Source of the DNA: an uncultured virus (IMG/VR IMGVR_UViG_3300038345_000393)
Taxonomy: Duplodnaviria; Heunggongvirae; Uroviricota; Caudoviricetes
Virus record (IMG/VR): IMGVR_UViG_3300038345_000393
Direction: 5' to 3' (one strand)
Length of the DNA stretch: 64,000 nucleotides
Shown: piece by piece, positions 1 through 64,000 of the stretch
How positions within the stretch are numbered: the first letter of the stretch is position 1
How the letters are laid out: the number at the start of each line of letters is the position of its first letter
Program-made: the position numbers and the translations under genes
The notes under the pieces: generated by a model
Database searches by the model: none
What the model saw: the letters and a program-made list of their open reading frames with translations, nothing else
What the model was told of the DNA's origin: nothing

Positions 1-243
1 TAAGCAATTCTTTTCATAGATTCTTTAGATAAATAAAAGGGGAAGATAAAACAATAAATGTTTTCTCATATCCCCTTAACCTAACTATATTATATCAATT
101 TATTGATATAAATGCAACATGTATATGTTATTTATGATTTTTATTATTTAATCACTAGACATTTATTTATCAAAACTTGAATTCATTTTTAGCAATTCAT
201 CCCACATCTATGGGGTCGTCATCAAATTGATGTGGGAGGCTTA

Positions 244-921
244 CTAAAATATGGTAAAATTAAAATCGCATTTATAACATTTAAATATATTGCCTTTTTG
301 TAATATAGGAGCACCACATCTAGGACATTTATGGCTTTCAATAGCGTAGGCAATTTCCGCTTGCTGTTGTTTTCGATATGTTTTAATGATATCGATATTT
401 TCTAAGTGTTCATCTATTGATACATCACTGATCTTTTTATCGATCATGGCTTTTATCTTATCTAATGTCTTATTAGTGTATTTATGCTCATATGGATACG
501 AATCAATAAATAAAAGTAAGTCATCTAAATTAATCGCGTTATCATTAGGCATATATGGAGCGTTATTTTGCACAAACACTACGACAGGTATAACTTTATA
601 TTCCCCTCTTAATGCTTTATATAATGTAATCGCATGACTCTTATTTTGTTTTAATGGATCTGGACTTCTAGATCTTTTACCATCTATTATTCTTATCCAA
701 TCCTTATAAACTTCATCGTATATTATTTCTCCATAATAGTTTTTAGTTTCAATAACAAAAATACCATGTGGATGTATCAATATATGATCTATTTGATGAG
801 TCATCTCACTTCTTTTGTTTTTAAAAGTAACGTTATTCAAAAGATGATGATATTCCTTTATTGAATTAAGGATACCACTAACGATTTCTTCACCTTTTTG
901 ACCACGTGATAATTTAGACAT
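244..921 (-). CDS. NERD nuclease-related domain protein with C-terminal zinc ribbon
   Basis: GxxGE start, QIDHILIHPHGIFVIETKNY NERD motif, C-terminal CPRC...CYKC. Confidence 0.85.
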   Translation of the reverse strand: MSKLSRGQKGEEIVSGILNSIKEYHHLLNNVTFKNKRSEMTHQIDHILIHPHGIFVIETKNYYGEIIYDEVYKDWIRIIDGKRSRSPDPLKQNKSHAITLYKALRGEYKVIPVVVFVQNNAPYMPNDNAINLDDLLLFIDSYPYEHKYTNKTLDKIKAMIDKKISDVSIDEHLENIDIIKTYRKQQQAEIAYAIESHKCPRCGAPILQKGNIFKCYKCDFNFTIF

Positions 922-925
922 GTTT

Positions 926-1969
926 CTATTTTCGATAATACATTGCGTCTTTAAAAGAGCCTATTTTGATTATTTTTTCTTCCTTTAATAATTTAGATAA
1001 AATAGTTTCCACAAGGTTCTCACTAACATCGGGCAATTGTTCAATTATCTCAGCTTTTTTTAAGGGGACAAAGGTATTTAATAATACTTGTTCTATTCTT
1101 TCACTCTTATTGAGTTTTTTATCAATTTGTTTAAAAACATTTTCATCTAGTAAAGTATATGAGCGATATAAAACTTGAATCATATAGAGTAAGAAAGGTT
1201 CATAGTCATTGTTATTATCACGCCAATTTATAGAAGACTTATATAAAGCTTCATAATAGTCCCCTTTAGTGTCATTAATAATCTTTTCAATGGAGATGAA
1301 TCTTCCAACACTAAAACCAGCTTTATAAAGCAATAAAAGTGTCAATAATCTCGACATTCTACCATTTCCATCATCAAATGGATGGATGCACAAAAAATCC
1401 AATATAAAGCAAGGAATTAATAGTAATTGATTAATATCTGGATCATGAATTGCTTGATTATAAGCAAGAAGTAATTGCTCCATTGATTCTTTTACTTCTT
1501 TTGGAGCGGTTGGCTTAAATATAACGTAGCTCTTACCATTTCTTCTTTCACTAATCACATTGGGCTCTTTTTTATAATTACCACGTCCACTTATTTCTGC
1601 GACTTCTAATAATTCTTTATGCATCGCTAAAATGGATGTTTCATCAAATATAATGGTTTGGTAAAAATTATGAATATTGTTTAAAACATTTCTATAGCCA
1701 ATAATCTCTTTTTCAGAATGAGTAAAAGCAGAATTATCGCCATTAGCGATATCATTAATTCTTTTTTCTGTAGTATGAATATTTTCAATAGCGTTGCTGG
1801 CTTTAATAGAATCTCTAATTGCTTTCTTTTTGAGCTTATTAAATAAGGATGGTGAAGATAATAGCCTAGCGTTCTCTTTACCATTGATATCACAAATGAT
1901 AGATATTAAAGAAACGATTCTTCCTGAAATTTTATCTTTTAAAAACGAATAATCAAATTTTCTAACCAT
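926..1969 (-). CDS. Fic family protein (AMPylase-type)
   Basis: Canonical HPFDDGNGRMSR motif; C-terminal wHTH-like region. Confidence 0.9.
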   Translation of the reverse strand: MVRKFDYSFLKDKISGRIVSLISIICDINGKENARLLSSPSLFNKLKKKAIRDSIKASNAIENIHTTEKRINDIANGDNSAFTHSEKEIIGYRNVLNNIHNFYQTIIFDETSILAMHKELLEVAEISGRGNYKKEPNVISERRNGKSYVIFKPTAPKEVKESMEQLLLAYNQAIHDPDINQLLLIPCFILDFLCIHPFDDGNGRMSRLLTLLLLYKAGFSVGRFISIEKIINDTKGDYYEALYKSSINWRDNNNDYEPFLLYMIQVLYRSYTLLDENVFKQIDKKLNKSERIEQVLLNTFVPLKKAEIIEQLPDVSENLVETILSKLLKEEKIIKIGSFKDAMYYRK

Positions 1970-2014
1970 AATTAATATTTACTAACTAAAATATAGTATA
2001 AATTAGGCAGTAAA

Positions 2015-2299
2015 TCAATTATTTTCTATTAAGATATATCGTTCACTTCTACGATCATATATAAGTTCATAAGGAAGATTGAAATTATATATAAAAGCTT
2101 TAATTTCTTGAATATATCTCCAGAAAGATAAATCTGTTATTTCTAATGCGTTTAATATTTCTTCTTTTTTAACGTAACCCCTATTTTTAAGGATATTGAA
2201 AATATAGAGGAGACCTTGTCCTTTCATGACTTTCATTCTTATTACCTTCTTCTTTTTAAAAGCAGGTATACCTAATGTGTCGACATCTTCATTATCCAT
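2015..2299 (-). CDS. small winged-helix DNA-binding protein
   Basis: KEEILNALEITDLSFWRYIQEI resembles an HTH, followed by a YDRRSERY wing. Confidence 0.5.
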   Translation of the reverse strand: MDNEDVDTLGIPAFKKKKVIRMKVMKGQGLLYIFNILKNRGYVKKEEILNALEITDLSFWRYIQEIKAFIYNFNLPYELIYDRRSERYILIENN

Positions 2300-2413
2300 A
2301 ATTGATAGTTAAATAGTGGTTAAATAAAGGGTGATTATTTTAAATAAACTATAGATATGATAAAAAGAGCCACTATCAACAAACGATAGTTGTGTAATTA
2401 ATAGATTCATCAT

Positions 2414-2455
2414 TAAAAAAGAGTTCCAAATGATTAATTATTCAAAGGAACTCTT
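2414..2455 (-). terminator. intrinsic terminator after SPFH gene
   Basis: AAGAGTTCC...GGAACTCTT inverted repeat with an A-run on its + strand left side. Confidence 0.65.
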
Positions 2456-2462
2456 ATACGAA

Positions 2463-3758
2463 TTATAAGTTAGGAATATCTGGTGGGAAATATGAAGCAA
2501 ATTCAACAAAAGAAGATGCCTTTTCCCAACTTGGAGTATCTGACTTCCAAATGAGCGTATCTTTTTTGACTTGCCCAGAAGAAATCATTTCTATTATCTT
2601 TCCACCCTCAAATGGCCCAAAAGGTTGCCCGTTTTGCGCTATATGATAAGTTGGCTTATTTTGTGGGATTGGAGGTGGCACACTATTAACATTGGGATTC
2701 AATGAATTATCTAATGTATTAGCAATGTTTTTACCAACCGCGGACCCTACAGCGATGCCCGCCATAAGAGTCATTGGGTTAAAGCCAGCATTTCCACTAC
2801 CATCACCCATATTGATATTGCCAGCGCCATTTTCTCCCATTTTGCCTAAAGCGTCAGCACTAGCGACACCAACTTCGCCTTTAATTTCAGTTTGATAAGC
2901 GCCAAGATTTTGTTGTTTAGTAGACATATGTTGAGCATATTGTCCTTCTTCTCTTTGGATACGCAACTGTTCTTCATAGTGTTCAATGTTTGCCTGAGCT
3001 TGTCTTGTGACGATATCCTTTGTGATGCGTTTTAATTCAATATAGGTCTCGCTTTCTTTATCAACCTCAATATTGACAATATCAAAAGACTTCATTCTTA
3101 TACCGAAATTGTCTTTTAATTTTTTAGTTAGCTCATCCTCGATTCTGCTCGAAATAGTTGAAATACTAGTTTCAATAGAAATGGCTGGAATGTTTTGTTC
3201 ACGACAAATATTGGTAACTGCACCCTTAATATATCTAGTCACGCTAGCATTGACTTTATCTTTTAGTTCATCAAGAGTTAGTGTCTTTAAACGATAAAAC
3301 TTAATAAAGTTGCGATAATCTTCAATTTCAAAAGTTAGAGTTCCTCTCACGCTAACAGGAATGGGAAAATCAGGATAGCGAGGATCAACAACATCAAAAT
3401 AAGGGACACCAAACCTAATTTGCTCTGCTTGTGCAAGATTAATAAAATATACTTCCGCCTGAAAAGGTGTATCCCCTTCGTACCACAAACCAATTATTTT
3501 AGAAAGAACTGGAAGGTTCATTGAGGACAGTCTACCGTCATAAGGACCATTAATATAGTCTTCACCGTTATGATATACAAAAACTGCTACTTCACCATTT
3601 TTAACACGAATAACAGAACTTGATCTAATGGCATTTTCCCTTTTTAGTTCACCTTCTTGATAACCGTTTGGATGCCACTTCCAAATTAAATAATCTTTTT
3701 CATCACAGCGGATTACATCAGCAAACCCGCCCTTTTTGGGTTTATTAAATATGGACAT
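2463..3758 (-). CDS. SPFH/band-7-like protein with C-terminal GYF_2 (DUF4339)-like domain
   Basis: VRVKNGEVAVF and AEVYFINL SPFH-like segments; C-terminal YHIAQNGQPFGPF...TLIWK...WEKA. Confidence 0.75.
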   Translation of the reverse strand: MSIFNKPKKGGFADVIRCDEKDYLIWKWHPNGYQEGELKRENAIRSSSVIRVKNGEVAVFVYHNGEDYINGPYDGRLSSMNLPVLSKIIGLWYEGDTPFQAEVYFINLAQAEQIRFGVPYFDVVDPRYPDFPIPVSVRGTLTFEIEDYRNFIKFYRLKTLTLDELKDKVNASVTRYIKGAVTNICREQNIPAISIETSISTISSRIEDELTKKLKDNFGIRMKSFDIVNIEVDKESETYIELKRITKDIVTRQAQANIEHYEEQLRIQREEGQYAQHMSTKQQNLGAYQTEIKGEVGVASADALGKMGENGAGNINMGDGSGNAGFNPMTLMAGIAVGSAVGKNIANTLDNSLNPNVNSVPPPIPQNKPTYHIAQNGQPFGPFEGGKIIEMISSGQVKKDTLIWKSDTPSWEKASSFVEFASYFPPDIPNL

Positions 3759-3767
3759 ATAGCCTCC

Positions 3768-4586
3768 TTATTTTCGTTTGTTGCGTTCTTTTTCTATTTT
3801 TAAAGCTGCCTTTTGGCGGTTCTTTTCAATTTTCAAATTCTTTTCTTCTTCATATTCTTTAGCGGTTTTTTTCTTTTTAACCCCGATGACTAAAAGAATA
3901 ATACCTACCGCTAAGACAGCCAGACAGACATAAACTAAAATCAAAGAAGTAGTAGAATGCTCTCCTTCTGGTGTATTCGGAAGTAAGGCTGCTATCACAA
4001 AACCTATAGATGCTACAATAATTGTACTAAGGCCTGATATAAACAAAATCAATCGATTTTTAGATGTTTTGTTTAGTTTAGAATGAACGCCTTCGTATAT
4101 ATTGCGAATTGGTTCTAAATCATCCGCTCTTGTGAATAATACTTTTGCTTTTTGATAGCATTGCTCAATCTTTGTTAACCAAGCGCTATCGATTGTTTCT
4201 TGCTTTTTATAAGACAAATAATGTTTAACATCAAAATTAGAAGATGCTAAAAACATGAATTCCATAATATCTTCTTTGTTGCTTGGAATAGGAAATGTTT
4301 TTATGAGGTCGATTTTTTTAATGTCATCATCAGTGGCATCTAATTTATTAGTCAATTCTTTAATAGAACTCAAGACTTCTCTACCGCGTATTTCATGCCC
4401 ACATGCTGGACATCTTGCCACATTAGAAGGTAATATTTCACCACAATAAGGACATTTAAAAACTTTTCCTTCTTTGGCAGTTTCTTCTTTTTTTGGTTCT
4501 TCAAATGAACCAACCTTTGCACCACATTTATCACAAAATTTAGCAGCATCATTTAATTCTGCTCCGCAGTTTTGACAAAATTTCAT
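3768..4586 (-). CDS. double zinc-ribbon membrane protein
   Basis: CQNCG...CDKCG and CPYCG...CPACG; two C-terminal hydrophobic helices. Confidence 0.75.
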   Translation of the reverse strand: MKFCQNCGAELNDAAKFCDKCGAKVGSFEEPKKEETAKEGKVFKCPYCGEILPSNVARCPACGHEIRGREVLSSIKELTNKLDATDDDIKKIDLIKTFPIPSNKEDIMEFMFLASSNFDVKHYLSYKKQETIDSAWLTKIEQCYQKAKVLFTRADDLEPIRNIYEGVHSKLNKTSKNRLILFISGLSTIIVASIGFVIAALLPNTPEGEHSTTSLILVYVCLAVLAVGIILLVIGVKKKKTAKEYEEEKNLKIEKNRQKAALKIEKERNKRK

Positions 4587-4650
4587 GCTATAATCCTCTT
4601 TTCTTCATCATTATGAAAAGAAAGACTATCTATTTTTGATAGTTATTAAA

Positions 4651-6021
4651 CTATTTATTATTTTTTATAACAATAAGAGGGATTATGCCACTACAAGAAA
4701 TGCCATCGATTGGTGTGCTGGCAAATATTATGTTGTTTCCTATTGAACCGGTTACTGTTATATCTGGCTCATAATAAGGGTCTTCTGTTATGATTTCTTC
4801 TTTAATACACCAGCTAAATAAGCCATCATTGTTATATCCAAGAGCGCCTTTTGTTCTAGCGTATTCACTACTACCACAAACCACTCCTGGCCAATAAAGA
4901 GCGTGAGGGATAAAAACATAATCGGTGCTAGACATATTGTATATATCAGCGGCCATCAATTTATCTTTGCAGTCATAAAAAGCCTTGTTATAAAAATCAT
5001 TATTTAACCAATTTCTAATATATGATTCTTTATAATCATTTGATTCGTCATCAAAAATGATGCCATCATCTAAAGTAAGGTCAGCAAATAAGATAATCTC
5101 GCCATTATCAAACTCACCTATTGTTTTCCACTTAATTGGTTCAACTTTAAACCAATAATAATTGTCGTTTTTCACTATTTCTCCATTGTTAAAAGTTAGT
5201 GATGTAATAGCCCCATTGGCTATTTGATCATCTGTTGGAGTCGATACCTTAGCTTTGACACATTCATAATATTCATCATTATATTTGGTGTAACCAAATT
5301 CATTTCTAGCACTTATGCTATTTAAGGTGCCTATTAAATCTTCATCACTTACTAAAGATTGAGGGTAATATCCTAATGTATGGGTTATTTCTTTTGGTAC
5401 AGTCCAATTAATGTTATTAATTATTTCTTCGCTAGAATTGATGATTTTATTATTTTTTGTATTACTAATGATAGCTAAAGTAATACCAACTGCTAAAGAG
5501 GCAGAAGATATAGCGGTAATGATTGGTAGAACTATTAATAATGTTTTTGTTTTCTTTTTTTCTTTTTGAATATCTTCCGGTTTATAGTTTAAGCAAAAAT
5601 ATAAAACATCTAATCTTGTTTTAAATAATTTGCCTAATAATATGAATTGCTCAATGGATGGAAAAGAAGAACCCTTTTCGTATTTGATTAGTTGATTAAC
5701 ATTACACGATATAGCGTCAGCAACTTGTTTTTGTGTTAGATTCTTTTTCTTTCTTAGTCTTTTGATATTATTAGCAAACTCAGCTGCGTTAAAAGATAAT
5801 TCGTCGCATAAATTATTCTTTTTAATGTTTTTAGAATAAATAATGCCTTCTAAATCAATTTGTAAAAGGGAAGCATATTTGCCTAGTACTGATAATGATG
5901 GACTGTTCTTACCACTTTCCCACATGGAAACAAGTTGAACAGTGTAGCCTAAAGCATTAGCAATATCGCTTTGTGATAAACCCGCTTCTATTCTTCTTTC
6001 ATACAAAAATGATTTTTCCAT
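4651..6021 (-). CDS. membrane-anchored tandem XRE HTH protein with C-terminal DUF6273-like domain
   Basis: Two HTH_3 repeats (LSQSDIANALG...WESG; LTQKQVADAIS...YEKG), one TM helix, YWFKVEPIKW and SYIRNWLNNDFY. Confidence 0.7.
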   Translation of the reverse strand: MEKSFLYERRIEAGLSQSDIANALGYTVQLVSMWESGKNSPSLSVLGKYASLLQIDLEGIIYSKNIKKNNLCDELSFNAAEFANNIKRLRKKKNLTQKQVADAISCNVNQLIKYEKGSSFPSIEQFILLGKLFKTRLDVLYFCLNYKPEDIQKEKKKTKTLLIVLPIITAISSASLAVGITLAIISNTKNNKIINSSEEIINNINWTVPKEITHTLGYYPQSLVSDEDLIGTLNSISARNEFGYTKYNDEYYECVKAKVSTPTDDQIANGAITSLTFNNGEIVKNDNYYWFKVEPIKWKTIGEFDNGEIILFADLTLDDGIIFDDESNDYKESYIRNWLNNDFYNKAFYDCKDKLMAADIYNMSSTDYVFIPHALYWPGVVCGSSEYARTKGALGYNNDGLFSWCIKEEIITEDPYYEPDITVTGSIGNNIIFASTPIDGISCSGIIPLIVIKNNK

Positions 6022-6048
6022 ACTATCTTATAAAAAGCAAAAACTGCT

Positions 6049-6540
6049 CTAAAGCAGTTCTTTTTTCTTTGCATCATATTCTTCTTGAGTAATGATGCCT
6101 TTATCTAATAATTCTTTATATTTAATCAATTGAGATACATCTTTGTTTTCTTGCTTTCTAGCAATCTTAGCTTGTCTTGCTTCCAATCTAGCTTGTCTAG
6201 CCTTTTCATTAGCGTAGACTTTTTCATAATATGCATAAGCATGTTGAACATACGCTTCGTCTGGTTGTTTTCTAAAAGATATAGCAAAACAAATAGCGCC
6301 TGCGATAGCCACGATTGCACAAGAAATAACAACACCTAAGAAATATAATGAAAGAGTTTCGTTGTGCACTGTTAATGCAAATATAGCGTAAATAACTGCT
6401 GAACTAATAGCAGTAGCTATTAAACCTAGACCAACACCTCTAGGTATCCAATAGAACTTTGGATAATGTTGTTTACCAAATGCTAATAATTCTTGTCTTG
6501 TATACTCTTTTTCCCCAATGATGTATTTATTTTGTTCCAT
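6049..6540 (-). CDS. two-TM SHOCT domain protein
   Basis: C-terminal KYKELLDKGIITQEEYDAKKKELL; two TM helices. Confidence 0.75.
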   Translation of the reverse strand: MEQNKYIIGEKEYTRQELLAFGKQHYPKFYWIPRGVGLGLIATAISSAVIYAIFALTVHNETLSLYFLGVVISCAIVAIAGAICFAISFRKQPDEAYVQHAYAYYEKVYANEKARQARLEARQAKIARKQENKDVSQLIKYKELLDKGIITQEEYDAKKKELL

Positions 6541-6611
6541 AGATTGAAATATTATACCAAGTATACTACTTTATGGCTTGGTTTTTTATTTTTTGTAATA
6601 ACAAATTGTTG

Positions 6612-9080
6612 TTATTCATAATCAGCCAATTCCCAATGATAAGTTTTAGTATTGCCTATTCTGACAATGTATTTTTTCTTTTCAAGGCTTTTTACTCTTT
6701 CTTCTATCATTCGCCTTGAATAATTTGGAAAAGCCAATTCCAAATCTTTATAATGGCAATTTGGATTATTTTTAATGAAATCTAATACTCCTTTTTCTTG
6801 TATTGTTAACTTGCAGAGCATTTTTTCATACTCCTCTCTTGTGTATTCGTTAAGTTCTATTTTTGAAATATCGATGCTGCAACAACGTGGCGCCTTTGAT
6901 TTGTCCAACGTTTCATAACCACCACCAATAAAAATATGCAAATAATATGCCGAACGTTTCTTGGCTTGATAGAAAAGTTGATACGTAATTTTTGAATCAA
7001 GGTAACCAATGTTGCTAACAGAAGGAGAAACTGTTTTAATTTCCATCACCGCTGATTTACTTGATAAATCACATAGCGCTAAAACTTTGTTATTTTCGGA
7101 AAGGACTAATTCTTGGCTAAATATTTCTTCGTTAACAAAAATATTATTTCTTATAAAATCAAAAGTTGACTTTAATTCGTTTTTGATCGCTAAAGCGACA
7201 TCATTTACTTCTTCAATAAACTCTTTGTCTTTTTCGTTTACTGCTTCAACGAGTCCATCATCGTCTATAGTAATAGGAATTTCGTTGATATTTCTTTCTA
7301 TAGTAGCAATCTTTTCTAATTGCATTTTATTTTTAATTAGGAACGATGAGTTGTCTTGCTCAACAGCCCCTAGACTAGCATAGATAATATTTTCTAAAGA
7401 AATGCCTGTAATATTAGTGTCAAATTTTTTGATCTTATTAAGCACTCTCTCAGAAATTTCGTAATGAAAAACTGGTTTAATGTTTCCTAATACATATCTA
7501 ACCGGAATGTCAGTGTATTGATAGATTTTTGGGTTTTGAATTAACACAGTAATTGGAACAACATAATTTTTATTAAACTTATAGTATTTATTACCAATTC
7601 TGATAGGTTTATATTCTATAAATTTTTCAAACAACTTCCATTCAAGCAAACAGTCATTTAATCCAGAGTGGACTTCTTTCACACCATCTATCCCGAATAG
7701 TTTGCACATATTATCTTTGCTAGCACTTCCAGCAAGATCAAATGCTCCGGATGGAATATGCCTTTTGATGTTTTCAAATTTTAAATCATCAAAACCGGTC
7801 AGTTCTTGTCTTTGGAAGTAGTTTTGAACGAACAAAGAGTCAAAATCATCAGGACCATAAACTAGTAACGTTCTATTTTTCAAATTAAAAAACTCAACAA
7901 TTTTGTTGGCTTCTGCTTGATTGATATGTAGTTTATCTTTTAAATCAGAATCATTTATACCATTGATGTAAGAAGTGGCCACAGAAGGCTGCATATCTAA
8001 AGGAAGGAATCTGTTATAGCAAACTTTCTTCAAAGGGTCGTATATAGATATTGAAAGCAAATCATCATTCTTTTTGCTCAATCCATTTGTTTCAACATCT
8101 AAAACGACATAATCTTTTGCCAGCTCTTCATCGCTTTCATATTCAACACCAATCAACGATTCATTGAACAAATCACCGCTTCCTGCAGGGGTATACGGCT
8201 TGTAATTTGGAATGTCTTTTATGGCTTTCTTGTATTTTTTTAAGGCGTTTTTCAACTTATTATCATTTGGATCCTTTTCAATTAGTTTTTCATATTTGGT
8301 AATTCTTTTGTTAATTGCATCATATTCGGTCTTCCCGTCTCTTAAAGCAACAATAAAATAATCAAATCTATCTTCAAAATCCATTCCAAAGTTAACAGCA
8401 ACAGTTTTGAATTTTGCAATTATCCCAAAACTTTCAGTCATGTAGTAGTTGGCGTTTTCGTTATAATCATCTTGAACAGAAAAAGAATCAGTGATTTTGA
8501 TATAATCAGCAAGACTTATGTATTTCACTCTAGAATCTGCAAACAACTTCATAGATGAATTATAATTTATTTTTTCGAATACACTAATTGTTTTTCTTCC
8601 ATATTGGGTAAAACCATTCTTAATGTATTCTCTTTTTAAATCTTCAAGTAAGTTTTGTTGTTTTTCCTCAGACAAAAAGCGATAGGCAAAGGCTTTAATT
8701 AATACCAAATCACCAGATTCTACACCTTCAGATAATTCTTTGTTCCCTCTTCCTTTTATTTGAAGATTAATCGAATTAAACATTTTGTCAGATTCATTAA
8801 TATAAAAATTATTATTAGCTTTGTTGATGATTATAAAGGCGCCTTTGCATTCATAATTAGAAGCGTTTTGTCCGTTATATGCTTTAAGCGTAAGTTGTCT
8901 TATTTCGTTAAACTCATCAATACAGATTTCAGTTTCGCCTTTAACGAAGTTTTTCCACTTTGCTTCTATTCTTTCAAAAACCTCTTTTCTTTTATTCCCC
9001 CACGAAATAATAAAAACAAAAAGACCACCAAAAAGAAAAATAAAGACGATTATTAGAACAGCATAAACACCATCAAACAT
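6612..9080 (-). CDS. membrane-anchored DEDDh 3'-5' exonuclease-domain protein
   Basis: N-terminal TM; VVLDVETNGL (ExoI) and HSGLNDC (ExoIII); C-terminal wHTH-like segment. Confidence 0.7.
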   Translation of the reverse strand: MFDGVYAVLIIVFIFLFGGLFVFIISWGNKRKEVFERIEAKWKNFVKGETEICIDEFNEIRQLTLKAYNGQNASNYECKGAFIIINKANNNFYINESDKMFNSINLQIKGRGNKELSEGVESGDLVLIKAFAYRFLSEEKQQNLLEDLKREYIKNGFTQYGRKTISVFEKINYNSSMKLFADSRVKYISLADYIKITDSFSVQDDYNENANYYMTESFGIIAKFKTVAVNFGMDFEDRFDYFIVALRDGKTEYDAINKRITKYEKLIEKDPNDNKLKNALKKYKKAIKDIPNYKPYTPAGSGDLFNESLIGVEYESDEELAKDYVVLDVETNGLSKKNDDLLSISIYDPLKKVCYNRFLPLDMQPSVATSYINGINDSDLKDKLHINQAEANKIVEFFNLKNRTLLVYGPDDFDSLFVQNYFQRQELTGFDDLKFENIKRHIPSGAFDLAGSASKDNMCKLFGIDGVKEVHSGLNDCLLEWKLFEKFIEYKPIRIGNKYYKFNKNYVVPITVLIQNPKIYQYTDIPVRYVLGNIKPVFHYEISERVLNKIKKFDTNITGISLENIIYASLGAVEQDNSSFLIKNKMQLEKIATIERNINEIPITIDDDGLVEAVNEKDKEFIEEVNDVALAIKNELKSTFDFIRNNIFVNEEIFSQELVLSENNKVLALCDLSSKSAVMEIKTVSPSVSNIGYLDSKITYQLFYQAKKRSAYYLHIFIGGGYETLDKSKAPRCCSIDISKIELNEYTREEYEKMLCKLTIQEKGVLDFIKNNPNCHYKDLELAFPNYSRRMIEERVKSLEKKKYIVRIGNTKTYHWELADYE

Positions 9081-9116
9081 ATATCTATTTTTCTAATTGT
9101 GTGCAAGAAAGAAATG

Positions 9117-9623
9117 CTATCCCAATATTTCTCTTCTTTTAGCTTCGTATTCTTCTCGAGAGATTACTCCGCCTTTAAGGAGTCTATCATATCTCGCCAA
9201 AGTTTCTTTGTCTCTTTGAGATAATATTCTTTCAACTTTTGCTTTTTCAGTATTAGGGGCTAAAGCTTCTTCTTTTAGTTCTACTTTAGTGAGGTATGCT
9301 AAAGCGTGATTGATATACTTTTGTTCTGTTCTACCAACAAAAGAAAGAATAAAACAAATTAAACCCGCTAGAGCCATAAGACCAAATACTCCTAATGGAA
9401 TATAAAAGACCCAAATAGGAAAATCTGGATCAAAAACACCTGCTTTATTAAGAATAAGCATTACTAAACCAATCATACCCATTACCAATAAACCTATAAG
9501 AAAGAAAACGATACCTAATCCTCTAGCAATCCAATAGAACTTTGGATAATGTTCTTTGCCAAACGCTATTAGTTGTTCTCTACTATATGTTTTATCACCA
9601 ACTGTATATGTATCTTGTTTCAT
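9117..9623 (-). CDS. two-TM SHOCT domain protein, paralogue of 6049..6540
   Basis: Shared N-terminus (AFGKxHYPKFYWIxRGxG) and SHOCT tail LLKGGVISREEYEAKRREIL. Confidence 0.75.
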   Translation of the reverse strand: MKQDTYTVGDKTYSREQLIAFGKEHYPKFYWIARGLGIVFFLIGLLVMGMIGLVMLILNKAGVFDPDFPIWVFYIPLGVFGLMALAGLICFILSFVGRTEQKYINHALAYLTKVELKEEALAPNTEKAKVERILSQRDKETLARYDRLLKGGVISREEYEAKRREILG

Positions 9624-9694
9624 AATTAATCACTTTCCTTTTTTACAGATGAATCGTTCTACCTATGACTGACTTCTTAGATATATGGACATTA

Positions 9695-11563
9695 TTAATC
9701 GACAGGCCAAATTGAAACTATGTCTTCAAACAGCTCTTTAGTTCTCTTAATAATTTCGTCTTTGCCCCACGTTGAAGAGTCAATAATGCTGCTTGTTATA
9801 ACGAACTTGGATGATGTCTTATAGCCGTTTACGAATTTATTCTTTGAATTAACGAAGCCATTTTTCTTGCAATCAAACGGGGCATTGCTTAATTCACTAT
9901 TCTTTTTGTCGGACAAAATGGTCATATTGCCGATATAGAAGATAAGACGATTTCTTTCATCGTCAAGTTTTTGTTTCATCTCTTCATACTCGGCATCGCT
10001 AAAAATGTTGCCATTATCATCATATCTTGGATAATCAATTGGCCAATATTTTTCAGGACTCTGTGGCATAATATGCTCTAATTCATGAGATTTTTTACTA
10101 ATGTATAGCGATTGTTTTTCTGAATTTGATTCGTAAGATTTCTTTAATTCAACCCAATATAAAAGTAATTTCGCAACAGCGTTAGACTTCATGTTCATGA
10201 GACTATTTTTTAACGAATCATCATTTAGATTTTTCAAATTAAAATAATATCGAGGATTGTATTTGGCAGGATCTTTGATTAATTGAGCAGCCTCGTTGTT
10301 GAAGTTTTTATCTGCTCCAAGTTTAAAAATATAATCTCTGACAATGTAATTTTCTAAAGATTTTAATTTGCTACAAACATCATTGTTTTCATAAATGACT
10401 TTAAGAATGTATGGATCGAAAGTGGTTGTGTCTATATAAGAAAGTATTTGCAACAAATGTTTGATTTGATTTTCATCAGCAGATAAAGATTTGTCGTAAT
10501 ATGCTATTCCGTGCTCCATAATATCGGCCTTCATATCGATAAAATACAATTTGTAAGTGTTAGCATATGAGCAAATATCAGCAATAAAATCTTTTTGCTC
10601 CTTTAAATTAAAACCTTTTGCATAGCTTTTATATGCTTCGGCGATGTTCTCTAGTTTAGCTCCTGTCGCTGTTGGATCAAACAAATCTGGATGCATATAG
10701 GCATAAGCTTGGAGAAATAATTCCAAATTGGTTCTTTCCATTTTGCCAACACTCTTTTTAGTTAGCCATAATTCAGTAATAATTTGATTATCTTCAAATG
10801 TTTTTCCCCATGTTTTATCAAAAAAAGCTTCCACTTCTTTTGAATTTCTCTCAAGCAGTTCTGATAGTTTATCAAATAGATTGTTTTTAATAATATCAGA
10901 TGAGGTCAATCTTATTCCGGCTCTATTAATGGTGTCAAAAATCGCTTGCTCATTATCTTCGCCCTCAAGGGTAATTTTAACTAATGTTTTTCTAGAGTCT
11001 TCAGTTACATTGGTAATAACGTTTTGTATTTCTGTTTCAGAATTGCTCTCGTTAATTTTTGTTCTGAAAAAACAATAACAACCAACGATTTTTGATTTGT
11101 TATTAAAAAGTTTGTTGTAATTGTCTTTGTATTTTCCGTTAACAACATCCTGATAATCTTGCACATCATTTCTAGAACTCACCAATTTAACGTTTTCTGT
11201 ATCGGACTTTTTTCCTCTGGAAAACAGCGATTCCATATTAAACAAATAAGAATGTAAATGATTATAATAATCAGTTCTTCGTTCTTTTAAATCGAGTCCA
11301 TCGATCAAAGCCTGAGTTAAAATCGATATAGTTGTTATTCTTTGTTGACCATCAATGATTAAGTACTCCATTTTATCGTCTTTGGTTAGGCCTAAATATT
11401 TTAAAATAATAGAACCTAAAAAATTGTTTTTACCTGAAGACGCCAACGTCTCCCACAAGCCATTCCAATTGTCTTCGTCCCAAACATACGCTCTTTGAAA
11501 AAAAGGGACTATATAAATAGCTTGTGTTTTTAAAAATGTAATAGAACTATCTGTAGCATTCAT
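9695..11563 (-). CDS. DUF262/DUF1524 GmrSD-like modification-dependent endonuclease
   Basis: VPFFQRAYVW, IIDGQQRITT, IFDTINRAG; C-terminal HNH-like ELEHIMPQ...GNMTIL...N. Confidence 0.85.
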   Translation of the reverse strand: MNATDSSITFLKTQAIYIVPFFQRAYVWDEDNWNGLWETLASSGKNNFLGSIILKYLGLTKDDKMEYLIIDGQQRITTISILTQALIDGLDLKERRTDYYNHLHSYLFNMESLFSRGKKSDTENVKLVSSRNDVQDYQDVVNGKYKDNYNKLFNNKSKIVGCYCFFRTKINESNSETEIQNVITNVTEDSRKTLVKITLEGEDNEQAIFDTINRAGIRLTSSDIIKNNLFDKLSELLERNSKEVEAFFDKTWGKTFEDNQIITELWLTKKSVGKMERTNLELFLQAYAYMHPDLFDPTATGAKLENIAEAYKSYAKGFNLKEQKDFIADICSYANTYKLYFIDMKADIMEHGIAYYDKSLSADENQIKHLLQILSYIDTTTFDPYILKVIYENNDVCSKLKSLENYIVRDYIFKLGADKNFNNEAAQLIKDPAKYNPRYYFNLKNLNDDSLKNSLMNMKSNAVAKLLLYWVELKKSYESNSEKQSLYISKKSHELEHIMPQSPEKYWPIDYPRYDDNGNIFSDAEYEEMKQKLDDERNRLIFYIGNMTILSDKKNSELSNAPFDCKKNGFVNSKNKFVNGYKTSSKFVITSSIIDSSTWGKDEIIKRTKELFEDIVSIWPVD

Positions 11564-11708
11564 ATCTAATACTCCTATCTTCTTCAGTGCTAATTTTTGC
11601 TAATTTCGGATTAATTATATAAAACAAAATCGGTTAATAAAAGCAATATTCAGAGCTCTGATTATAGGATATTTCGTTAGCGTTTATTGTAAAGTTTTGA
11701 GTAACCAA

Positions 11709-11885
11709 TTAATTGTTTGCTTTTATTATTTCATAAGCATCTACACCAGGTATTAATGCACAGCCACCCCATGTTCCATGAAGCTGGCCAACATCATCAA
11801 TATATGTAACTATGCCTATTTTGTTAGTGTAATTTGGTTCTCCAACCATATCAATAATTCTAATTGTGTCACCAACTTTTGCCAT
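11709..11885 (-). CDS. DUF4314-like small protein (58 aa; start re-called to 11885)
   Basis: AAGGAG RBS before ATG; GDTIRIIDM...GIVTYIDDVGQLHGTWG...LIPGVD. Confidence 0.75.
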   Translation of the reverse strand: MAKVGDTIRIIDMVGEPNYTNKIGIVTYIDDVGQLHGTWGGCALIPGVDAYEIIKANN

Positions 11886-11924
11886 AAGTGTCTCCTTTCG
11901 CCAGACATTAGGTGTCTTCAAAAG

Positions 11925-12280
11925 GAAAAATAAAAACCATCCACAATGAAAACACCACAATGTAGTTAACGGATGGTACTTCATTCCAACCAAACTTAAC
12001 TACTGGTGTTACATCCACTCCTTGGATGGCCACATGCTCAATATTGCTATTGTGTGGAGCGTAGAACTATACCCCCATCTAGACCTTGTCCCACATCAGG
12101 GTGGAGAGTTATCTAAGATTACTAATATAGCCCCTGGGCGATACTTTCCACATTGGTAGAAGCTAACACACCTCCTACCAGATTAATTGGCTGGGTTCAG
12201 ACTTCGTTTTAGTCAAGTTTACACCTACTCCAGAAGTATTTCATTCTTCGGTCTTTTGGCGCGGCATCTGACCATGCATT
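11925..12280 (-). ncRNA. candidate ~350-nt structured RNA or regulatory leader
   Basis: GC-elevated intergenic stretch with many helices (12154-62/12172-80, 12039-52 with GCAA loop on - strand, 12012-17/12023-28) ending in a terminator-like stem 11936-42/11971-77 and T-run. Confidence 0.55.
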
Positions 12281-12313
12281 TTTAATCACTTATAATTTTA
12301 AATCAAAATGAAA

Positions 12314-13585
12314 TTAAGAATCAAACCCTAAGTACGTTCGAATATCAGCAGAGTTCTTTTCTATATTTTCGATTAAAAACTCTATATCATCGGTGTTATT
12401 TTTGTTCCACGTTTGTATAACATGCTTCAAATCAATTAAAAAGGCTTGGACAAACTCATGATTGTTTTTCCCGTCTTTCCAAGTAGACTTTGCAAAACCA
12501 ACATATTTCAAATTATCTTCGCTCTTAAAACGTTCTGCATTTTTGTTAAAAGGCAAAAGAAACGCATTATAGACATTTTTAATATTGGCAAAATTCTGTT
12601 TGACAAAGTCGCCATAAGTGATTTGCTTTTGAATAGATGTTGTTTCTGGCAAATCATCATATATCCCAGTTGTGCCAAAGCGGTAATACTTTGCATCAAG
12701 TATATAAGCTGTATCCTTTCTGATGACTATTGTATCTGGCCTTAATTTTGAACTATCTTTTTCTATGTAACCATCTCTGACTAATTGCCATTTTCCAACT
12801 GGTTCAAACTCAGACTTTGTCTTTATATTGCCAAAAATAGAATCAATCATCTTTTCAAAAATAGTATGATACTTATCAACACCATAAACAAAGGCCTTGC
12901 CTTCAAGAGAAGAATCAAGCCCTAAAATAATGTTTTTCATATGAGAAAGTCTTAATTGTTTAACATCATCAAAAGTTGAATTTAATTCAATGTCTATTTC
13001 ATGAACAAACTTCTTTTTGGTCTCTTCACTAAAAGGGATGTATTGAATAAACTTCGAATTCATATTAAACATCCATCCAATATAATCGATACTCTTTTTT
13101 AAACAAAAACGATATATCAAAGAAAGCAAATCATCTCTATTGTTTCTTATAGAAACGATAATATCCTGATATATAATGTTTCCATCTGAAATAATTGGAT
13201 TTGTTTTAAACGTTTTTTTCCAGTCAACTCTTCCGTTTTGATTAGTTCTAAAAACTTTTTCTCTATTTACAAAGAAGCCGTTTTTCAAAAAGTCATCAAT
13301 AATCCATAAGTAACTATAAAGAGCAAATGTTGTTTCGTTTTCACGTTTACTAAAAATCTCAACTTTTGTTTTCGATTTTGTGTCAGCGAGAGAAAGCGTT
13401 TTTAGCAAAGAGATAATATCGTATCTTATCGTCCTAGAATTAATGTCAAATTGATAAGCTTCTGGTATATAGAGGTGAATATCGTTTCCGACAATCTTTA
13501 TTCCAACGAAAGAGTCGTTGTCTTTTCCGGTTGAATTATGCTGATGGAGATTGTGAATTGTTGTCTTTTGTAATAATTCCATCAT
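12314..13585 (-). CDS. LlaJI-family (McrC-like) restriction endonuclease subunit
   Basis: DSFVGIK start, GRVDWKKT, LRPDTIV...ILDAKYY, SIQKQITYG; overlaps the McrB-like gene. Confidence 0.85.
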   Translation of the reverse strand: MMELLQKTTIHNLHQHNSTGKDNDSFVGIKIVGNDIHLYIPEAYQFDINSRTIRYDIISLLKTLSLADTKSKTKVEIFSKRENETTFALYSYLWIIDDFLKNGFFVNREKVFRTNQNGRVDWKKTFKTNPIISDGNIIYQDIIVSIRNNRDDLLSLIYRFCLKKSIDYIGWMFNMNSKFIQYIPFSEETKKKFVHEIDIELNSTFDDVKQLRLSHMKNIILGLDSSLEGKAFVYGVDKYHTIFEKMIDSIFGNIKTKSEFEPVGKWQLVRDGYIEKDSSKLRPDTIVIRKDTAYILDAKYYRFGTTGIYDDLPETTSIQKQITYGDFVKQNFANIKNVYNAFLLPFNKNAERFKSEDNLKYVGFAKSTWKDGKNNHEFVQAFLIDLKHVIQTWNKNNTDDIEFLIENIEKNSADIRTYLGFDS

Positions 13586-15428
13586 TAAAAACAGCCTCGC
13601 CTTTTTTTAAATATGAATCGACTAGTTCATCTAAAGTGTTTATTTCTTTAAACCATTCTGGTCTTGAGAATTTTGCAACATCATCCCATAAATATTCAAA
13701 AAATTTAAAAGCAAACTTTTTCTTCTCTTCATCGGTAGCTACTTTATAGTCTTTGAACAAATAACTTTCTTCAATGAAGAAAACACCTATTTGCTTATCT
13801 TCATTATTTAATATTTCTTTATCCCTAACAATGAATTTATTAATGTCAGTAACAAGCTTTTTCCAGGTTATATTTTTGCTCATACCAGGAATGCAAAAAT
13901 CGGCATAAGGGTGATCTTCTTTAAAAATATTTTCTAATTTTTGAAAATCCCATCTTCTCTTGAATGCTAAATCAAGAGTGTAAACATTTTGATCGGAAGT
14001 ATTCATGGTGGCATAGAGAGATAGGTTTGAAGGTAAGAAAATAGGGACTGGGTGTAATTCGTCATCGTTTTTAAACTCAGAAACACCTTTTTCTTTTAAA
14101 TATTTAGAGATTGTCGGATTGACAATAGAATACCTGCTTCTACCATCTTCTTTCCTATCCAATAGCTGGAAGATTTCACCAAAAATACTTGGAGCGTTTC
14201 CTCTATTTAATTCTTCAATAATCAAGGCACAATTATTATTTGGGTGTAAGTAAGCATCCAGCAAAGCTACAACAAATGGACCAGGTTTGAATTTATATTC
14301 AACAGTTCTTTTACCTTTATCGTTTTCCACAATGTTAGGCAATATCTGTCCTATAAAATCAGTATTGGTATAATCTTGATAAAATGTCGTTCGAACAGCG
14401 TGAACGAGATTATTATTTTCGTCGCGCTTGTAGTCCTTGAGCAAAGTGTTTTCAACATAAAACGATTTGCCACAACCCGGTGTTCCATAAACAACGTGGT
14501 TGATTCCAACCTTAACTTCATCATCAGCATCATCACTTTGAACTATTTGGCCATTATCAGAAATCAACAAATCTTTTGGATATAGATATTGTCCCAACGC
14601 AACACCTTTTTCAAATTCCTGCCGATAGGATCTTTCGGTGGCGGTGGTAAAATGAGCTAAAGTTCTTATTTCGTTAAAACTATCAGAATTAACATAATCG
14701 TGATAGATGGCGCCGAATAATCTAATGGCGTCAAAAACGTTTCCACACCTTTCCCGTATATTTATTAATTCGTTCGCATATTCTTGATTAGATGCTTTTG
14801 GCTGAATCTTGTTCATTATGCATTGAACAGGATTATCGTCAGCCACGGCAACGCCGTCGTTTTGCATTAATCGTTTGGTTTCTCTATTCTTTTCGGCAGC
14901 GTTGTTAAACACGACGTTTTCTCCAAAGCAATGTATTCTGAAGTGTAATTGGTTTTGAGAGACAATAGAGATATCACTAGCAAACCAAGTCCAATCATTT
15001 TGCCAACCCATAGTCTCATTAATCTTCTGAAATAGGTCCTCATTATATGTTACTCCAGCAAATTGTATAGTTTGAGGATATTTCAAAGTAATCCTGTTGT
15101 GATGAACGTCCGCATATTCATCTCCAGTTTGACGAATTAAAAGCATAATGAAGCAGGCATCAGGAATCTCTGTTCCATTAACATATATATTATTAAACAT
15201 TGCGGCAGATATTATTTCGTTATCGTCAGTTCTCTGCCCACCTCTTCCAAACTCCGCGTCTATTTGAGAAATATCAATCGAACAAAAAGTCATGCCAAGC
15301 AGTAAATCTTCTTTACCATTTTTAGTTATCTTGTGGCTGCTCGTTTGTCCTACAGAAGTTCCCCAAGAAGGATTGCCGCCTACTCTATTTCTAAAATTAT
15401 ATCCAAAAGATCCAATATCAATTTTCAT
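13536..15428 (-). CDS. mcrB: McrB-like AAA+ NTPase of an LlaJI/McrBC-type system
   Basis: Walker A GTPGCGKS, IIEELNRGN, TMNTSDQN McrB signature, FKRRW. Confidence 0.85.
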   Translation of the reverse strand: MKIDIGSFGYNFRNRVGGNPSWGTSVGQTSSHKITKNGKEDLLLGMTFCSIDISQIDAEFGRGGQRTDDNEIISAAMFNNIYVNGTEIPDACFIMLLIRQTGDEYADVHHNRITLKYPQTIQFAGVTYNEDLFQKINETMGWQNDWTWFASDISIVSQNQLHFRIHCFGENVVFNNAAEKNRETKRLMQNDGVAVADDNPVQCIMNKIQPKASNQEYANELINIRERCGNVFDAIRLFGAIYHDYVNSDSFNEIRTLAHFTTATERSYRQEFEKGVALGQYLYPKDLLISDNGQIVQSDDADDEVKVGINHVVYGTPGCGKSFYVENTLLKDYKRDENNNLVHAVRTTFYQDYTNTDFIGQILPNIVENDKGKRTVEYKFKPGPFVVALLDAYLHPNNNCALIIEELNRGNAPSIFGEIFQLLDRKEDGRSRYSIVNPTISKYLKEKGVSEFKNDDELHPVPIFLPSNLSLYATMNTSDQNVYTLDLAFKRRWDFQKLENIFKEDHPYADFCIPGMSKNITWKKLVTDINKFIVRDKEILNNEDKQIGVFFIEESYLFKDYKVATDEEKKKFAFKFFEYLWDDVAKFSRPEWFKEINTLDELVDSYLKKGEAVFNDGIITKDNNSQSPSA

Positions 15429-15613
15429 AACAAATCTCCCTTATTCTTAGTGCTTGTCTAAAATGCTATTTAATATGCAGGTGTAGCTAATATATTTTAG
15501 CAAGAATTATTAACTTTTATATCAAAATAAAAAATAAACTCATAGCGCGTAGACTATTTATAACATTATCTAGTTCTATATATTCGTTTTTGGATGAAAT
15601 TGTGAACTCTTTT

Positions 15614-16456
15614 TTATTCATCACTTGTTTCATTAACACTATTATTATCGAGGAATTGCTTGTGTTCTTTTTTAAACTTACTTATTGCCTTGCCATAAAC
15701 AACAACGCTTCCCCCCCACTCTTCATAATCGTCAGAAGATAATAAATTAAATATCGGCTTTTTATCCAAGCCAAAGATCGCTTGTCTATAATGTATATCA
15801 CTATCGTGTCTTATTTCGATGGTACCAACGTTTTTACCATCATTGATAAAGGTAACTTTTTGATAGTGGGTTTGGTCTTTAGTTCTCGCTTTAGAGCATT
15901 CACGTTTTATGTTTTTGGTGAGAATATCAACGACTTCATCGCTCAAAAAAACATGGAACTTGCCATCGTTTTGGATGGTTAAATACGTCACTTCTCCACA
16001 ATTGAACATTGATTTTGACAAAAACGCAGCAAACACATTGTCGTCTTGCAATTTTCCGCAAAGCGCAAGCATTTTTGGCTTAAGTTTTTGTTTGCAAGCA
16101 TCCTTATTTGTTTCATATTCAGAAAATGTTTTTGGATAACAATTTAAGCAGGATAAAATGAGTTCCCCAACTCCATCGCCTATTCCGCCCATGACTTTGA
16201 ATATTGTATCTGTTTTAAATCTATCAGCCCCATACAAGAATAACTGCCATCGCGTTTCGCCGCCCTTAATAGAGTGTGTATCACCATTTCTATCGACAAC
16301 ATCTTTTTTATCGGTCAGTCCGTTTAAATACTCATTATCCATCCCTATCAGCCTCGCAAATTCTTTCTCCGCGGCGTGGCCTGTTAAATTTACTTCACTA
16401 GCCTTTTCTGGACTCATTCCCCTTTTTGCCATAGCATAAAATCCTCCATATCCCAA
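15614..16456 (-). CDS. putative type II restriction endonuclease (PD-(D/E)xK-like)
   Basis: GHAAEKEF...KKDVVD...HSIKG pattern; directly downstream of a C5 methyltransferase. Confidence 0.55.
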   Translation of the reverse strand: MGYGGFYAMAKRGMSPEKASEVNLTGHAAEKEFARLIGMDNEYLNGLTDKKDVVDRNGDTHSIKGGETRWQLFLYGADRFKTDTIFKVMGGIGDGVGELILSCLNCYPKTFSEYETNKDACKQKLKPKMLALCGKLQDDNVFAAFLSKSMFNCGEVTYLTIQNDGKFHVFLSDEVVDILTKNIKRECSKARTKDQTHYQKVTFINDGKNVGTIEIRHDSDIHYRQAIFGLDKKPIFNLLSSDDYEEWGGSVVVYGKAISKFKKEHKQFLDNNSVNETSDE

Positions 16457-16638
16457 TAATTCATTATATCTTTATTATTTTTCTTGCGGAAACTACCAAT
16501 ACATAGCGCAACCAGGTTGATAGTTATTAATTTTCATTTCAATTGTATACAAAATAAAAGGGTGTTTTATTGAAAAACACCTTAATATTTCGCCTAATCT
16601 TTTTAAAAAAGAAGCACTATGAAGCTTTCCAAACCAAA

Positions 16639-17727
16639 CTAAAAATCAAACAAATCTGAATCAATATCTTTAAGCTGGTTAAAAATATGTTCAAGCAATA
16701 TCGTGACAAGATTCACATCCCAGCCATTGCCAGCTCTCTTAGATAATTGAGAATAAGATTGGCCTGCAAAAACAATATCGATATCTCTTCCAACACCAAC
16801 AAGACCTTCCAATCCCATTAATCTAAATTGTTCAGTCACTGACATTTTTCTGACAACTTCTTTGTCGCGGTGCGATTCAATAACTCTTAAAGAATTATGT
16901 TCAGGAAGAGTGATTGTTATAGAATAACCATCGTATTTAATTTTTTTGTTATAAATATCAAGACACAAAGCTGTATCAACAAAAAAGCTAGGAATGTTAT
17001 GTTTTACTTTCAAATGCTCAATTTGTTTTTTTGAAAGATATAATTCTTTAGGAACATAGCCATCTGGATCTAAAAAATCAGCCATTTTTAAACTATTTTT
17101 TTGTTGGGGCGGAACCATTGAAAAATTCTTTGGAAGACCACCAAGTCTAGCAAACATCCAGACTCGTTCTCTGTTTTGAGGAATGCCATAATCCTTTGAA
17201 TTTAGAACGGCCATGGCCAAAGGAGACTCATTTGGATCGTTAGAATTTGAGACATATCCCATCTCTCTAAGCATTTTGCACATTTGTTTACGTGTTTCTT
17301 CAAATTTTCTTGAAAGTATGCCTTTGACGTTTTCCATCAAAATGTATCTTGGTTTTTTCACTGCACATATACGCATAATATGTTGGAACAAAGTTCCTCT
17401 ACCATATGGATCATTCACACCTTTTTGCATTCCAGCCGTCGAAAATGGTTGACATGGGAAACCACCTGTAAACAGATCAAAATCAGGAAAATCTTTCTCA
17501 TTAGGATCAATCAAAGTAATGTCAGAATAATTTTTAATTGGCTCACCATTTTCTTGTTTATGATTTGCATCAAACAATTCGCTGGCCCATTTATCAATTT
17601 CAGAGTATGCAACAACAACGTAATCAAATTTATTGTGTCGGCTTTTGACTCGCTTTAAAGCAAAACTTCCTCCGCCGTAACCAGCAAATCCTTCAAAAAC
17701 TTTTAACTTTTTATATTTGGTTTTCAT
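16639..17727 (-). CDS. dcm: DNA (cytosine-5)-methyltransferase
   Basis: FAGYGG, GGFPCQPFS, MENVKG, PQNRERVW, AGNGW motifs. Confidence 0.95.
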   Translation of the reverse strand: MKTKYKKLKVFEGFAGYGGGSFALKRVKSRHNKFDYVVVAYSEIDKWASELFDANHKQENGEPIKNYSDITLIDPNEKDFPDFDLFTGGFPCQPFSTAGMQKGVNDPYGRGTLFQHIMRICAVKKPRYILMENVKGILSRKFEETRKQMCKMLREMGYVSNSNDPNESPLAMAVLNSKDYGIPQNRERVWMFARLGGLPKNFSMVPPQQKNSLKMADFLDPDGYVPKELYLSKKQIEHLKVKHNIPSFFVDTALCLDIYNKKIKYDGYSITITLPEHNSLRVIESHRDKEVVRKMSVTEQFRLMGLEGLVGVGRDIDIVFAGQSYSQLSKRAGNGWDVNLVTILLEHIFNQLKDIDSDLFDF

Positions 17728-17972
17728 TTAATATGACCCGCCTATATTATATATTACAACTATATATAAATACAGTTGTTTTTGTGTAGACATCATATCA
17801 CAAGTCTTAAAAACTAACCATCATTTTTTGATTTAATTGGAGCAAAATAGTCAGAAGCACATCATGTAATCAAAACGAATAAAACTACCACCACAACAAC
17901 ATTTGGCATTAGCCTATCGTTTCTAAAAATAAAATGTATTTTAGAAGATCGCAATGGTCTGTTAATTGTGCT

Positions 17973-19286
17973 TTAATTTAATACATCGTTTGACCAGCTA
18001 ATCCATATTTTTACAATTTGAGCCCTTCTTTTAGCTAAGCCAACAGAGATACCAGGATATTGTTCAACAAGATCTTTTGCAATCTCATCAATAGTTAAAG
18101 ACCACCCACCATTATTTGTCGCTTCTATGTATAACTTAGTAAAGACAATATTTCTTCTAATAGCTAGCGCAAATTCTTTTTTGAATTCGTCGCTACCAGT
18201 CTTCATTTTTCTCAGTTGTAATCCACAATCGGTAAAATCGTTTTTGCTGTTAATTATTCCCAAAAATTTAAGTGATGAAACCATATGAACAATTGTTTTA
18301 TGCGGATATTTGCTAAACCTTTTATCTAAAAAATCAAAATCAGAAATCATATCTTTGTTTCTTATCTTTATAAGCGGAAATAAAGATTCAACATTCTTGA
18401 TATATGGAAAAGCACAAGGAATTCCCCAAATAAGTATTTCTTCACCATTGTTTCTCAAGTTAGCCTTGCAATTAATACTGCGTTTAGTTGCCAGGCTCAT
18501 TACGTCGTAATACTCGTAATAGTGTTGTTTATCGTTGGTGAATTCTTTAACCACTTTGTCTGTGTAATTATTAGAAATAATGACATAAGCCCCTCTTTCA
18601 AGTGCGGCGTCACATTCGCGTTTAAGCTCTAAAAAATCCTTAAAAGAGAAACCAGATTTTTGATATGAGGTAAAACCATCATTTTCTTTGTAATCATAAG
18701 GAGGATCAATATAAACAACATCACCCATGCCTGCTTTTCTAATTGCATCCACATAGGAACCATTCATTATCACCACATCAGGTTTGTTTAAATAAGCAGA
18801 AATGGCGAGTATGTTTTTCTTATCATAGAAAGATTTAATGCTGTTTCGTCCAATTGGTGTATTAAAAAACCCTGCAGCATTAACGCGATACAAGCCGTTA
18901 TAGCATGTTTTGTTAAGAAAAATAAAACGAGCCGCTATTTCTAAATCAGATAGACATTCAAAATCAGCGTTTCTGTCCATTCTTCGAATTTCATAATAAA
19001 AATCTTCGCCTCTTTCTTGAAACAATCTATATAGCTCATCAAGACGAGACATCAAAGCATCCGGATTGTCTCTTATCGTTCTATAGGTCTTCATCAATTC
19101 GGAGTTTAAATCGTTAATGATCGTTTTGTCGTTATTGAGCGAAAGAAAAACGACACCACCTCCAACAAATGGCTCAATAAATCGATATGATTCTTTATTG
19201 TCATACTTGGTACTATCTTTTATTTTTTCAAGAATGATATCGATTATCTGTCTTTTTCCACCGGCCCATTTAACAAATGGTTTCAA
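17973..19286 (-). CDS. dam: Dam/DpnM-family N6-adenine methyltransferase with ~140-aa C-terminal extension
   Basis: KPFVKWAGGKRQ, EPFVGGG, NKTCYNGLYRVN, YIDPPY. Confidence 0.93.
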   Translation of the reverse strand: MKPFVKWAGGKRQIIDIILEKIKDSTKYDNKESYRFIEPFVGGGVVFLSLNNDKTIINDLNSELMKTYRTIRDNPDALMSRLDELYRLFQERGEDFYYEIRRMDRNADFECLSDLEIAARFIFLNKTCYNGLYRVNAAGFFNTPIGRNSIKSFYDKKNILAISAYLNKPDVVIMNGSYVDAIRKAGMGDVVYIDPPYDYKENDGFTSYQKSGFSFKDFLELKRECDAALERGAYVIISNNYTDKVVKEFTNDKQHYYEYYDVMSLATKRSINCKANLRNNGEEILIWGIPCAFPYIKNVESLFPLIKIRNKDMISDFDFLDKRFSKYPHKTIVHMVSSLKFLGIINSKNDFTDCGLQLRKMKTGSDEFKKEFALAIRRNIVFTKLYIEATNNGGWSLTIDEIAKDLVEQYPGISVGLAKRRAQIVKIWISWSNDVLN

Positions 19287-19290
19287 AATA

Positions 19291-20028
19291 TTACCCCGCT
19301 ATTTTAACAATATATTCGTAAAGATATTCTTCAACTTCATCTTCATCCATAATACTGACGTGACTTACATTGCTGAGACAAGATAAATGGGTGAGAACTC
19401 TATGAACTTTTTTAGTAGGAAGCGTTGTATTGCTTTCTTTTTCGTATTTAATAACAGCCTTGATAAAAGCTAATCTAGCTATCTCATTATCAACGAAAGT
19501 GTAAAATACCATACGTCTTAAACCAGCATGGCCTAAAACGTACTTAGTGTATTCAAATCTATCATCAAGCCTATCATCTATTGAAAGAGAAGCTAATAAA
19601 TATAATCTTCCGACAATATTCCTCGCCATAGATCTTCTAACGTCCCCTTCAAAAAATAAAGTTCCGGAAAGGGATTTAATTTTTTCGTTTTGATTTAATA
19701 AATAACTCAAATAGTATTTGTAGCCGAATTGAAGTGCAAAAGCAGGCATGAATTTGTTGTTACAAATAACAGCTTTGCCTAAGCCTGCAGATTCAAATGC
19801 TTCATAAAGCAATTTAGCGTTATCAAAATCGTATTTTCTAGGTTCGTCATTGTCATATTTGAGTTCAATATCAAAATCATAGGCGGTGTTTTGGAGTTTG
19901 TGCTCTTTAAAAAAATCATCAAGCCATTCATTTGAGGCAGGATTTTCCCTAATCATCTTTTCAAAAGATTCAATATTGTTTGTCGCAAATGAAACGCTAT
20001 CGTCTGTAAAGCTCTTAAATTTTGCCAT
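19291..20028 (-). CDS. DUF6339-like protein
   Basis: DFDNAKLLYE and RSMARNIVGRLY resemble DUF6339 as recalled; sits in GHKL/MTase operon. Confidence 0.45.
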   Translation of the reverse strand: MAKFKSFTDDSVSFATNNIESFEKMIRENPASNEWLDDFFKEHKLQNTAYDFDIELKYDNDEPRKYDFDNAKLLYEAFESAGLGKAVICNNKFMPAFALQFGYKYYLSYLLNQNEKIKSLSGTLFFEGDVRRSMARNIVGRLYLLASLSIDDRLDDRFEYTKYVLGHAGLRRMVFYTFVDNEIARLAFIKAVIKYEKESNTTLPTKKVHRVLTHLSCLSNVSHVSIMDEDEVEEYLYEYIVKIAG

Positions 20029-20030
20029 AA

Positions 20031-20915
20031 TTATTCTCCCTCATCCATCTTGTTTACCCAGTTCTTAACGAAAGACAAAAGATTGTTTATCGGTGTTTTT
20101 ACTAGCAACTGAGCAGCTTTGTAAGGCTCAATATCACTTTCAGTCGGATCTTGCTTAATTATTTTCTTATACTTTTCAGTAATGACTTTGTACCATTTTT
20201 TATCTTCGTATTGTGCATTAAATTCATTCATTTCTTCAGAATCAGGTGATTCGTGCATTTGCCTTAAAATATCAGTTAAAGCAGGAATAATGAAGGATGC
20301 TAGAATTACTTCAGATTTACGATTTTGAACTTTGTCGTATAGTTTTTTCATTTGCTTAGGAACAATGAAGTAGATAATGTCATCGTTAAGCTTATATGTC
20401 ACCGGACTAAGAGGATCCAAATTAATATTTTCTTGGAATTGAAAAATGGAGGTTTTTCTTCCTTCTTTCTTATGTTCTAGAGGAACTGTAACTTTTGAAC
20501 TAGTACCAATATCGTTATACTTTTCAACCCAATAATTATCCCCAGCCCATTCTTTTGTCAAATCCGAGTTCGTGTAAGAAAAAGATTCTTCAACTATAAG
20601 ATGGGCGGTAAATTCTACTCCTTTTTCGACATCCATTTTGTTAACATAAAACTTGATGTTTTTAGCATCATACGGAACTTTTTTAGAAATGTTTAATCCA
20701 ACAGGCTGACAGAAAAGTTTCACTACCACAGCTAGTTTTTTATCTAAAATCAGTTGGTTTATTTCTTGGTTGTCGATAGAATAGGTAGCTTCAAAACATA
20801 TCTGTTTATCGCTTACGCCTCTTGCGACCTTTAAATCGAATTTTGTTTTTTTATAATTGTTGAGTTCCTGGCTCAAATAAGGAAATGATGAGGTTTGTTG
20901 CTTATTCGTTTGCAT
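20031..20915 (-). CDS. hypothetical protein coupled to the GHKL ATPase
   Basis: 294-aa ORF overlapping upstream gene; SFPYL start, beta-rich N-half, WY near C-terminus. Confidence 0.65.
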   Translation of the reverse strand: MQTNKQQTSSFPYLSQELNNYKKTKFDLKVARGVSDKQICFEATYSIDNQEINQLILDKKLAVVVKLFCQPVGLNISKKVPYDAKNIKFYVNKMDVEKGVEFTAHLIVEESFSYTNSDLTKEWAGDNYWVEKYNDIGTSSKVTVPLEHKKEGRKTSIFQFQENINLDPLSPVTYKLNDDIIYFIVPKQMKKLYDKVQNRKSEVILASFIIPALTDILRQMHESPDSEEMNEFNAQYEDKKWYKVITEKYKKIIKQDPTESDIEPYKAAQLLVKTPINNLLSFVKNWVNKMDEGE

Positions 20916-22914
20916 TGATATTTACCTCCCACATATAAATTTTGTGCTCTTCGAGTTTCACTGATATTTTGTAAAGAGCTCCTTTTTTCATAGTATCCAT
21001 GTAAACTTTATTATCCTTAGTGGTGAGCTGTTTGCCATTCAAGGTAGCCTCAACAACATTGATTGGCTCATTTTCATCTCCTGAACCAGATTTAAGTATT
21101 TCTATTTCGACATCCTCGCCAGATTTAGAAGGAGAGAAAGAAAGTTCAAACAACCCTTCTTCTAAATTTTTAACAGGCATTTTTGAAGATATTGTTGAGA
21201 CGGGTTTTCTTATCATCATTTTTTGTCCATCTTCATCTATGACAACGTTGTTATCATCTTGGCCAGGGTGTGGGTCGTTACCTTTCCCTTTATTTTTGCC
21301 TTCTGGATGAGAACCTGAATCTGTTCCGTCGTCAGTTTCAATGCCTTTTCCTTCTTCATAGCCTTCAGCTTCTCCCTCTGGATCTGGTTCTGTTGCCTTA
21401 GTTTTTTTAGGTTTTCTTTTTTTAGAAGGTTCTTTCTTCTTAATTGGTTCAAAAACTATTTCATCTGTTGGAAGACCAGAATCTTCATTTGCTGTGCCGT
21501 CCAATGTGTCTGAATTGTTGTCTGAATTCCACCCTTCATCACTAGCCCAATCAAAATCAGAAGATTTGCCATAGTCTTGTTCTTCTATTTTTTCAAGTTC
21601 TGATTCAGCAAAATTCTTAACCGAATCAATCGCAGCATAAATCACATCTTTAGAATAATTTGTGTCTCTATATTTCAGCTTCGACCATTTTTTATGAGAG
21701 GCATCTTCAACAGATTTCAATTCTTCACATAATTCTTTACCTTTAATAAGCAAAATGCCTGTATATGGAATAGAACTGTTTGTTTTAAAAATTTCAATTC
21801 TCATTTTTGTTTTCCATCTGTATGAATAGACTCTATTTAAAGCTGTGCTGCTATTAACAGAAATAAGCATATTTAATTCTCTGTCGCCACCAGTATCTTT
21901 TACCGCAGTAGCAAAAGGATGATTGAGTGTTTTATATAGTTCTTGTGCAATTGACATTGTGCTATCTTTTTCAAAATACATTGGGTTTAAAATATTTGTG
22001 TACAAGTTGGCCTTCTTAGTTTCCAAAAAATCATTGTGGATTGAATCACTTATTGTGACTTCCAAATCTCCATCATTAATAGCTGGTAAAAAACTAATGA
22101 TAGCCTCGCCCATCATTTTTGATGTCCACCCTTCTTCAGCCAAAAAGAAAGGGACAAAGATATCAGTACCATATTCATTTTCATTTCTAACATAATTAGG
22201 ATCGATATCATTAATTAATCCATTGTTTGGAGTATTCATTTCTTGAGCTTTAACTTCTTGACTAACACAATAGCCTATGCCTTGTGTCCAATCAGGGAAG
22301 CCTTTGCCGTCATCGTCAACGTCTTTTGCCACCAATCTGGCATAGCCAATATTTCCTTGTTCACCATCTATGGTTGACGTTGAAACAAATATTGTCCTAA
22401 TTGCAGAATTTAAGAAAATAGCTGCTTTGCCTAAACCCTTGGAACCGCCAGACCCATCTTCTTTAACATCTTTACCACTACCGCTAATAAAAGCAAACCA
22501 AGGCATTTGCCTTTCCATTGGAGTTGAAACGCCACATAAGCCCTTAGTGTTTTTATCTGAGATCCTGAGCCATGTTATACCTTTTGTTTGAGATTGAACA
22601 AAGCATTGAAAAATCCTATTCATCAACGCTCTTTCTTTTACTTCTGGTTTATCTTTTAATTTATCCCTATCAAGCCAATCTTTAACATAATCAAACAAAT
22701 ACTCATTTAAAGCTTTGAAAGAATTGGAGTCGGTCTTGAATAAAGAAAACTCTACACGTACAGGCTCATTACCGCTTCTAGCATCAAGCGAATTTTGGAT
22801 AACTTCTCTAGCAAGATTTCCAAGTGGATCATCACCAAAATCATCTTGCCCTAAATCTTGTTTGCCACCAGCGTTCCCTCTACGTGCAAGTGGCCAATAC
22901 CATGATAAACTCAT
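20902..22914 (-). CDS. GHKL (HATPase/MORC-like) ATPase
   Basis: LAREVIQNSLDA, LRISDKNTKGL, GGSKGLGKAA, GTDI; acidic/Gly-rich linker near the C-terminus. Confidence 0.8.
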   Translation of the reverse strand: MSLSWYWPLARRGNAGGKQDLGQDDFGDDPLGNLAREVIQNSLDARSGNEPVRVEFSLFKTDSNSFKALNEYLFDYVKDWLDRDKLKDKPEVKERALMNRIFQCFVQSQTKGITWLRISDKNTKGLCGVSTPMERQMPWFAFISGSGKDVKEDGSGGSKGLGKAAIFLNSAIRTIFVSTSTIDGEQGNIGYARLVAKDVDDDGKGFPDWTQGIGYCVSQEVKAQEMNTPNNGLINDIDPNYVRNENEYGTDIFVPFFLAEEGWTSKMMGEAIISFLPAINDGDLEVTISDSIHNDFLETKKANLYTNILNPMYFEKDSTMSIAQELYKTLNHPFATAVKDTGGDRELNMLISVNSSTALNRVYSYRWKTKMRIEIFKTNSSIPYTGILLIKGKELCEELKSVEDASHKKWSKLKYRDTNYSKDVIYAAIDSVKNFAESELEKIEEQDYGKSSDFDWASDEGWNSDNNSDTLDGTANEDSGLPTDEIVFEPIKKKEPSKKRKPKKTKATEPDPEGEAEGYEEGKGIETDDGTDSGSHPEGKNKGKGNDPHPGQDDNNVVIDEDGQKMMIRKPVSTISSKMPVKNLEEGLFELSFSPSKSGEDVEIEILKSGSGDENEPINVVEATLNGKQLTTKDNKVYMDTMKKGALYKISVKLEEHKIYMWEVNINANE

Positions 22915-23138
22915 AATGTGAATCTCCTTTTCTTATTTTCTTTATCTTTTTTAAATTTATTTTTGTTTTCTTCAACAGATTTTGAAATCGCTTTGAAAAT
23001 TTTTTCAACTTCTTCATCTGTATATTCATAAAACGATTTATTGGATAAGTTTCCTATTAAATCTAACATAGCTAAAACCTTTTCGGTTCTTGCCTCTGCT
23101 AGTCTTTTAAAATTATCTTTTTTTGTTTTCATAAGCAC
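22911..23138 (-). CDS. small helical protein leading the GHKL/methyltransferase operon
   Basis: FKRLAEARTEKVL...LIGNLSN...YEYTDEEVEKIF; 4-nt overlap with ATPase start. Confidence 0.7.
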   Translation of the reverse strand: MLMKTKKDNFKRLAEARTEKVLAMLDLIGNLSNKSFYEYTDEEVEKIFKAISKSVEENKNKFKKDKENKKRRFTL

Positions 23139-23291
23139 AATAAAATTCTAGCATTTTAGTAATATTTTTCAACTATTATAAATAAATTTGCTTTTAAAAA
23201 TTTAAAAAATTTTTATTATTAAATAATATTTGAACGAAAAAGCAGATAGAAAGAATGAATATAATCAAGCGTTTTGAACTGCATAGTAAGC

Positions 23292-23308
23292 AGGACATTT
23301 TTCGTCCT
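23292..23308. promoter_or_regulatory. palindromic operator-like site AGGAC-N7-GTCCT
   Basis: Matches the reverse complement of 24464-24480 at 13/17 positions. Confidence 0.45.
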
Positions 23309-23335
23309 TCCATCATTTTTAATAATGGTTTATCA

Positions 23336-23870
23336 TTGTTGTGCATTGGAACCCAGTGTATGCCATCTTGCTGATGGCTGGGGCCCAACCAAGTAAGGCA
23401 ATAATGTGGGATACTGCGTTAAAGTCAAGACCTCGTTAGTAATAACTAGGTATTCGGAACTAAAAAACCGCTTTGGTTGGTGGCGCGATACGCTCTTCGA
23501 TGTAAACAACTACCTGATAGGCACGACAAGTGGCTCCGTAGAAATACGTCCCGCGTCCAGATGTTAGGCTTGAGAACCTAATATCTCCGCTCTCGAAACA
23601 AGTGTTCGCTTTGATGGATGGTAACATCCTATAACTGTTTGGTAGGTACCATTAGGAGAACAGCGATATTTGATCAATAAATGAGAATATCATCTGCTGA
23701 AGCTCTCTGAAGGTTGGAAGGCAATTCAGATCCTTCCCTAGGTTACGGTTAGTAATAACCCATTCTGGAAGTATGAGGATCGCTACCTCTTACTCAGCCC
23801 AGCGTGCTAGTGTGTGAATAACAAATTAGAGTAAGTGTTGTAAGGTGAAGGCCTCCGATGCCTTTTTTAT
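23336..23870 (+). ncRNA. large ornate structured ncRNA candidate (~530 nt)
   Basis: GC-rich, no credible ORF, four GNRA-capped hairpins, long-range closing helices, AATAAT -10-like element upstream, terminator at 23848-23868. Confidence 0.75.
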
Positions 23871-23886
23871 TAAGTGAGGTATTAAA

Positions 23887-24123
23887 ATGAATAAATCTAA
23901 ATCAAAAGCAGTATACACAAATAAATGGCTTTCTAGAAATAAGCAACATTGGAAAGTTGACGAAGTTGATGGTGCTGAAGTAATTATCATCACCAAATTG
24001 GATAGTCCTAAAATTGTTTTTGATCGTGTCTATGAAATTAACAAAAAGCGCATTGCCACTAGAAAGGTTGCGATAAGAAATCTTTTATTAGCAATCAACG
24101 AAACTAAAAAGACATCCCGTTAA
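23887..24123 (+). CDS. small basic hypothetical protein
   Basis: GAGGT RBS, 78-aa ORF right after the ncRNA terminator. Confidence 0.6.
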   Translation: MNKSKSKAVYTNKWLSRNKQHWKVDEVDGAEVIIITKLDSPKIVFDRVYEINKKRIATRKVAIRNLLLAINETKKTSR

Positions 24124-24325
24124 GGATGTCTATTGCGGATACTCCGAAGAGTTCCGCGAAAGTATTAACGACGTCAATACTTCCTGTTCCTTCGTTTTCT
24201 ATGCGTCGGATATTTCTAACGCTATAGTACGTAAGGTCGGCTACGTCTTCCTGCGTCCAGTGTCGACTTAGCCTTAATTGCTTAATCGTTTTTCCAATTA
24301 AGCTTGTCTCAATCATTTTGCTCAT
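24104..24325 (-). CDS. XRE-family HTH transcriptional regulator
   Basis: IGKTIKQLR...WTQEDVADL...IRRIENEG; GGAGG RBS. Confidence 0.88.
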   Translation of the reverse strand: MSKMIETSLIGKTIKQLRLSRHWTQEDVADLTYYSVRNIRRIENEGTGSIDVVNTFAELFGVSAIDILNGMSF

Positions 24326-24504
24326 AAGTACCTCCTAATAAAAATAATTGAATTTTAGAAAAATCTTTTGCTTCGACCTGAGGTCTAATATGGAGGTGCT
24401 CTTAAATATGAGCAGAGTTATTCTATAGAACAGCAAAACAATAATCAAGGATTATTTGTAAAGCGGACAAAATGTGTCCTCTTTGTTTTGCAAAGGAAAA
24501 GGAA

Positions 24505-25089
24505 TTAGTACTTTTTATCAAATAATTTTTGCTTTTCGATGATGCTTTTGTGATATGACTCATTGAAAGAAGCGCTCTTACCAAGATTTATGTATAGTTC
24601 ATCTATTTTGTCGATTAATTCTTTTAACGAATCAAAATCAAGCTCTACGCAAAACTCTGATAATTCGCCTTTTGCTTCATCTACACGATAATCGTAAAAA
24701 ATGACTCCGGTCAGTTTTCCTTCATCGTCTAAAAAATAAATTTGATTTTTGCCAGAATGCGCTAATGCGTTTCTTAGATGTCTAATAAATGGGGTGACTT
24801 GATATTTTTTATCTGAATCATAGCTTGAATAGTATTTGTTTTTATTCTTAATCCCATTAATAAAGTCCACTATTTCTTGATAGCCATCGACATTAGTTAA
24901 TTTGTATTCGTTTAAATCTTTGTAACGTTCATAAGGAACAATTAGTAAACCAAACAAAGAATTCATATATTGAGTTATCTCATATACTTCTTCTTCGCCT
25001 GCTTTTTCAGTGGTTTCTATTACTTCTAAATTACGTTTAGTCCTTTTTATGTAATCATTTACTAGATTCTCATAATCATATGCACTCAT
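24505..25089 (-). CDS. HEPN family nuclease (pEK499_p136-like)
   Basis: YEITQYMNSLFGLLIVPYE and RHLRNALAH (Rx4H). Confidence 0.8.
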   Translation of the reverse strand: MSAYDYENLVNDYIKRTKRNLEVIETTEKAGEEEVYEITQYMNSLFGLLIVPYERYKDLNEYKLTNVDGYQEIVDFINGIKNKNKYYSSYDSDKKYQVTPFIRHLRNALAHSGKNQIYFLDDEGKLTGVIFYDYRVDEAKGELSEFCVELDFDSLKELIDKIDELYINLGKSASFNESYHKSIIEKQKLFDKKY

Positions 25090-25111
25090 AACTAATTATC
25101 CTTAACTTGGT

Positions 25112-25948
25112 TTAAATAATGGGGATGACGAATTCAAAATCATCTTGGTGTTTTTTTGCTTCTTTCATCAACATAGTGCAATATTCAGAATAGTAATCTA
25201 AATATTTACGAGCGGTTGCTTTTTGAGAATCACTCCAAACAACATATTTCGCAATATCAATTAACATCTTTGATTTGCAGTTAGATAGATACATCGTGCT
25301 ATCAAATAAGAAGAAATCATAATAACTAGATGTCATTTTCTTTAATATCTTGTTAAAAGAATTCTCAATGGCGGAAATGATTTTATTAGCGGATTCTAAG
25401 CTCTTGCCTCTTTTGAGTATGAGGTACTTTTTAAAACCGCTTTTTCTTTCTTTTAAAACGAAATCCACTATTTCTTGTGGTTCCGATATAGGAGCGCGAT
25501 GGACAAATAAATATCCAATCTTAATATCAAAGAAATTTAGTAGATCACCAATAAACCAGGAAGAATGTGTTGCGGTATAATTAACGCTCATGTATAAGTC
25601 ACCAACTTGAACCATGTTGTCGATAGCTTTATTTTCAGCAAAGATTTCCGCTTTTGACCAATCAGTTCTAAAAGCTAATAATTCTTCTTTTGTTTTAGGT
25701 GCTTTACTTTGAAGATAATTAAATAAATCTTCTATTAATCTAAGCCAAGAAGAAGCTTCAAATGTATGAAGAGCGGGATTAACACTATGTGATGATGGAT
25801 TATCCCATTCTTGTGGCACTAATATTTGTAGTTGATTTGGCGTGCTATTTTCAAAATCATATTTTCTTTCTCTAGCATGAGAAACGTATTGCCTAGCAAA
25901 TCCATCAGTTAAAAAACCATATTTTTGAAAAAGATCTAAGTCTTTCAT
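25112..25948 (-). CDS. hypothetical protein
   Basis: 278-aa ORF with GGAG RBS in the operon. Confidence 0.6.
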   Translation of the reverse strand: MKDLDLFQKYGFLTDGFARQYVSHARERKYDFENSTPNQLQILVPQEWDNPSSHSVNPALHTFEASSWLRLIEDLFNYLQSKAPKTKEELLAFRTDWSKAEIFAENKAIDNMVQVGDLYMSVNYTATHSSWFIGDLLNFFDIKIGYLFVHRAPISEPQEIVDFVLKERKSGFKKYLILKRGKSLESANKIISAIENSFNKILKKMTSSYYDFFLFDSTMYLSNCKSKMLIDIAKYVVWSDSQKATARKYLDYYSEYCTMLMKEAKKHQDDFEFVIPII

Positions 25949-25965
25949 AATCGTTTACTCCTATA

Positions 25966-27171
25966 TTACTTACTAGATTCATTATCTTCTAAAGATTGTA
26001 ATTTGTCATGAAACAAAGATTTGAGTTCTTTTGTTTCTACGTTAGATAAAATATTTTTCTTACCGTAATGAGATAAGTATTGCTCGATGAAAGATATATC
26101 AAAGTACATGGTATTTCCTAGTTTAGTAGACACTATATCATGACCGCTTTTGTTAATTCTAACGGCGTCTTTCTTAAATACAGGATCATCATTAATAGTA
26201 TGTTCAATTACCATGTTCCTGAGCATAAAAACAGTAAAAACAGGATTATCTTCTTTTTCCATAAAAATAGGATTAGAAATATGTGATAAGAAAGAATTTT
26301 TAATAACTGGATGCATGCCATAATCAAATACAAATGTTGGTTCATTTGTCGTATCATCGGTTTTTTCTAAGAAATATTTAGCGTCCTCTTCCAAAATCTC
26401 ATCAAAATGCTTGGAGAGATTAGTTTTAGCGATGTCAACTTTCCTATTTTGATAAATGGCATCATTAGGAAGAGGCAAACCCAACAGTTTAGCAGTTAGT
26501 ATCTTATTTCTAATATTCCGTAAGAGCTTTTCTGGAATATGTGTTGGTAATGGATATTTTTTAGAGACTTTTTCAACAATTGTTCTTTCTAAAGTAGGTG
26601 CAAAAACAGTGGAAAAGCCCTCTTCATCATTATTAATAAACATTGTTAAGAATGGATAACCAAGGAGTATATTGCTTCCCGCAACACTTCTAATTCGCTT
26701 AACCATCATCCTATATATGAGGTCTGCATCATAAGCAAATATGTTGTGTCCTTCAATGCTCTTTTTATCAAAGATGCAAATATCGACATGATTATCTTTT
26801 TGTTCCAAGAAATCTTTTAATTCATAATGGAACGCTTGCAAATAAAGATAGATATCGTCATTTTTGCCAAGTCCTGGAATTAATTTATTAGCAATGATTG
26901 AAGCGACAATGGCTTCCACCGCTTCTTTTGATTCAAAATGATACCCCGCAAAATCCAAGTAATCAGAAAATGCTGAATTTTGATCAATGGCAAACGGATC
27001 GCCATCAGGTAAGAATTCTAAATCTTCTCTATCGTAAGAGAATGTCACACAGTTAGATAATTTATCTTTCCCGTTAGCAAAACTAATGCTTGTGATTTTG
27101 CCTTTGATTTCTGTAAATAATTGAATACGTGTATATCCAAATAAAAGAATGAAGTACTTATTATTTTTCAT
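25966..27171 (-). CDS. hypothetical protein, possibly a degenerate Hsp70/actin-like fold
   Basis: N-terminus loosely parallels DnaK (FGYT...NGKDKLSNCVTF); overlaps the MBL gene by 4 nt. Confidence 0.5.
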   Translation of the reverse strand: MKNNKYFILLFGYTRIQLFTEIKGKITSISFANGKDKLSNCVTFSYDREDLEFLPDGDPFAIDQNSAFSDYLDFAGYHFESKEAVEAIVASIIANKLIPGLGKNDDIYLYLQAFHYELKDFLEQKDNHVDICIFDKKSIEGHNIFAYDADLIYRMMVKRIRSVAGSNILLGYPFLTMFINNDEEGFSTVFAPTLERTIVEKVSKKYPLPTHIPEKLLRNIRNKILTAKLLGLPLPNDAIYQNRKVDIAKTNLSKHFDEILEEDAKYFLEKTDDTTNEPTFVFDYGMHPVIKNSFLSHISNPIFMEKEDNPVFTVFMLRNMVIEHTINDDPVFKKDAVRINKSGHDIVSTKLGNTMYFDISFIEQYLSHYGKKNILSNVETKELKSLFHDKLQSLEDNESSK

Positions 27172-28256
27172 AATGGTAACTCCTCATCATCTAATATTTG
27201 GACATTAAAATCGTAAGTATGGTCAGATAAATGGAAGGTATTCAAGATATCATCTTTCTTTTCGTCGTTATAGTGGCCCACTAAAACTTTTGTTTTTGAG
27301 GGGTCAAATTGTCTTAACATATATGCCAAATCAATAAAGCTGATATGAAGACCAACAATCCCATTGGCGTTAGTTTGCTTATTAAGTTTTTTACTAGATA
27401 CAGTTATTTGTTTTCTATTATCAGGTAAAGCATAGATTGATGAATCAAGTAATATTTCATCGGTAATAAATGGATCATAATTATATTTCTTCAAAATACT
27501 GAGATACCATTTAAGTTCGCTGGTAAAAACAATGCAGTATTTCTTATTTAATTTTGGAGATGAAATAAGTTTCTTTGAAAAGAAGATTATTTTTTCTGGC
27601 TTACAATAGAACTTGTTAAAACCTTTATTTAAGATGCTATCCCTTATTTCGTTAAAAGACTCATCTTTAAAGTTTTCGCTGTCTAAATAAGTGCCATCTA
27701 CGATGACATAGTCAACAGACTCGTTATCTGCTAAATCTAGCTGATACTGTCTATCACTATCGTTAGACGCATAATCAATATCGCCGGTATATAAGATTTT
27801 GCTCTCTTTGCATGAGAAATAAATCATTGAACTACCATATGTATGTCCAGAAGGGAAGATTTTAAAATAAGTATCTTTTCTCAATTTATATTTCTCAAAG
27901 AACAACACACCTTTAATTTTATGAAGCAATTCTCTAATCTTCTTAGTGCTTCTTTCATCCAAATTGACTCTAATTGCATTTTCAAAAATAGCAATAATTA
28001 AGTCTTTAGTCACATTGGATGCATATATTTCGCATTTGCTGTTAAGCAATGCTTCAACATATTGCATATTATATAAACCCATAAAATGATCAGAATGTTC
28101 GTGGGTGATAAAAATATAATCTAAATTTTTAACATCACTGATTGGAATATCATTACTACCAAAGTCAAAAGACACTAAAAGAGATGTGTTTTTATAGACA
28201 TAGGTAGTTATTTTATTTGATGAATCAGCTGTTCGATATGATTGTATGCTTGCCAT
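27168..28256 (-). CDS. MBL-fold metallo-hydrolase (beta-CASP-like nuclease)
   Basis: FDFG, THEHSDH, SGHTYGS, LYTGD, DGTY motifs. Confidence 0.85.
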   Translation of the reverse strand: MASIQSYRTADSSNKITTYVYKNTSLLVSFDFGSNDIPISDVKNLDYIFITHEHSDHFMGLYNMQYVEALLNSKCEIYASNVTKDLIIAIFENAIRVNLDERSTKKIRELLHKIKGVLFFEKYKLRKDTYFKIFPSGHTYGSSMIYFSCKESKILYTGDIDYASNDSDRQYQLDLADNESVDYVIVDGTYLDSENFKDESFNEIRDSILNKGFNKFYCKPEKIIFFSKKLISSPKLNKKYCIVFTSELKWYLSILKKYNYDPFITDEILLDSSIYALPDNRKQITVSSKKLNKQTNANGIVGLHISFIDLAYMLRQFDPSKTKVLVGHYNDEKKDDILNTFHLSDHTYDFNVQILDDEELPL

Positions 28257-28334
28257 ATTTTAATTTTAACAAATTATTCCTCCTTTCTCATTAATTAGAA
28301 GGGCGCTTTTTGGAGCGCCCATCTCAACATTTTC

Positions 28335-29750
28335 CTATTTGTTTTCTTTTTCTTCTTCTAAAGCTTCAAACTTAGCTTTCATAGTAGGATTATTTTTAGT
28401 TAATTTCTTAACTGTTAAGTCTTGTGCTTTATCATTAGCGAGTCTTAAATTACGATCTGCGCCTAATAAACCATCTTTGACTTTGTTAAGGTGATCAATT
28501 GTTTTATCAATTTCTTCAATGGCTTTATTGAATCTATCGCTTGCGAGATTATAGTTTCTAGAGAACTTATCTTTAAAGTCTTCAAGATCTTCTTCAAAGT
28601 GAGAGATATCATAGTCTTGATTCTTGATAACCGCTAATTGATTTTTGTATTCCGCTGAAGCTAAAGCAGCATTCCTAATTAAGGAAATAAATGGAATGAA
28701 GCATTGAGGTCTAATGACGAACATCTTTGGATATTCGTAAGATACATCCACGATGCCAGCATTATAGAATTCGTTATCAGGTTCTAACATACTGACTAAG
28801 ACAGCATATTCACATCCCTTTTCCCTTCTATCCTTATCAAGTTCTTTGAAAAAGTGTTCGTTTTTGTGCTTAGTAGCTGTTGTATCATTTTCGTTTTTCA
28901 TTTCGAACATGATAGATATTAATTCGGCACCTTCTTCAGTGTCTTCTCTAAAGATATAGTCGCCTTTGGAACCACTATCACTTACTTCATTATCTTTCTT
29001 GAAGTATGCATTAGGGAAAGCTGAAGTACGGATAGAATTAAATTGGTTTTGACAGTGTTGTTCTAATGTTTCACCAACAAGTTTAGTAGACATTCTGGCT
29101 TTAAGATCTTTATAGAAAGCAATTTGTTCATCTTTTATCTTAAGTTCTTGATTGTGTTGTTCGTTAAGACCGCTTATTTCTAAAGCGCTCTTTTGCTTAG
29201 CGAGTTCAAGATTATTTCTCAATTCAATGATCTCTTTCTCTTTATCAGCGATAGCAAGAGAAATGGCTGAATCATTTTCCTTTTTGACATTACCAATATC
29301 GTTTTGGAGATTAGTAATATCGTTTTTGAGTTGAATGATTTCTTTTTCTTTTTCAGAGATTGCTAACGAGATAGCATTTTCTTTTTCTTTTTCAGCGTTC
29401 TTGATATCACTGTTTAAAACAACGATGTCTTTATTTTTGGCTTCAAGTTGTGCTTTTAGCTCTTTAGTGGCTTCATTTACCGCAAGTTGAATATCTTTGT
29501 TAACGTTGCTTAATTGTTCCTTTAAGAGCGCATTATCCGCTTCTAACTTTTGAATCTTATCATCTTGTGCGTTTTGCACTTTACTAGCGGCTAATTCGTA
29601 TTTCGCTTCTAAGGTCTTTTTGATAAGTTCAGCTTTTTCATTTGCTTTCCTTTCGACTTCGCTAGATTCAATATCACTTAATAGTGAGTTATAGGTGTCC
29701 TTGCCTAATTCAATTTCTTCGCCACAATTTGGGCATTTTACTTTTACCAT
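28335..29750 (-). CDS. DUF2130 family coiled-coil protein
   Basis: CPNC N-terminus, long coiled coil, [24 protein letters not shown]. Confidence 0.85.
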
Positions 29751-29765
29751 TTATCATTTCCTCCT

Positions 29766-30791
29766 TTAACAAATTGTATTTTCATAATTGTCATGGTATT
29801 TGTAACTGTCTGGGTTATTTTCAATACCCTCCCAGTCGATGTCATCAGGGTATTTGTTTTTAAGTTCGTGGTAGGTTTCCACATCGTAGCTATTACCGTT
29901 ATACTTGTCGTCTTGAAATGCGACTATAGCTTCAATAGCTTTGTCAATGTCAACACGGTTATTAGGGTTATCACCACTTAAGCTCATTTCCGCAATTGCA
30001 AGATCGGCTTTTGGGCTACCAAGGTGATATGCTTCAAACAACAAGAACAATGAGTAATCATCATTCTTAATTGAGTGAATTGTTCCTTTATAGGAACAGG
30101 TACCCTTATTGTATAATGCCGCTAATTGGTAGTATGAATCTGGGTAATTTTTGTTCGCAGATTCGTACAATAATTCCATTCCTTTTTTGGTATTTACTCT
30201 AGTACCTGTACCAAATATGTAGCATTGGGCCAAGTTATAAAGGTTTATACCACTTCGTGTTTGCTTAACTGCTTTAACATTTGCCTTAAATGTTTTTTTG
30301 TCACTTTGTTTGCAGCCTACTCCGTATTCATAGTAATTCGCTAAGCAAGTTATTGAAGGCGAGTGGGTATGATTTTTTCTATCAAGCCTTACACCTTTTT
30401 TCAAAATTTCAAGAGCCTTGCGTTCATCCTTTTGAACGCCCAAACCGTCCTTATAGAACTTTGCCACTTTCACCGCCGCTTCAGAGTAACCAAGTTTTAA
30501 TGCTTTTGAATATAGTTCAAACGCTTTTTCGTAATCAACTGGTGTCTTAATCCCATATTCGTACACTCTTCCTAGGTTATAGCTAGCGACCGAAACGCCT
30601 GCAGCTATACCTAAAGAGTAGTACTCCTTAGCTTTTTCAATATCACCCATAAGCTCATAGGTATATCCAATGTCATTAAAAGCATTGTTATCCCCACTAT
30701 CTAGGGCAAGGTTGAATACCATAATTGCTTCATGATATCTTCCTTGCCTAGAAAGCTTAATGGCAAAGTCGTTTAAGTTTTCAATTTTCAT
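29766..30791 (-). CDS. Sel1-like repeat protein
   Basis: Repeated YNLGRVYEYG / LANYYEYGVG / YNLAQCYIFGTG units. Confidence 0.88.
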   Translation of the reverse strand: MKIENLNDFAIKLSRQGRYHEAIMVFNLALDSGDNNAFNDIGYTYELMGDIEKAKEYYSLGIAAGVSVASYNLGRVYEYGIKTPVDYEKAFELYSKALKLGYSEAAVKVAKFYKDGLGVQKDERKALEILKKGVRLDRKNHTHSPSITCLANYYEYGVGCKQSDKKTFKANVKAVKQTRSGINLYNLAQCYIFGTGTRVNTKKGMELLYESANKNYPDSYYQLAALYNKGTCSYKGTIHSIKNDDYSLFLLFEAYHLGSPKADLAIAEMSLSGDNPNNRVDIDKAIEAIVAFQDDKYNGNSYDVETYHELKNKYPDDIDWEGIENNPDSYKYHDNYENTIC

Positions 30792-30804
30792 TTTTGTTCC
30801 TCCT

Positions 30805-31050
30805 TTACATACTCATTTCCGCTAGCCATTTAGGTTTTTCCTGGTTAAGGAGATCTAAGTCGCATTCATAACCAAGTTCGTTAAGAATGTAAACTATTTC
30901 GTCCTCATCAATTTCACCAATAAAGTATTGGCAAATAAAACTAATCATTGCTTGTTCAATCACTTCCTCAAGTGAGAGACCGCTTTCATCCATTTGGGCA
31001 TCTAGCATGTCCTTAATTTTTTTGTTTGTTTTGGTAATTTCCATTTTCAT
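30805..31050 (-). CDS. small acidic hypothetical protein
   Basis: 81-aa ORF with AAGGAG RBS. Confidence 0.55.
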   Translation of the reverse strand: MKMEITKTNKKIKDMLDAQMDESGLSLEEVIEQAMISFICQYFIGEIDEDEIVYILNELGYECDLDLLNQEKPKWLAEMSM

Positions 31051-31163
31051 TTGCTCCTTTCTGGAATCTAACCATTCGTATCAGTAGCTGAATTTTTTGC
31101 GAGTTTTTCACTTGCTCGGCTTCAGCTCGCAACAACATTAAAAACTTTTTGCTTCCAAACATT

Positions 31164-31195
31164 AAAAAAAGTCCCATCGCGTGGGACTAGTTTTT
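31164..31195. terminator. bidirectional intrinsic terminator
   Basis: A-run, AGTCCCA-TCGCG-TGGGACT stem, T-run. Confidence 0.7.
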
Positions 31196-31213
31196 CAAAT
31201 AATATTTACAATA

Positions 31214-32323
31214 TTAAGAAAATAATGAGTCGTTATGGTATACGACATTTATTTGTTTTTCGATTTCTAAAATGTCGTAAATATGTTCTCTCAAACAATG
31301 AACAACAGCATCTTGTAGTGGAGAGACACCATTGCCTTTAAACGAATGTCCATTATAAGTAAAGAACGCAGATGCTTCATCATAGTTCATTCTTAAAGCG
31401 AGCATAACTTTGAAACAATTCTTTTCATCAGGGACAATCCCTTTACCCCAGTTATAGTAAGATTTCTTGCCGCTTAGTTTAGCGGATTTTGCATCCTTTT
31501 TATATTCTCTATAGCCAAGATAATATTTTACTTCGTTGATTTTACTATTTTGAACTTTAACCGCTGAATACCTAGCTTTAATATAGGCATTTATATAATC
31601 TTTGGCGTTTTTAACATCACTCAATGGAACAAAAACATTTTTTCTATTTTCTTCATCTTCAAATAAACCGTATTGTTTTTTGGCACTACTAGAGTCTAAA
31701 AAGAAAGATTTTGGATAAATATACGAATTCCATTTTTTAAAAGTTGTGTGATCTTTAAAATAATTCATTGATTGTGCAAACAAGGCGTAATCGCGGTGAC
31801 GACCACCACCATCCATTTGTTCTACTTTGCGTTTTAACGACTTTAATTTATGGCGTAAATTCTCATCATCAAAGACTAAAATAAAATCAATTCCACCTAT
31901 GTGCTTTTCAAAAGAAGCGCACATGGAGTTAATCATGACATGAACGGCATTTTTATCATATCTATCATGTCCGGTGCCTATCATTGGAATCGCTAAACTT
32001 TTAAAGCCTTTTTCATGTGCGGTCATGAGGATATTACGTAGCGTACATTGAAAACCAGTCATATCTGGATCATCATCAAAATGCGGAGTTACTGCGTGAA
32101 TAATATACTTGGTAAATTGCAAATTATATTTTGGACTAACATACACTTCAGTCACACCAATTTTGCCATTTAATTCTTTAATCTTGTCACGCAAAATATC
32201 ACTATCCGCAGCATCAAGAATGGTTCGGCACAATGCACCTTGATGAGTTGTGACAATTCCTAAGTTATTAACAATAGCATCCGCAGAGACCGTTGTAATA
32301 TCGCCTTCAAAATATCTAGCCAT
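31214..32323 (-). CDS. macro domain protein with C-terminal helical/HTH-like domain
   Basis: GDITTVSADAIVN, YIIHAVTP, SLAIPMIGTG. Confidence 0.85.
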   Translation of the reverse strand: MARYFEGDITTVSADAIVNNLGIVTTHQGALCRTILDAADSDILRDKIKELNGKIGVTEVYVSPKYNLQFTKYIIHAVTPHFDDDPDMTGFQCTLRNILMTAHEKGFKSLAIPMIGTGHDRYDKNAVHVMINSMCASFEKHIGGIDFILVFDDENLRHKLKSLKRKVEQMDGGGRHRDYALFAQSMNYFKDHTTFKKWNSYIYPKSFFLDSSSAKKQYGLFEDEENRKNVFVPLSDVKNAKDYINAYIKARYSAVKVQNSKINEVKYYLGYREYKKDAKSAKLSGKKSYYNWGKGIVPDEKNCFKVMLALRMNYDEASAFFTYNGHSFKGNGVSPLQDAVVHCLREHIYDILEIEKQINVVYHNDSLFS

Positions 32324-32447
32324 TTATAATTCTCTTATTAATTGTAATTATACAACGGTTGTTTGATTATTGCTTGATTTTAAGAATGTGATACTGCTTA
32401 TAATAAAAGTGCAACGGCTACTCCTCAATATGAAAGGAGGGAGTTTT

Positions 32448-32612
32448 ATGGATAAGAATCTATTAAAAACTTTAGCCGTTGAGGCTGTTAAGGTGTTACC
32501 TGAAGTTATTCTTATTGCTATTTTAGCTATTAGAATTAACCCAGTTAGCGCTGAAAAGATGCTCTATTACTTAATAGACTATCGCAGCAAAGACTTAGTC
32601 GCTTCCGAATAG
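32448..32612 (+). CDS. 54-aa hydrophobic peptide, possible type I toxin
   Basis: Strong AGGAGG RBS, hydrophobic VLPEVILIAILAIRI, 3' hairpin; start re-called to ATG 32448. Confidence 0.5.
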   Translation: MDKNLLKTLAVEAVKVLPEVILIAILAIRINPVSAEKMLYYLIDYRSKDLVASE

Positions 32613-32640
32613 GGAGCGGCTAAGCCGTTCTTGTTTCAAT

Positions 32641-34265
32641 ATGAAAACGATTGTTAAAGATATTATTGAGAAAAATATAAATAGATTCGAAGAAGAAATT
32701 AACGGCCGGCAAAATGATCGTGTCGTTGCATCATCGTTTTATTACAATCAACTCGGATTGTTTTTTGATGAAGAATATTCGATTATGCTCACAAAACAAA
32801 GAGATCTATCAAATCAAAGAGATACAAAAATAAGAGATATTCTAATAATTTCAACAATCAGTGATTTGTGTGGCGTTTTTAAAATTTCTATAAAATTCCC
32901 AAAGCCAGACGTCAATACATATATCGGTAGCGAAATCGATTTATATGATCGCTTTTACGGATACACCTTTCAAATTGGTGATGTGCTATATAGATTTGAT
33001 TCAGGTGTCAATAAAGAAGAGTGGTCAAGTTCATTGCTGACAAATAATAATGCGAAGAAAATAATTGGGATATCTTTTGCAAACGAAAAACATGTTCTAT
33101 ATCCAAAAAGACAAATAAGTCTTAGGTCTTTTTTTAATACATATTTTGTAAATGCTTATTTTAAAGAAAACGAAGTATTTGATTTATTTCTAAAAGAAAC
33201 GAAGGAAGCCATTAATAAGGCTATTGAAGAAAGTGCTTTTAAAACTATTTTTAACATGAACTCGCTAGGATCTTTAGAGAGTTTTAAGGAAAAATTATCT
33301 TCTGAGTTGCTCAAGTTCAACGATTTGTGTTGCTATATCTTTGATAGTGAAAAAGATGGTCAAAAATTGAAGCTTTCTGAAAGTGACTTATCAATAATCA
33401 AAAGAAATTTTATCGATAGCAATAGATATAAATATCTTTTAAATGATTCTGATTTTTCAAAATGTTTTNNNNNNNNNNTAAAGAACAAAAAAGCCTAGAT
33501 TACTCTTCTGTTGTTTTTGATTACTTTAAAGCAGTTGAATTGTTAATTGGCTATTATGCCATAGAGGACAAAAAATATCTTACGTTTTGTAGCGCAAAGC
33601 ATTCATGCGATGAATGTTCAAAAAATAATAAATGTTTTCATTATGTTTTGGATGATGGAAGACGTTGCCTCGCTACAAACAATTCATCAATGTTATATAA
33701 AATCAACAACATGTTGCTTAATAAGAAAATGCATATATTATCAGAACAAGGAACATACTCTGTATATCTAGCGCTAAATGATTACAGAGGAAACAGCAGA
33801 AATGGATATATACATACGGATATTCTATATAGTATGGAAGAAGTTGAAGCAATTAGGCGCAATACATGGGCTTGTTTATATTATGTTTTGGGTGGTTTTA
33901 AACTTCCGAAAGAGCTACAGGAGCAAAAAGATTTTTTCAATGATAGTTATTCCACTTTTTACAACATTATCAAGTATCAAATGCCGTATTCTGCTGCCAA
34001 AAAATTGGTGTTTGAAAAAAACGGTAATCTTATTAATGCATATTGGGACTACAATAATTATTTAGAAGAAACAAAATATGATGAGAAAACAACAACAATA
34101 ATTACTCCGCTAGTGTTTTATGCTGTTGAGGACTTTAGTAAAGACCCAAACGAAATGGATGAAAAAGAAAAATCTAAACTTAAACGGATTGTTCTTTCTC
34201 CTGAAAACTTACCAGAAAACATATATCGTGTATTCGATGGTAAAAAAATCAAAATAGAGTTCTAA
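32641..34265 (+). CDS. hypothetical protein with C-terminal HEPN-like motif, interrupted by an assembly gap
   Basis: Two ORFs joined across N-run 33469-33478; YFKAVE...RNGYIH (Rx4H). Confidence 0.55.
33469..33478. other. assembly gap (10 N)
   Basis: Run of n characters. Confidence 1.
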
Positions 34266-34271
34266 ATAATA

Positions 34272-35663
34272 TTAATTTTCATTTCTCATTGCCGCGATTT
34301 CTCTTTGCCATTCGTCTGAAGGTATATCAAATCTACAGAATTGTTTGTAAAAGATTAAATCAGCAATACCTGTATTACCATTTCTTTGTTTAGCTACAAT
34401 TACTTCTATATGTCTAACATCTTCAGGTAAATTGGTCTTTTTCTTGATTTTGTTATTTTCATATAAAGGATCATAAAGGAGAAGAATTACATCAGCGTCT
34501 TGTTCAATCGCACCAGATTCTTTAATATCCACCATCTTAGGTCTTTTCACTTCACCTTTAACGGAATCTCTGTTTAATTGAGCTACCGCTAATATGGCGA
34601 TATCTAAATCCTTGGCAAGTGCATGTAAACCTTGTGATATCTTACGCATTTCATCAACACGCGAATCACTTTTCTTGCCACCTACTACTTTAACAATGCT
34701 CATATGATCCACAACCACTAGACCTAGTTCTGGGTATTTTTCTATTAATTGTCTACATTTAGTCTCTATATCTATAAGACTATTAGCACCATCATCAATG
34801 AAGATTGGTAATGATATTATTTCACTACCAGCATGGTTAACTTTAACTTTATCTATATCACTTAAATTACCAGTCATGATTTTGTTTAAAGAAACATTAC
34901 TAGCCATAGCAATCATACGTTTTGCTAATGATTCCGCAGTCATTTCTAATTCAAATATGGCTACAGTTGTGCCACTTCTCGCAGCTTTATATGCCATATT
35001 AAGTGCTAAAGAGGTTTTACCAACTGACGTTCTAGCACCAACAATTGTGACTTCACCTCTTTGAAAACCATTCGTGAATTTGTTTACATTAGTGAAACCA
35101 CTGGTAATGCCTGTGGTGAAACCATCACCACTGTTCTTTTGATTATAGATTTGTAATACTGCTTCATTTGCTACTGTTTCAATAGATTTAAAAGAAGATA
35201 CTCTATTGTTTTTAGTAGCGTCCTTTATTCTTTGTTCAGAATCTTTAATAAAATCTTCTATAGAATCTATTTGAGTATTTAAATAATCATTATTAATATC
35301 TCTTATAGTTGTTAAGAGATTCCTGAGATTAGAATTATCTTTCACTATATTTATATAGAAATCTATAGAAGAAAGAGCAACGACTTTGTCTGAACATTCT
35401 TTTAGATAATCTACTCCTCCTATATCATCTAATACATTCATTAGCAAAAGTTCTTCAGTAACTGTATAGATTTCAACATCTATTTTTTTGGTATTTAAAG
35501 ATAATATGGCTCTATAAATTAATTGATGTTTCCCTTCATAAAAATCAGTTTCCTCTAATGCTGACATGATTTTATAAAGGGCATCATTTGATATCATTGC
35601 ACTTCCTAATACCACAGTTTCAGCATCGTGATTAAAAGGAAGATCATTAGTCCTTTTCCTCAT
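34272..35663 (-). CDS. dnaB: replicative DNA helicase DnaB
   Basis: LPFNHDAETVVLG, GARTSVGKT, VVDHM, AQLNR, ESGAIEQDAD, AKQRNG. Confidence 0.95.
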   Translation of the reverse strand: MRKRTNDLPFNHDAETVVLGSAMISNDALYKIMSALEETDFYEGKHQLIYRAILSLNTKKIDVEIYTVTEELLLMNVLDDIGGVDYLKECSDKVVALSSIDFYINIVKDNSNLRNLLTTIRDINNDYLNTQIDSIEDFIKDSEQRIKDATKNNRVSSFKSIETVANEAVLQIYNQKNSGDGFTTGITSGFTNVNKFTNGFQRGEVTIVGARTSVGKTSLALNMAYKAARSGTTVAIFELEMTAESLAKRMIAMASNVSLNKIMTGNLSDIDKVKVNHAGSEIISLPIFIDDGANSLIDIETKCRQLIEKYPELGLVVVDHMSIVKVVGGKKSDSRVDEMRKISQGLHALAKDLDIAILAVAQLNRDSVKGEVKRPKMVDIKESGAIEQDADVILLLYDPLYENNKIKKKTNLPEDVRHIEVIVAKQRNGNTGIADLIFYKQFCRFDIPSDEWQREIAAMRNEN

Positions 35664-35777
35664 AATTAGTTTCCCCTTTATGTGCGGAAATTATATATAA
35701 AGAGAGGCAACCAGAATTTAGAAAAAGAAAAAATGCGTCAATGTTTGAACATAACGCATCTTCGTAACTCTTTTTGC

Positions 35778-36629
35778 TTATTCTTTGAATTTCTTACTAC
35801 CTATTGTTTCATGGAATCCTTTAATCTGTCTTTCAACTTCAGGATCAATCATGAAGTATAAGTATTTCTCTTCAAAATCTGAAACTTTATCTCTTTGATA
35901 AAAAGCCTCTGCGATTGCTCCCGCCATCGCGCCAGTGGTATCGCAATCCCCACCAATAGCAACACAGTTTCTGATTGTGTCTTCTAATGAGTCAGATATT
36001 AAGAAACAATAGATGGCTTGAGGGACACTCTTTTGACATATTTCAGAGAATTCATAGTTTTCCACTAAATCAGCGTAATCTAAAGAAGCAATTTCTGGAT
36101 AATAATCATTTACCATTCTTTCTTTAATTTGCTCTTTAGAAGCGCCGTTACGCGCTAAATAGATAGCCATGGCTACTGCTTCAGCGCCTTTAATACCTTC
36201 TGGATGGTTATGGGTTATTTCAGTTACCGTTTTAGAGAGAATCTTTACTTCTTCTTCGTTTTTTGCCATCCATCCTACTGGAGATATACGCATAGCACTA
36301 CCATTACCATATGAGTTATATGGTTCTGGGTAATAGTTATGTTCATAAGCATACTTACACCAATGGAAGAACATTCCACCAAAACCAGCACCTCTATCTT
36401 TTTTCCAGGTAAGAACAAATTCTTTAACTAAATCTTTTTTAATTGCTTCTAATGATTCGTTATCAAAACTAAACGGATAATGATCCACTAAAACTTTGGC
36501 GACCGCTAAAGTTAAAAGAGAATCATCAGTCATTCTCATTCGATTGTCAAAAATATTAAATTCTTTTCTTTTGATTGGATGAAATTCATAAAGTGAACCC
36601 ACCATATCTCCTATAATTGCACCTAACAT
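35778..36629 (-). CDS. ADP-ribosylglycohydrolase
   Basis: MLGAIIGDMVGS, TDDS, GNGSAMR, GGDCDT. Confidence 0.93.
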   Translation of the reverse strand: MLGAIIGDMVGSLYEFHPIKRKEFNIFDNRMRMTDDSLLTLAVAKVLVDHYPFSFDNESLEAIKKDLVKEFVLTWKKDRGAGFGGMFFHWCKYAYEHNYYPEPYNSYGNGSAMRISPVGWMAKNEEEVKILSKTVTEITHNHPEGIKGAEAVAMAIYLARNGASKEQIKERMVNDYYPEIASLDYADLVENYEFSEICQKSVPQAIYCFLISDSLEDTIRNCVAIGGDCDTTGAMAGAIAEAFYQRDKVSDFEEKYLYFMIDPEVERQIKGFHETIGSKKFKE

Positions 36630-36642
36630 TATTTTTCTCCTT

Positions 36643-37110
36643 TTATTTTGCGAGTTCTTTAATTAACCATTCGTGGCATTTAATATATTCATTTACTAAT
36701 TCCTGAAGATTTAATTCTTCATCAACTTTTTGATTTGTGAAGAATTCACCAAATACTTGGTTAGCGATATCTTCTACTGAAATATGACTACCACCTTCAC
36801 CAGCAATCTTATATGTGAGAGCGCATAACTCTTCATCGTTAAGTTTGATTTGTTTATCTAACAATCTGCTAGCGATATATAGAGCAATTACGCCAACACG
36901 CTTATTGCCATTCATAAAGCCGTGGTTGATAACTAATGATTTATATAGACTAGCGAAAGCTTGTTCCATATTTGGATATGGTTGATATTGATTGCCTAAA
37001 GCAGATTGGATTCTATTTTCATCCATGACACCAAATGGTTCATCTTCTAATAAACATAGTCTGTTAATTAATAAAATGTCTTGGTAAGTTAGTTCTACTT
37101 TATTCATCAT
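36643..37110 (-). CDS. Doc/Fic family protein
   Basis: NHGFMNGNKRVG Doc-type motif. Confidence 0.8.
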   Translation of the reverse strand: MMNKVELTYQDILLINRLCLLEDEPFGVMDENRIQSALGNQYQPYPNMEQAFASLYKSLVINHGFMNGNKRVGVIALYIASRLLDKQIKLNDEELCALTYKIAGEGGSHISVEDIANQVFGEFFTNQKVDEELNLQELVNEYIKCHEWLIKELAK

Positions 37111-37120
37111 TTCACCGCCT

Positions 37121-37501
37121 TTATTTTTGTTCTAATAGCGCACATGTATCATGTGTCTTACTATATAGTTCATTAAATGTTTTTAGTAAGTTCTCATTAA
37201 TAACAATATCTTTATCATCATTAGGAAATATATCTTGGATACTTTTATAGATATCTTCATTAAAAGGCATTCTTTTTAAGATATATTGCTTCTTTTCTTT
37301 ATTGTATCTAGTAATTGTTATAAATGGGAGATGATACCCGTCTTCATAATTACTACATATTATTTCATCTTTGATATTTGTTTCTTTGACAAACACAAAT
37401 TGATAATAAAGAAGAGTTAAATATGAAATCTTTGGTATGAGTCTATATTTACTTATAAATAGTTGATTACTATCTAAAGCTTTAATAGAGAAGTTATTCA
37501 T
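37121..37501 (-). CDS. hypothetical protein
   Basis: 126-aa ORF filling the gap in the operon; very AT-rich. Confidence 0.45.
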   Translation of the reverse strand: MNNFSIKALDSNQLFISKYRLIPKISYLTLLYYQFVFVKETNIKDEIICSNYEDGYHLPFITITRYNKEKKQYILKRMPFNEDIYKSIQDIFPNDDKDIVINENLLKTFNELYSKTHDTCALLEQK

Positions 37502-37523
37502 ATATCATTCCTAACAAGAAACC

Positions 37524-38975
37524 CTACCCAAGAACGGATAGGATTTCGGAGGACTTTAAGTGTTTCTTTTCAAAGAGAAGTTCACCTAACTTTTTAATTT
37601 GATTAGCGTGCTCTTTGATATATTTAGTAGCTTCTTTTTCGCATTTTTTTAGTAAGCGTTCAATTTTGCGCTCCATCTTTCTTCGTTTAGTAGCGGTTTC
37701 GATTCTTGAACCTTGTCTTACAGGAGGTAAAGTTTCCCAAGCGGAAGAATAACCACACATATTTATCATATTGTAGGCATTAATTCTCGCTCTTTGGAGG
37801 TCATCTTCACAACCTCTAGAACCTCTACCAAAGAAAATCTTTTGAGCAAGAAGACCCGCCATTGAGATTTTAATATCAGCGATAACTTTATCATATGGCC
37901 AGAAGCCTCTTTCCACTTCTTTGGCGGTAAAGGCGCCTGAGGCACCACTGATATTGATACGATTGATTAAGAAGTACTGTGGATAAGCGTGAGCCATACA
38001 AGCGTGCGAAGCTTCGTGAATTGCCACTTCGATATTATCTTCTTCTGGAGAATCTTTAACTCTATCAGTAATGTTATAGATGGATTTAAAGAGCATATCA
38101 CTAGTGATATTTTCAAAGCCGTTTCTTAAGACTAAGTCATTAACAACCGCTTTTACACCAGCACAAGAGATACCGTTTAGAGATAACGCCACTTCTTCTT
38201 CATCAAAGTCTTCTGGAATATTAACGCCAAATTCTTTTAAATGAATTTTTAATAGTTCTAAAGCTTCTTCTCCTGATGGATATGGAATCTTAATGAGTTT
38301 TTCTAATCGACCATTACGTAATAATGGATCTGGTATTTCTCTAATATAGTTAGTCGCCGCAAGCACTAAAATGTCATCAGAAGATTCAACACCATCAAGA
38401 TTTTCTTGAAGAGCTCTAATCACTCTTCTTTCTCTATTGATTAATAAATCTAATTCATCAATAACGACTACTGCGTGACCTGTTTCTCTCGCTTTAGCGA
38501 ATGTTTGAGTAATACCAGCAACGATATTAGTTTCATCACCTTTAAGAATAAAGACAGGTGCATCAACGCATCTAATGATTTCTTTAATTAGTAAGGATTT
38601 ACCATTACCTGGTTCACCAAAAAGAATGACGCCTTTAGGAATGGATACACCTTTGGCTTTAAGTTCTTTAGAACGTTTAAACCAATCAATAACGTCTAAT
38701 AGTTCTTTCTTTTGATTAACGTGACCAATAACTCTTTCTAAAGGTTTTTCACCTTCATTTAAGCCGTGGTTATATATGAGTTCATAACATTGTTTGTTAT
38801 TATTACTATTTTCTTCTTTTTTATCTTCAGAGTCTTTTTTATTTTCTTCTTGTTCATAAGCACGATGCATTTCTCTAATTTGTGCTTCGATTTCTTCAAT
38901 ATCAAGTGGTTCGATATCTTCGAAATCATCATCGTCTTCAATAATGTCATCGTTTAATGTGTTTTTATCTGCCAT
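37524..38975 (-). CDS. FtsH-like AAA+/M41 metalloprotease without TM anchor
   Basis: GEPGNGKS, IDELD, AATN, RNGRLE, HEASH, GCEDDLQRA; acidic soluble N-terminus. Confidence 0.85.
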   Translation of the reverse strand: MADKNTLNDDIIEDDDDFEDIEPLDIEEIEAQIREMHRAYEQEENKKDSEDKKEENSNNNKQCYELIYNHGLNEGEKPLERVIGHVNQKKELLDVIDWFKRSKELKAKGVSIPKGVILFGEPGNGKSLLIKEIIRCVDAPVFILKGDETNIVAGITQTFAKARETGHAVVVIDELDLLINRERRVIRALQENLDGVESSDDILVLAATNYIREIPDPLLRNGRLEKLIKIPYPSGEEALELLKIHLKEFGVNIPEDFDEEEVALSLNGISCAGVKAVVNDLVLRNGFENITSDMLFKSIYNITDRVKDSPEEDNIEVAIHEASHACMAHAYPQYFLINRINISGASGAFTAKEVERGFWPYDKVIADIKISMAGLLAQKIFFGRGSRGCEDDLQRARINAYNMINMCGYSSAWETLPPVRQGSRIETATKRRKMERKIERLLKKCEKEATKYIKEHANQIKKLGELLFEKKHLKSSEILSVLG

Positions 38976-39031
38976 ATATACTCCTTTATTTATAAATATC
39001 TATTAATGATTAATTGTTATTAATTTAAGGA

Positions 39032-39184
39032 TTACTCCTTAGGGGAGGATTTAGTGATTTTACCTAAATCAGCGTAATCCTCCGCTAAGAGTAGGAGGTC
39101 ATCGTCACTAATGGATAAACTCTCATCATCCATTAATGCTAATGTGAGGTAATATTCCTCAATGTGGTTCATCAAATTGTTCAT
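39032..39184 (-). CDS. 50-aa acidic protein (not in ORF track)
   Basis: MNNLMNHIEEYYLTLALMDDESLSISDDDLLLLAEDYADLGKITKSSPKE, upstream AAGGAG. Confidence 0.5.
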   Translation of the reverse strand: MNNLMNHIEEYYLTLALMDDESLSISDDDLLLLAEDYADLGKITKSSPKE

Positions 39185-39443
39185 TTGCTTTTTCTTTCTC
39201 CTTGTTTAATAAAGTTCCTCAGTGTTTGCACGTTCGTGCGGATGTGTGTAAGAAAAAGGTTTTCGTTTAATGATGTAACTTGGGTTAATTTAATTAGGTT
39301 TGATACGAACGAGTTTTTGATTGACCGCGATCATTATATTTTTTTATTTATTTTTTGTCATAAAAGCGAAAGAAATGTCGTAAGTGTTGCACAAAAAAGG
39401 CAGCCAAGACTGACTGCCTATAGAAAGGAGAGACAAATACCCT

Positions 39444-40916
39444 TTATTTTTCAGAATGTTTAATCACAGGACATCCGTGTTTTGTAGACTCTTCACTGAT
39501 GATTCCTTCTAATTGAAGGCGGAGGAAATATCTACCCGCGCGATTAAAACCAACAGCGCATTCTCTTTGAATACGAGATATAGACATAAAGTCTTGAGTC
39601 ATAACCCAACTCTTAATGTCTTGATAACGATTTTCTTCTGCGTCATCTTTGAATACTTGTTCAACTAATTCTTTTTCAGAAAGCTTTTTTATCTTTTTAA
39701 TTTCTAAATCTAAATCATCACACTTCTTGTCTTTTATCATATAAGTGGTTTTATATTCGTTTTTAAGAATATCCACTACTTGATTAATTTCGGTTCTATA
39801 AACGAATGATCCTTGCAAACGGGTTAAACCTAATTTAGATAAGAGAGGAGATTGGACCAACATATCACCTCTACCAGCAAGTTTCTCTGCTCCTGGCTCA
39901 CCAATAATGACCATACTATCCGTAGCATTTGGCATCATTAAAGCAATATGAGTTGGTAAATTGGCTTTTAATACACCAGTAATAACACTAGTTGATGGTC
40001 GTTGTGTGGCTAAAATGATATGAATACCTGCTGCTCTAGCTTTTTGGGCTAAAGAGATAACAGGATTAGCAATATCTTTATTAGTGTCCACTAAGTCAGC
40101 GTATTCATCGATAATGATAACGATATAAGGGAGTCTTTCTAATCCATTAATAGAAGCTTCTTCGTTATATTCTTGTAAGTTGCAGCAATTTGTTTCATAA
40201 AACTTTTCATAGCGATCATTCATTTCTTCTTCTAACGCTAATAATGTTTTATAGGCAGTATCTACATCTCTAACAATTGGTGCATATAGATGAGGCATGT
40301 CGTTAAAGCGATTAAGTTCTATTTGTTTAGGATCAAATAAGACCAACCTAATATCATTAGGCTTATTACGCATAACCAATGACATAATGACTGATTTAAT
40401 AAAGAGCGACTTACCACTACCAGTTGTACCACTCACTAAGATATGAGGAGCATCATCTAAATTAATCCAGATTGGTTCATTAGTGACTTTTGCGCCTAAA
40501 GGTATGGCTAAAGGATATTTCTTAGTGTCAGGTAAGGCTTCAAATAAAGATTTAAAACTAACTGTTGTGCACACTTTATTTTCAACTTCTAAGCCAACGT
40601 TATACATACCTTTGCTAGTTAAATCTAATCTAACTGGTACACCACCTAATCTAACTTGGATATCGGTAATTAAGTTAGCGATTGTTCTAGTGGAAACGTT
40701 TTTGCCTAAATGCAAAGAGAAACGTGTTGTTGTTGGTCCAACAATATGACCAGTAATAACAGCATCCACTCCAAAATCTAAAAAGGTATTGTTAATTACT
40801 TCTTTAATTTCATCAGCGTAATTTAAGTTAATGCTTATTTGTTCACTTGTTTCGTATTCATTTAAGATATCACTATCGATAAGTGAATTATTCTTTAAAA
40901 CGGTTTCTTTTTCCAT
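39444..40916 (-). CDS. ftsK: FtsK/SpoIIIE DNA translocase (alpha/beta/gamma domains, no TM domain)
   Basis: PHILVSGTTGSGKS, IIDEYAD, ATQRP, GRGDML, gamma domain SISRIQRECAVGFNRAGR. Confidence 0.9.
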   Translation of the reverse strand: MEKETVLKNNSLIDSDILNEYETSEQISINLNYADEIKEVINNTFLDFGVDAVITGHIVGPTTTRFSLHLGKNVSTRTIANLITDIQVRLGGVPVRLDLTSKGMYNVGLEVENKVCTTVSFKSLFEALPDTKKYPLAIPLGAKVTNEPIWINLDDAPHILVSGTTGSGKSLFIKSVIMSLVMRNKPNDIRLVLFDPKQIELNRFNDMPHLYAPIVRDVDTAYKTLLALEEEMNDRYEKFYETNCCNLQEYNEEASINGLERLPYIVIIIDEYADLVDTNKDIANPVISLAQKARAAGIHIILATQRPSTSVITGVLKANLPTHIALMMPNATDSMVIIGEPGAEKLAGRGDMLVQSPLLSKLGLTRLQGSFVYRTEINQVVDILKNEYKTTYMIKDKKCDDLDLEIKKIKKLSEKELVEQVFKDDAEENRYQDIKSWVMTQDFMSISRIQRECAVGFNRAGRYFLRLQLEGIISEESTKHGCPVIKHSEK

Positions 40917-41031
40917 ACAAAGTCTCCTCTATAAATGTGTGTAAGTAAATCAAATTATAAAAATAAAAAAGATGGGCAAATGCTCTCAAAGAACAAATGC
41001 CCACACTTTTGAACATTTTTAACTACTAGGG

Positions 41032-41613
41032 CTAATGAAGACCAATTTTATAACTCAGCAAATCAGCTTCCTTGCAATTAGCATCTAAACGATCTGTATC
41101 AAAAAGATAAAGAAGAAAACGAGGAAACACATAATCAAAGATTATTTGAGGAGAAAATTTTGCAATTAAATCATCAGGTCCAAGGGCTATGAAATCTTCA
41201 TATTTTTCTTTTGGACAATATTCAAATGGAATATAAACTTTAAAATAATCTCCACTATATCTGTCAACAAACACATCAAATAAATAGCCTGTTGATTCTT
41301 TGAAAGTTCGTAATAAATTATTTAAGAACGCTCTAAAAATAGGGGCAAAGCTTTGATAGTTGTCTTTGTTTCGATAAGGACAGTAATGTTTTAAATCTTG
41401 TTCCTTACAAATTCTTAAAAATTTATCCACTGCTTCATTAATTTTTGAATTAGATATACCGTAATCATCAACAAGAATAGGCTTGATAGCAATCTTGTTC
41501 ATCATCAAACTGGTAAGTTGAATATCAAAATCATTATTTCTTATAACCACTTCGTTCTTATCGTCGAATTCCCAACGGATGTAATAAGTTACAATATTAT
41601 TTTTTATTGCCAT
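41032..41613 (-). CDS. hypothetical protein
   Basis: 193-aa ORF with GGAG RBS. Confidence 0.6.
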   Translation of the reverse strand: MAIKNNIVTYYIRWEFDDKNEVVIRNNDFDIQLTSLMMNKIAIKPILVDDYGISNSKINEAVDKFLRICKEQDLKHYCPYRNKDNYQSFAPIFRAFLNNLLRTFKESTGYLFDVFVDRYSGDYFKVYIPFEYCPKEKYEDFIALGPDDLIAKFSPQIIFDYVFPRFLLYLFDTDRLDANCKEADLLSYKIGLH

Positions 41614-41682
41614 GATAAGATTCTCCTAAAGATATTTCCATTTTACATAACTATTCTTTTTAATACTAGTCGCTAAACCTTT

Positions 41683-41962
41683 CTATTTTTCGCTTAAGTT
41701 ATCACTACTATCGTTTACTTGTTCTCTTTTTATAATTGAAAACGGAACCCTTGCCTTTTTAAGAGCGAACACTCATGGTAAGCCAATCAATAAAGCAGAT
41801 GCTAAGTTAGTTCCCGACGCCACTAAACCTTCAATAAGCACTATATCATATGGTTCTTGATAAAAGAACATATCGCCAATTGGAGCGATTAAAACCCAAC
41901 ATATCGCGCCACCTAAAATAGCAAATAAGCAAAAGATAAGGATTATATGAGGACAATAAACG
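41683..41962 (-). pseudogene. 3' fragment of an ECF-transporter S-component-like (UPF0397) gene
   Basis: Frame reads ...AICWVLIAPIGDMFFYQEPYDIVLIEGLVASGTN...IGLP*VFALKK; no start, internal TGA at 41773-41775. Confidence 0.55.
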
Positions 41963-41966
41963 GGTT

Positions 41967-43361
41967 TTATTTGCTTGTTTTTGTAGCTTCTTTAATCATG
42001 TTTATTAATTTCTCTAATTCTGGATCGTCTTTAATCTTTTCAGCTTCTTTCAAAGATAGAACTTGCGGTTTGAATCTGCTTTTATCAGACGTAATTTTAA
42101 GCAGCAAAAGATTATGATAAACAAAATCGTGGTTAACAATTATCTTGTCAAAATGCTCTAAAAGATCACTGATGTATAACGGTTTTCTTCTTCTAGAACT
42201 ACACATGCAGGCCATAACAGTAATCCCACCACCAGCCATAAATGCCTTTTTATTTGGTTCTACAATAACCGCAACAGGTGGATACACATGTTTTGTACAA
42301 TTGGCTAAATCGTTGGTGTCTTTATATTTCAAAGAAACAAGCTTCTTTGCCAAAGTCTCAACTTCCTCTCTTGTTTTAAAAGCAAGAGGTATCAAATTGT
42401 TGCTTAATAACGGATAACAATTATAAATTTTTAGCGTGTAAAGCAATCTTTTAAGAATTGAAACATGATCCCATTTTCTGCCTTTTTTCTCTCCAACCAA
42501 ATAACTAGGTAAGTGTTCTGAATATCCTAACTTACGAACAGTATCAAAAACTTTGTGTTTGTAAGAGATTGTTCCTTCTGCTTTTAATTTGAAATTAAAT
42601 ATATTAAAAATAGTATCGAGGTTTTGATTGATAACATTTAAATAGAAAAAGCCACTTCTTTCACTCGAATGAAAATATGAATGAATTCTCTTCAGATAAG
42701 ATTTCATTCTCATCTGAGAAACATTGTTGTTATTTGCATCCGATATACTGTCTGGTTCTTTGCGACAATTGTCACTGTTTATTAAATAAATATTCGTGTT
42801 AATGACGTTATCTAATTCATTTCTGATTTTGACTATTTTGTTAAGTTGTTTGTAAACGGCGTCTAATGTATCTTCATTTTTTGCAATGCTTCTCTTTATC
42901 GAATTAGAAAGAGTCTTTTCAATATAATCCTTTGTGGATAAAAAGTACGAGTCTGTATAATCAACAATATTCTTAACCAGGAAATATTCCTCTTTTAGTG
43001 CATCAAACGATAAAGTTTTCACATAACTGTAATAATGTTCTGTGCTTTTCTCGGCAACAAAATAAGGTTCCTCTCTCTGGTCAGCAATTTTGACATATTC
43101 TTTTAATTCTTTAACGTTTTTGAAAAGTCTATAATTCTTATTTCGCAAATAACTAATTTCATAAGCGCAAGCCATTGACATTAAATGGCCGCCTAAATGC
43201 CTGTCATCAATACAGATTTGACATAAATCGCTGATTTCATTAAGGAACATATCAGGATGCATCAAAGGCAAATTATGATCCTGCGCCAATTTAACAACAT
43301 CAGCTTTTTCTTTTTGTTTAATATGTAAAATCACATACAAACGATTATTAAATAGTTTCAT
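41967..43361 (-). CDS. hypothetical protein with two MAC-motif segments
   Basis: 464-aa ORF overlapping the LRR gene. Confidence 0.65.
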   Translation of the reverse strand: MKLFNNRLYVILHIKQKEKADVVKLAQDHNLPLMHPDMFLNEISDLCQICIDDRHLGGHLMSMACAYEISYLRNKNYRLFKNVKELKEYVKIADQREEPYFVAEKSTEHYYSYVKTLSFDALKEEYFLVKNIVDYTDSYFLSTKDYIEKTLSNSIKRSIAKNEDTLDAVYKQLNKIVKIRNELDNVINTNIYLINSDNCRKEPDSISDANNNNVSQMRMKSYLKRIHSYFHSSERSGFFYLNVINQNLDTIFNIFNFKLKAEGTISYKHKVFDTVRKLGYSEHLPSYLVGEKKGRKWDHVSILKRLLYTLKIYNCYPLLSNNLIPLAFKTREEVETLAKKLVSLKYKDTNDLANCTKHVYPPVAVIVEPNKKAFMAGGGITVMACMCSSRRRKPLYISDLLEHFDKIIVNHDFVYHNLLLLKITSDKSRFKPQVLSLKEAEKIKDDPELEKLINMIKEATKTSK

Positions 43362-44202
43362 CTTTTTTCTCCTTGCTTACAGTTTTGTATTTAGTTACTG
43401 GAACTACGTGCCCATCAAAAACACAATATCTATCCGTTCCATATTCTTCAGGAAGAAGTATCTTCATGTTTTTATAAGGTTCCTTAATATAGACAAGAAA
43501 ATAAGGGTGATCTGTCACGAATAAAGATGTGTCCTTATAATTAACCATATTAGGAAGTTTGATTGTCATATCTGGATTTTGACAAAAAGAAAAATGATCA
43601 AGCTCCACAATATGCCTGCAGTATTCATATGGTGCGCCACGTGGGACTGTCTCTAAAATTTCAACGTTCTTAATATTGCTTCTATCAAAACAGCGACACG
43701 GAATCAGCTCGATGGTACGTCCAACTTTAAACTCTTCAATTGTGCAACATTGAAAAGCGCCATCACCAAGATGCTCAGCATTCTTAAAATCAATTGTTTT
43801 TAAATGCCCACCGCACATAAAAGCATACGAGCCTATTGATTTCAAACTCTCTGGGAAATCTAATCTATTAAATTTGCAAAACCCAAAAGCATATGCATCA
43901 ATAACTATCAGATTATCTGGGAATGTAATCTCTTCTAATGAAGCACCAAAGAAACATCTAAAAGGAATGTGAGTCATTCTTGGCAGTTTGATGTATTTAA
44001 GAGAATGACATGCAGAAAAGCACTCGTATCCCATTTCAACAGTATCGCCTTCAAAAATAATATTATTTAACTTAGTGCAATGGAAAAATGCACGATTTCC
44101 TATGTATTTTACCTTTTGTGAAAAAACAACTTCTTGTATTTCACTGAGTGCATATTCGTTATCTAAAACAGTTTCTTTATTGATATAAATGGATTCATCC
44201 AT
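43348..44202 (-). CDS. BspA/LRR_5 leucine-rich repeat protein
   Basis: IGNRAFFHCTKL, FPESLKSIGSYAF, LGDGAFQCC repeats. Confidence 0.85.
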   Translation of the reverse strand: MDESIYINKETVLDNEYALSEIQEVVFSQKVKYIGNRAFFHCTKLNNIIFEGDTVEMGYECFSACHSLKYIKLPRMTHIPFRCFFGASLEEITFPDNLIVIDAYAFGFCKFNRLDFPESLKSIGSYAFMCGGHLKTIDFKNAEHLGDGAFQCCTIEEFKVGRTIELIPCRCFDRSNIKNVEILETVPRGAPYEYCRHIVELDHFSFCQNPDMTIKLPNMVNYKDTSLFVTDHPYFLVYIKEPYKNMKILLPEEYGTDRYCVFDGHVVPVTKYKTVSKEKKDETI

Positions 44203-44268
44203 TGCTTTCGCCCTTTCGATTCTTGATTATTTGTTTTAATTGTTCGGCTTTATTCATATCGATTCGTC

Positions 44269-44619
44269 TCAATGATCATTCCTACTGATAATTCTTAGCG
44301 TGCCAACTTCGTACGAGGGACCGTTACGAATAATTTGTTTATAAATATCCGTTTGTTTAAACTCTTCAAAATCATTTACTCGGATAAAATGGCTTCTTGC
44401 TTTGCAAAGGCACATTGCTGATAACCATCCATAGCCATCAATGCCAATTCCCAATCTCTTCGATTGAATAGACCCATCTTTATTAGGGTGTTCTACTAAG
44501 TCTTTATTTAAGAGCGGTGAAGCGTAGTGATTAGGAAAAAACTCTTCTAGAAATTCTTTCCATTTCTTTTCGTCTTCCTTTGTCTTAATATGCACAAAGG
44601 CTTCTTTCCAATTTTCCAT
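44269..44619 (-). CDS. hypothetical protein, first gene after the SAM riboswitch (start re-called to 44619)
   Basis: AGGAGG RBS before MENWKEAF; the longer ORF-track start lies inside the riboswitch expression platform. Confidence 0.7.
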   Translation of the reverse strand: MENWKEAFVHIKTKEDEKKWKEFLEEFFPNHYASPLLNKDLVEHPNKDGSIQSKRLGIGIDGYGWLSAMCLCKARSHFIRVNDFEEFKQTDIYKQIIRNGPSYEVGTLRIISRNDH

Positions 44620-44652
44620 ATAATCCTCCTTAACACCCATAAAGAGGAAATT

Positions 44653-44679
44653 AAAAACTCCCATCGTTACGATAGGAGT
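44653..44679 (-). terminator. riboswitch-controlled intrinsic terminator
   Basis: ACTCCTATCG-TAA-CGATGGGAGT followed by TTTT on - strand. Confidence 0.8.
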
Positions 44680-44696
44680 AAAGTCCAAATTTATTT

Positions 44697-44789
44697 ATTC
44701 CCATCGTTCAAGCTTTAGCACCTTACTACGATTTAGCAGGTTGCTGGTGGATCTCTGGGCTTGTCCCTAACCACTCTCTTTATGGATAT
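44697..44789 (-). promoter_or_regulatory. SAM-I (S-box) riboswitch, short-P4 variant
   Basis: - strand: CCATAAAGAG-AGTGGTTAGGGACAAGCCC-AGAGATCCAC-CAGCAACC...AAGGTGCTAA...GATGG follows the SAM-I layout. Confidence 0.88.
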
Positions 44790-44888
44790 GACACAATATT
44801 AGATTGTTTGATTGATAAAATAAAGTTTTTTAAGTGAATGTCAGCACTTTTGGACACTAAAAACCTTTATACAGTGTCTAGTAAAATG

Positions 44889-44917
44889 TTCACAAATGAC
44901 GACATTTTTGCTATAAT
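44889..44917 (+). promoter_or_regulatory. sigma70/sigmaA promoter of the WYL-like gene
   Basis: TTCACA-17 nt-TATAAT with extended -10 TG. Confidence 0.7.
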
Positions 44918-44994
44918 ATATACGCTCGAATGTGTACGAGATAATGTATTAGACGAATAACAAAAACTTACTTAAATTAAGGAGGATTATTTTA

Positions 44995-46266
44995 ATGGCC
45001 AAAGAAAACGCTCATAACGGTAAACAAGTCAACGCGACAAGATTAGAACTTTTTATCGCTTTACAATACTTATTAGAAAAGTGTCCAGATAAAGAACACA
45101 CTTCTAAAACTATTGATCTTCAACAATACGCTGAAGATAAATTTAATGTCCTTTTAGATAGAAGAAGAGTTAATGATATCTTCGCTAGTTTAATGGATTT
45201 CACCACTAAACATCCTAAGGTTTTGCCATATGTTATTAAACAAGTGGAAGATAAACCACGCTATTACATTAAAAAGACATTATTTAGTAATAAAGAAATT
45301 GAATCTATCGCTAAAGCCATTCAAAACGATACCTCTATTTCCACTTCAAAAGCGGAAAAATACGCTGATGCATTTTTAAATGTCGCTTGTAATGAAGCGG
45401 ATAAAGAAAAGATTAATAAAAAACTTAAGAAAAGCGAGATGCGTAAATTAAGAGTTAGTGACTTTGAAATGAAAGTCAAAGAAAACTACGAATACTTAAG
45501 AGATATGCAAATGCGCTTCTACTTTAAGTTTAAAAGAGTGGTCAAACGCACTGATTGCACTGATTATCAGACATTTAAACTTCTTTCTGAAACGGAAAGA
45601 AATAAAGAACACGCTGGTATTGTTTTTGAAGTTTACACTGTTAAAAAACAAACTGATGTTTGTATCTATTTACCAGATATGAAACAAGCGGTCATCGCTC
45701 ATATGGAAGATATTGAGCTCAATACCGCTTTTGAACCAGTCCCTCAACTTAATACAGTGAGTTTCTATATTGGTGAGGAGATTACTCTAAGTGACTGGGT
45801 TAATAATTATTACAAAGGTTCAACTGGACAAACTTATCCAATTAGATTTGCCTTCCCTGCTGGTTTAGATAACACCATCTTAAGAAAGCACCTTAAATCT
45901 TTTGAAGCATTCTTTAATGAACAATTAAAGTATGAAATCAAAGAAAGAAAAGTTAAAAAAGAATTATCAGATGGTAGAACCGAAGAAGCCGTTGTTAATG
46001 AAGTGTTTGCCACCACTAAACATAACTATGAATCATTTAGAAAATGGTTCTGGGAAAGTGAAAGTAAACCATATGAAACTGTTGTAGTTCTCTTCCCATC
46101 CGCCTTCAATGATCGTTTATTAGGCCCTATCACTCGTCGTTTCCAAGCGGTTATTGATAACTTTGGCTTTAACAGTGAGCACGGTAAAACCGAAAGAGAA
46201 GTCTTTGAAAAACGAATCGCTGAACTTAAAAAGAAAAAGGAGGCCGGAGCCTCCAATCCTAATTAA
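44995..46266 (+). CDS. WYL-family-like transcriptional regulator (divergent)
   Basis: N-terminal wHTH RLELFIALQYLLE...EH...DRRRVNDIFASL and FSNKEIESIAKAIQ...IS typical of wHTH-WYL proteins. Confidence 0.65.
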   Translation: MAKENAHNGKQVNATRLELFIALQYLLEKCPDKEHTSKTIDLQQYAEDKFNVLLDRRRVNDIFASLMDFTTKHPKVLPYVIKQVEDKPRYYIKKTLFSNKEIESIAKAIQNDTSISTSKAEKYADAFLNVACNEADKEKINKKLKKSEMRKLRVSDFEMKVKENYEYLRDMQMRFYFKFKRVVKRTDCTDYQTFKLLSETERNKEHAGIVFEVYTVKKQTDVCIYLPDMKQAVIAHMEDIELNTAFEPVPQLNTVSFYIGEEITLSDWVNNYYKGSTGQTYPIRFAFPAGLDNTILRKHLKSFEAFFNEQLKYEIKERKVKKELSDGRTEEAVVNEVFATTKHNYESFRKWFWESESKPYETVVVLFPSAFNDRLLGPITRRFQAVIDNFGFNSEHGKTEREVFEKRIAELKKKKEAGASNPN

Positions 46267-46918
46267 AGATAATCTTTCTATCGCGATAATTAACGCAGCA
46301 TTCTTTCTCAAAGAGTGTCGTGATATTACCGACCATATAGATATTAGATATCATAGATGCCACTTGAACGTTGTTACAAACATCGATCTGGCATCTTTTA
46401 TTTTTGATAGTAATTTCAGTGTGATAAATAGAAGAATGTAAATCCCCTAAAGTTGGATTATAGTCATCTACTTCACTATATGGAGTTAAACCAACGAACA
46501 CTGATCTATTACCATATGCATATCTAGCCCCTGTATCAACAAGAAAGAGTTTACTTTCATTAACATTAATGATGGGGGCGATATTAAAGCCCACCATTGG
46601 ACAAGTAATGCCCCTAATATCACTTGAAGCAAAGTCGATACGACCACCTTCTTCGCTATCTTTATAAATTGTAAAGCCAGTTTCACCAAAGACATCTAAA
46701 CCTAATAAGCCATCCACTGGATAGCCCACTAATTTATGAGTCTTTTTAATATCAAAGCGATATCCAGGAGCGCTTAATGCGTGATAGATGTCGTTTACCT
46801 TAACCATATTTAAATCGCTTCTAAAAGTGATGGAATATGGATAACCTGTATCAAGAATGTAATGTTTGTTATCGATTTCAACGATGTAGTGATTGTTTAA
46901 GAGTCTGTAATTATACAT
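46259..46918 (-). CDS. clan AA (retropepsin-like) aspartic protease with two DTG motifs
   Basis: YILDTG...DGLLG and FLVDTG...MVG. Confidence 0.7.
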   Translation of the reverse strand: MYNYRLLNNHYIVEIDNKHYILDTGYPYSITFRSDLNMVKVNDIYHALSAPGYRFDIKKTHKLVGYPVDGLLGLDVFGETGFTIYKDSEEGGRIDFASSDIRGITCPMVGFNIAPIINVNESKLFLVDTGARYAYGNRSVFVGLTPYSEVDDYNPTLGDLHSSIYHTEITIKNKRCQIDVCNNVQVASMISNIYMVGNITTLFEKECCVNYRDRKIIFN

Positions 46919-46919
46919 A

Positions 46920-47513
46920 TTAAATACCTACCTTACTTGTGACATAGATGAGAAGATAATTGTTTAAAACATTAATCTCTTCTCTAGGACCATCTCTTCT
47001 TTCATTAAAGATGATTTCAAAATCATTATTTGGAACGCGCTTAGGTGAAACAGCGCACACGATTTTATCGTATTTACCCACTAAACGTTTACTTGGAATG
47101 CCTTTCGCTCTCGCACATAATCTAAATCTTTTTAAATATTCTTCTGATATGAAGCTCGCTAATTTAGTTAAATAGAGGAGTTCTTCAGGGTCAGCATAAA
47201 CAATATCGATACCAAGTCTTAAAGCATCGTTAAATAAGATATCTTTACTATGCTGTTTAGAAAGTAATTTATCGTAGTTATATTCAGGACGAACTGCCTT
47301 GTTGATGAACAAAGAATCCATCACAGATAAACTTGGAAAGTAGAATTTAACTTTTTCATCTAATTCTTGAATTAAGTTAACCGCGAAAGCGACATATTGA
47401 TTCCAGCCTCTTTCTTCAAAGAGTTCTAATTCTTCATTGATTCTATCTAATTCTTCTTTTGAATTAGGAAGAGTTAAAACTCTTTCTTTAATTTGTTCAA
47501 ATGTCTGTTTCAT
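46920..47513 (-). CDS. protein resembling a fragment of DNA Pol III alpha (start re-called to 47513)
   Basis: DRINEELELFEERGWNQYVAFAVNLI parallels the DnaE/PolC RLxxELxxIxxxGFxxYFL helix; GGAGG RBS. Confidence 0.45.
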   Translation of the reverse strand: MKQTFEQIKERVLTLPNSKEELDRINEELELFEERGWNQYVAFAVNLIQELDEKVKFYFPSLSVMDSLFINKAVRPEYNYDKLLSKQHSKDILFNDALRLGIDIVYADPEELLYLTKLASFISEEYLKRFRLCARAKGIPSKRLVGKYDKIVCAVSPKRVPNNDFEIIFNERRDGPREEINVLNNYLLIYVTSKVGI

Positions 47514-47652
47514 ATTTCTTCCTCCTTTTATAACTACCTTTACCCTTTTTGGGTTTATAAATGTTGGCCCTAGTTGTCTTTTGGACTTCAAAGTGCATCT
47601 TATTGGGTAATTTAGTTTGATCCACTTTGACTTTGATTACTTCTTTCTTCAT
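47497..47652 (-). CDS. 51-aa ArfA-like peptide (not in ORF track)
   Basis: MKKEVIKVKVDQTKLPNKMHFEVQKTTRANIYKPKKGKGSYKRRKKYETDI; GAGG RBS; KKGKGSYxR motif. Confidence 0.65.
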   Translation of the reverse strand: MKKEVIKVKVDQTKLPNKMHFEVQKTTRANIYKPKKGKGSYKRRKKYETDI

Positions 47653-47661
47653 AAGCCCCTC

Positions 47662-48084
47662 CTACTTTAATTCACATAGTTCTTTATATACTTTGTTATA
47701 GACAAATTGATTAGGCGTGTATTTATAATTAGCGAATACGTTAATGCCTTTATGAGCGTATCTTTCTAAGATAGCCGCGGCTAAACCTGCACTTCTTGAG
47801 ATACCATAGTCACATTGACAAATAATATCTTTTCCTTCTTTTACCTTTTGATGAACGTATTTAGCGATATCTTTAGCTTCAGGAAGAATGGAATCGTAAT
47901 GCTCTTTAACTGTGGTATATGGTCTAATGTCATAAAAAACTACTTTAAAGACATCAGTGCCTTTAGGAAAATCTAAGAATTCATCTTCTTCATCAGCGAA
48001 AGACACTATTGCAGTGTTCTTAGGTAAGGCATTCTTTTCGAACAAGCGATATAAATGCGCTTTAGATAAGATTGTTATTTTCAT
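47662..48084 (-). CDS. PTP/dual-specificity phosphatase-like protein
   Basis: CX5R loop CDYGISRS and C-terminal PNQFVY. Confidence 0.85.
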   Translation of the reverse strand: MKITILSKAHLYRLFEKNALPKNTAIVSFADEEDEFLDFPKGTDVFKVVFYDIRPYTTVKEHYDSILPEAKDIAKYVHQKVKEGKDIICQCDYGISRSAGLAAAILERYAHKGINVFANYKYTPNQFVYNKVYKELCELK

Positions 48085-48099
48085 AAGATTCTCCTTTAT

Positions 48100-48378
48100 A
48101 AAGGGATATAGACTAACCGTACCATCTATATCAATTTGGTTTTTATTAGTGAGTAATAAATTAAGGAACTTTCATATAACTCACATAATCTGTAGCCTCG
48201 TAAGGCTATTATGACTCCCACTACCGACGCGCAGTCGTAGGTATTAACCTTATAACCGAACATACATAATCCACCACGTAATCTTGCCTTAAAAATCGGC
48301 CGATCCTCATGCTTATGCATGCCACTTCCCTTATGAATAGGGAAACACTAATCTATATGGTCACTAACCGGGTTTAAT
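48100..48378 (-). ncRNA. candidate ~280-nt structured RNA downstream of the coiled-coil gene
   Basis: Series of hairpins, CGGTTAGT at both ends, three GATTA(C/T)GT repeats. Confidence 0.6.
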
Positions 48379-48387
48379 TATTAATTA

Positions 48388-48906
48388 CTAATTTTCTGAG
48401 TAATCAATTGATGATGTTAAGTTGGTCTTATCGACCGCCACTTGTAGAGAACTTAATTCTCTTTGATAATGTCTTAAGTATTCTTTCGCCATATTGATGT
48501 CGAACATCGCTTTTGTGAGTGATGAGCTGGCACTTCTATAGCGATCATACGCATAAGCACCGTTTTTAGTCATATTAGTTAAGACTTTAATTTCGCCTCT
48601 GAGTTCAGCGATTCTCACCAAGCCTTCCGCTATAGTGAAGTTGTAACCACTGACTTTTTGTGAGTTATTGAACTCATTGAGCACTTTTTTAATTCTTCTT
48701 TCTTCTTCGTGAAGAGCTCTAACACGATTCCTGTTTTCCTCTAAGTTATAGTTAGATGGATATAATGGGACGAGTGTACTCACCCCATCTTCACGACTTT
48801 CCGTCACAGGAACGAAGGATTTCTCTTCGTCCTCTTGATGGATAGCATTGATTTCTTCTTCAATGTACTTGAGCTTTTTCATAAGCTCGGTTGCGCTTAT
48901 TTGCAT
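48388..48906 (-). CDS. DIP1984/DUF6847-like coiled-coil protein
   Basis: IKKVLNEFN...FTIAEGLVRIAEL...LQVAVDKTN pattern. Confidence 0.55.
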   Translation of the reverse strand: MQISATELMKKLKYIEEEINAIHQEDEEKSFVPVTESREDGVSTLVPLYPSNYNLEENRNRVRALHEEERRIKKVLNEFNNSQKVSGYNFTIAEGLVRIAELRGEIKVLTNMTKNGAYAYDRYRSASSSLTKAMFDINMAKEYLRHYQRELSSLQVAVDKTNLTSSIDYSEN

Positions 48907-49154
48907 ACATATACCTCCTTATTACTGTGTTTAACGCGTCTTTCGCGTTCTTTGGCTTTGCGTTTGTTGGCCGCGATGATTTCTCTACGGATAGAGAGAT
49001 CCCAACCAAGATAATCGCATGCTGAAAGGTAACTTAAGCCTAAGTTGCCGAGCTCTTCGGCACGTTTAGCGAACCTTTTGGCTTCTTCTTTGTTCGCCCA
49101 TCGTAATTGTTTATTGATAGGTTTTCTCCTTAACGGCAGATATATTAATGGCAC
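48897..49154 (-). CDS. small basic hypothetical protein
   Basis: 85-aa ORF overlapping the next gene; GLSYLSACDYL; start uncertain. Confidence 0.5.
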   Translation of the reverse strand: MPLIYLPLRRKPINKQLRWANKEEAKRFAKRAEELGNLGLSYLSACDYLGWDLSIRREIIAANKRKAKERERRVKHSNKEVYVCK

Positions 49155-49212
49155 AAAAAAGGTATCCTGTCATAAAGGACACCATTTTGTGCACATCTAA
49201 GGACATTTTTAT

Positions 49213-49374
49213 TTAAATATCTTCGTCATTTTCTTCTGTTAATTCATGAAGAATTTGCATGATTAATTCTCTTTCTTGTTTTAACCTAATGCCTTCTCTA
49301 ATGAGAAGAACAAGAGCGACGATACAAACAATGGCTAACAAAAGAAGGGCAATACTTGCAATCGCCCTAGCCAT
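49213..49374 (-). CDS. 53-aa single-TM protein (not in ORF track)
   Basis: MARAIASIALLLLAIVCIVALVLLIREG...EENDEDI; overlaps the stop of the HslV-like gene. Confidence 0.55.
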   Translation of the reverse strand: MARAIASIALLLLAIVCIVALVLLIREGIRLKQERELIMQILHELTEENDEDI

Positions 49375-50020
49375 TACCTTTCACTTCCTTATCTTTCTTC
49401 TTGTGGTCACCGAGATACTTGCCCTCATTTTTCTCGGTGACGATTTCGAACTCCCCAGTCTCAGTATCCGTAAGTATGATTGGATAGTCCACGTAAATAT
49501 CACAAGCCGCACTGGACTTGATTGCTTTTACGATCCTTTCCTTAGGACTTTGTCCTTCGGTAGAGAGCAAGCTACCAATCGCTTGATCAGAGCCACTACC
49601 GATGGCGACATAGTCTTCGACTTCGATAACACTCTTATCTTGACCAATACAGTAAAGTTGGTCTTGATAAGCGAATAGGAAGCTTGATTCAAGACAATCA
49701 GTCTTTTCCCCGTCCTTAAGGAAGTTATACCTCGCTAGTTCACTAACGATGTCTGGGACAACTTTCTTGACCACGAAGTCAAAACTGATGTGCTCTTTGT
49801 AAATGTTATATTCGGTCACTAAGTCAGGCATAAGTCTAATGACGTTAGCGTCTCTAAACATACCTACTTGTGCCATCAAGCAATGCGGAGCGCCAATCAC
49901 TCTCCACACTTTGTAGTTGTTTTCGTTTTTAAGTGTTGTTCTTGTGCCACCTCTTGTGACTTGGGAATCCGCACCGATGTAAACCTTACCATTTTCTTTA
50001 ATTGCTACTATTACGCTCAT
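49367..50020 (-). CDS. Ntn-hydrolase (HslV/proteasome beta-like) peptidase
   Basis: MSVIVAI...YIGADSQVT...K and YVAIGSGS. Confidence 0.75.
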   Translation of the reverse strand: MSVIVAIKENGKVYIGADSQVTRGGTRTTLKNENNYKVWRVIGAPHCLMAQVGMFRDANVIRLMPDLVTEYNIYKEHISFDFVVKKVVPDIVSELARYNFLKDGEKTDCLESSFLFAYQDQLYCIGQDKSVIEVEDYVAIGSGSDQAIGSLLSTEGQSPKERIVKAIKSSAACDIYVDYPIILTDTETGEFEIVTEKNEGKYLGDHKKKDKEVKGNG

Positions 50021-50038
50021 ACATTTCTCCTTTATTAA

Positions 50039-51109
50039 TTACTCTGCGTTTATGATGTTAGTGTGACCTAAATACTGGTCACTAACGGCCAATAGGTCAC
50101 ACTCTTTTATCTCTGATAACGTATCGACTGAGATGTCATCTGAATCGTTAAGTCGTCTTGCTTGAAGCTTGATTATATCTTCAAACAAATTACGAACTGA
50201 ACGTCCATTTCCACTCAAATTGTCGATACCATTGAACATTTCCTTGACTCTCTTTTTAGCCTCTTTATCGAGGTGATAGTCGTTGTCCTTTAAGAAGGAC
50301 ATGAAAATGTCCAATAACTCCTCATTAGAGTAGTCATCAAATGAGATGATGGTCTTGAAACGAGAACTAAGACCAGGATTAGCATCAAGGAAATCCTGCA
50401 TCTCGTTTTTGTATCCCGCGACAATGACCACTAAATCATTACGATGGTCCTCTAAGAGTTTTGTTAACGTATCAAGCGCTTCATATCCATATTCATCGTT
50501 ATCATTACGACATATGGCATATGCTTCATCGATGAATAAGACTCCACCGATAGCGCTCTCCACCACCTTTTTAGTCTTTTGAGCGGTTTGACCAGCATAT
50601 GATGCTACTAAACCACTGCGATCAACTTCGACTAGTTTATTAGTGGGTATGACACCTAAAACCTTATATATGTCTGCAAGCATACGTGCTACGCTAGTCT
50701 TACCAGTTCCAGGATTACCAACAAACACTAGGTGTCTGGTAGTTTGAGGAACTTTAAGCCTAAACGCTTTACGTAACTTATTGACATTGATTTCACAAAC
50801 CATGTCATTAATTTGCTCTTTGATACGAGATAAGCCAATCATATGATTAAGCTCATCAAGGTATGGTTTTAAGAGAGCATCCACTCGTTTCTTATCACTA
50901 GCGACGTAATGAACAGTGAATTGGTCCATTAATTTATCGTCGTTAAGGATAAGATGACGATACATGATAGAATATGTGGTAAAGGTTTTGATCTCTTCAC
51001 CAAACTTACATTTGATGAATTCATCATCCTCAATGTCCACGATTACACCATTACCATAATCACGATGGTAAACGCTTTGGTTGATAAGTTTCTTTAAATC
51101 AAATTCCAT
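50039..51109 (-). CDS. CbbX/SpoVK-type AAA+ ATPase
   Basis: HLVFVGNPGTGKT, GGVLFIDEAY, NPGLSSRF, GNGRSVRN. Confidence 0.9.
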   Translation of the reverse strand: MEFDLKKLINQSVYHRDYGNGVIVDIEDDEFIKCKFGEEIKTFTTYSIMYRHLILNDDKLMDQFTVHYVASDKKRVDALLKPYLDELNHMIGLSRIKEQINDMVCEINVNKLRKAFRLKVPQTTRHLVFVGNPGTGKTSVARMLADIYKVLGVIPTNKLVEVDRSGLVASYAGQTAQKTKKVVESAIGGVLFIDEAYAICRNDNDEYGYEALDTLTKLLEDHRNDLVVIVAGYKNEMQDFLDANPGLSSRFKTIISFDDYSNEELLDIFMSFLKDNDYHLDKEAKKRVKEMFNGIDNLSGNGRSVRNLFEDIIKLQARRLNDSDDISVDTLSEIKECDLLAVSDQYLGHTNIINAE

Positions 51110-51128
51110 ATTTACCTCCTCTGTCAGA

Positions 51129-51152
51129 TGGGTATCCTAAAAACGATATTTT
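51129..51152. repeat. 24-bp intergenic repeat, copy 1
   Basis: TGGGTATCCTAAAAACGATATTTT, identical to 58786-58809. Confidence 0.9.
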
Positions 51153-51175
51153 ATATTTTTTCTTATAGAAAAAAC

Positions 51176-51200
51176 AAAAACCGCCATTTTCGGCGGCTTT
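51176..51200 (-). terminator. intrinsic terminator after AddA-like gene
   Basis: CCGCC-ATTTTC-GGCGG stem flanked by A and T runs. Confidence 0.75.
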
Positions 51201-51222
51201 CGTTTATTTTTCGTTAATTTTA

Positions 51223-54200
51223 TTAACTGATATCAATATGATAGATGTGAGCATCAGCATCAACATTAAGTAATCTCTTTAATGCTTCAATATAGGCATC
51301 TAATTGAGTGGCATATAGGTTTTCTAAATTATCATCACTAGCGTTGGTCTTATAGTCGATGATGTGGTATTTGCCATCTTTAATATAGATAAGGTCGATT
51401 GAACCTTGCCATATCTCATTGTTCTTTTTAAAGGAATAAGGACATTCACATATTGTTTCTAAATCTTTTAATTCTTTTAATAAGTCTTGAGGAACTCCGT
51501 TCTTTTGAGGATAACCACCACTTATCATCGTGTCATAAACATTATTTAGGATGGTTTCATATGCGGAACCTTTTTCTAAATAATATTCATTTAAAATAGA
51601 ATCGATTAATACTTCTTTAGCGATGCTTCCTTTAGAATTGACTAATTTCTCCATTAATCTATGGACAATAGTACCTTTGACTGTGCTGTCATTGCCTTCA
51701 GAAGATTCGAAAGTCGCTAAATCGTCTAAATCATCAGCGGCATCCTTTTTACTTACTAAATGAGCTTGTTTACTTGGACTCATTTCAACATATGTTGCTT
51801 CTTGATTAAAACCTTTAACTTTATTAGAAGAGAAATCGTTTTGTGTATCAAATCCAATATCAGGTAAATCAGAATGAGGTATTTCTTTTAATTCGCTTGG
51901 TCTAATGTAATTCCAAACACTGTTGTTTTGGCTTTTTGGAGGAATAGCGAGGATGTTTCTAGCTCTTGTAACTGCGACATAGCCTAGGCGTTTATCTTCT
52001 GCCTCTTTCTTGCCTTTTGCTAATGCTTCTTGACTAGCGTATAAATTGCCTGCCTCAATGTCATAGAATTTTTGATTATTATATTCATATTCTGATGTTC
52101 TAAAGATGTAGGCTTGACCTGTTTGATAATCACTATCGTTTATTTCTTTTCTTCCACCAGCAGAAACGCTTTCATATAAAATAACGACTGGTCTTTCTAA
52201 TCCTTTTACTTTGTGGACATTAGCTAAAAAGATAGCATCTGGCTTATTTTTCAGATTAGCGCATCTTTCTAATGGAGTTTGGACAAACTCTTTTAAGAAA
52301 TCAAAAGCGCTTCTCATATCAGAGATAACTTTAGAGTTATACGCTTCTTTTAATTTCTCAAACGTGAACATTAAATATTCATAGTTAGAAGAATTAACTA
52401 GTTCATAAAGAACCATTTGTTTCATCAAGATATCAAACACCATGACTGGATTATCGTTATTCTTAAGTGATTCAATACCCAACAATAAGTTCTTTTGATC
52501 TGAATTAGGTAAATCATCAACGGATGAGATATACGCTAAATCATTAGGAACAATTGTAAATAAAGGCGAAGAAAGAACATTGGTTAATGCTCCTGGTTCA
52601 TCAACAATATAGGCAAATAAGGCATATATCGTTTGAATAATATCATTATCGCTTATATCGAATTTACCTTCACAATACGCAGGAATGTGTTCTTGCATCA
52701 ATTCTTTTAATATTATTTGATGTTTGGCCTTTGACCAAGTCAAAAGCATAATGTCTTTATATTCGATGAGTCTTTTACCGAATGTTCTTGGCGATTGATT
52801 AAAGGCGTGAGGGTCATCTTCAAGGGCGTCTTCTTCTTTTTTTGCGATTTCTTTATCAAAAATATAGTGTTTACCCACTAGTTCTTTAATTGCGCTTATA
52901 TGATTAGAACAAGCATAGACACCAGATAAGACATCATTCTTAATTGATCTATCAGGTTCTTTAATACAATCAATTGGAATTGGATCGTAATTTGCTAAAT
53001 CGCTAAATTGATCATTAAAGTATTCGCATAAGTTAGAAGTAGAACGGAAGTTCTTTGTTAAATAGACCACACCATTTTCATTTTGGTCATAAACACTTTC
53101 AAATAGTGATTTTGTATTAAGATAAGCATTTACGTCTGCGCCTCTAAATCCATAAATGGATTGTTTTGGGTCACCAACAATAAATAATCTTCCTGCAATT
53201 GGTTTGCAGTCTTCCATTTTAGTAGCCGCAACACTTGAACATAAATAGATAAATAATTCTGTTTGAATAGGTGAAGTATCTTGTGATTCATCTAAAAGGA
53301 AATATTGGTGTTTATTTCTAATATGATTAATAAGGTTCATGCCTTTACTCATATCGTCTTTAACCATATCTCTAAAAGTAATAAGATATTCGTTAAAACT
53401 CAATTTACCTTGTTTCTTTAAGACTTTTCTAATCTCGTTAGCGGCGCTTACTAAGAAATCTAAGGCATATCTATAGATAAGAACATCGATTTTATTGCAG
53501 AAAGTTTTATATGTGCCATCTTCTGTGGTAAAGACGAAATCATAACCACCTGGCTTAGTAACACCATTTCTACTTGATGACTTTGTAAATTTTGTATCAA
53601 AAAATTCAAATGTTGGCTGATTCTCAAAGCGGATACCATCTACCGCCTTTTTAAGCGATTTTTTAAAGCGAGAAATGCTATCTAATGTCCATTCTTTCTT
53701 CAAAGAATTATATGATCTAACAAAAGAATCATATGCATCATTGATGGCAGGGAAATCTACGACATTAGCTTTTGAAGTACTAACAACCTGTAAATCATTC
53801 ATGATGTGATCGTAGTATTCATCTTTTAAGTCTTGTAAGGCTTCACTAGCGCTTTTAGTTGGTCTATCAAAAACGATATTTAAGTGAGAGTAATCCATCA
53901 CCGATTGAATAGATTTAGCAAACACTTCCGCACCATTAGTGAATAGTTTATTAAAAACAATAAATTTATCTTTAAGAGGATGATTTGGATCATTAGCGAT
54001 ATTTTTATATTCTTTTTTACAGAGTTCCACTAATTCATCATCCATCACAACAACACTTGAAGATGGAATATTAGCGTTGTTTGGATATTCAGAGAGAACA
54101 AGATTACAGAATGAATCAATCGTACCCGTGAAGCATAAATCAATATCTTTTAAGGCTTGTTTACAAAGTGCAGCAGTTGGATCTGTAGGAGTTGGTAAAT

Positions 54201-54492
54201 CACCGGGATATTTGTTTCCTTCTTTATATGGCTTTTCTGATCTTTCTTTTAGTTTCTTTTGAAATCTTTCTAAAAATTCTGCTGCCGCTTTTTTAGTAAA
54301 AGTAATCGCGCATATTTTAGAAACATCAATACCAGCTTCCACCATGGCTACCATTCTAGAGACAAGCATTGATGTCTTGCCTGAACCAGCGCCAGCGATG
54401 ACAAAAAGGTTTTTATTTAAAGATTTGATAATTGTATATCTACTATCTTCATCAATTTGCATTGATTGATTGATATTTAAAACTGGACTCAT
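51223..54492 (-). CDS. UvrD/AddA-like helicase-nuclease
   Basis: AGAGSGKT, LDESQD, VGDPKQSIYGFRGA, HKVKGLE, YVAVTRA, GSID...IDYKT. Confidence 0.9.
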   Translation of the reverse strand: MSPVLNINQSMQIDEDSRYTIIKSLNKNLFVIAGAGSGKTSMLVSRMVAMVEAGIDVSKICAITFTKKAAAEFLERFQKKLKERSEKPYKEGNKYPGDLPTPTDPTAALCKQALKDIDLCFTGTIDSFCNLVLSEYPNNANIPSSSVVVMDDELVELCKKEYKNIANDPNHPLKDKFIVFNKLFTNGAEVFAKSIQSVMDYSHLNIVFDRPTKSASEALQDLKDEYYDHIMNDLQVVSTSKANVVDFPAINDAYDSFVRSYNSLKKEWTLDSISRFKKSLKKAVDGIRFENQPTFEFFDTKFTKSSSRNGVTKPGGYDFVFTTEDGTYKTFCNKIDVLIYRYALDFLVSAANEIRKVLKKQGKLSFNEYLITFRDMVKDDMSKGMNLINHIRNKHQYFLLDESQDTSPIQTELFIYLCSSVAATKMEDCKPIAGRLFIVGDPKQSIYGFRGADVNAYLNTKSLFESVYDQNENGVVYLTKNFRSTSNLCEYFNDQFSDLANYDPIPIDCIKEPDRSIKNDVLSGVYACSNHISAIKELVGKHYIFDKEIAKKEEDALEDDPHAFNQSPRTFGKRLIEYKDIMLLTWSKAKHQIILKELMQEHIPAYCEGKFDISDNDIIQTIYALFAYIVDEPGALTNVLSSPLFTIVPNDLAYISSVDDLPNSDQKNLLLGIESLKNNDNPVMVFDILMKQMVLYELVNSSNYEYLMFTFEKLKEAYNSKVISDMRSAFDFLKEFVQTPLERCANLKNKPDAIFLANVHKVKGLERPVVILYESVSAGGRKEINDSDYQTGQAYIFRTSEYEYNNQKFYDIEAGNLYASQEALAKGKKEAEDKRLGYVAVTRARNILAIPPKSQNNSVWNYIRPSELKEIPHSDLPDIGFDTQNDFSSNKVKGFNQEATYVEMSPSKQAHLVSKKDAADDLDDLATFESSEGNDSTVKGTIVHRLMEKLVNSKGSIAKEVLIDSILNEYYLEKGSAYETILNNVYDTMISGGYPQKNGVPQDLLKELKDLETICECPYSFKKNNEIWQGSIDLIYIKDGKYHIIDYKTNASDDNLENLYATQLDAYIEALKRLLNVDADAHIYHIDIS

Positions 54493-56909
54493 TATTGTTT
54501 AATCCTCCTTATCAAAGATAAGAGATAATAGTATTTGTCGATGTGCTTTTGGTCCTTCAAGACAATACCATTAAACAATTCGTTATTTTCGATAGCGGTT
54601 TTAAATTCATCACACTTTTCAATAAGGGCATCTTCATTTTCTTGTGTGTAATGAATAGGAACTATATCACCACTATCAGGATATCTAAATTCAATACGGT
54701 CTATCGTGATACCTCTTTTTTTGTATTTATCACTGTGGTTAATAAGATAGCCATAGATTAATCCTTGAATGCAAGAGACAACGTCTTCTTTTTTGTGAGT
54801 AACGTTTCTTCCTGTTTTATAGTCAACGAGGATATATTTACCGAATTTATCTTTTTCAATACGGTCAAAGCGACCACCGAAAAGGATATCGGAAATCTTT
54901 CCATCAACATATTCTTCTGCGGCAATAAATTCATTGCCAGGATCATCTCTATAGACGTTTTCAATGATTCTAAAATATTCTTCTTTGGCGCGTTCTAAAG
55001 AAGAAGGAATAACAGGAGGTTTAGTTAAGATAAAGTCATTAAATGCTTTTTCTGCTTCTTTATAGAAAGTAGCGTAATTAACTTTGTCTTTTTGGAAATG
55101 TTCCGTTAAGGCATGGATTAACGTACCTCTTTCGTTAGAAGAAATAATTGAGTAAACATCATCTTCATCTTGTACATCGATACCTAAGATATTAGAAAAT
55201 AAGAAACTCACTTTATTTTCTGATTCAAAGAATCCGTGGAATGAAGATGGGGAATATTTCTTCGCTAATAATGCCTTAGGACTTAAATCAATGCTTAATG
55301 AAGGGTCTTTAGTTAAAACATATTTATTTAGTAAATGCGCGTTATAAACTTCTTTATTAACAGATAATGATAAGTCTTTATAATCATAAGAAGGACATTT
55401 ACTAGCATCACCTGGATATAAATCAAAGAAGACGGAAGAAGGATTATTATCTTCTAAAGCCGCTAATTCAAAATATGGATATGTTAGATATAAGTCTTCA
55501 CTAGCGTTAATAAGCGCTCTAAGAACTCTTTCTTTTCTTCTTACTATTTCCTTTGAATCATAGTAATTCGAGCCTGTTTTAGCGTATTCTTCATCAAAGA
55601 TGAGGTAGTTTTCTTTAGGACCACCAGGGAAATTACTATCTAAGCCGATAATAAAGACATGCTTTCTTAAGGAACTAATCGCTGAATTGATGTCAGTGAT
55701 ATATAGACATCCAGATTTAGCAACTTTCCTATTAGCGGTGCCTTGAATCAAATCACGAAGAATTTCTTTTTGATCAAAGCCATATTCTTTAGAAGCTTTC
55801 TCCACTGCTTCAATGTTAGAAATAACCGCTTCATCTAAAGGAGTAGCATCCACTAAATACTCTTTAATGAAGGAAGCTCTGCCTTTGGCTAACGATTCTT
55901 GTAATTTCAAAAGCATTGAAGATATATATGATTTATATAGTTCTTGATGAATTGTTTCTTTATTATCAAAACTTAGTCTTAACCAACCCGCGTATTTAAT
56001 AAAATCATTGAAGGCGCGTTCTAAATTATATTCAGTTGGAGGAATCATATCCTTAAAGATTTGGCTATTAAATACTTTTGAATTAAATAAATAACGATAT
56101 CCATCTACACCATATGACATATCTTCTAACTTAAAGAGATAACTTAATAAGATACCAGCATCAGAAGAAATGATTGGTAAGCCAATATGAGATGTATAAG
56201 GAATATTAAGCGCTCGAGCAGTCTTCACCACTTCTAAAGCATCTTCACTAGTGGTTAGTACGATTTCACATTCATCAATTGGATATTTTTGTATCTCGGA
56301 GAAAACATAATCGGCTTCGCAAGGTTTACCATATGCTTTCATAAAATGAATATCTTTATCTTTTTTATTAAAGACATCACTTAAAGAAAGCGTTTTCACG
56401 CTTAAGAAAACCTTTTGGATCATCTTTAAAAAGACTTGCGTGATATCGTATTCTTCAAAATATGAACATTCCATATCAAGTTTGATATCAGAATTAAGAA
56501 TATAGTTAATTAAGTCGTTTTTATCGTAAAGTTTATTGTCTTTTTTATATTGTTCGTATTGTTGATATTTATCTTTGATAAGGTTCTTCTTATCTAAGAA
56601 ATCATTAGAAAGATTGTTGTCTAGGGACGCTAAAATATCTCCTTCAACACAATCACGATATGAGTCTATTGCACTTCTTAAGTTTTTGGCGTCGTTATAA
56701 TCGCCACTACCAAGATGATAATAAATATAGTCTTCTTCTTTTGAAGATATAAATGTGCCTTCTGGCATTTTATTGGAGTGTTCAAGAATAAAAATACAAA
56801 GCTCGACATCGTTCATCACTCTTAAATTAAAAGTGTTGTGTCCAAGTTTTGCTAATGTTCTTAAATACTCAGTTTGATTAAAACTATTAGAGAATAGTAT
56901 TTTTTCCAT
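54492..56909 (-). CDS. AddB-like protein with C-terminal PD-(D/E)xK nuclease
   Basis: RGTLIH, GRFDRIE...VDYKTG; coupled to the AddA-like gene. Confidence 0.8.
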   Translation of the reverse strand: MEKILFSNSFNQTEYLRTLAKLGHNTFNLRVMNDVELCIFILEHSNKMPEGTFISSKEEDYIYYHLGSGDYNDAKNLRSAIDSYRDCVEGDILASLDNNLSNDFLDKKNLIKDKYQQYEQYKKDNKLYDKNDLINYILNSDIKLDMECSYFEEYDITQVFLKMIQKVFLSVKTLSLSDVFNKKDKDIHFMKAYGKPCEADYVFSEIQKYPIDECEIVLTTSEDALEVVKTARALNIPYTSHIGLPIISSDAGILLSYLFKLEDMSYGVDGYRYLFNSKVFNSQIFKDMIPPTEYNLERAFNDFIKYAGWLRLSFDNKETIHQELYKSYISSMLLKLQESLAKGRASFIKEYLVDATPLDEAVISNIEAVEKASKEYGFDQKEILRDLIQGTANRKVAKSGCLYITDINSAISSLRKHVFIIGLDSNFPGGPKENYLIFDEEYAKTGSNYYDSKEIVRRKERVLRALINASEDLYLTYPYFELAALEDNNPSSVFFDLYPGDASKCPSYDYKDLSLSVNKEVYNAHLLNKYVLTKDPSLSIDLSPKALLAKKYSPSSFHGFFESENKVSFLFSNILGIDVQDEDDVYSIISSNERGTLIHALTEHFQKDKVNYATFYKEAEKAFNDFILTKPPVIPSSLERAKEEYFRIIENVYRDDPGNEFIAAEEYVDGKISDILFGGRFDRIEKDKFGKYILVDYKTGRNVTHKKEDVVSCIQGLIYGYLINHSDKYKKRGITIDRIEFRYPDSGDIVPIHYTQENEDALIEKCDEFKTAIENNELFNGIVLKDQKHIDKYYYLLSLIRRIKQ

Positions 56910-56980
56910 TTTTATTACCTATAATAGATTATTTTATAACAAATGTGCTTTCTTTATAAAGCACTGTTATATTCTATTTA

Positions 56981-57445
56981 TTACTCCTCTCTTGTTATCG
57001 ACCAGAAGAAACTGTGAAGCTTTTCATCAAACGAAGAATTTCTTCTTTTAGCGTAAGGAAATTTCTTTTTGAATTCAGTGAATGGAGGATAGACAAAGTC
57101 ATCACCGAATAGAGTTTTTAAGAATTGTTCCTTAGTATCTAATTCGTAATATAAGTCGCACGCTCTTTTGTTGCGTTTTCTTACTTCCTTGTCAACTTTA
57201 TCAAGTGCCTTCTTACGCTCTTCTTCTTTCTTTTCTTCATCATTAATGATTGCCATCATTTGAGCATTCAACACTTCATCAGCGAATTTAATAGAAGAAG
57301 ATTTGAAAGCAAGATCAGGCTTAAAGATTTTTCTTTCATTAGGAAATTCAATAGTGATTCTTTCATTAGTTAAGGTCACTACTCTCCCCCTAACCCCATT
57401 AGAATTAAGGATTTCTTGATTAATAAATTGCTCGTAATTATTCAT
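56981..57445 (-). CDS. hypothetical protein
   Basis: 154-aa ORF overlapping the upstream gene. Confidence 0.6.
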   Translation of the reverse strand: MNNYEQFINQEILNSNGVRGRVVTLTNERITIEFPNERKIFKPDLAFKSSSIKFADEVLNAQMMAIINDEEKKEEERKKALDKVDKEVRKRNKRACDLYYELDTKEQFLKTLFGDDFVYPPFTEFKKKFPYAKRRNSSFDEKLHSFFWSITREE

Positions 57446-58424
57446 CTACTTCCTCCACTTCTTCTTCAAATTCAAGTTCGTTTTTAGCGTATGCTTTCAC
57501 TAATACCACCAAATCATTGAAGCGCTTGTTATTCATGATATGGTCATAAATAATGACAAATAGTCTTTCAAAAGCATTGAATGACTTCGGCATCAATTTG
57601 ATTAAATTATCAAATCTTGTGTGGTTGCCAGTCACTTTCTCTTTAAACAAATTAGCGAAGAATTCTTGCACTAATAGTTCTTTGTTCAAATTATAGTATT
57701 CAATAGAATGACCTCTTAAATAATGATAAGAAATGTCGTATTTTGAGGACAAAGCATCCATAATTGGAGAATACTTTTGTTCTACAATATCAAAACATTT
57801 CTTTTTAATGATTTGATAATAGACTTCCACAAAGCCAGATTCATATAACTCTTTATGAATAGCTTTTCTTTCTAGTGTCTTGTTTGTGTTATCTAATTTG
57901 ACATATAAAGGCAAATATTTAGCAAATAAATCATAAGCGCCTTTATAAATGTTTGAGTCAACGTTATTAGCGTATTCCCTCATTACTTCCTTATATAGTT
58001 CCTCTTCTTTTTCTTCAAATTCCTCACGGAAGATTTGTTCTAAAGTCTTACCGTCTCTAACGATTACATGACTAGAAAAAGAACAAAAGTCCCCAAATAA
58101 GAAATCTGTAGCGTGGCCTAGTTCATGAGCGAATGTTTCTGGATCACGGAAATTAACATAGATTTCCATTTTCCTTCTTTTTGAATAATTGTTAGATTCA
58201 CCATGCTCTTTAACGTGACAACGTCCCGCACTGCTATATGGTTTGATTTTTAAAGCAGTGTTAGAAAGAAGTTTATTAACAAAATCTCTATAAGCAGGAG
58301 AGATATGAATAGCTTGTTTAATAATATTCTTGTAGTTATTTCGATAAAGACGTTTGGTCTTTTTCTCAATGCTTTTAGCAAAGATATTAATGTCATCTTG
58401 ATTTGGATGAGTTACTGCTAGCAT
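57438..58424 (-). CDS. zincin-like metallopeptidase
   Basis: FAHELGHATD (HExxH) and downstream QEFFAN. Confidence 0.65.
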   Translation of the reverse strand: MLAVTHPNQDDINIFAKSIEKKTKRLYRNNYKNIIKQAIHISPAYRDFVNKLLSNTALKIKPYSSAGRCHVKEHGESNNYSKRRKMEIYVNFRDPETFAHELGHATDFLFGDFCSFSSHVIVRDGKTLEQIFREEFEEKEEELYKEVMREYANNVDSNIYKGAYDLFAKYLPLYVKLDNTNKTLERKAIHKELYESGFVEVYYQIIKKKCFDIVEQKYSPIMDALSSKYDISYHYLRGHSIEYYNLNKELLVQEFFANLFKEKVTGNHTRFDNLIKLMPKSFNAFERLFVIIYDHIMNNKRFNDLVVLVKAYAKNELEFEEEVEEVDE

Positions 58425-58436
58425 ATTATTTCCTCC

Positions 58437-58613
58437 TTATTCTATTAAGAGAGTGTCTAATTCTCTTTCTTCGATGTTGAGGAAAAAATCCTCAATGAAT
58501 GATGTTTGTGGTTCATCAAGAAGAGCGGTAATCTCTTCTAATGACATCGAGTTGATGATTTCATCATTACTTTTAATGACGAGTGTTTGTGTTGCTTCTT
58601 TCTTTTTCTTCAT
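58437..58613 (-). CDS. 58-aa acidic protein (not in ORF track)
   Basis: MKKKKEATQTLVIKSNDEIINSMSLEEITALLDEPQTSFIEDFFLNIEERELDTLLIE with GGAGG RBS. Confidence 0.6.
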   Translation of the reverse strand: MKKKKEATQTLVIKSNDEIINSMSLEEITALLDEPQTSFIEDFFLNIEERELDTLLIE

Positions 58614-58785
58614 TAACTACCTCCAAAAATCTATTCAATATAAATAACCGTCTACCTAATCCCTCTACCAGACTGCGCCAAAGATAAAAAGGAGACATGA
58701 CAGAAAAGGCGCAGCTGGATAGAAAGGAGGTTTTATGCTATGTCTTAAAGACGGACAATGTGCTTTCTAAGTTACCCATTTTTAC

Positions 58786-58809
58786 TGGGTATCCTAAAAA
58801 CGATATTTT
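58786..58809. repeat. 24-bp intergenic repeat, copy 2
   Basis: Identical to 51129-51152. Confidence 0.9.
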
Positions 58810-58830
58810 CTGTTTTTATAATATAAAAAT

Positions 58831-58855
58831 AAAAGCCGCCTTTTTCGGCGGTTTT
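58831..58855 (-). terminator. intrinsic terminator after the RNAP-like operon
   Basis: CCGCC-TTTTTC-GGCGG stem flanked by A and T runs. Confidence 0.75.
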
Positions 58856-58877
58856 ATATAATTTTACTAAAAATATT

Positions 58878-59093
58878 TTAGCTCTCTGTAGCGATTAGTT
58901 CTTCGTTTTGATTATAGAGTCTAATTTGTCTCCAGCGTGGAAGAGTCTTTGTAACACGATACTCGTGAGACTGCTCTTGAACAACTTTTAGAAACATTGT
59001 GTCGGCTTCTTCTTTGGTGCATATTTTTGACCAAATGGTTTCTTCAGTTCCGTCAAAATTATCTTTAGCGATTCTAAATCTTTGCTTTTCCAT
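58878..59093 (-). CDS. small hypothetical protein
   Basis: 71-aa ORF with AAGGAG RBS directly after the RNAP-like gene. Confidence 0.6.
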   Translation of the reverse strand: MEKQRFRIAKDNFDGTEETIWSKICTKEEADTMFLKVVQEQSHEYRVTKTLPRWRQIRLYNQNEELIATES

Positions 59094-59111
59094 AATTACT
59101 CCTTCCTATCA

Positions 59112-61988
59112 CTATTCATCTAGCATCTGTTCCATACCTGACAAAAGTTTATCAATGGATGAATGCTTATAATAATATTTATCAAATAGATCAAAACTAG
59201 CGTATCTCTTATTTGTTCTTTCTAGAGATGGGATACCACCATCGACATCAAAGAGATCTTTATATGTATACCCAAGATCTTTTTCTGAAATGATGTATAA
59301 AAGAATGAATAATAAGGTATATGGTGTTTCTTTTGTTAACCCTTCAATCATTTCAATTAGTTTTCTGGTTTTTTGAAGAGTGCTAATACCTGATTTGATT
59401 TCTTCGTAGCACTTATTAATCTTGTCATTGAATTCTCTTTTTTCCATATCAAAGGACTTGGAACTCTTTTTGGCTTGATTTTTCTTATAAATAATCTTCT
59501 TTAGTTTCTTTAATTCTTCTAAAGCATGATTGATTTGTTTGTAATTATCACTAGATAATCCCTTAGTGGTTATATCTTTTCTAACTAAAGAGAAGAATGG
59601 TATGGTTTCAACATTTTCCATTGATTCTTTGTTTTCATAAGTATATTTCCATAAGCGATCCATTGTGGTATTGAAGAATGGTCTGTTGTTTTCAATGTGT
59701 TCTTTTAAATGACTATTTATTTTACCCGCTGTTGGTTTATCTTTTGTTTCTGGGGCAACATAATAGAAGAAAACAGGCTCTTCATCAAAACCATTATCAA
59801 TCGCGTATTTATTAACTTTGTTAAAAACACTGACGGTAGTAAAATCAAATGACTTTTTAGCACTATCAATTTCAGCACCTGCTAAAACAGCAAGAATAGC
59901 AATCTTGTTATATAGTTCGACATCATCAAAGCCTTTATTTGGATTATCATACTTATCAGTATTGTTCCAATAATGGGAATTTAGTTTTTGTGATAAGTTA
60001 ACAATCATACCAACTCTGTTGTTAGCAATTTTATTATCTAAATCGATAATGTTGCCAATTAAGTCTTTATTAATATTTAAACCAATTGATTTGCTATCAA
60101 AACCTGTACAAGGAACAGGAAACTTGTGATAGTTCTTTTTGGTAACGTTAACAATAACTCTATTATTAGTTAATAAAAGTGTATCGCTATCATAGTCAGC
60201 ACCATTAAGACGTTGTTGTATATTGTTATTAATTGCGTCCACGACTGCGATATTTCTTGTTAAATTAAACCATTTGTCTAAATCTTTTGGTTTTTTATTG
60301 TGGGCGTAGAGCAAATTACCCATTGTCATATGAGGGGCACGTGAACCAGCGATTTCTTCGTCAGTAAAGAAACTGCAATATATTTCATCTCTATTTAATG
60401 AAGAAACTATACCATTGGCTTCTAATAAGGACTTATCATCTTTCTTAATGATGTATTGAAGATATTCAAGAGGATTACCAAATAATGTGGCATATGTCCC
60501 TTCAATTAATAGTCTTCCATCATATAACTTTAAATGGAAACTATCGATGACGTTATTGAATAAGTGATTCTTGAATAGGTTTGTTTTCTTGAAGTCTTTG
60601 CAAAGATCAAGCATTTCATAACAAACTTTGTTTTTAAATGAGTAGGAAGAATAATTTAATTCATTATCTTCGATAGCGGTATCTTCACTATCGTCTTCCA
60701 TATCTTCATCATTAGTGACTTCAATATCTTGTTCTTTAACTTCGCCTTTTAAGAATAACTTCACATATTCTGGAGTGTTTTTAATATCACGTATTTTATT
60801 AACGTAATCAAAATATGGTGATAATAATGGTCTAAGTTCAGTATCTTTCTTAAGACTCAATGTATTTAACAACTGATATGTTGTCTCTACCATATCACCA
60901 TTAAAGAATCTTGTTTCTTTATCGGTTTTAACAATACCAAATGTTGACAAGCGATTATTACTAATAGCGTCACACCATCTCTTGATGTTTTCTTTATTAA
61001 AACCACCTTTTGTCATCTTAAGATATTTAAGACAAGATTCAGAAACCACTAAAACGATATCTTTGATATCTGTAGCAAAGGTAATGCCGTTAAGTTGATC
61101 AACTGATGTGATGTTATTGTATTTAAACCAATCTTGTAATCTAGTATTAAAAGTGCAAGCTTTAAAGAATCTATTTCTTAATAGCATCATGCCTTTAAGA
61201 TGATCTCCACTATAACCACATTCGTGGAAGATGGAGTCATCCATTAAACCTTCGCCATCAAAGATATTATTTTCGATATCGTTTTTGCCTCTTTGGGCCA
61301 CTAAACCTTCACCTTTAATATAATTTACTTTAATAACTTCTTCGTCTTTTAAAACGTGCTTAAAGTCTTTAACAAAGAGGATATTATATGGATTTAACTC
61401 TAAGGTTTTTGTGAGGCTAGATAGGGATAAGGCTTTATAAGCTTCATATGAAGTTAAGTTATCTAGATAACCGTCTTTCTTTTCGTTTAGTCCCGCTTTA
61501 GACCAACTATTCATTAACTTATATAGTTTTTCTTTTATAAATAAACAGGATGCACCTTTAGCCGCACTAGCGGTTCTTTTATAGCGAACATATTTCTTAC
61601 CGTTTAGAATAAAGCCGTCTCTATAAATCGCTTCTCTCATTTGACTAGGAGCGTAGGTATCTCCCACTATTTCTTTTTTATCGAAAACGCGTTCTTTTTT
61701 ATCATTCATCCATAAAGAATATTCAAAAGAAACATTAACAAAGTCATCAGTGTAATATTCACCATTAATTGTTTTGCTTGTTAAGGTATTGTTCTGAATA
61801 TCAAATTTCTTTTCATATTCAAGAAGATATAAAAGATCGAGATTAAACGCTAAAACATCACGATAATGCTTGTCGAAAGATTCTTTAGTGTTTTTGACTT
61901 CCAACTTTTCATTAACGATATATTGAGCACGGTAAATCTCCGCTGCTTGTAAAAGTATGATTCTAAAAGAAGGACAGTTGCTATTCAT
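59112..61988 (-). CDS. YonO / eukaryotic RdRP-like single-chain double-psi-barrel RNA polymerase
   Basis: IFDGEGLMD, MLLRNRFFKAC, GSRAPH, QQRLNGADYDSD (DxDxD), AEIDSAKK. Confidence 0.8.
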   Translation of the reverse strand: MNSNCPSFRIILLQAAEIYRAQYIVNEKLEVKNTKESFDKHYRDVLAFNLDLLYLLEYEKKFDIQNNTLTSKTINGEYYTDDFVNVSFEYSLWMNDKKERVFDKKEIVGDTYAPSQMREAIYRDGFILNGKKYVRYKRTASAAKGASCLFIKEKLYKLMNSWSKAGLNEKKDGYLDNLTSYEAYKALSLSSLTKTLELNPYNILFVKDFKHVLKDEEVIKVNYIKGEGLVAQRGKNDIENNIFDGEGLMDDSIFHECGYSGDHLKGMMLLRNRFFKACTFNTRLQDWFKYNNITSVDQLNGITFATDIKDIVLVVSESCLKYLKMTKGGFNKENIKRWCDAISNNRLSTFGIVKTDKETRFFNGDMVETTYQLLNTLSLKKDTELRPLLSPYFDYVNKIRDIKNTPEYVKLFLKGEVKEQDIEVTNDEDMEDDSEDTAIEDNELNYSSYSFKNKVCYEMLDLCKDFKKTNLFKNHLFNNVIDSFHLKLYDGRLLIEGTYATLFGNPLEYLQYIIKKDDKSLLEANGIVSSLNRDEIYCSFFTDEEIAGSRAPHMTMGNLLYAHNKKPKDLDKWFNLTRNIAVVDAINNNIQQRLNGADYDSDTLLLTNNRVIVNVTKKNYHKFPVPCTGFDSKSIGLNINKDLIGNIIDLDNKIANNRVGMIVNLSQKLNSHYWNNTDKYDNPNKGFDDVELYNKIAILAVLAGAEIDSAKKSFDFTTVSVFNKVNKYAIDNGFDEEPVFFYYVAPETKDKPTAGKINSHLKEHIENNRPFFNTTMDRLWKYTYENKESMENVETIPFFSLVRKDITTKGLSSDNYKQINHALEELKKLKKIIYKKNQAKKSSKSFDMEKREFNDKINKCYEEIKSGISTLQKTRKLIEMIEGLTKETPYTLLFILLYIISEKDLGYTYKDLFDVDGGIPSLERTNKRYASFDLFDKYYYKHSSIDKLLSGMEQMLDE

Positions 61989-62020
61989 TGTAATAATTGT
62001 ATCAGTTTTATAGTTAAGAA

Positions 62021-63349
62021 TTAAATTCTTCCTAAAAAACTATCCAGCCAAGCAATGTCTGATGCTGTTAAAACCATAGACCTATACCCACGATTCCCTA
62101 GCCATTTAGTGTAAGCGATACCAGGATATCTATTTTTCTTATTGCTGTGACCAGGAAGATAGAAAAGGCCGCTGCAAACAATATAAATGGCTTTATCTAG
62201 AATGTAGTTTTTAAGTTTGAGATAGTTTCTTCCACCATGATTCATTAAAGCACGTGAAGCTTTTTCCACCAATTCCATATGCAAATCTATAGCATCAAAA
62301 CTTGTAAGTGTTTTTTCTGGACTAAAGCCAGTTGTGGCATCTAAATAAGGAGCAATCAATCTCGCTTCGTTGTAAATAAATATCATTGTCCTTTTTACGT
62401 GCAAATCTGGTTTCGGAAAATCTAAACAGTTGTAATTATACGATCTACCAAATTCTTTCAAAAAATCAAAAGTCAAAGGTTCACCATAGCGTGATGAAAT
62501 ATAATGTTGGAAATTTTCATACCAATCCTTTGGTCTTGCTGCACTATTTCCTGTCACGGGATTATTTTGCAATTTAGTTAAGACATCAACCGAATTGCTG
62601 CATGAATGCAAAAAAGAGCGTATTTCATTTAGACAATTATAGTAACTTCTTAAAACATCGATAGAGTTAGAAGAATATCCACTATATAGAGGATGAGATA
62701 AGTAAACACTAAGATTCAGCAAAGGAATTGATGCGTTAAAGTTGTTTGTAACACGAGAAATGTGGGTTTGAATGCTTGGATTGATAAATTTAATAATTTT
62801 TTCAATATTAGTTCCGTTTTGGGCATGGAAAGCGAGTTCTTTGAAGATAAATTGAATATCATTCAAAGAGGAAGTTGGATCAAGAAAAGTTTTATCAGAG
62901 TTAAGAAAATACTCGTCAATTTCGTTTTGAGTTAGTCGACGATTAGGCAAAGAACCCGTCGTTGCACTTGAATGGTTATACAATTCTTTTAATGTCTTGA
63001 TTGCTATCTTTAAGGCATCGTCATCGGTTATGGCAACTTTGTTAAAAAAGATTCTTGGTTTGTAGTTACTGCTGTTTTGATTATCAGAACTAGTATGTCT
63101 TATTGTTTCGCCACCCCTTGTAAAAGTAATTGATCTGTTTGCCAAATCAAAATTAGTTATTCCAAAGCCAACTCTTTCAGCTGTTTGACGATATCTTGAC
63201 GAATTGTTTAAAAAGGTATTTCCTCTCAAATAACAAGGGGAAATATTAGACTCGGTAATTCTTTCTAAACCATCGAAAGTCAAATTGATTTCATTTGGCC
63301 CTTGTAATAAATAGTCTTCTAATTTTTTAAATGCCTTACTTTTAGCCAT
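62021..63349 (-). CDS. hypothetical protein with possible HhH DNA-glycosylase-like C-terminal domain
   Basis: YGEPLTFDFLKEFG...FPKPDLHVKR; small N-terminal domain KKLEDYL...LTFDGLERI. Confidence 0.5.
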   Translation of the reverse strand: MAKSKAFKKLEDYLLQGPNEINLTFDGLERITESNISPCYLRGNTFLNNSSRYRQTAERVGFGITNFDLANRSITFTRGGETIRHTSSDNQNSSNYKPRIFFNKVAITDDDALKIAIKTLKELYNHSSATTGSLPNRRLTQNEIDEYFLNSDKTFLDPTSSLNDIQFIFKELAFHAQNGTNIEKIIKFINPSIQTHISRVTNNFNASIPLLNLSVYLSHPLYSGYSSNSIDVLRSYYNCLNEIRSFLHSCSNSVDVLTKLQNNPVTGNSAARPKDWYENFQHYISSRYGEPLTFDFLKEFGRSYNYNCLDFPKPDLHVKRTMIFIYNEARLIAPYLDATTGFSPEKTLTSFDAIDLHMELVEKASRALMNHGGRNYLKLKNYILDKAIYIVCSGLFYLPGHSNKKNRYPGIAYTKWLGNRGYRSMVLTASDIAWLDSFLGRI

Positions 63350-63466
63350 AGATAAAACCTCAAATAAAATGTTCTTTAATGTTTTGTCACCAATAATAGT
63401 TGATTATTTGTAATAACATTACAATTAAAAAGGGTGTGCTTCAACACTAAGTTAAAAATGAATACT

Positions 63467-63640
63467 AAAAAACCATCAAACGATGGTCTTTGTTTAGCCG
63501 ATAACTATCTAAGAGTTCTTGTCGACAAGGCACACTATTTCAGAGCCCTGACTAATCAGTGCTAACCATTAGCCTAGTGGAGGAACTTTCCACCGCGTTT
63601 TAAACTGCGAGCAATAGCTTAGCTCGACTTAAATGGTATT
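63467..63640 (-). ncRNA. candidate ~170-nt pseudoknotted RNA with terminator
   Basis: Multi-way junction closed by 63565-71/63632-37, loop-tail complementarity, terminator at 63467-63487. Confidence 0.55.
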
Positions 63641-63652
63641 AACTTTGCACAA

Positions 63653-63985
63653 TTAATCCTTTTTACATTTCTTTAAGAACTCTTGATATTCTTTGTTGAA
63701 CTTATCATAGGGTTCCGCAATTTCTTCTTTAGTGATTTTTCTACCTAAGAATTGTTCTGCTTCAGTTTCAGTGATTTCTACTATTTCTTCCATACAAGAT
63801 AGGTTTCCATATCGATACATAGAGTCAACTGGTTCTGATGGATCATAGCCAACTCTATTTTTCCAAAGTATATAGGTTCCTTCATACCATTTATTGTCAT
63901 TTGGATTGTAATAAATAGCGATTTCACTAACTTCATCTTCAATGAATAAGTTTTTAAATTCATCGCCCACTATGTAGTATTTCAT
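63653..63985 (-). CDS. hypothetical protein
   Basis: 110-aa ORF with AAGGAG RBS. Confidence 0.6.
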   Translation of the reverse strand: MKYYIVGDEFKNLFIEDEVSEIAIYYNPNDNKWYEGTYILWKNRVGYDPSEPVDSMYRYGNLSCMEEIVEITETEAEQFLGRKITKEEIAEPYDKFNKEYQEFLKKCKKD

Positions 63986-64000
63986 ATTCTTTCCTCCTTG

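Follow-up and report, generated by a model that had tools for sequence, protein, structure and literature searches.

Identity of the RNA

Which RNA is encoded around positions 23,336 to 23,870 of a 64,000-nucleotide stretch of DNA catalogued as an uncultured virus (hereafter the window), and what decides when it is made? A sequence-only reading had proposed that the + strand encodes a large and ornate non-coding RNA, naming ROOL as a candidate and a new class as a possibility. The ROOL family (RF03087) is the single Rfam match at the locus (envelope 23328-23874, + strand), with 203.9 bits against a gathering cut-off of 99.1 and an E-value of 1.5e-44, and the match covers the complete model (positions 1-574 of 574). 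Together with covariation among its relatives, this match bears out the description: the locus encodes a real RNA, and it is a full-length copy of a known family. A new class is refuted because the Rfam match is full-length and above the cut-off, which is the outcome that the sequence-only reading had itself named as decisive against novelty.

23343..23868, + strand: ROOL RNA, ~526 nt (full Rfam model plus covariation)

Among the Rfam matches listed for the 64-kb window, none is to OLE, GOLLD, HEARO, group I/II introns or RNase P, and no tmRNA is found there by Rfam or by a separate tmRNA/tRNA scan, in agreement with the earlier remark that signatures of tmRNA, RNase P and group II introns were lacking. 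The RNA is also GC-rich, as had been noted (44.6% GC vs. 32.7% across the window), and has no credible + strand ORF, the sole + frame of at least 50 aa inside it being a 53-aa GTG frame. The GNRA and other hairpins that had been named are all found, by eye, where they were placed. In length, the RNA is close to the 520-nt ROOL reported from L. salivarius (PMC5643018), and it has helices, pseudoknots and a variable linker in common with ROOL as previously described (RF03087; Weinberg 2017, PMC5737381; Cousin 2017, PMC5643018; Kretsch 2025, PMC12286853). Six of the 24 sequencing runs listed are labelled as RNA, with word shares of 0.13-0.24, shares that are alone no evidence of expression.

Taken alone, the RNA adds another copy to a catalogued family, and the novelty lies in its operator and regulon context. 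Here the earlier reading caught the RNA but overlooked both a palindrome (23293-23307) and an XRE gene (24104-24325). Several ROOL cages have been solved, yet the function, partner and regulator of ROOL are unreported in the literature searched; no regulator is named in the titles and abstract openings covered, a set in which subscription journals are mostly missing. With a candidate regulator, an operator of 15 bp and a putatively co-regulated Ro60-fold gene, the timing and purpose of ROOL become directly testable.

Covarying fold and predicted cage

Folding of the single sequence is modestly better than chance (z -2.23; 2 of 100 shuffles fold equally well). Covariation, on the other hand, is strong across 28 relatives, which keep the nested multi-junction fold of ROOL. 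In the 28-row alignment, a 137-pair structure has 96.2% of its cells paired and 76 of the 137 pairs change on both sides, with none of 500 shuffles matching the real covariation and slid controls reaching 35-44% paired; these values are biased in favor of the structure, which was picked on the same alignment, and relatedness inflates the shuffle test.

23343..23349, + strand: closing helix, 5' strand, partner 23855-23861 (93% paired; two-sided change in 3 of 7 pairs)
23863-23868, + strand: 3' U-run after the closing helix
23571..23595, + strand: pseudoknot 1, loop 23571-23575 with joiner 23591-23595 (97.9% paired)
23607..23665, + strand: pseudoknot 2, 23607-23610 with 23662-23665 (two-sided change in 4 of 4 pairs)
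23537..23548, + strand: apical hairpin, P7 in env-120 numbering by our own mapping (role as given in PMC12286853 and PMC12990946)
23666..23700, + strand: variable unpaired linker between the 5' and 3' halves, an unalignable stretch among 28 copies

Two of the long-range pairings drawn from the single sequence do not survive this comparison. The helix 23377-23382/23798-23803 has no two-sided change and its arms pair elsewhere: 23378-23382 partners 23352-23356 (100% paired in the 28-row alignment), and 23799-23802 partners 23765-23768 (24 two-sided cells). The end pairing 23336-23345/23815-23824 is paired in just 48% of cells; 23331-23336 is the -10 box of the promoter, and the ends pair instead through the closing helix 23343-23349/23855-23861. 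Of the GNRA hairpins, the one at 23435-23446 is present in the window but belongs to an insertion that only three of the 28 rows share.

ROOL has been described with three pseudoknots (PMC5737381); in the 28-row alignment two covary clearly, and the third is without confident recovery. Pseudoknot 1, in which two pairs switch from G-C to A-U in 8 of 28 rows, would correspond, in our own mapping, to the intermolecular kissing bridge B4 (L8 with J6/8) of Kretsch et al. ROOL RNAs form hollow cages in several solved structures, with the equivalent of the linker inside the cage (PMC12286853), and by homology the ~526-nt RNA would very likely assemble into a cage free of protein. An octamer appears likelier than a hexamer for this predicted cage because the apical hairpin 23537-23548 is present (as deduced from PMC12990946); in our alignment, this hairpin is a gap in the hexamer-forming L. 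salivarius ROOL.

Hosts and genomic context

The subclade to which we assign the window ROOL was split from other ROOLs by BLAST, where its members show about 71-79% identity to the window copy; over all copies the identity is 67-82%, with 171-218 bits where scanned. A pattern in the 3' sequence retrieved 13 genome, 2 viral and 28 metagenome loci. Relatives occur in draft genomes of 1.0-2.3 Mb titled Bacilli, Bacillales, Erysipelotrichaceae, Mollicutes and Anaeroplasmatales, and the labelled metagenomes with window DNA, among those listed, are almost all from bovine or other gut. Judged by these relatives, the window ROOL is one of a subclade that is tRNA-free and found in Bacilli with small genomes.

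The usual published context of ROOL is a prophage or a tRNA cluster (PMC5737381, PMC12286853), although copies outside prophages have already been described (PMC5737381). That the window merely holds an ordinary prophage-borne, tRNA-linked ROOL, as this precedent would suggest, is hardly credible: the window lacks tRNAs and matches none of 50,697 phage records, none of its scanned ORFs belongs to a named phage structural family, and of the 16 subclade copies scanned one has a tRNA within 1 kb, vs. 8 of 9 non-subclade ROOLs (~1 kb). In contrast to other ROOLs, the subclade is without tRNA or phage context and has a conserved operator and an XRE partner.

A neighboring XRE gene

24104..24325, - strand: XRE (HTH_3) gene, 73 aa, candidate regulator, convergent on ROOL
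24110..24131, - strand: terminator-like hairpin over the XRE 3' end
23887..24123, + strand: orphan ORF between ROOL and XRE, 78 aa, with homologues in the same slot of loci L004, L005, and L045

Among the best 120 of 232 XRE homologues, the putative recognition-helix residues are 98-100% conserved, except at one position. The protein has no sequence match in the PDB at E 0.001, and viral contigs and plasmids return just partial or generic HTH matches.

Of the 36 distinct subclade ROOL copies, window included, 25 have the XRE gene at -0.7 to +3.3 kb; of the 11 copies without a nearby XRE, six have a flank below 2.1 kb, one is partial, and four have a flank above 3 kb. The XRE gene is downstream of none of the nine confirmed non-subclade ROOLs (three with less than 1.3 kb of flank). 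Across 151 genomes of one family, XRE occurs in 11, ROOL in 11 and both in 10, with both exceptions at contig ends; the ROOL counts were made by BLAST, which misses distant ROOLs, and joint presence in draft genomes is inflated because neighboring genes drop out together. When the search starts from XRE, ROOL adjoins 5 of 9 new loci and is on another contig in three more genomes.

Carriers are scattered in a quick DnaB tree of the window and 60 genomes, namely the 12 carriers and 48 non-carriers picked from the high scorers, with 11 changes needed, at least 8 of them forced, and the distances of ROOL and XRE agree weakly (rho 0.35, p 0.017). The window DnaB (34272-35663) sits on a long branch, shares at most 53% identity with the DnaB proteins of the family genomes, and might be an additional copy borne by an island. 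It is 98% identical to that of loci L020 and L022, where ROOL is ~77% and DUF2130 47% identical, and the ROOL segment therefore seems to have been exchanged.

The L. salivarius ROOL also has an HTH neighbor, LSL_1884, but this gene is co-directional, has no such operator, and gives no alignment with the window XRE, by which kinship of the two is rejected. Deletion of the L. salivarius ROOL, with or without this unrelated neighbor, is described as having no growth phenotype (PMC5643018).

The gap between ROOL and XRE ranges from ~10 bp to 2.2 kb and holds varied cargo (L001, L011, L017, L031, L036, and window 23887-24123): M13 peptidase and TIR genes are found, as are unassigned membrane-type ORFs and the 78-aa orphan, and the gap resembles a hotspot for insertions. 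The orphan has 11 matches including itself, with no family found and Atlas scores below 0.8. Two ROOL copies, each with its own operator, are present in L002 (2873-3425 and 9554-10105) and in genome G156 (L005 and L057); in L002 the two are separated by 6.7 kb, with 5' halves that are nearly identical.

Candidate operator and promoter

23293..23307, no strand: palindrome GGACA-N5-YGTCC, candidate XRE operator, centered 43 bp 5' of the inferred RNA 5' end
24465..24479, no strand: second copy of the palindrome, centered 147 bp upstream of the XRE start
23331..23336, + strand: -10 box TATCAT (TATACT/TATAAT in relatives), with no good -35 at 16-18 bp and no TG extension

The palindrome, which is often lengthened by GA and TC, matches the window twice (23293 and 24465) vs. 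0.02 matches expected. It stands upstream of all 32 subclade ROOL copies that have at least 89 nt of flank (30 of them exact), and in 30 subclade copies its center is at -43 to -47. It is missing from 10 control regions, comprised of eight confirmed non-subclade ROOLs, L. salivarius and one unconfirmed locus, in which the best score is 4.3, vs. at least 19.3 in the subclade. Because its arms lack compensatory change and an A-T pair is broken in several copies, the palindrome is read as a DNA site and not as an RNA hairpin.

Exact sites are rare (only 1-4 per genome in 10 genomes), and a 17-base form matches 10 of the 11 genomes with ROOL and 12 of the 140 others, against 6 of 151 for the reversed control. 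As a predictor of ROOL, the palindrome alone fails: its 14 sites in the 12 non-carrier genomes are mostly within ORFs, none with ROOL. Universal autoregulation of XRE is likewise rejected, since the site is upstream of the XRE gene itself in only 7 of 32 loci, from ~4 lineages.

In 27 of 30 ROOL promoters, the palindrome center lies 31-32 bp before the -10 box. The best -35 in these 30 promoters matches at most three of six positions in 26 and four of six in the other four, and none has a TG extension. Transcription would start near 23343, as inferred from the sequence. The RNA had been credited with its own promoter and terminator: the 3' U-run is present, and the promoter is visible by comparison of relatives but invisible to a consensus scan, which finds no + strand promoter at the locus. 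Of the 30 ROOL promoters, 16 have a TTGAC just ~6 bp upstream of the -10 box, a motif that is degenerate in the window (23319-23324); at this position it is one helical turn too close for a -35, and it resembles an operator half-site.

The XRE leader

24326..24413, - strand: XRE leader, 5' arm pairs with the gene's own ribosome-binding site and start codon

The leader duplex has -11 to -21 kcal/mol in 27 loci, vs. a median of -7.5 and a best value of -13.3 for 29 other window genes, and the cognate leader arm beats the non-cognate median in 21 of the 27 loci. Since the XRE protein has no sensor domain and the leader helix lies over its ribosome-binding site, a switch at translation is suggested: with about even chances, the helix may keep XRE low until some signal throws the switch. 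Pairing of ROOL in trans with the XRE leader gave no signal (12 of 19 better than the non-cognate median).

The palindrome precedes a Ro60-fold gene in a second order

In the order of genome G155 (301 genomes), the subclade ROOL occurs in 3 genomes, after three matches of 24-26 bases were discarded as chance, and an XRE homologue in 12, which include all 3. Three of these homologues were aligned and are 33-37% identical to the window XRE. In all of the best 10 second-order loci, the operator is found directly after XRE (8 by pattern, and 2 degenerate ones by eye). The operator is followed in turn by a DUF2828/DUF7788 gene in 9 of the 10 and by ROOL in the remaining one. It is also upstream of XRE itself in 3 of the 10. 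Operator and -10 box are spaced by 31-32 bp in 10 of 10 second-order promoters, of which 6 have a best -35 of four matches in six. The leader duplex is weaker here, and beats every shuffle in 1 of 10 loci.

The AlphaFold model of one DUF2828 protein (pLDDT 91.8) has Ro60 as its top Foldseek matches (E 1.4e-8, TM 0.61-0.63; ring plus vWA fold), with no sequence match of the protein in the PDB. At one further site, the operator precedes a Sir2 gene. XRE and operator are thus adjacent where ROOL is absent, ROOL and operator are adjacent where no XRE is nearby, and ROOL can fill the slot of the Ro60-like gene. The two are not obligate partners, because DUF2828 occurs in 3 of 151 first-family genomes but in 0 of the 11 ROOL carriers there, and 9 of 12 second-order XRE carriers have no ROOL by BLAST; a universal ROOL-DUF2828 pairing is thus rejected.

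A Y RNA was sought beside the Ro60-fold gene: 2 of 10 loci have a closed stem plus U-run, and the Y RNA motif GNCGAAN0-1G is in no leader. No Rfam match precedes the gene in L149 or L151. Non-coding leaders of ~150-390 nt stand before the Ro60-fold gene (L059 1760-1920; L149; L163-L172), and the two that end in a closed stem and U-run could be a Y-like RNA or an attenuator. In L151, a Staphylococcus-1 RNA (5219-5344) and an integrase fragment follow the Ro60-fold gene.

Activation or repression

The RNA is a member of the ROOL family with a covarying fold, and ROOL, XRE and operator are associated three ways. As a whole, the best explanation, which we consider probable, is that the ROOL gene is controlled by the neighboring XRE protein. 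An XRE dimer would very likely bind the palindrome, and it would probably activate the ROOL promoter, a reading suggested by the poor -35 and by the fixed distance between the site and the -10 box. Lambda cI at PRM and the C proteins of restriction-modification systems are activating XRE proteins, and the present case is like these in its small HTH_3 protein, its dyad centered near -43, and its weak -35. Unlike these, it would act on a large non-coding RNA or on a gene of Ro60 fold, and a minority of loci have the site in front of the regulator gene itself.

Many XRE proteins repress, and the site spans about -50 to -36, beside the -35 position, such that XRE could instead be a repressor abutting the -35 region, with ROOL off until the protein is lost. 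The promoters with four of six -35 matches (4 of 30 for ROOL, 6 of 10 in the second order) also speak for this alternative. We consider it unlikely, given that the -35 is at three of six or below in 26 of 30 ROOL promoters with no TG extension, that the operator spacing is fixed within 1 bp across two orders, and that a repressor silenced at translation would leave the promoter open. Activation by XRE is thus the preferred reading.

Defense genes in the neighborhood

19291..22914, - strand: PDC-M33 A/B/C candidate defense genes, beside ROOL elsewhere only in L004

Further left of the PDC-M33 genes, for which no literature was found under that name, are two methylases, a LlaJI-type McrBC and GmrSD. 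With restriction-modification, McrBC, GmrSD and PDC-M33 genes in one window, ROOL and XRE could be passengers of a defense island, with an anti-phage or functionless ROOL and a palindrome read by another factor. Conflict-type families within 4.5 kb at 11 of 19 loci (96 of 155 ORFs scanned; no background control) would fit, as would an extra palindrome before a different XRE in genome G078. However, the defense neighbors differ from locus to locus, leaving no fixed defense partner, and 8 of the 19 loci have none; the other XRE of G078 has just distant matches (32-46%) in 3 of 5 carriers; the palindromes in 12 of 140 non-carrier genomes mark no common target; and XRE-operator adjacency is kept where ROOL is absent. 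The passenger explanation is accordingly quite improbable in our estimation, and control of ROOL by XRE is retained.

A possible RNA-damage regulon

In the second order, a Ro60-fold gene stands behind this XRE-operator unit, and from this we infer a role for ROOL that is somewhat doubtful but worth stating: ROOL could be made within a response to RNA damage or for RNA quality control, holding or shielding RNA. The Sir2 gene behind one operator is also counted as a pointer in this direction, and ROT/TROVE proteins are described as a platform for RNA repair (PMC7824862). This functional step is a hint, and the weakest part of the mechanism. More speculatively, the whole may be an inducible RNA-damage regulon of these gut Bacilli, in which opening or cutting of the leader helix frees XRE to activate either a Ro60-like ring or a ROOL cage from the same promoter slot; the cage might then be an equivalent of Ro60 made wholly of RNA, a holder of RNA that is damaged or misfolded. 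No literature linking ROOL with Ro60 was found.

The closest known arrangements of this kind are bacterial Ro60/Rsr with its Y RNA and the RNA repair operon under RtcR (PMC4201824; PMC7790460), in which a Ro60-fold ring likewise has a dedicated regulator and the regulon includes a non-coding RNA. Here, by contrast, the predicted regulator is an XRE protein, the promoter is of sigma-70 type, the ring protein is DUF2828/DUF7788, with 10-16% identity to Ro60 structures, and the non-coding partner found is ROOL.

Other features of the window and related loci

Several further elements occur in the window. A COG3943 RNA motif (11952-12063, - strand, 86.3 bits) lies between the LlaJI-type and GmrSD genes, and a SAM riboswitch (44698-44788, - strand) heads a 139-aa ORF; SAM riboswitches are also back-to-back with ROOL in L002 (2652-2741) and L050 (6465-6592). 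The window further encodes an SPFH protein (2463-3758), a metallo-beta-lactamase-fold nuclease (27168-28256), a Macro protein (31214-32323), an ADP-ribosylglycohydrolase (35778-36629), an FtsH-like protein of 483 aa (37524-38975), and a proteasome-like and AAA pair (49367-51109). The Macro and ADP-ribosylglycohydrolase genes recur beyond XRE in several relatives. Elsewhere, three cow-rumen-1 RNAs are near an XRE in L048 (2083-2759), and a group I intron match (L029, 10020-10211) is inside a tRNA cluster beside a non-subclade ROOL.

Follow-up and report, generated by a model that had tools for sequence, protein, structure and literature searches.

In textbooks, SAM-I riboswitches regulate sulfur metabolism; at this locus such a leader stands in front of genes with no recognised sulfur role. 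The window, by which we mean the whole 64,000-nucleotide stretch analysed here, is an AT-rich accessory stretch from an uncultured virus record (Caudoviricetes). The elements located upstream of the first gene are the following:

44796..44824, minus strand: candidate sigma-70 promoter with weak consensus (-35 at 44824-44819, 17-nt spacer, -10 at 44801-44796), proposed from a pattern scan
44698..44788, minus strand: P4-less SAM-I aptamer with P1, P2 with a kink-turn-like region, P3 and the L2-J3/4 pseudoknot, from covariance models
44699..44706, minus strand: P1 3′ strand, which is also the antiterminator strand pairing with 44677-44670, from predicted folds
44649..44679, minus strand: intrinsic terminator with U tract (10-pair stem 44679-44657), from a terminator scan
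44633..44648, minus strand: anti-Shine-Dalgarno segment, from the sequence and predicted folds
44624..44632, minus strand: ribosome-binding site of gene 1, from the sequence

Cmscan matched positions 44788-44698 on the minus strand to RF00162 (SAM-I) with 53.6 bits against a gathering threshold of 44.4 (E 1.5e-9); one lower-scoring match of the same clan was suppressed. The sequence following P1, where SAM-I/IV and SAM-IV would have P5 and a second pseudoknot, is AU-rich and variable. The SAM-contacting nucleotides in the SAM-I numbering (U7, G11, C44, A45, A46, C47, U57, G58 and U88) are all present in the window copy. The J1/2 and P3 internal-loop positions follow the SAM-I consensus and lack the changes of the spermidine type, as defined in a figure legend. 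The P4 helix of the four-way junction is absent, and the C8-G86 pair closing P1 is replaced by A·G. A decayed riboswitch was considered and ruled out, as both deviations are traits of the whole family; position 8/86 is unpaired in 40 of the 41 rows of the P4-less alignment described below. The pseudoknot consists of four pairs with 100 % of the cells paired, three of them showing two-sided changes in single rows. Judged from the aligned sequences, the P4-less A·G form is a SAM-I subtype with a covarying pseudoknot and not a relic. Its likely ligand is SAM, because the core positions are invariant, the spermidine-type changes are absent and P4-less aptamers have been reported to be functional. 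The latter report concerns natural SAM-I aptamers of an Actinomycetota group, which reportedly function without P4 at lower affinity (PMC12714719).

We searched RF00162 in 151 genomes from the order of G001, the uncultured Bacilli assembly that carries the closest placed relative of gene 1 (locus L001). The copies recovered fall into two classes: those with P4 stand before metK, and those without it stand before metK or before unrelated genes. When 41 P4-less copies were aligned, 90 % of the cells were paired, and 18 of the 28 pairs showed two-sided changes. No shuffle among 500 scored as high, and slid controls gave 3-7 pairs; these controls lean in favour of the structure because it was taken from the SAM-I consensus and the window copy. 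The family model R1 built from this alignment gives the window aptamer 98 bits, the window copy being among those it was built from. R1 matched 43 of 151 genomes of the order and 40 of 151 of the family (the samples overlap), as well as 62 of 151 of the class and 37 of 151 of the phylum, where many of the matches are weak and canonical. A search with the exact pattern found six viral contigs with the leader.

We collected 100 distinct copies from order, family, viral and metagenome loci and dropped three below 45 bits. Among the remaining 97, a set that leaves out a few weaker copies before ABC transporters, the first gene is non-met in 67 copies and metK in 15; 6 copies precede a pduL-metK operon, 5 are unassigned and 4 are truncated, with five labels assigned by hand. 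The P4-less subtype thus stands before metK or pduL-metK in 21 copies; accessory or mobile genes follow about two-thirds of all copies found, and 29 of the 67 non-met first genes are miscellaneous. None of the 67 non-met copies varies at positions A6, U7, C44, A45, A46, C47, U57, G58, A87 or U88 of the SAM-I numbering, and G11 is kept in 66 of them, at a mean identity of 74 %; these figures are inflated, as the copies were picked by a model that rewards these very positions. At locus L043, two near-identical promoter-aptamer copies (3001-3090 and 4125-4214) lie 1.1 kb apart with a different small gene behind each. The housekeeping metK of G001 (L150, 350-450) has its own P4-containing SAM-I-like leader, recognised by eye and missed by the RF00162 search.

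Downstream of the aptamer, the 3′ arm of the terminator repeats the P1 3′ strand (44706-44699). We place the transcription start provisionally near 44789; a separate promoter scan did not list the candidate promoter. In the 125-nt intermediate, the P1 3′ strand is predicted to pair with the terminator 5′ arm (-29.2 kcal/mol), and the 146-nt RNA is predicted to form P1 and the terminator (-35.2 kcal/mol). The predicted P1/terminator and antiterminator folds are mutually exclusive in the window copy. Taken by themselves, the folding z-scores (-1.5 and -1.8) are modest, so the structural support comes from the covariance-model score and the covariation in the family. In 53 of 55 non-met copies, the terminator and the antiterminator each have a predicted energy of -6 kcal/mol or better. 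The original prediction had proposed an intact SAM-I aptamer with a terminator and an antiterminator arising from a repeat of the P1 3′ strand. The aptamer was recovered by cmscan above gathering, and the second proposal agrees with the 44679-44657 stem and with the two alternative folds; "intact" applies to the core and the pseudoknot, and not to P4 or the C8-G86 pair. On these models, the window leader is very probably a working SAM switch.

The leader seems to carry another layer of control between the terminator and gene 1. In the predicted OFF fold, 44648-44640 pairs with 44632-44624 and conceals the ribosome site, and in the predicted ON fold the 5′ end of the RNA (44789-44776) forms a 14-bp helix with 44646-44633. 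The unconstrained fold of 44789-44611 contained the antiterminator and the 5′-end helix, with an unpaired probability of 0.97 for the ribosome site; with P1 forced, the same RNA formed the terminator and the hairpin hiding the ribosome site (unpaired probability 0.0). Among copies whose first gene starts 40-125 nt past the aptamer, 45 of the 55 with a non-met gene and 3 of the 14 with a met gene have a complement of the 5′ strand between terminator and start codon that scores better than shuffles at p <= 0.05 (Fisher p 4e-5, a value that overstates independence since many metK copies are close kin). A stricter count, requiring at least 9 of 10 pairs, gave 39 of 56 versus 2 of 14, and in 31 of the 39 the P1 part was paired too. 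Compensatory forms of the pairing between 5′ strand and anti-Shine-Dalgarno segment occur in L067, L126 and L129; among the copies with a changed 5′ strand, 7 of 10 fell short of 9 pairs. Taken together, the leader apparently keeps its genes off at two levels, through transcription termination and through a concealed ribosome site. At L057 (2781-2913) the terminator is absent, and the anti-Shine-Dalgarno segment and the 5′-strand complement are kept (-16.9 kcal/mol), giving a purely translational version.

Three genes follow the leader in the window:

44269..44619, minus strand: gene 1, 116 aa, a small alpha/beta domain that we call class X, from the ORF and a predicted model
43348..44202, minus strand: gene 2, a BspA-type leucine-rich repeat protein (LRR_5), from Pfam
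41967..43361, minus strand: gene 3, 464 aa, with a weak class-X-like domain at the N-terminus and a stronger one at about residues 324-420, from profile and BLAST searches

Neither gene 1 nor gene 3 had a Pfam match, and for gene 1 we found no family match and no clear structural match to a phage SAM lyase or another solved fold. Both lacked a match in PADLOC at E 1e-5 (2023 library) and in PHROG, and no gene-1 relatives were found in viral contigs. The N-terminal domain of gene 3 is tied to class X by BLAST and a weak HMM match, and hhalign found no link; the class X domain probably occurs twice in this protein. The two predicted domain models each draw weak, overlapping matches to uncharacterised phage proteins. 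The superfamily as we delimit it is a chain of moderate profile links, with E from 1e-7 to 6e-3 against 1e-2 or worse in controls, and the L077 family was not tied to it (E 0.058).

The class X domain comes first in about a third of the 67 non-met copies. Homologues of gene 1 with 73 % and 48 % identity follow the leader in other contexts, and the leader also precedes related small proteins in many genomes. When we started from the protein, the riboswitch was found directly upstream in 6 of 7 distinct new loci; one homologue of gene 1 (L074, 56 % identity) did not have it directly upstream. The link between leader and class X is, with good probability, under selection. The BspA gene was considered as the riboswitch target and rejected because it is not conserved: L001 has no BspA gene, and a contig from run X3 joins the leader straight to gene 3. 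On this comparative picture the BspA gene is a passenger and the small domain is the conserved partner. The original prediction had named a hypothetical gene, a BspA-like gene and another hypothetical gene without a sulfur role, which the Pfam results bear out, and a linkage unique to this genome, which would have spoken for recent capture, is not what we find. L001 also contains a weak drum RNA match (9071-9176, 31.9 bits, below gathering).

Some copies of the leader plainly serve SAM supply, namely those before metK and those before operons running from MoxR to a second MetK. In the MoxR-AAA operons that follow the leader, the last gene encodes a divergent MetK: at L034 (3153-7307), and also at L037, L147, L114 and L061, the order is leader, MoxR AAA, small gene, a gene of about 430 aa and divergent MetK. 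The latter shows 23-25 % identity to housekeeping MetK, with many catalytic residues kept and the GAGDQG loop altered. At L048, L051-L053, L068 and L132 the leader is followed by a gene that we take to be PduL-like, a TSCPD gene and metK. At L168, L173, L174 and L175 it precedes a gene of about 480 aa that resembles priA, perhaps a relic of a metK-priA operon. An FGase-like gene comes first in 8 of the 67 non-met copies and QueT and EamA transporters stand behind some; these FGase-like and transporter genes could serve methionine salvage. More distant P4-less variants are followed by ABC-transporter ATPases, which we assume to resemble MetN. Of the 72 rows that are non-met or unassigned, 6 have metK-like sequence downstream; the other 66, the window among them, show none in the stretches examined, which reach from 127 nt to 45 kb past the leader and in most cases 1.5-5 kb. 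metK occurs somewhere in 68 of 70 genomes checked. A metK concealed in the window was ruled out by tblastn, which found none.

Defence genes occur in the surroundings of the leader. In the window, a cluster at 9695-22914 (minus strand) encodes a GmrSD-like protein, two type II REase-like proteins, two DNA methylases and a three-gene PDC-M33 system; the R-M, GmrSD-like and PDC-M33 genes lie about 22-35 kb from the riboswitch, the nearest R-M gene about 25 kb. At other copies the neighbours include DNA methylases, Type I HsdR, Fic, HipA-like, WYL, macro and ADP-ribosylhydrolase proteins together with many ordinary metabolic ones, in a tally of 116 neighbours chosen from about 35 non-met loci without a control set. 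At L076 and L078, C5 DNA methylase genes follow closely behind the leader and its class X gene; at most class X loci, the stretches examined contain no R-M gene. L077, L189 and L190 lie on large mobile contigs amid small genes.

Several other features of the window were recorded. An FtsH-like AAA and M41 protease (37524-38975, minus strand) has no obvious membrane segment, and its relatives stand behind the leader in L137 and L113. A divergent 423-aa gene (44995-46266, plus strand) has no Pfam match and a strong promoter match at 44889-44917; by eye its product looks like a winged-helix/WYL regulator. A 958-aa protein (59112-61988, minus strand) has no PADLOC match, and its motifs are reminiscent of cellular or phage RdRP-like polymerases. 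We also found a ROOL RNA (23328-23874, plus strand, 203.9 bits), a COG3943 RNA motif (11952-12063, minus strand, 86.3 bits) and, at about 33470-33490, a run of N that interrupts an ORF and is probably an assembly gap.

We propose that the leader is a portable SAM-OFF element that would free an emergency gene once SAM falls. With SAM present, P1 would be closed and the terminator made, and on any read-through RNA the ribosome site would be concealed. With SAM absent, the P1 3′ strand would take the terminator 5′ arm and the freed 5′ strand the anti-Shine-Dalgarno segment, so that transcription and translation would open jointly. Comparison across loci shows the leader repeatedly joined to small alpha/beta proteins of phage-like character, on mobile elements and in islands rich in defence genes. 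Upon SAM destruction, class X proteins may act in host-phage conflict, arresting the cell or neutralising the SAM-destroying activity, and the riboswitch would in this way stand guard over restriction and methylation systems that depend on SAM. PARIS and PrrC are examples of guard-type anti-phage systems, which detect phage counter-defence against R-M and then respond. The logic proposed here is alike; unlike in those systems, where a protein reads a phage protein, sensing would fall to an RNA that reads a metabolite, and the effector is putative. Tight double repression is what toxic genes need, as established for type I toxin mRNAs, and for this reason we count the double lock in favour of a guard role. 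According to one study, SAM is cleaved and MetK inhibited by T3 SAMase, which also overcomes type I R-M and BREX, raises expression of the met regulon and shows greater toxicity when the cells carry the type II system EcoRV (10.1101/2023.02.27.530186). As T3 SAMase depletes SAM, a SAM-OFF switch would respond to such an attack. The phage SAM lyase suggested at the outset as the trigger fits the setting and stays speculation. A guard response to phage SAM destruction is our leading inference on the purpose of the leader, held tentatively and at somewhat less than even confidence. Speaking against it are the lack of PADLOC and PHROG matches for genes 1 and 3, the distance of about 25 kb to the nearest R-M genes of the window, the many metabolic neighbours at other copies, the gene-1 homologue at L074 and the moderate profile links of the superfamily; the metK-like sequence at six loci and the eight FGase-like first genes point towards metabolism. 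Its fuller form, an immune sensor in which the double-locked leader detects phage SAM destruction and frees class X to abort infection or block the lyase, with sister cassettes supplying back-up MetK, is possible but on the doubtful side.

The leader could instead be an ordinary SAM-I riboswitch serving metabolic rescue, with the odd targets (second MetK, FGase-like deformylases, transporters and class X) being unrecognised helpers of methionine or SAM supply. The 21 copies before metK operons and the divergent MetK ending the MoxR-AAA operons agree with this, as do the FGase-like first genes (8 of 67), deformylases that might free methionine, and the QueT, EamA and MetN-like transporters. However, 66 of 72 rows, the window among them, are without metK-like sequence in the stretches examined, class X resembles phage proteins and not enzymes, and the translational lock is rare among metK copies. 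We regard metabolic rescue as rather unlikely but as a real rival, since a second MetK ends some of the operons. Low SAM would also leave host DNA under-methylated, and a small phage-derived protein might then damp a restriction enzyme or methyltransferase, averting self-cutting or sparing SAM. The C5 DNA methylase genes at L076 and L078, the mobile contigs of L077, L189 and L190 and the greater toxicity of SAMase beside EcoRV, as reported in that study (10.1101/2023.02.27.530186), would suit such restriction alleviation; the scarcity of R-M genes at class X loci in the stretches examined and the lack of any likeness found to known anti-restriction proteins make it improbable.

A neutral account would treat the promoter-leader as a recombination hub in accessory islands, with genes parked there because they are kept off and induction at low SAM being incidental. 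Its partners are scattered over the aptamer tree, built from few columns: class X requires 22 changes where shuffling gives a mean of 22.0, FGase 8 of 8 and MoxR 5 of 5. Tandem copies in G090, the joint between leader and gene 3 in run X3 and the 29 of 67 miscellaneous first genes point the same way. Yet the pairings of the ON state (antiterminator and helix of the 5′ strand with the anti-Shine-Dalgarno segment) are conserved and show covariation, for which there would be no need if the genes were simply to stay silent, and the same protein families retain the leader down to 45-48 % identity; we give neutral shuffling little credence. Least probable, at a slim chance, is that the P4-less A8·G86 subtype senses another ligand, as the spermidine riboswitch does. 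The A·G fixed instead of C8-G86, the lost P4 and the unusual gene associations could be read so, and SAM-I variants that reject SAM have been described (PMC10853860). The spermidine class shares the SAM-I scaffold, the OFF switch and the unexpected genes; however, its altered J1/2 and P3 internal loop are consensus here, leaving the pocket unchanged, and no polyamine-synthesis gene was seen among the first genes with Pfam matches. The subtype also precedes metK in 21 copies, although that source includes a metK-upstream variant as well (PMC10853860).

Compared with SAM-I (S box, RF00162) in general, the window subtype has the same P1-P3, pseudoknot, ligand-pocket nucleotides and OFF logic of terminator and antiterminator, and is likewise found before metK. 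It differs in lacking P4, in the A·G closing P1, in the second, anti-Shine-Dalgarno lock freed by the 5′ strand and in standing before accessory or mobile genes in about two-thirds of its copies. The Actinomycetota aptamers have lost P4 too; unlike them, the subtype occurs in Bacilli and on viral or mobile contigs, and such gene context is not mentioned in the accessible text of PMC12714719. Among titles and beginnings of abstracts, with subscription papers mostly outside this coverage, we found no report of SAM riboswitches controlling defence or mobile-element genes, of a two-layer leader at accessory genes or of a link to a phage-like domain, and the accessible part of a riboswitch review mentions neither phage nor toxin (PMC10907184). 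Within that coverage, the aptamer belongs to a known class whose P4-less forms were already described, and the new part would be the two-layer platform for accessory genes and its link to class X.

The survey suggests a riboswitch subtype that is mostly used for accessory and mobile-element genes and that has a tighter, two-layer switch. It yields a list of candidates, small uncharacterised proteins that would be expected to be induced by SAM loss, and makes it possible to test directly if bacteria perceive the destruction of SAM with which phages counter restriction and BREX. Should the role prove metabolic, the leader would still give access, through guilt by association, to several unannotated families and to the divergent MetK.

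Follow-up and report, generated by a model that had tools for sequence, protein, structure and literature searches.

An undescribed RNA-protein module: a DIP1984-like gene and a knotted, probably ring-closed RNA behind its stop codon

Structured RNAs that accompany a single protein family have been described as the drum, skipping-rope and DUF3800-I to -XI motifs, which are orphan RNAs of unknown function and often carry 3' terminators (Weinberg et al. 2017, PMC5737381, in the part of the text available to us). In the Bacillus subtilis trp leader, TRAP is an 11-mer ring that works on 5' leaders with 11 GAG/UAG motifs separated by 2-3 nt spacers and needs tryptophan (PMC3913778, available part). 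Type III toxin-antitoxin systems (ToxIN, CptIN and TenpIN) combine an upstream RNA of ~35-nt tandem units, a terminator and an endoribonuclease protein (according to the accessible text of PMC5086642). On the protein side, the closest described relatives are the DIP1984/DUF6847 proteins (NF038048 and PF20935; PDB 3kdq from Corynebacterium diphtheriae), a family of unknown function that has its fold in common with the protein described here and matches it weakly by profile. We found no RNA partner of this family in print, nor any literature by its family accessions, including cd12208 and IPR047741, which we take to be further labels of the family. In the partly accessible literature, DIP1984 led only to an Acinetobacter outbreak, DUF6847 to nothing and 3kdq only to unrelated work, and none of the matches listed for septicolysin and RNA is about such an RNA. 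The files searched in the supplements of PMC8040213 and PMC10690425 gave no match, two and three files respectively lying outside the search. No description of the RNA was found in a literature search that left aside some supplementary files and subscription journals.

We have analysed a 64,000-nt stretch of DNA (the window) and found in it a real, undescribed RNA-protein module, consisting of a protein gene and an RNA behind its stop codon on one strand. Rfam 15 gave no match at 48085-48390, where the best local match scored 23 bits against a gathering threshold of 50, and none on the RNA across 56 loci. The parts of the module are as follows.

48388-48906, minus strand: divergent DIP1984/DUF6847-like gene, coding for a 172-aa helical protein, a predicted antiparallel homodimer
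48105-48372, minus strand: structured non-coding RNA, ~268 nt, starting 15 nt past the stop codon
48369-48371, minus strand: 5' anchor CCG, the 5' strand of pseudoknot PK1 (partner CGG, 48119-48117)
48361-48368, minus strand: P1 5' strand, pairing with 48152-48145 and closing the entire repeat region
48348-48356, minus strand: P1b 5' strand, pairing with 48164-48156, conserved within the window's clade
48308-48344, minus strand: two lineage-variable hairpins, TTCCCT/AGGGAA and CATGC/GCATG
48176-48283, minus strand: array of seven G(A/G/U)UUA/GUCA motifs, proposed as protein-binding sites
48145-48152, minus strand: P1 3' strand, pairing with 48368-61
48138-48144, minus strand: A-rich linker AAAAACC, in which ACC (48140-48138) is the 5' strand of pseudoknot PK2 (partner GGT, 48123-48121)
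48105-48132, minus strand: 3' hairpin P2 (helix 48132-24/48113-05)
48123-48114, minus strand: P2 loop, holding the 3' strands of PK1 and PK2

Judged from the single sequence, the case for an RNA is weak: the 306-nt intergenic stretch folds with a z score of -1.22, and 10 of 100 shuffles fold equally well. Comparison of homologs confirmed that the observation is real and the RNA clearly non-random. The 53 loci fetched and the window made 54, from which five duplicates and two loci without downstream DNA were removed; some of the remaining 47 are near-identical, and the named relatives are mostly uncultured Bacilli or Firmicutes MAGs. A fixed parser with the frame 5' CCN, P1, loop region, P1', AAAA(A/G)C and P2 with the loop (A/G)G(U/C)..NGGU(U/C) recognised the same frame in 43 of these 47 distinct loci, where P1 of L001 and P2 of L026, L032 and L033 were set by hand and P1 is uncertain in L001, L048 and L050. 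The initial annotation had claimed a structured RNA right behind the stop of the gene, forming a module with the protein, and had pointed to the regions downstream of homologs as the place to check it. These regions do share a structure, and gene and RNA travel together: all five held-out loci, fetched later, also parse, with PK1 fully Watson-Crick in four, and none of 219 control stretches behind other long ORFs does. As for the four unparsed loci, L037 has by eye all elements plus an inserted hairpin, in L051 the contig stops behind the linker and so truncates the RNA, that of L038 (1984-2410) is GC-rich and ~420 nt long, with the same motifs, many additional hairpins and an altered 3' hairpin, and in the distant L052 (E 3e-12) no such RNA was seen.

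The paired positions covary. Of the 474 cells in a 17-sequence clade alignment, 92.6% are paired, and both sides have changed in 18 of 28 pairs; none of 500 shuffles matched this pairing score and slid controls reached 29-40%, the pooled shuffle scores being inflated by the relatedness of the sequences. PK2 occurs among the 43 RNAs as ACT:AGT (19), ACC:GGT (14), GCT:AGC (7) and in imperfect form (3). The variable pair of PK1 is Watson-Crick in 38 of 43, against 17.4 after permutation, in a count that allows two registers in C runs, and both knots were recovered automatically in 37 of the 43. When these changes were mapped on the protein tree, whose long branches make deep joins unsure, PK2 changed on two branches and PK1 showed four pair types, of which CCA:TGG arose twice. 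A covariance model of the 17 sequences found only three further loci and missed the compact clade, so that homology across clades rests on our own parser; no second RNA model was made because MAFFT misaligned the 3' ends of the compact and mixed RNAs.

These comparisons argue strongly, at the level of sequence, for an RNA folded as a closed ring, in which P1 joins the ends and a double pseudoknot ties anchor and linker into the P2 loop. From the 5' CCN anchor and P1, the RNA runs through a loop with motifs and variable hairpins to the AAAAAC linker and the 3' hairpin P2, whose loop pairs both with the linker and with the 5' anchor; its ends, 48372 and 48105, are placed from this structure. The residues CC, AAAAC, GU and GGUU of the knot are invariant, and the inner hairpins differ freely among relatives. 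P1, P1b, P2 and both pseudoknots make up the actual frame of the RNA, which the initial annotation had missed. The motifs that it did list were all recovered on the minus strand where it had placed them: a 5'-end element CCGGTTAGTGACC (48371-48359) and a 3'-end element ACGGTTAGTC (48120-48111), the hairpins TTCCCT/AGGGAA (48344-39/48331-26), CATGC/GCATG (48321-17/48312-08), CTACGAC/GTCGGTAG (48240-34/48228-21), TAGCCT-TACG-AGGCTA (48208-48193) and GTGAGT/ACTCAC (48184-79/48154-49), and the strands TAGTCTATAT (48115-06) and ATATAGATTA (48358-49). Of the hairpins, GTGAGT/ACTCAC is not conserved, ACTCAC being present in only 3 of 17 clade members; this strand also overlaps the true closing helix.

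The ring contains ~7-9 short UUA-type motifs, of the G(A/U)UUA type and 6-9 nt apart. In the window the seven motifs start at 48283, 48271, 48257, 48249, 48215, 48190 and 48180, and the array is broken by the hairpins at 48240-48221 and 48208-48193. The three GATTAYGT repeats noted earlier were found (48283-76, 48271-64 and 48190-83, minus strand) and are members of this array; three such repeats occurred in none of 5000 shuffles, but 10.6% of shuffles contain one 7-of-8 pattern or another three times. Across the RNAs, GTTA, GATTA and TTAT are enriched. The most frequent spacings of the motifs are 6-7, 13 and 20 nt in the compact clade and 9 nt in the window's clade, where 14 and 23 nt also stand out for TYA. 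Counts of the motif lie above the shuffle mean in all 29 representative RNAs, reaching p<=0.05 in 18 and no individual significance in the other 11, for a motif selected from the same data.

We consider the protein a divergent member of the DIP1984-like family, as its modelled fold supports, though it stays under both family cut-offs. The claim of DIP1984 likeness is supported at the level of fold. On the one hand, the 172-aa ORF scored 21.6 bits with NF038048 (curated cut-off 70) and 17.1 bits with PF20935 (cut-off 27), reaching neither. On the other hand, a structure model built from 144 homologs (pLDDT 97) had 3kdq as its sole clear structural match, with probability 1.00 and TM 0.71 by Foldseek and with Z 13.3 and rmsd 3.2 over 152 aligned residues by VIA, where the next match had 8.5. 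The identity to 3kdq is 13-14%, in a subfamily of ~165 aa. A precomputed PF20935 label stands on 4 of 30 close homologs, and a 29-sequence profile of the protein reached 464 cluster representatives at E<=0.001 and 3kdq itself at E 0.007. With PADLOC, none of the families matched above 2 of the 144 homologs.

The initial annotation had also called the protein an oligomer, and self-association is indeed predicted: a four-copy prediction gave a homo-oligomer score of 0.72, against 0.00 for the best control, with at least 89% of contacts shared between runs and a pLDDT of at least 85. Of 30 solved homo-pairs, 20 attain the mark used, as does 1 of 23 single chains; likeness to 3kdq may account for the pass. 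The interface named by the model joins two chains only, and no ring or filament interface appeared in the four-copy model. Outside this dimer interface lies a conserved polar patch (K10, K13, N80, T91, Q155, D159 and N162), in which K10 is kept in 97%, N80 in 99%, Q155 in 94%, D159 in 97% and N162 in 99% of homologs; considering the order of the helices, these residues would meet at one tip of the helical bundle. The net charge of the protein is -3, and only 6% of the 144 homologs are positive; accordingly, non-specific RNA binding is not favoured. It is plausible that the putative oligomer binds the repeats.

Immediately ahead of the gene on its strand, a 73-codon ORF (49118-48897) follows AAGGAG with an apparent ATC start that is kept in all seven loci compared; it has no Pfam match. 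Farther upstream, an inverted repeat GCACAAAA...TTTTGTGC flanks a hairpin (49192-49151, minus strand) and is kept in seven loci with a variable centre. It scores as terminator-like and may be an operator, perhaps, as a guess, that of a WYL-type regulator. Beyond it on the minus strand lie an HslV/proteasome-beta-like gene without clear family score (50020-49367) and, adjoining it, a SpoVK/EccA-type AAA ATPase (51109-50039). Elsewhere the window holds a COG3943 RNA motif (11952-12063, minus strand, 86 bits), a SAM-I riboswitch (44698-44788, minus strand, 54 bits) that precedes an LRR_5 gene region and is present in L017 too, and a ROOL RNA (23328-23874, plus strand, 204 bits), 24 kb from the module. 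A ROOL RNA also lies ~90 nt upstream of the DIP1984-like gene and on its strand in the related pair L048 (820-1403) and L050 (818-1402).

The gene is patchily distributed, with 1 of 158, 27 of 251, 2 of 121 and 7 of 300 genomes carrying it in samples that overlap and consist of incomplete genomes. No RNA was found without the gene, the RNA model having matched a gene-bearing genome only (1 of 151 and 1 of 121 genomes) in a shallow test that scored 13-17 candidates per genome and in which both matches were training sequences. Among viral contigs, phages and plasmids, a search of limited sensitivity by protein or by 3'-end pattern gave no relatives. In flanks of 1.5-3.5 kb, where 111 proteins of 119 clusters were scanned, there is no obligate neighbour gene across loci; recurring neighbours are ADP-ribosylglycohydrolase (seven loci), Macro, WYL, AAA/M41, Schlafen-AlbA, HNH and phosphoesterase genes, and many copies lie amid the housekeeping genes polC, secA and aldolase. 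Contigs from rumen RNA runs, which give neither strand nor level and may include DNA, cover the RNA in all four runs from four studies, two of them without mismatch, and one contig bridges gene and RNA. In runs X2 and X8 only the RNA is covered, in 3 of 30 bins and by mismatch-free contigs at 48116-48323 and 48180-48331, a pattern not used as evidence of abundance because missing cover elsewhere proves nothing. Runs X1 and X5 cover 19 and 18 of the 30 bins and share three variants (48332, 48335 and 48337), all in the loop of the TTCCCT/AGGGAA hairpin. A promoter scan was uninformative, with 11 sites against 18.9 expected.

Considering these results together, we think it likely that the gene and the RNA form an RNP. 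The RNA would derive from the 3' end of the mRNA that encodes the protein, and its knot would fold just outside the terminating ribosome and shield both RNA ends from exonucleases, giving a stable RNA. About four dimers may read the motifs through the conserved polar patch, lined up on the ring, and the RNA would hold the oligomer in a particle of fixed stoichiometry whose state may change on cleavage or loss of the RNA, as through RNA damage or phage, in a setting of accessory stress or conflict islands. Taken as a whole, a two-part RNA-protein module with a restraining scaffold is on balance our probable explanation; restraint as the particular role of the RNA is a tentative assignment and rather doubtful. 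A bolder reading, possible at best, is a new class of bacterial RNP, in which a ring-closed RNA, locked by its knot exactly where the terminating ribosome ends, templates counted coiled-coil dimers translated from the same mRNA, as an RNA-integrity sensor or RNA-restrained effector that serves stress responses or phage defence.

The position of the RNA relative to the stop codon suggests the best of the other explanations. Of the 42 RNAs whose anchor is defined, 20 have it start 7-8 nt past the stop, as do all five held-out loci; in the window the distance is 15 nt, and nowhere is it below 7 nt. Behind control ORFs, the first CC lies at 7-8 nt in 4 of 150 and below 7 nt in 10 of 150. A 7-nt floor is about the edge of a terminating ribosome, by the geometry of its footprint, and the spacing may set no more than a minimum or may reflect a functional coupling. 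A terminator-like hairpin (-10 kcal/mol or better) directly follows 13 of 43 RNAs, seven of which then face a convergent polC. The RNA could accordingly be a cis element, whose knot caps or stabilises the 3' end of its own mRNA and whose array lets the protein control decay or termination and recycling, with no free RNP. The invariable place of the RNA, on the same strand and directly behind the stop, would suit such an element, as would the hard floor, the terminator-like hairpins and the contig bridging gene and RNA. We nevertheless hold it to be unlikely, since the closed ring joins the 5' to the 3' end as in a free RNA and the protein would be left without a job beyond self-regulation. Readthrough into the RNA is unlikely to be the purpose either, as in-frame stops follow after 0-159 codons without pattern.

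The knot itself might be a catalytic or nuclease-blocking device, self-cleaving or xrRNA-like, that frees or protects the RNA and makes the repeats secondary. Its compact double pseudoknot, with the invariant residues, and the fixed short spacer could be read in this way, but its strand order differs from that of the HDV, twister and pistol ribozymes, and no Rfam ribozyme model matched at E 10 in the window RNA or at E 1 in 20 loci. Ties to a single family and 3' terminators are also unusual for self-cleaving RNAs (PMC5737381, available part), and we regard such a device as quite improbable.

The initial annotation had proposed a switch: on binding of the protein, the 3' strand would change partner, from P2 to the 5' end or the reverse, and thereby regulate two genes downstream.

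47662-48084, minus strand: dual-specificity-phosphatase-like gene (Pfam DSPc E 3e-6, under the cut-off)
47497-47652, minus strand: ArfA-like small gene (Pfam ArfA E 1e-4, under the cut-off)

We rejected this switch as very improbable. The window copy does have two pairings of near-equal energy, -8.9 against -8.8 kcal/mol, with an RBS 8 nt farther downstream, but this RBS is outside both pairings, and the alternative pairing of 10 bp is private to the window copy (1 of 43). It shrinks to 3-8 bp in the other 42 RNAs, among them L010 (5 bp) and L017 (4 bp), two of the closest relatives, and only in 4 of 43 RNAs is it at least as strong as the local helix; the test for a riboswitch or expression platform thus found no conserved mutually exclusive pairing. 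The next gene also varies: the phosphatase comes next in only 5 of 43 loci, a different gene comes first downstream in L010, whose protein is 92% identical, and 13 of 43 RNAs have terminator-like ends, with seven loci facing polC. Phosphatase and ArfA-like genes are variable passengers, and the phosphatase is outside the module.

That there is no RNA at all, only a small ORF (48320-48126, 64 aa) or chance hairpins, is scarcely credible, for although the folding score is poor and the ORF exists, the ORF cluster occurs in the window and L010 only, indels of any length and compensatory pairs speak against coding, covariation contradicts chance, and no control parses.

If the preferred reading, a two-part RNA-protein module, is true, a structurally solved protein family without known function gains an RNA partner, and bacteria gain an RNA class that combines a tiny conserved knot and a periodic motif array with a ring free to evolve. 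An RNA that counts or aligns protein subunits is rare among bacterial RNPs, and the knot may be a new device for protecting RNA ends. With a small protein, a short RNA and defined point mutants (knot pairs, motifs, polar patch and 7-nt spacer), the idea is directly testable.

Downstream of the canonical DUF6847 genes of L054-L060, the DNA is unmatched by the RNA model and holds other shared words. Behind those of L054-L059, ~200 nt carry GAAT towards the 5' end, TACC..GACATT towards the 3' end and a G-rich tail, which suggests a different structured RNA; six canonical downstream regions gave no consensus fold. Judging from sequence comparison, the window RNA appears to be a separate class or a far variant, and since the canonical downstream sequence differs, the family seems to use several RNA classes. 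Deinococcus radiodurans, one of the control genomes, has a DUF6847 gene above the cut-off and would be a tractable host.

Several described systems resemble the module in part. Like TRAP (PMC3913778, available part), it would have short motifs spaced out in a row and read by an oligomer, but here with a predicted helical dimer, 6-9 nt spacing and a knotted, closed RNA behind the protein's own gene. Nor is there a conserved downstream operon as for a TRAP-type attenuator, the next gene varying and 13 of 43 RNAs having terminator-like ends. With type III toxin-antitoxin systems the module has in common a patchy distribution and a single gene with a pseudoknotted repeat RNA that is probably co-transcribed (PMC5086642, in its accessible text). 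In contrast to them, the RNA lies downstream in all 43 parsed loci, with one knot and motifs of 4-5 nt, and the protein, with 3kdq as its one clear structural match and no nuclease fold found, has no Pfam or PADLOC match to the ToxN/CptN/TenpN endoribonucleases. The Ro60 (Rsr) system with Y RNA and YrlA likewise places an RNA beside its protein gene and joins the RNA ends by a long stem round a large loop (PMC4201824, available part), whereas the window RNA is 2-3 times longer and has a double pseudoknot and a repeat array. The 111 neighbour proteins scanned include no TROVE/Ro60 or RtcB, Rfam gave no match to a YrlA or tRNA-like domain, and ARAGORN found no tRNA in the window. The module thus fails the defining tests of TRAP, type III toxin-antitoxin and Y RNA systems. 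By analogy, the nearest precedent in the available text of PMC5737381 would be the drum, skipping-rope and DUF3800 motifs, where several RNA structures serve one protein family. They accompany another protein family, lie on either side or strand and have Rfam models that did not match the RNA, whereas the window RNA lies only directly 3' on the same strand. Among the several RNA classes that the DIP1984/DUF6847 family seems to use, the one found here brings in the CCN/AAAAC double knot and a spacer rule of 7 nt.

Follow-up and report, generated by a model that had tools for sequence, protein, structure and literature searches.

A YonO/RdRP-type single-chain RNA polymerase in the chromosome of a small rumen bacterium, with a candidate promoter 3′ of its gene

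The window, meaning the whole stretch of 64,000 nucleotides (64 kb) analyzed here, encodes a 958-amino-acid polymerase on its minus strand. This gene and the features located 3′ of it are as follows.

59112..61988, minus strand: 958-aa RNA polymerase of the YonO/RdRP type, with two barrels in a single chain and DYDSD as its catalytic loop
58878..59093, minus strand: 71-aa ORF, present in loci L153 and L155, absent from L152 and L154
58832..58855, minus strand: intrinsic-terminator-like hairpin and T-run, putative end of the polymerase transcript, conserved in L152 and L154
58786..58810, minus strand: copy A of the candidate cognate promoter, with the core AGGATACC spanning 58788-58795; putative function
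58651..58735, minus strand: conserved hairpin opening with the anti-Shine-Dalgarno-like CCTCCTTT; strand of action uncertain
58437..58613, minus strand: 58-aa acidic ORF
57438..58424, minus strand: HExxH zincin-like protein (FAHELGH in the sequence; no Pfam family)
56981..57445, minus strand: 154-aa zincin partner, found also in L023, L152, L153, and L154
51223..56909, minus strand: AddB-like and AddA-like nuclease/helicase pair
51129..51205, minus strand: second terminator and motif unit, 8 nt 5′ of the RBS of the AAA gene
49367..51109, minus strand: SpoVK/CbbX-like AAA ATPase, then HslV-like peptidase
49161..49183, minus strand: third AGGATACC, here forming an arm of a hairpin that resembles a terminator; reading ambiguous
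46259..48084, minus strand: dual-specificity phosphatase-like, unknown, and aspartyl-protease-like genes
37524..38975, minus strand: soluble FtsH-like AAA and M41 protease that has Walker A and HExxH and lacks a strongly hydrophobic segment at its N terminus
31214..36629, minus strand: ADP-ribosylglycohydrolase, accessory DnaB-like helicase, and macrodomain protein
9695..22914, minus strand: defense cluster with GmrSD, an LlaJI-type restriction pair, two methylases, and PDC-M33ABC, with a COG3943 RNA inside

The polymerase motifs occurred in the order that an earlier note on this DNA had read from the sequence (D244-G-E-G, R271 to K276, R550-A-P552-H, and G-A-D598-Y-D600-S601-D602), and all motif positions were invariant in alignments of 64 and 68 rows. 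A passage of PMC2919709 describes the family active site as eight invariant residues (four Asp, two Arg, Lys, and Pro). All eight were kept in the window (D244, R271, K276, R550, P552, D598, D600, and D602), as assigned via spacing and alignment with YonO rather than by superposition of atoms. The AlphaFold2 model (pLDDT, 88; pTM, 0.86) predicted two double-psi-barrel domains in one chain, a QDE-1-like fold. Foldseek searches of the PDB with this model gave QDE-1 and RDR2 as top matches (E value, about 2e−14), and VIA-align gave a Z of 20.6 with maize RDR2 (rmsd, 5.8; 638 aligned) and 18.8 with QDE-1. HHalign matched the polymerase to SPbeta YonO (probability, 98%; E value, 2e−13; 533 columns). 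The kinship with YonO and the RdRP fold proposed in the note are both supported. A Pfam scan of the polymerase itself gave no direct match, the RdRP family PF05183 being found in 24 to 32% of members of matching Atlas clusters, and a search of solved structures with its sequence returned just two chance matches. Scans of GTDB and IMG/VR using the window's own peptides recovered zero relatives, whereas alignment-based scans recovered relatives of the polymerase.

The Ser in place of the Gly of DxDGD, singled out in the same note, is present; however, it is no peculiarity of this protein. The DxDSD loop, rather than the canonical DxDGD, was carried by 120 of the 120 homologues listed, with the DxDxD triad kept, and among 72 viral loci collected independently of the loop motif, 57 had DSD, one had DGD, and 14 had no regex match. 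On these counts, the idea that Ser inactivates the enzyme or is unique to it was rejected; judged by sequence, it is the family norm, common to phage members too. Values of dN/dS were 0.04 to 0.14 in 7/7 pairs (0.058 with L153), indicating that the polymerase is under purifying selection at every depth. Taken on its sequence and predicted structure, the ORF is a genuine YonO/RdRP-type two-barrel polymerase.

Relatives of the polymerase divided into phage clades and one non-phage clade (support, 1.0; SH-aLRT, 100). Head genes were found downstream in 0/39 loci of the non-phage clade with at least 5 kb of downstream sequence, compared with 46/56 loci outside it, and 0/95 clade members came from IMG/VR. 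The clade comprises mobilizable elements targeted to tRNA-Pro together with the window's branch, which resides in chromosomes of small-genome Bacilli. Within this branch, a gene of the protease/AAA set (FtsH-like, HslV-like, and others) lay downstream in 14/14 loci, compared with 0/56 outside the clade, the set having been defined from the same loci that were counted. The FtsH-like gene was the most frequent neighbor in the polymerase's clade and occurred also without the polymerase, in three of its five carriers among 101 related genomes; the polymerase was patchy, being carried by four of the 101. Zincin-like genes were also found 3′ of the polymerase in L023, L152, L153, and L154, and HslV-like genes in L026, L033, L156, and L169. 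A homologue of the dual-specificity phosphatase-like gene adjoined the polymerase in L159, and homologues of the aspartyl-protease-like gene did so in six loci. Overall, partners differed between loci and formed no fixed operon, and in L023 and L156 they made up cassettes of 8 to 12 kb between housekeeping genes. The defense cluster was partly collinear in genome G004. PADLOC returned no defense profile for the polymerase, its neighbors giving generic AAA/helicase cross-matches only.

No capsid, portal, or tail family was identified among the window ORFs (Pfam, 51 ORFs; PHROGs, 24 and 35 ORFs), and the ′terminase′ rows were P-loop cross-matches of the AAA ATPase (E value, 4e−4) and FtsK, whose own-family matches were far better. 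The claim that the 64 kb hold no capsid, tail, or terminase gene was thus upheld. With positive controls detected, the cognate terminase (TerL) was found in 0/9 host draft genomes and a portal in 0/4. No integrase, relaxase, or coupling protein was present among the window ORFs. In five of five genomes, no tyrosine or serine recombinase was found on the polymerase contig (one contig being 4.3 kb), and neither a T4SS coupling protein nor a second DnaB near the polymerase was found in these genomes. Long direct repeats were limited to a 72-bp unit and one gene duplication; the island ends lie outside the window, and the G004 contig stops 9 kb upstream. Comparison of four DNA contig sets showed strain variation, including replacement of a 442-aa upstream gene in one contig, and no joint marking island ends. 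Of the non-phage element previously proposed, the non-phage setting is supported and a mobile nature stays putative. The polymerase, intact and of a type so far studied only in phages, lies in the chromosome of a small rumen bacterium. The sister branch, on the other hand, is a true mobilizable element (IME) with the polymerase, a wHTH initiator-like gene, Xis, RHH, a MobP3 relaxase, and one or more integrases; tRNA-Pro lay downstream in 8 of the 18 loci scanned.

In the window's branch, the motif cTATAGGwTAYYc was located 30 to 95 nt past the polymerase stop codon. Gibbs sampling recovered it from 11 loci, with an information of 12.9 compared with ≤10.3 in six shuffles. In leave-one-out runs, the best site coincided in 9/11, 8 of the 11 also with p<0.08. 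The held-out locus L069 scored 15.1, compared with 1.1 to 6.5 for the FtsH gene copies of three polymerase-less genomes, before which the motif is missing. A test of 12/12 versus 0/3 (p 0.002) is circular because it contains the 11 training sites, L069 being the only real hold-out. The second unit in the window was 85% alike to copy A over 72 bp, with an identical 24-nt core. Three copies of AGGATACC within 11 kb arose in 1/2000 shuffles, the pattern having been chosen afterwards and two copies stemming from one duplication. Both motif copies in the window lie 3′ of a terminator, and sigma-70 matches of at least 9/12 are absent before the next start. The conserved hairpin at 58651..58735 showed two-sided change in 8/18 pairs, yet many pairs were broken.

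A related motif was identified at the same place in one phage clade, before the head operon (cross-scores, p 0.017 and 0.028), and the YonO promoter sits downstream of the YonO gene (PMC5467207). The motif was not recovered from 18 deeper non-phage loci (p 0.54), 22 IME loci (p 0.94), or 20 other phage loci (p 0.14); de novo searches gave only the terminator hairpin in the IME loci and nothing clearly above shuffles in the deeper non-phage loci. It is low in specificity, with 26 matches of at least 10 bits in 200 kb of contig C7 of G004, mostly within ORFs, and a strict IUPAC version fails on the known sites and is uninformative. In G009, just the first third of the polymerase is left and the motif is still kept. 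It could be an operator or recombination site tied to the 3′ end of the gene; from its sequence and position, we regard it as a candidate cognate promoter. The conservation of this motif, whose promoter role is itself putative, lends indirect support to the transcription system suggested in the earlier note.

That note had also counted four unexplained structured RNAs and regarded them as possible products, templates, or cofactors of the enzyme. Rfam names three families here.

23293..24479, no strand assigned: ROOL module (palindrome, ROOL RNA, convergent XRE gene, second palindrome)
23293-23307: GGAC-N7-GTCC palindrome of the ROOL module; second palindrome at 24465-24479
23328-23874, plus strand: ROOL RNA (Rfam)
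24104-24325: XRE gene, convergent to ROOL
11952-12063, minus strand: COG3943 RNA (Rfam)
44698-44788, minus strand: SAM-I riboswitch (Rfam)

Not all of the RNAs are therefore orphans. No further family was identified in the window by Rfam E-value search, and intergenic folding z-scores marked several regions, some of which contain small ORFs or terminators. The distance between ROOL and the polymerase was 35 kb in the window, 17 kb in G004, and about 1 kb in L167, which reads as shared island cargo. The expected pairing was not obligate, as 9 of 11 ROOL-bearing genomes among the 101 relatives lacked the polymerase and four of seven polymerase carriers (draft genomes) lacked ROOL. ROOL was found in 3/7 carriers compared with 9/97 others (p 0.03), the detection methods being unequal; within the same 101 genomes, p was 0.058 or 0.35. 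The background in the relatives was determined by BLAST, which missed a known G001 copy, so the ROOL counts are lower bounds. COG3943 was found in 3/4 carriers compared with 11/97 (p 0.008; p 0.24 for the first 37 handles alone), never on the polymerase contig in four genomes, and 11 of 14 genomes bearing it lacked the polymerase. A ROOL profile matched once across 205 polymerase loci. Copies of ROOL had their own palindrome in 10/16 cases and an XRE gene in 8/16, and ROOL lacked the motif found downstream of the polymerase. The module, which brings an operator and an XRE regulator of its own, thus reads as island cargo without a tie to the polymerase. The link between the RNAs and the enzyme is weak, and a part for them as its products, templates, or cofactors is not supported.

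The explanation that we rate slightly above even is that the ORF encodes a YonO-family RNA polymerase that is single-chain, DNA-dependent, and active, working like SPbeta YonO but in a lineage no longer serving virion genes. Host polymerase would transcribe the YonO-type gene and halt at the terminator; the enzyme would then initiate at its own promoter just 3′ of it and read a co-directional block without head genes. This block, located in defense islands on the chromosomes of small-genome rumen Bacilli, would consist of swappable genes for proteolysis, AAA proteins, ADP-ribose handling, and DNA/RNA repair, and the outcome would be a private transcription unit free of host sigma factors. Such a unit probably exists in the defense islands, and the polymerase probably reads its own promoter, switching on the adjacent protease and repair genes. 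Polymerase activity and, by analogy, a DNA template are presumed here, as is a promoter role for cTATAGGwTAYYc; the enzyme may also act under stress or in conflicts with phages. A more ambitious version, offered only tentatively, is that a domesticated phage-derived polymerase serves bacteria as a second, orthogonal transcription machine with its own promoter. An operon for proteolysis, ADP-ribose reversal, and repair would be expressed once the host RNA polymerase is blocked or taken over, e.g., during phage attack; in the sister branch, the gene for the same enzyme would belong to the core of the tRNA-Pro-targeted mobilizable elements.

It is unlikely, though conceivable, that the polymerase is instead an anti-phage effector or sensor, which upon infection would synthesize RNA, RNA:DNA hybrids, or oligonucleotides and be checked or triggered by the adjacent proteases, with the motif an ordinary regulatory site. 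Its location in defense islands beside R-M, GmrSD, DarT/macro/NADAR, AbiEii, and Fic genes, its patchiness, and the recurrence of protease neighbors would suit such a role, but PADLOC did not match it, its partners vary, and the motif position mirrors that of a phage late promoter. That the polymerase primes or assists the replication of a selfish mobile element, a role proposed by Aravind and colleagues for bacterial RdRP-like proteins in a passage of PMC3417536, appears improbable. The mobilizable sister branch and the accessory DnaB, FtsK, and AddAB-like genes of the window are consistent with it; against it are, for the window's branch, the five genomes in which no recombinase was found on the polymerase contig, no coupling protein anywhere, and no second DnaB near the polymerase, and the cassettes amid housekeeping genes in L023 and L156.

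The remnant or edge of an ordinary SPbeta-like prophage, with virion genes outside the window or recently lost, is a reading largely refuted and very improbable. Related proteins, about 35% identical, do stand at the start of SPbeta-like late operons, and HslV, MoxR/VWA, and ADP-ribosylglycohydrolase neighbors are known in large phages too, but the clade loci without head genes, its members all from outside IMG/VR, the TerL and portal results, and purifying selection on the polymerase argue against it. We are equally doubtful of an RNA-templated enzyme, or one for which the island RNAs (ROOL and COG3943) are products, templates, or cofactors. The closest solved folds are RNA-templated RdRPs, an unannotated ncRNA opens the YonO transcript (PMC5467207), and the ROOL distances and modest enrichments point the same way; however, YonO strongly favors DNA (PMC5467207), most carriers of either RNA lack the polymerase, the associations weaken when counted within the same set of genomes, COG3943 stays off the polymerase contig, and ROOL has its own palindrome and XRE gene and is nearly absent from polymerase loci.

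For YonO-like genes in the main genomes of bacteria, the targets and the promoter have been in question since 2010 to 2017 (PMC5467207; PMC2919709). A large non-phage clade, its neighborhoods, and a concrete 15- to 25-nt candidate promoter are now defined, and what these genes transcribe therefore becomes a question for a simple run-off assay. If true, the preferred reading describes a transcription system on the host's side that runs independently of the cellular polymerase, the first promoter, as far as literature searches show, for any YonO-type enzyme, and a possible orthogonal expression tool. Literature searches returned nothing relevant for the clade, motif, or context; prior mention in the primary Iyer papers is possible.

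Iyer and Aravind (2012) reportedly noted YonO-like/RdRP-like proteins in Firmicute main genomes and in ′selfish elements.′ Passages of PMC2919709 and PMC3417536 describe Firmicute proteins that, like the present one, are chromosomal, sporadic, two-barrel, and not necessarily phage encoded, with REase/URI nuclease neighbors, RNase H fusions, and the primase idea; unlike here, those passages contain no FtsH/HslV/MoxR cassettes, MobP3-Int elements at tRNA-Pro, or promoter motif. The eukaryotic RNAi RdRPs QDE-1 and RDR2 are the top structural matches (Z, 18.6 to 20.6 over about 640 to 670 residues) but share about 12% identity, and the RNA-silencing role is theirs. Thermus phage P23-45 gp64 and P74-26 gp62 (PMC10770324) share the single-chain two-barrel fold (Z, about 15) and are phage enzymes with their own promoter motifs, but they are smaller, phage encoded, and of a different sequence family. 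Pipolins, as described in part of PMC11551731, are likewise variable platforms of defense genes whose minimal core is an unusual polymerase; theirs is a DNA polymerase (piPolB), which integrases and direct repeats usually accompany, whereas the window's branch has an RNA polymerase and no integrase found on the polymerase contigs. SPbeta YonO (Forrest et al. 2017, PMC5467207) differs in sequence (23% identity; DNDGD rather than DYDSD), in aligning to none of about 200 extra C-terminal residues of the window polymerase when compared by sequence, and in context, the window having no virion, lysis, or integrase genes and a downstream block of proteases and repair genes. The two nevertheless share homology over the 533 columns, a single chain of similar size, the same catalytic residues, and a stem-loop 3′ of the gene followed by a downstream block as the likely target.

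The polymerase showed no match in Pfam, NCBIfam or PADLOC, and its sole PHROG match was the unannotated phrog_8308 (E value, 2e−75).

59112-61988, (-), polymerase ORF of 958 aa

The best Foldseek matches of its AlphaFold2 model (pLDDT 88; pTM 0.86) were QDE-1 and RDR2 (E value, about 2e−14; TM 0.45 to 0.48), followed by Thermus phage gp64/gp62; VIA-align of the model against maize RDR2 gave a Z of 20.6 and an rmsd of 5.8, with 638 aligned. The polymerase-family profile aligned to SPbeta YonO over 533 columns at a probability of 98%; family DGEG, RAPH, and DYDSD faced YonO DGCG, RSPH, and DNDGD, respectively. The structural and profile matches confirm the YonO/RdRP-like assignment of the earlier note. 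Eight invariant active-site residues listed by Ruprich-Robert and Thuriaux (accessible portion of PMC2919709) have counterparts in D244, R271, K276, R550, P552, D598, D600, and D602, with no variation in either of two family alignments. The Ser replacing Gly is indeed present, as that note had remarked, but is not peculiar to the window, being found in 120/120 listed homologues. Among 72 viral loci, 57 had Ser, one had Gly, and 14 gave no regex match; since DxDSD was among the three patterns of the GTDB scan, GTDB loci give a biased count for Ser. All 7/7 pairs tested had dN/dS of 0.04 to 0.14. The family is large, with 467 members among 7,999 scored proteins and 708 clusters at 50% identity (E value, up to 1e−30); the GTDB scan returned 302 stretches, and 80 of these were retained. 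A putative further two-barrel family, of distant 930- to 1,024-aa frames with RYPH...GADFDGD, was seen in related genomes (L233 to L235, in G084, G054, and G124).

ORF clustering across the window and 205 loci, with annotation of 40 family representatives, gave three settings. Phage loci (setting A) carried polymerase, phosphoesterase, HU, terminase, and portal genes in SPbeta order. Small mobilizable elements in Clostridia (setting B) carried polymerase, wHTH, Xis, RHH, MobP3 relaxase, and one or two integrase genes; of the 18 loci scanned, 8 had a downstream tRNA-Pro. Setting C loci encoded FtsH-like, HslV-like, M28, aspartyl, and zincin proteases, MoxR/VWA, and SNF2. In a FastTree phylogeny built from 158 distinct, unsplit proteins with a length of 690 aa or more, settings B and C formed one clade of 95 proteins (support, 1.0) with zero IMG/VR members. 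Among loci with 5 kb or more of sequence, head genes lay downstream in 0/39 of this clade versus 46/56 outside it. IQ-TREE on 69 rows gave the clade branch an SH-aLRT of 100, and one phage/non-phage change suffices; given the long YonO outgroup branch and a tree without bootstrap, this change could have gone either way. Within the window's branch (31 proteins), all 14 loci with at least 5 kb had a downstream gene of the protease/AAA set, which was drawn from the same data and one family of which may include generic AAA proteins.

The integrative mobilizable elements of gut Clostridia span ∼10 kb, with the polymerase as the largest core gene, a terminator hairpin between it and the wHTH gene, and often tRNA-Pro. 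Phage polymerase genes are often divided between two ORFs, and in some an HNH gene separates the halves; this suggests introns close to the active site.

Loci of the two groups
Clostridia elements: L010, L012, L015, L024, L030, L042, L044-L046, L048, L060, L064, L068, others
Split phage polymerase genes: L051, L104, L119, L125-L128, L130, L133, L137, L138, L146, L191

The nearest genome-placed relatives of the polymerase (about 50% identity) lie in 1.1- to 1.7-Mb genomes of Erysipelotrichaceae or Bacilli, presumably of the order RFN20, and the window DNA was best represented in a bovine gut metagenome. In the related genome G004, a 203-kb contig carrying rpoBC and ribosomal protein operons terminates in a ∼48-kb island with the same order as the window: polymerase, FtsH-like, ADP-ribose genes, DUF2130, XRE, antisense ROOL, PDC-M33, methylase, and NERD. 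Two loci (L023 and L156) hold a compact 8- to 12-kb cassette flanked by housekeeping genes. The distribution is patchy, with 4/101 G004 relatives carrying the gene, one copy truncated. At G009:C36 (L069; L278, 10808-11806) the polymerase is reduced to its first 332 codons, with the downstream motif retained. In the window, a 442-aa gene of no family lies directly upstream of the polymerase (62021-63349), a slot that differs between close strains (L152, L153, contig set X5). A GC-richer intergenic element (63467-63637) with a terminator at its end and no Rfam match is kept in L153, L163, and further contigs, even when a different gene separates it from the polymerase. A 10-base N gap (33469-33478) divides ORFs at 32641-34265 (+), probably a single gene.

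According to the accessible text of PMC5467207, YonO initiates a single long late transcript downstream of its own gene, the promoter sequence being left open. For 11 loci in the window's branch, Gibbs sampling of the 200 nt past the polymerase stop returned cTATAGGwTAYYc at 29 to 93 nt, with an information of 12.9 versus 9.5 to 10.3 in six shuffles given fewer restarts. In leave-one-out scoring against 89 control regions, the best site was the motif in 9/11 loci, also at p < 0.08 in eight. The held-out locus L069 scored 15.1, and three polymerase-less genomes with the same FtsH-like gene scored 1.1 to 6.5 (500 nt upstream). The two best sites of the whole 64-kb window, 58795 and 51138, both (-), share an identical 24-nt core, and each lies downstream of a terminator hairpin; no σ70 match of at least 9/12 was found between either and the next start. 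The sole RNA element tied to the cassette was a hairpin at 58651-58735, within the putative leader, with weak covariation support.

A related conserved motif, ATA(G/C)GACAyTTTAGACA (also ATAGGACAyTTTAGACA), a candidate late promoter, lies 60 to 115 nt past the polymerase stop and before the head operon in one clade of SPbeta-like Clostridia phages.

Loci with the phage motif: L071, L082, L084, L086, L087, L008, L040, L093, L117

Cross-scoring of the two motifs was modest (p = 0.017 and 0.028; coinciding sites in 6/11 and 7/14). The cTATAGGwTAYYc motif was not recovered in 18 deeper non-phage, 22 mobilizable-element, and 20 other phage loci, and its matrix lacks genome-wide specificity. This motif is a candidate for the polymerase's own promoter; an operator or recombination site would give the same picture. 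Some two-barrel enzymes of phages are known to have motifs of their own (PMC10770324, in part).

We lean narrowly toward a DNA-dependent polymerase running a private transcription unit in conflict-related islands, in which the polymerase gene would be followed by a terminator, its own promoter, and a swappable protease/repair block. Control of the polymerase by the FtsH-like protease is speculation. A direct defense effector, for which PADLOC gave no match, seems unlikely, and slightly more so does a primase or replication helper, an idea taken from part of PMC3417536 that suits the mobilizable elements of setting B better. A prophage remnant is improbable: cognate terminase was not found in nine, nor cognate portal in four, non-phage-clade draft genomes in which controls were detected. 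These negative results, with the lack of head genes, uphold the non-phage part of the earlier proposal of a non-phage element; its mobility is unproven for the window's branch, where neither a tyrosine/serine recombinase on the contig bearing the polymerase nor a coupling protein was found in five draft carrier genomes. An RNA-directed enzyme, whatever the resemblance to QDE-1 and RDR2, is equally improbable.

Rfam matches in the window were ROOL, COG3943, and SAM-I. ROOL occurs in prophages as well as in non-prophage regions and has no known function (PMC5737381 and PMC12286853, as far as their accessible text goes). The window, G004, and L167 have ROOL near the polymerase; in G001 and G008 it lies elsewhere. 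Its association with the polymerase gave a Fisher p of 0.058 (0.35 with BLAST only; 0.03 pooling all 7 carriers). COG3943, present in 14/101 genomes, three of them polymerase carriers, gave p = 0.008 overall and 0.24 within the first 37 genome handles, taken to be nearest kin. The earlier tie between these RNAs and the polymerase was not supported: 9/11 ROOL carriers among 101 relatives lacked the polymerase, its motif was not found upstream of ROOL, and COG3943 was off the polymerase contig in every case. The most plausible reading is that the RNAs are accessory-island co-cargo.

The ROOL module recurs in these Bacilli (window, 23293-24479; L167, L208-L210, L238-L247). A GGAC-N7-GTCC palindrome upstream of ROOL (10/16 copies) and a convergent XRE gene beside it (8/16), with a second palindrome ahead of the XRE gene in the window, suggest a dedicated regulator. 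A TTGAC −35-like box was present at four copies and absent from the window copy. SAM-I riboswitches recur in the islands (window, 44698-44788; L188, 12022-12129; L219, 233-332); that of the window precedes a 139-aa gene of no known family, not a methionine gene. GC-richer intergenic stretches at 48085-48387 and 11994-12313, the latter adjoining COG3943, each have several hairpins and no homologue among the loci compared.

The enzyme class is already known, and YonO-like genes on chromosomes or elements had been described earlier (PMC2919709, PMC3417536, and PMC7824862, in their accessible parts). Our literature search returned no account of the DxDSD non-phage clade, protease cassettes, MobP3-Int elements, or the motif, and Iyer and colleagues (2003, 2012) and supplements may show some of these neighborhoods. 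In concept, the polymerase islands parallel pipolins, as these are portrayed in the accessible part of PMC11551731.
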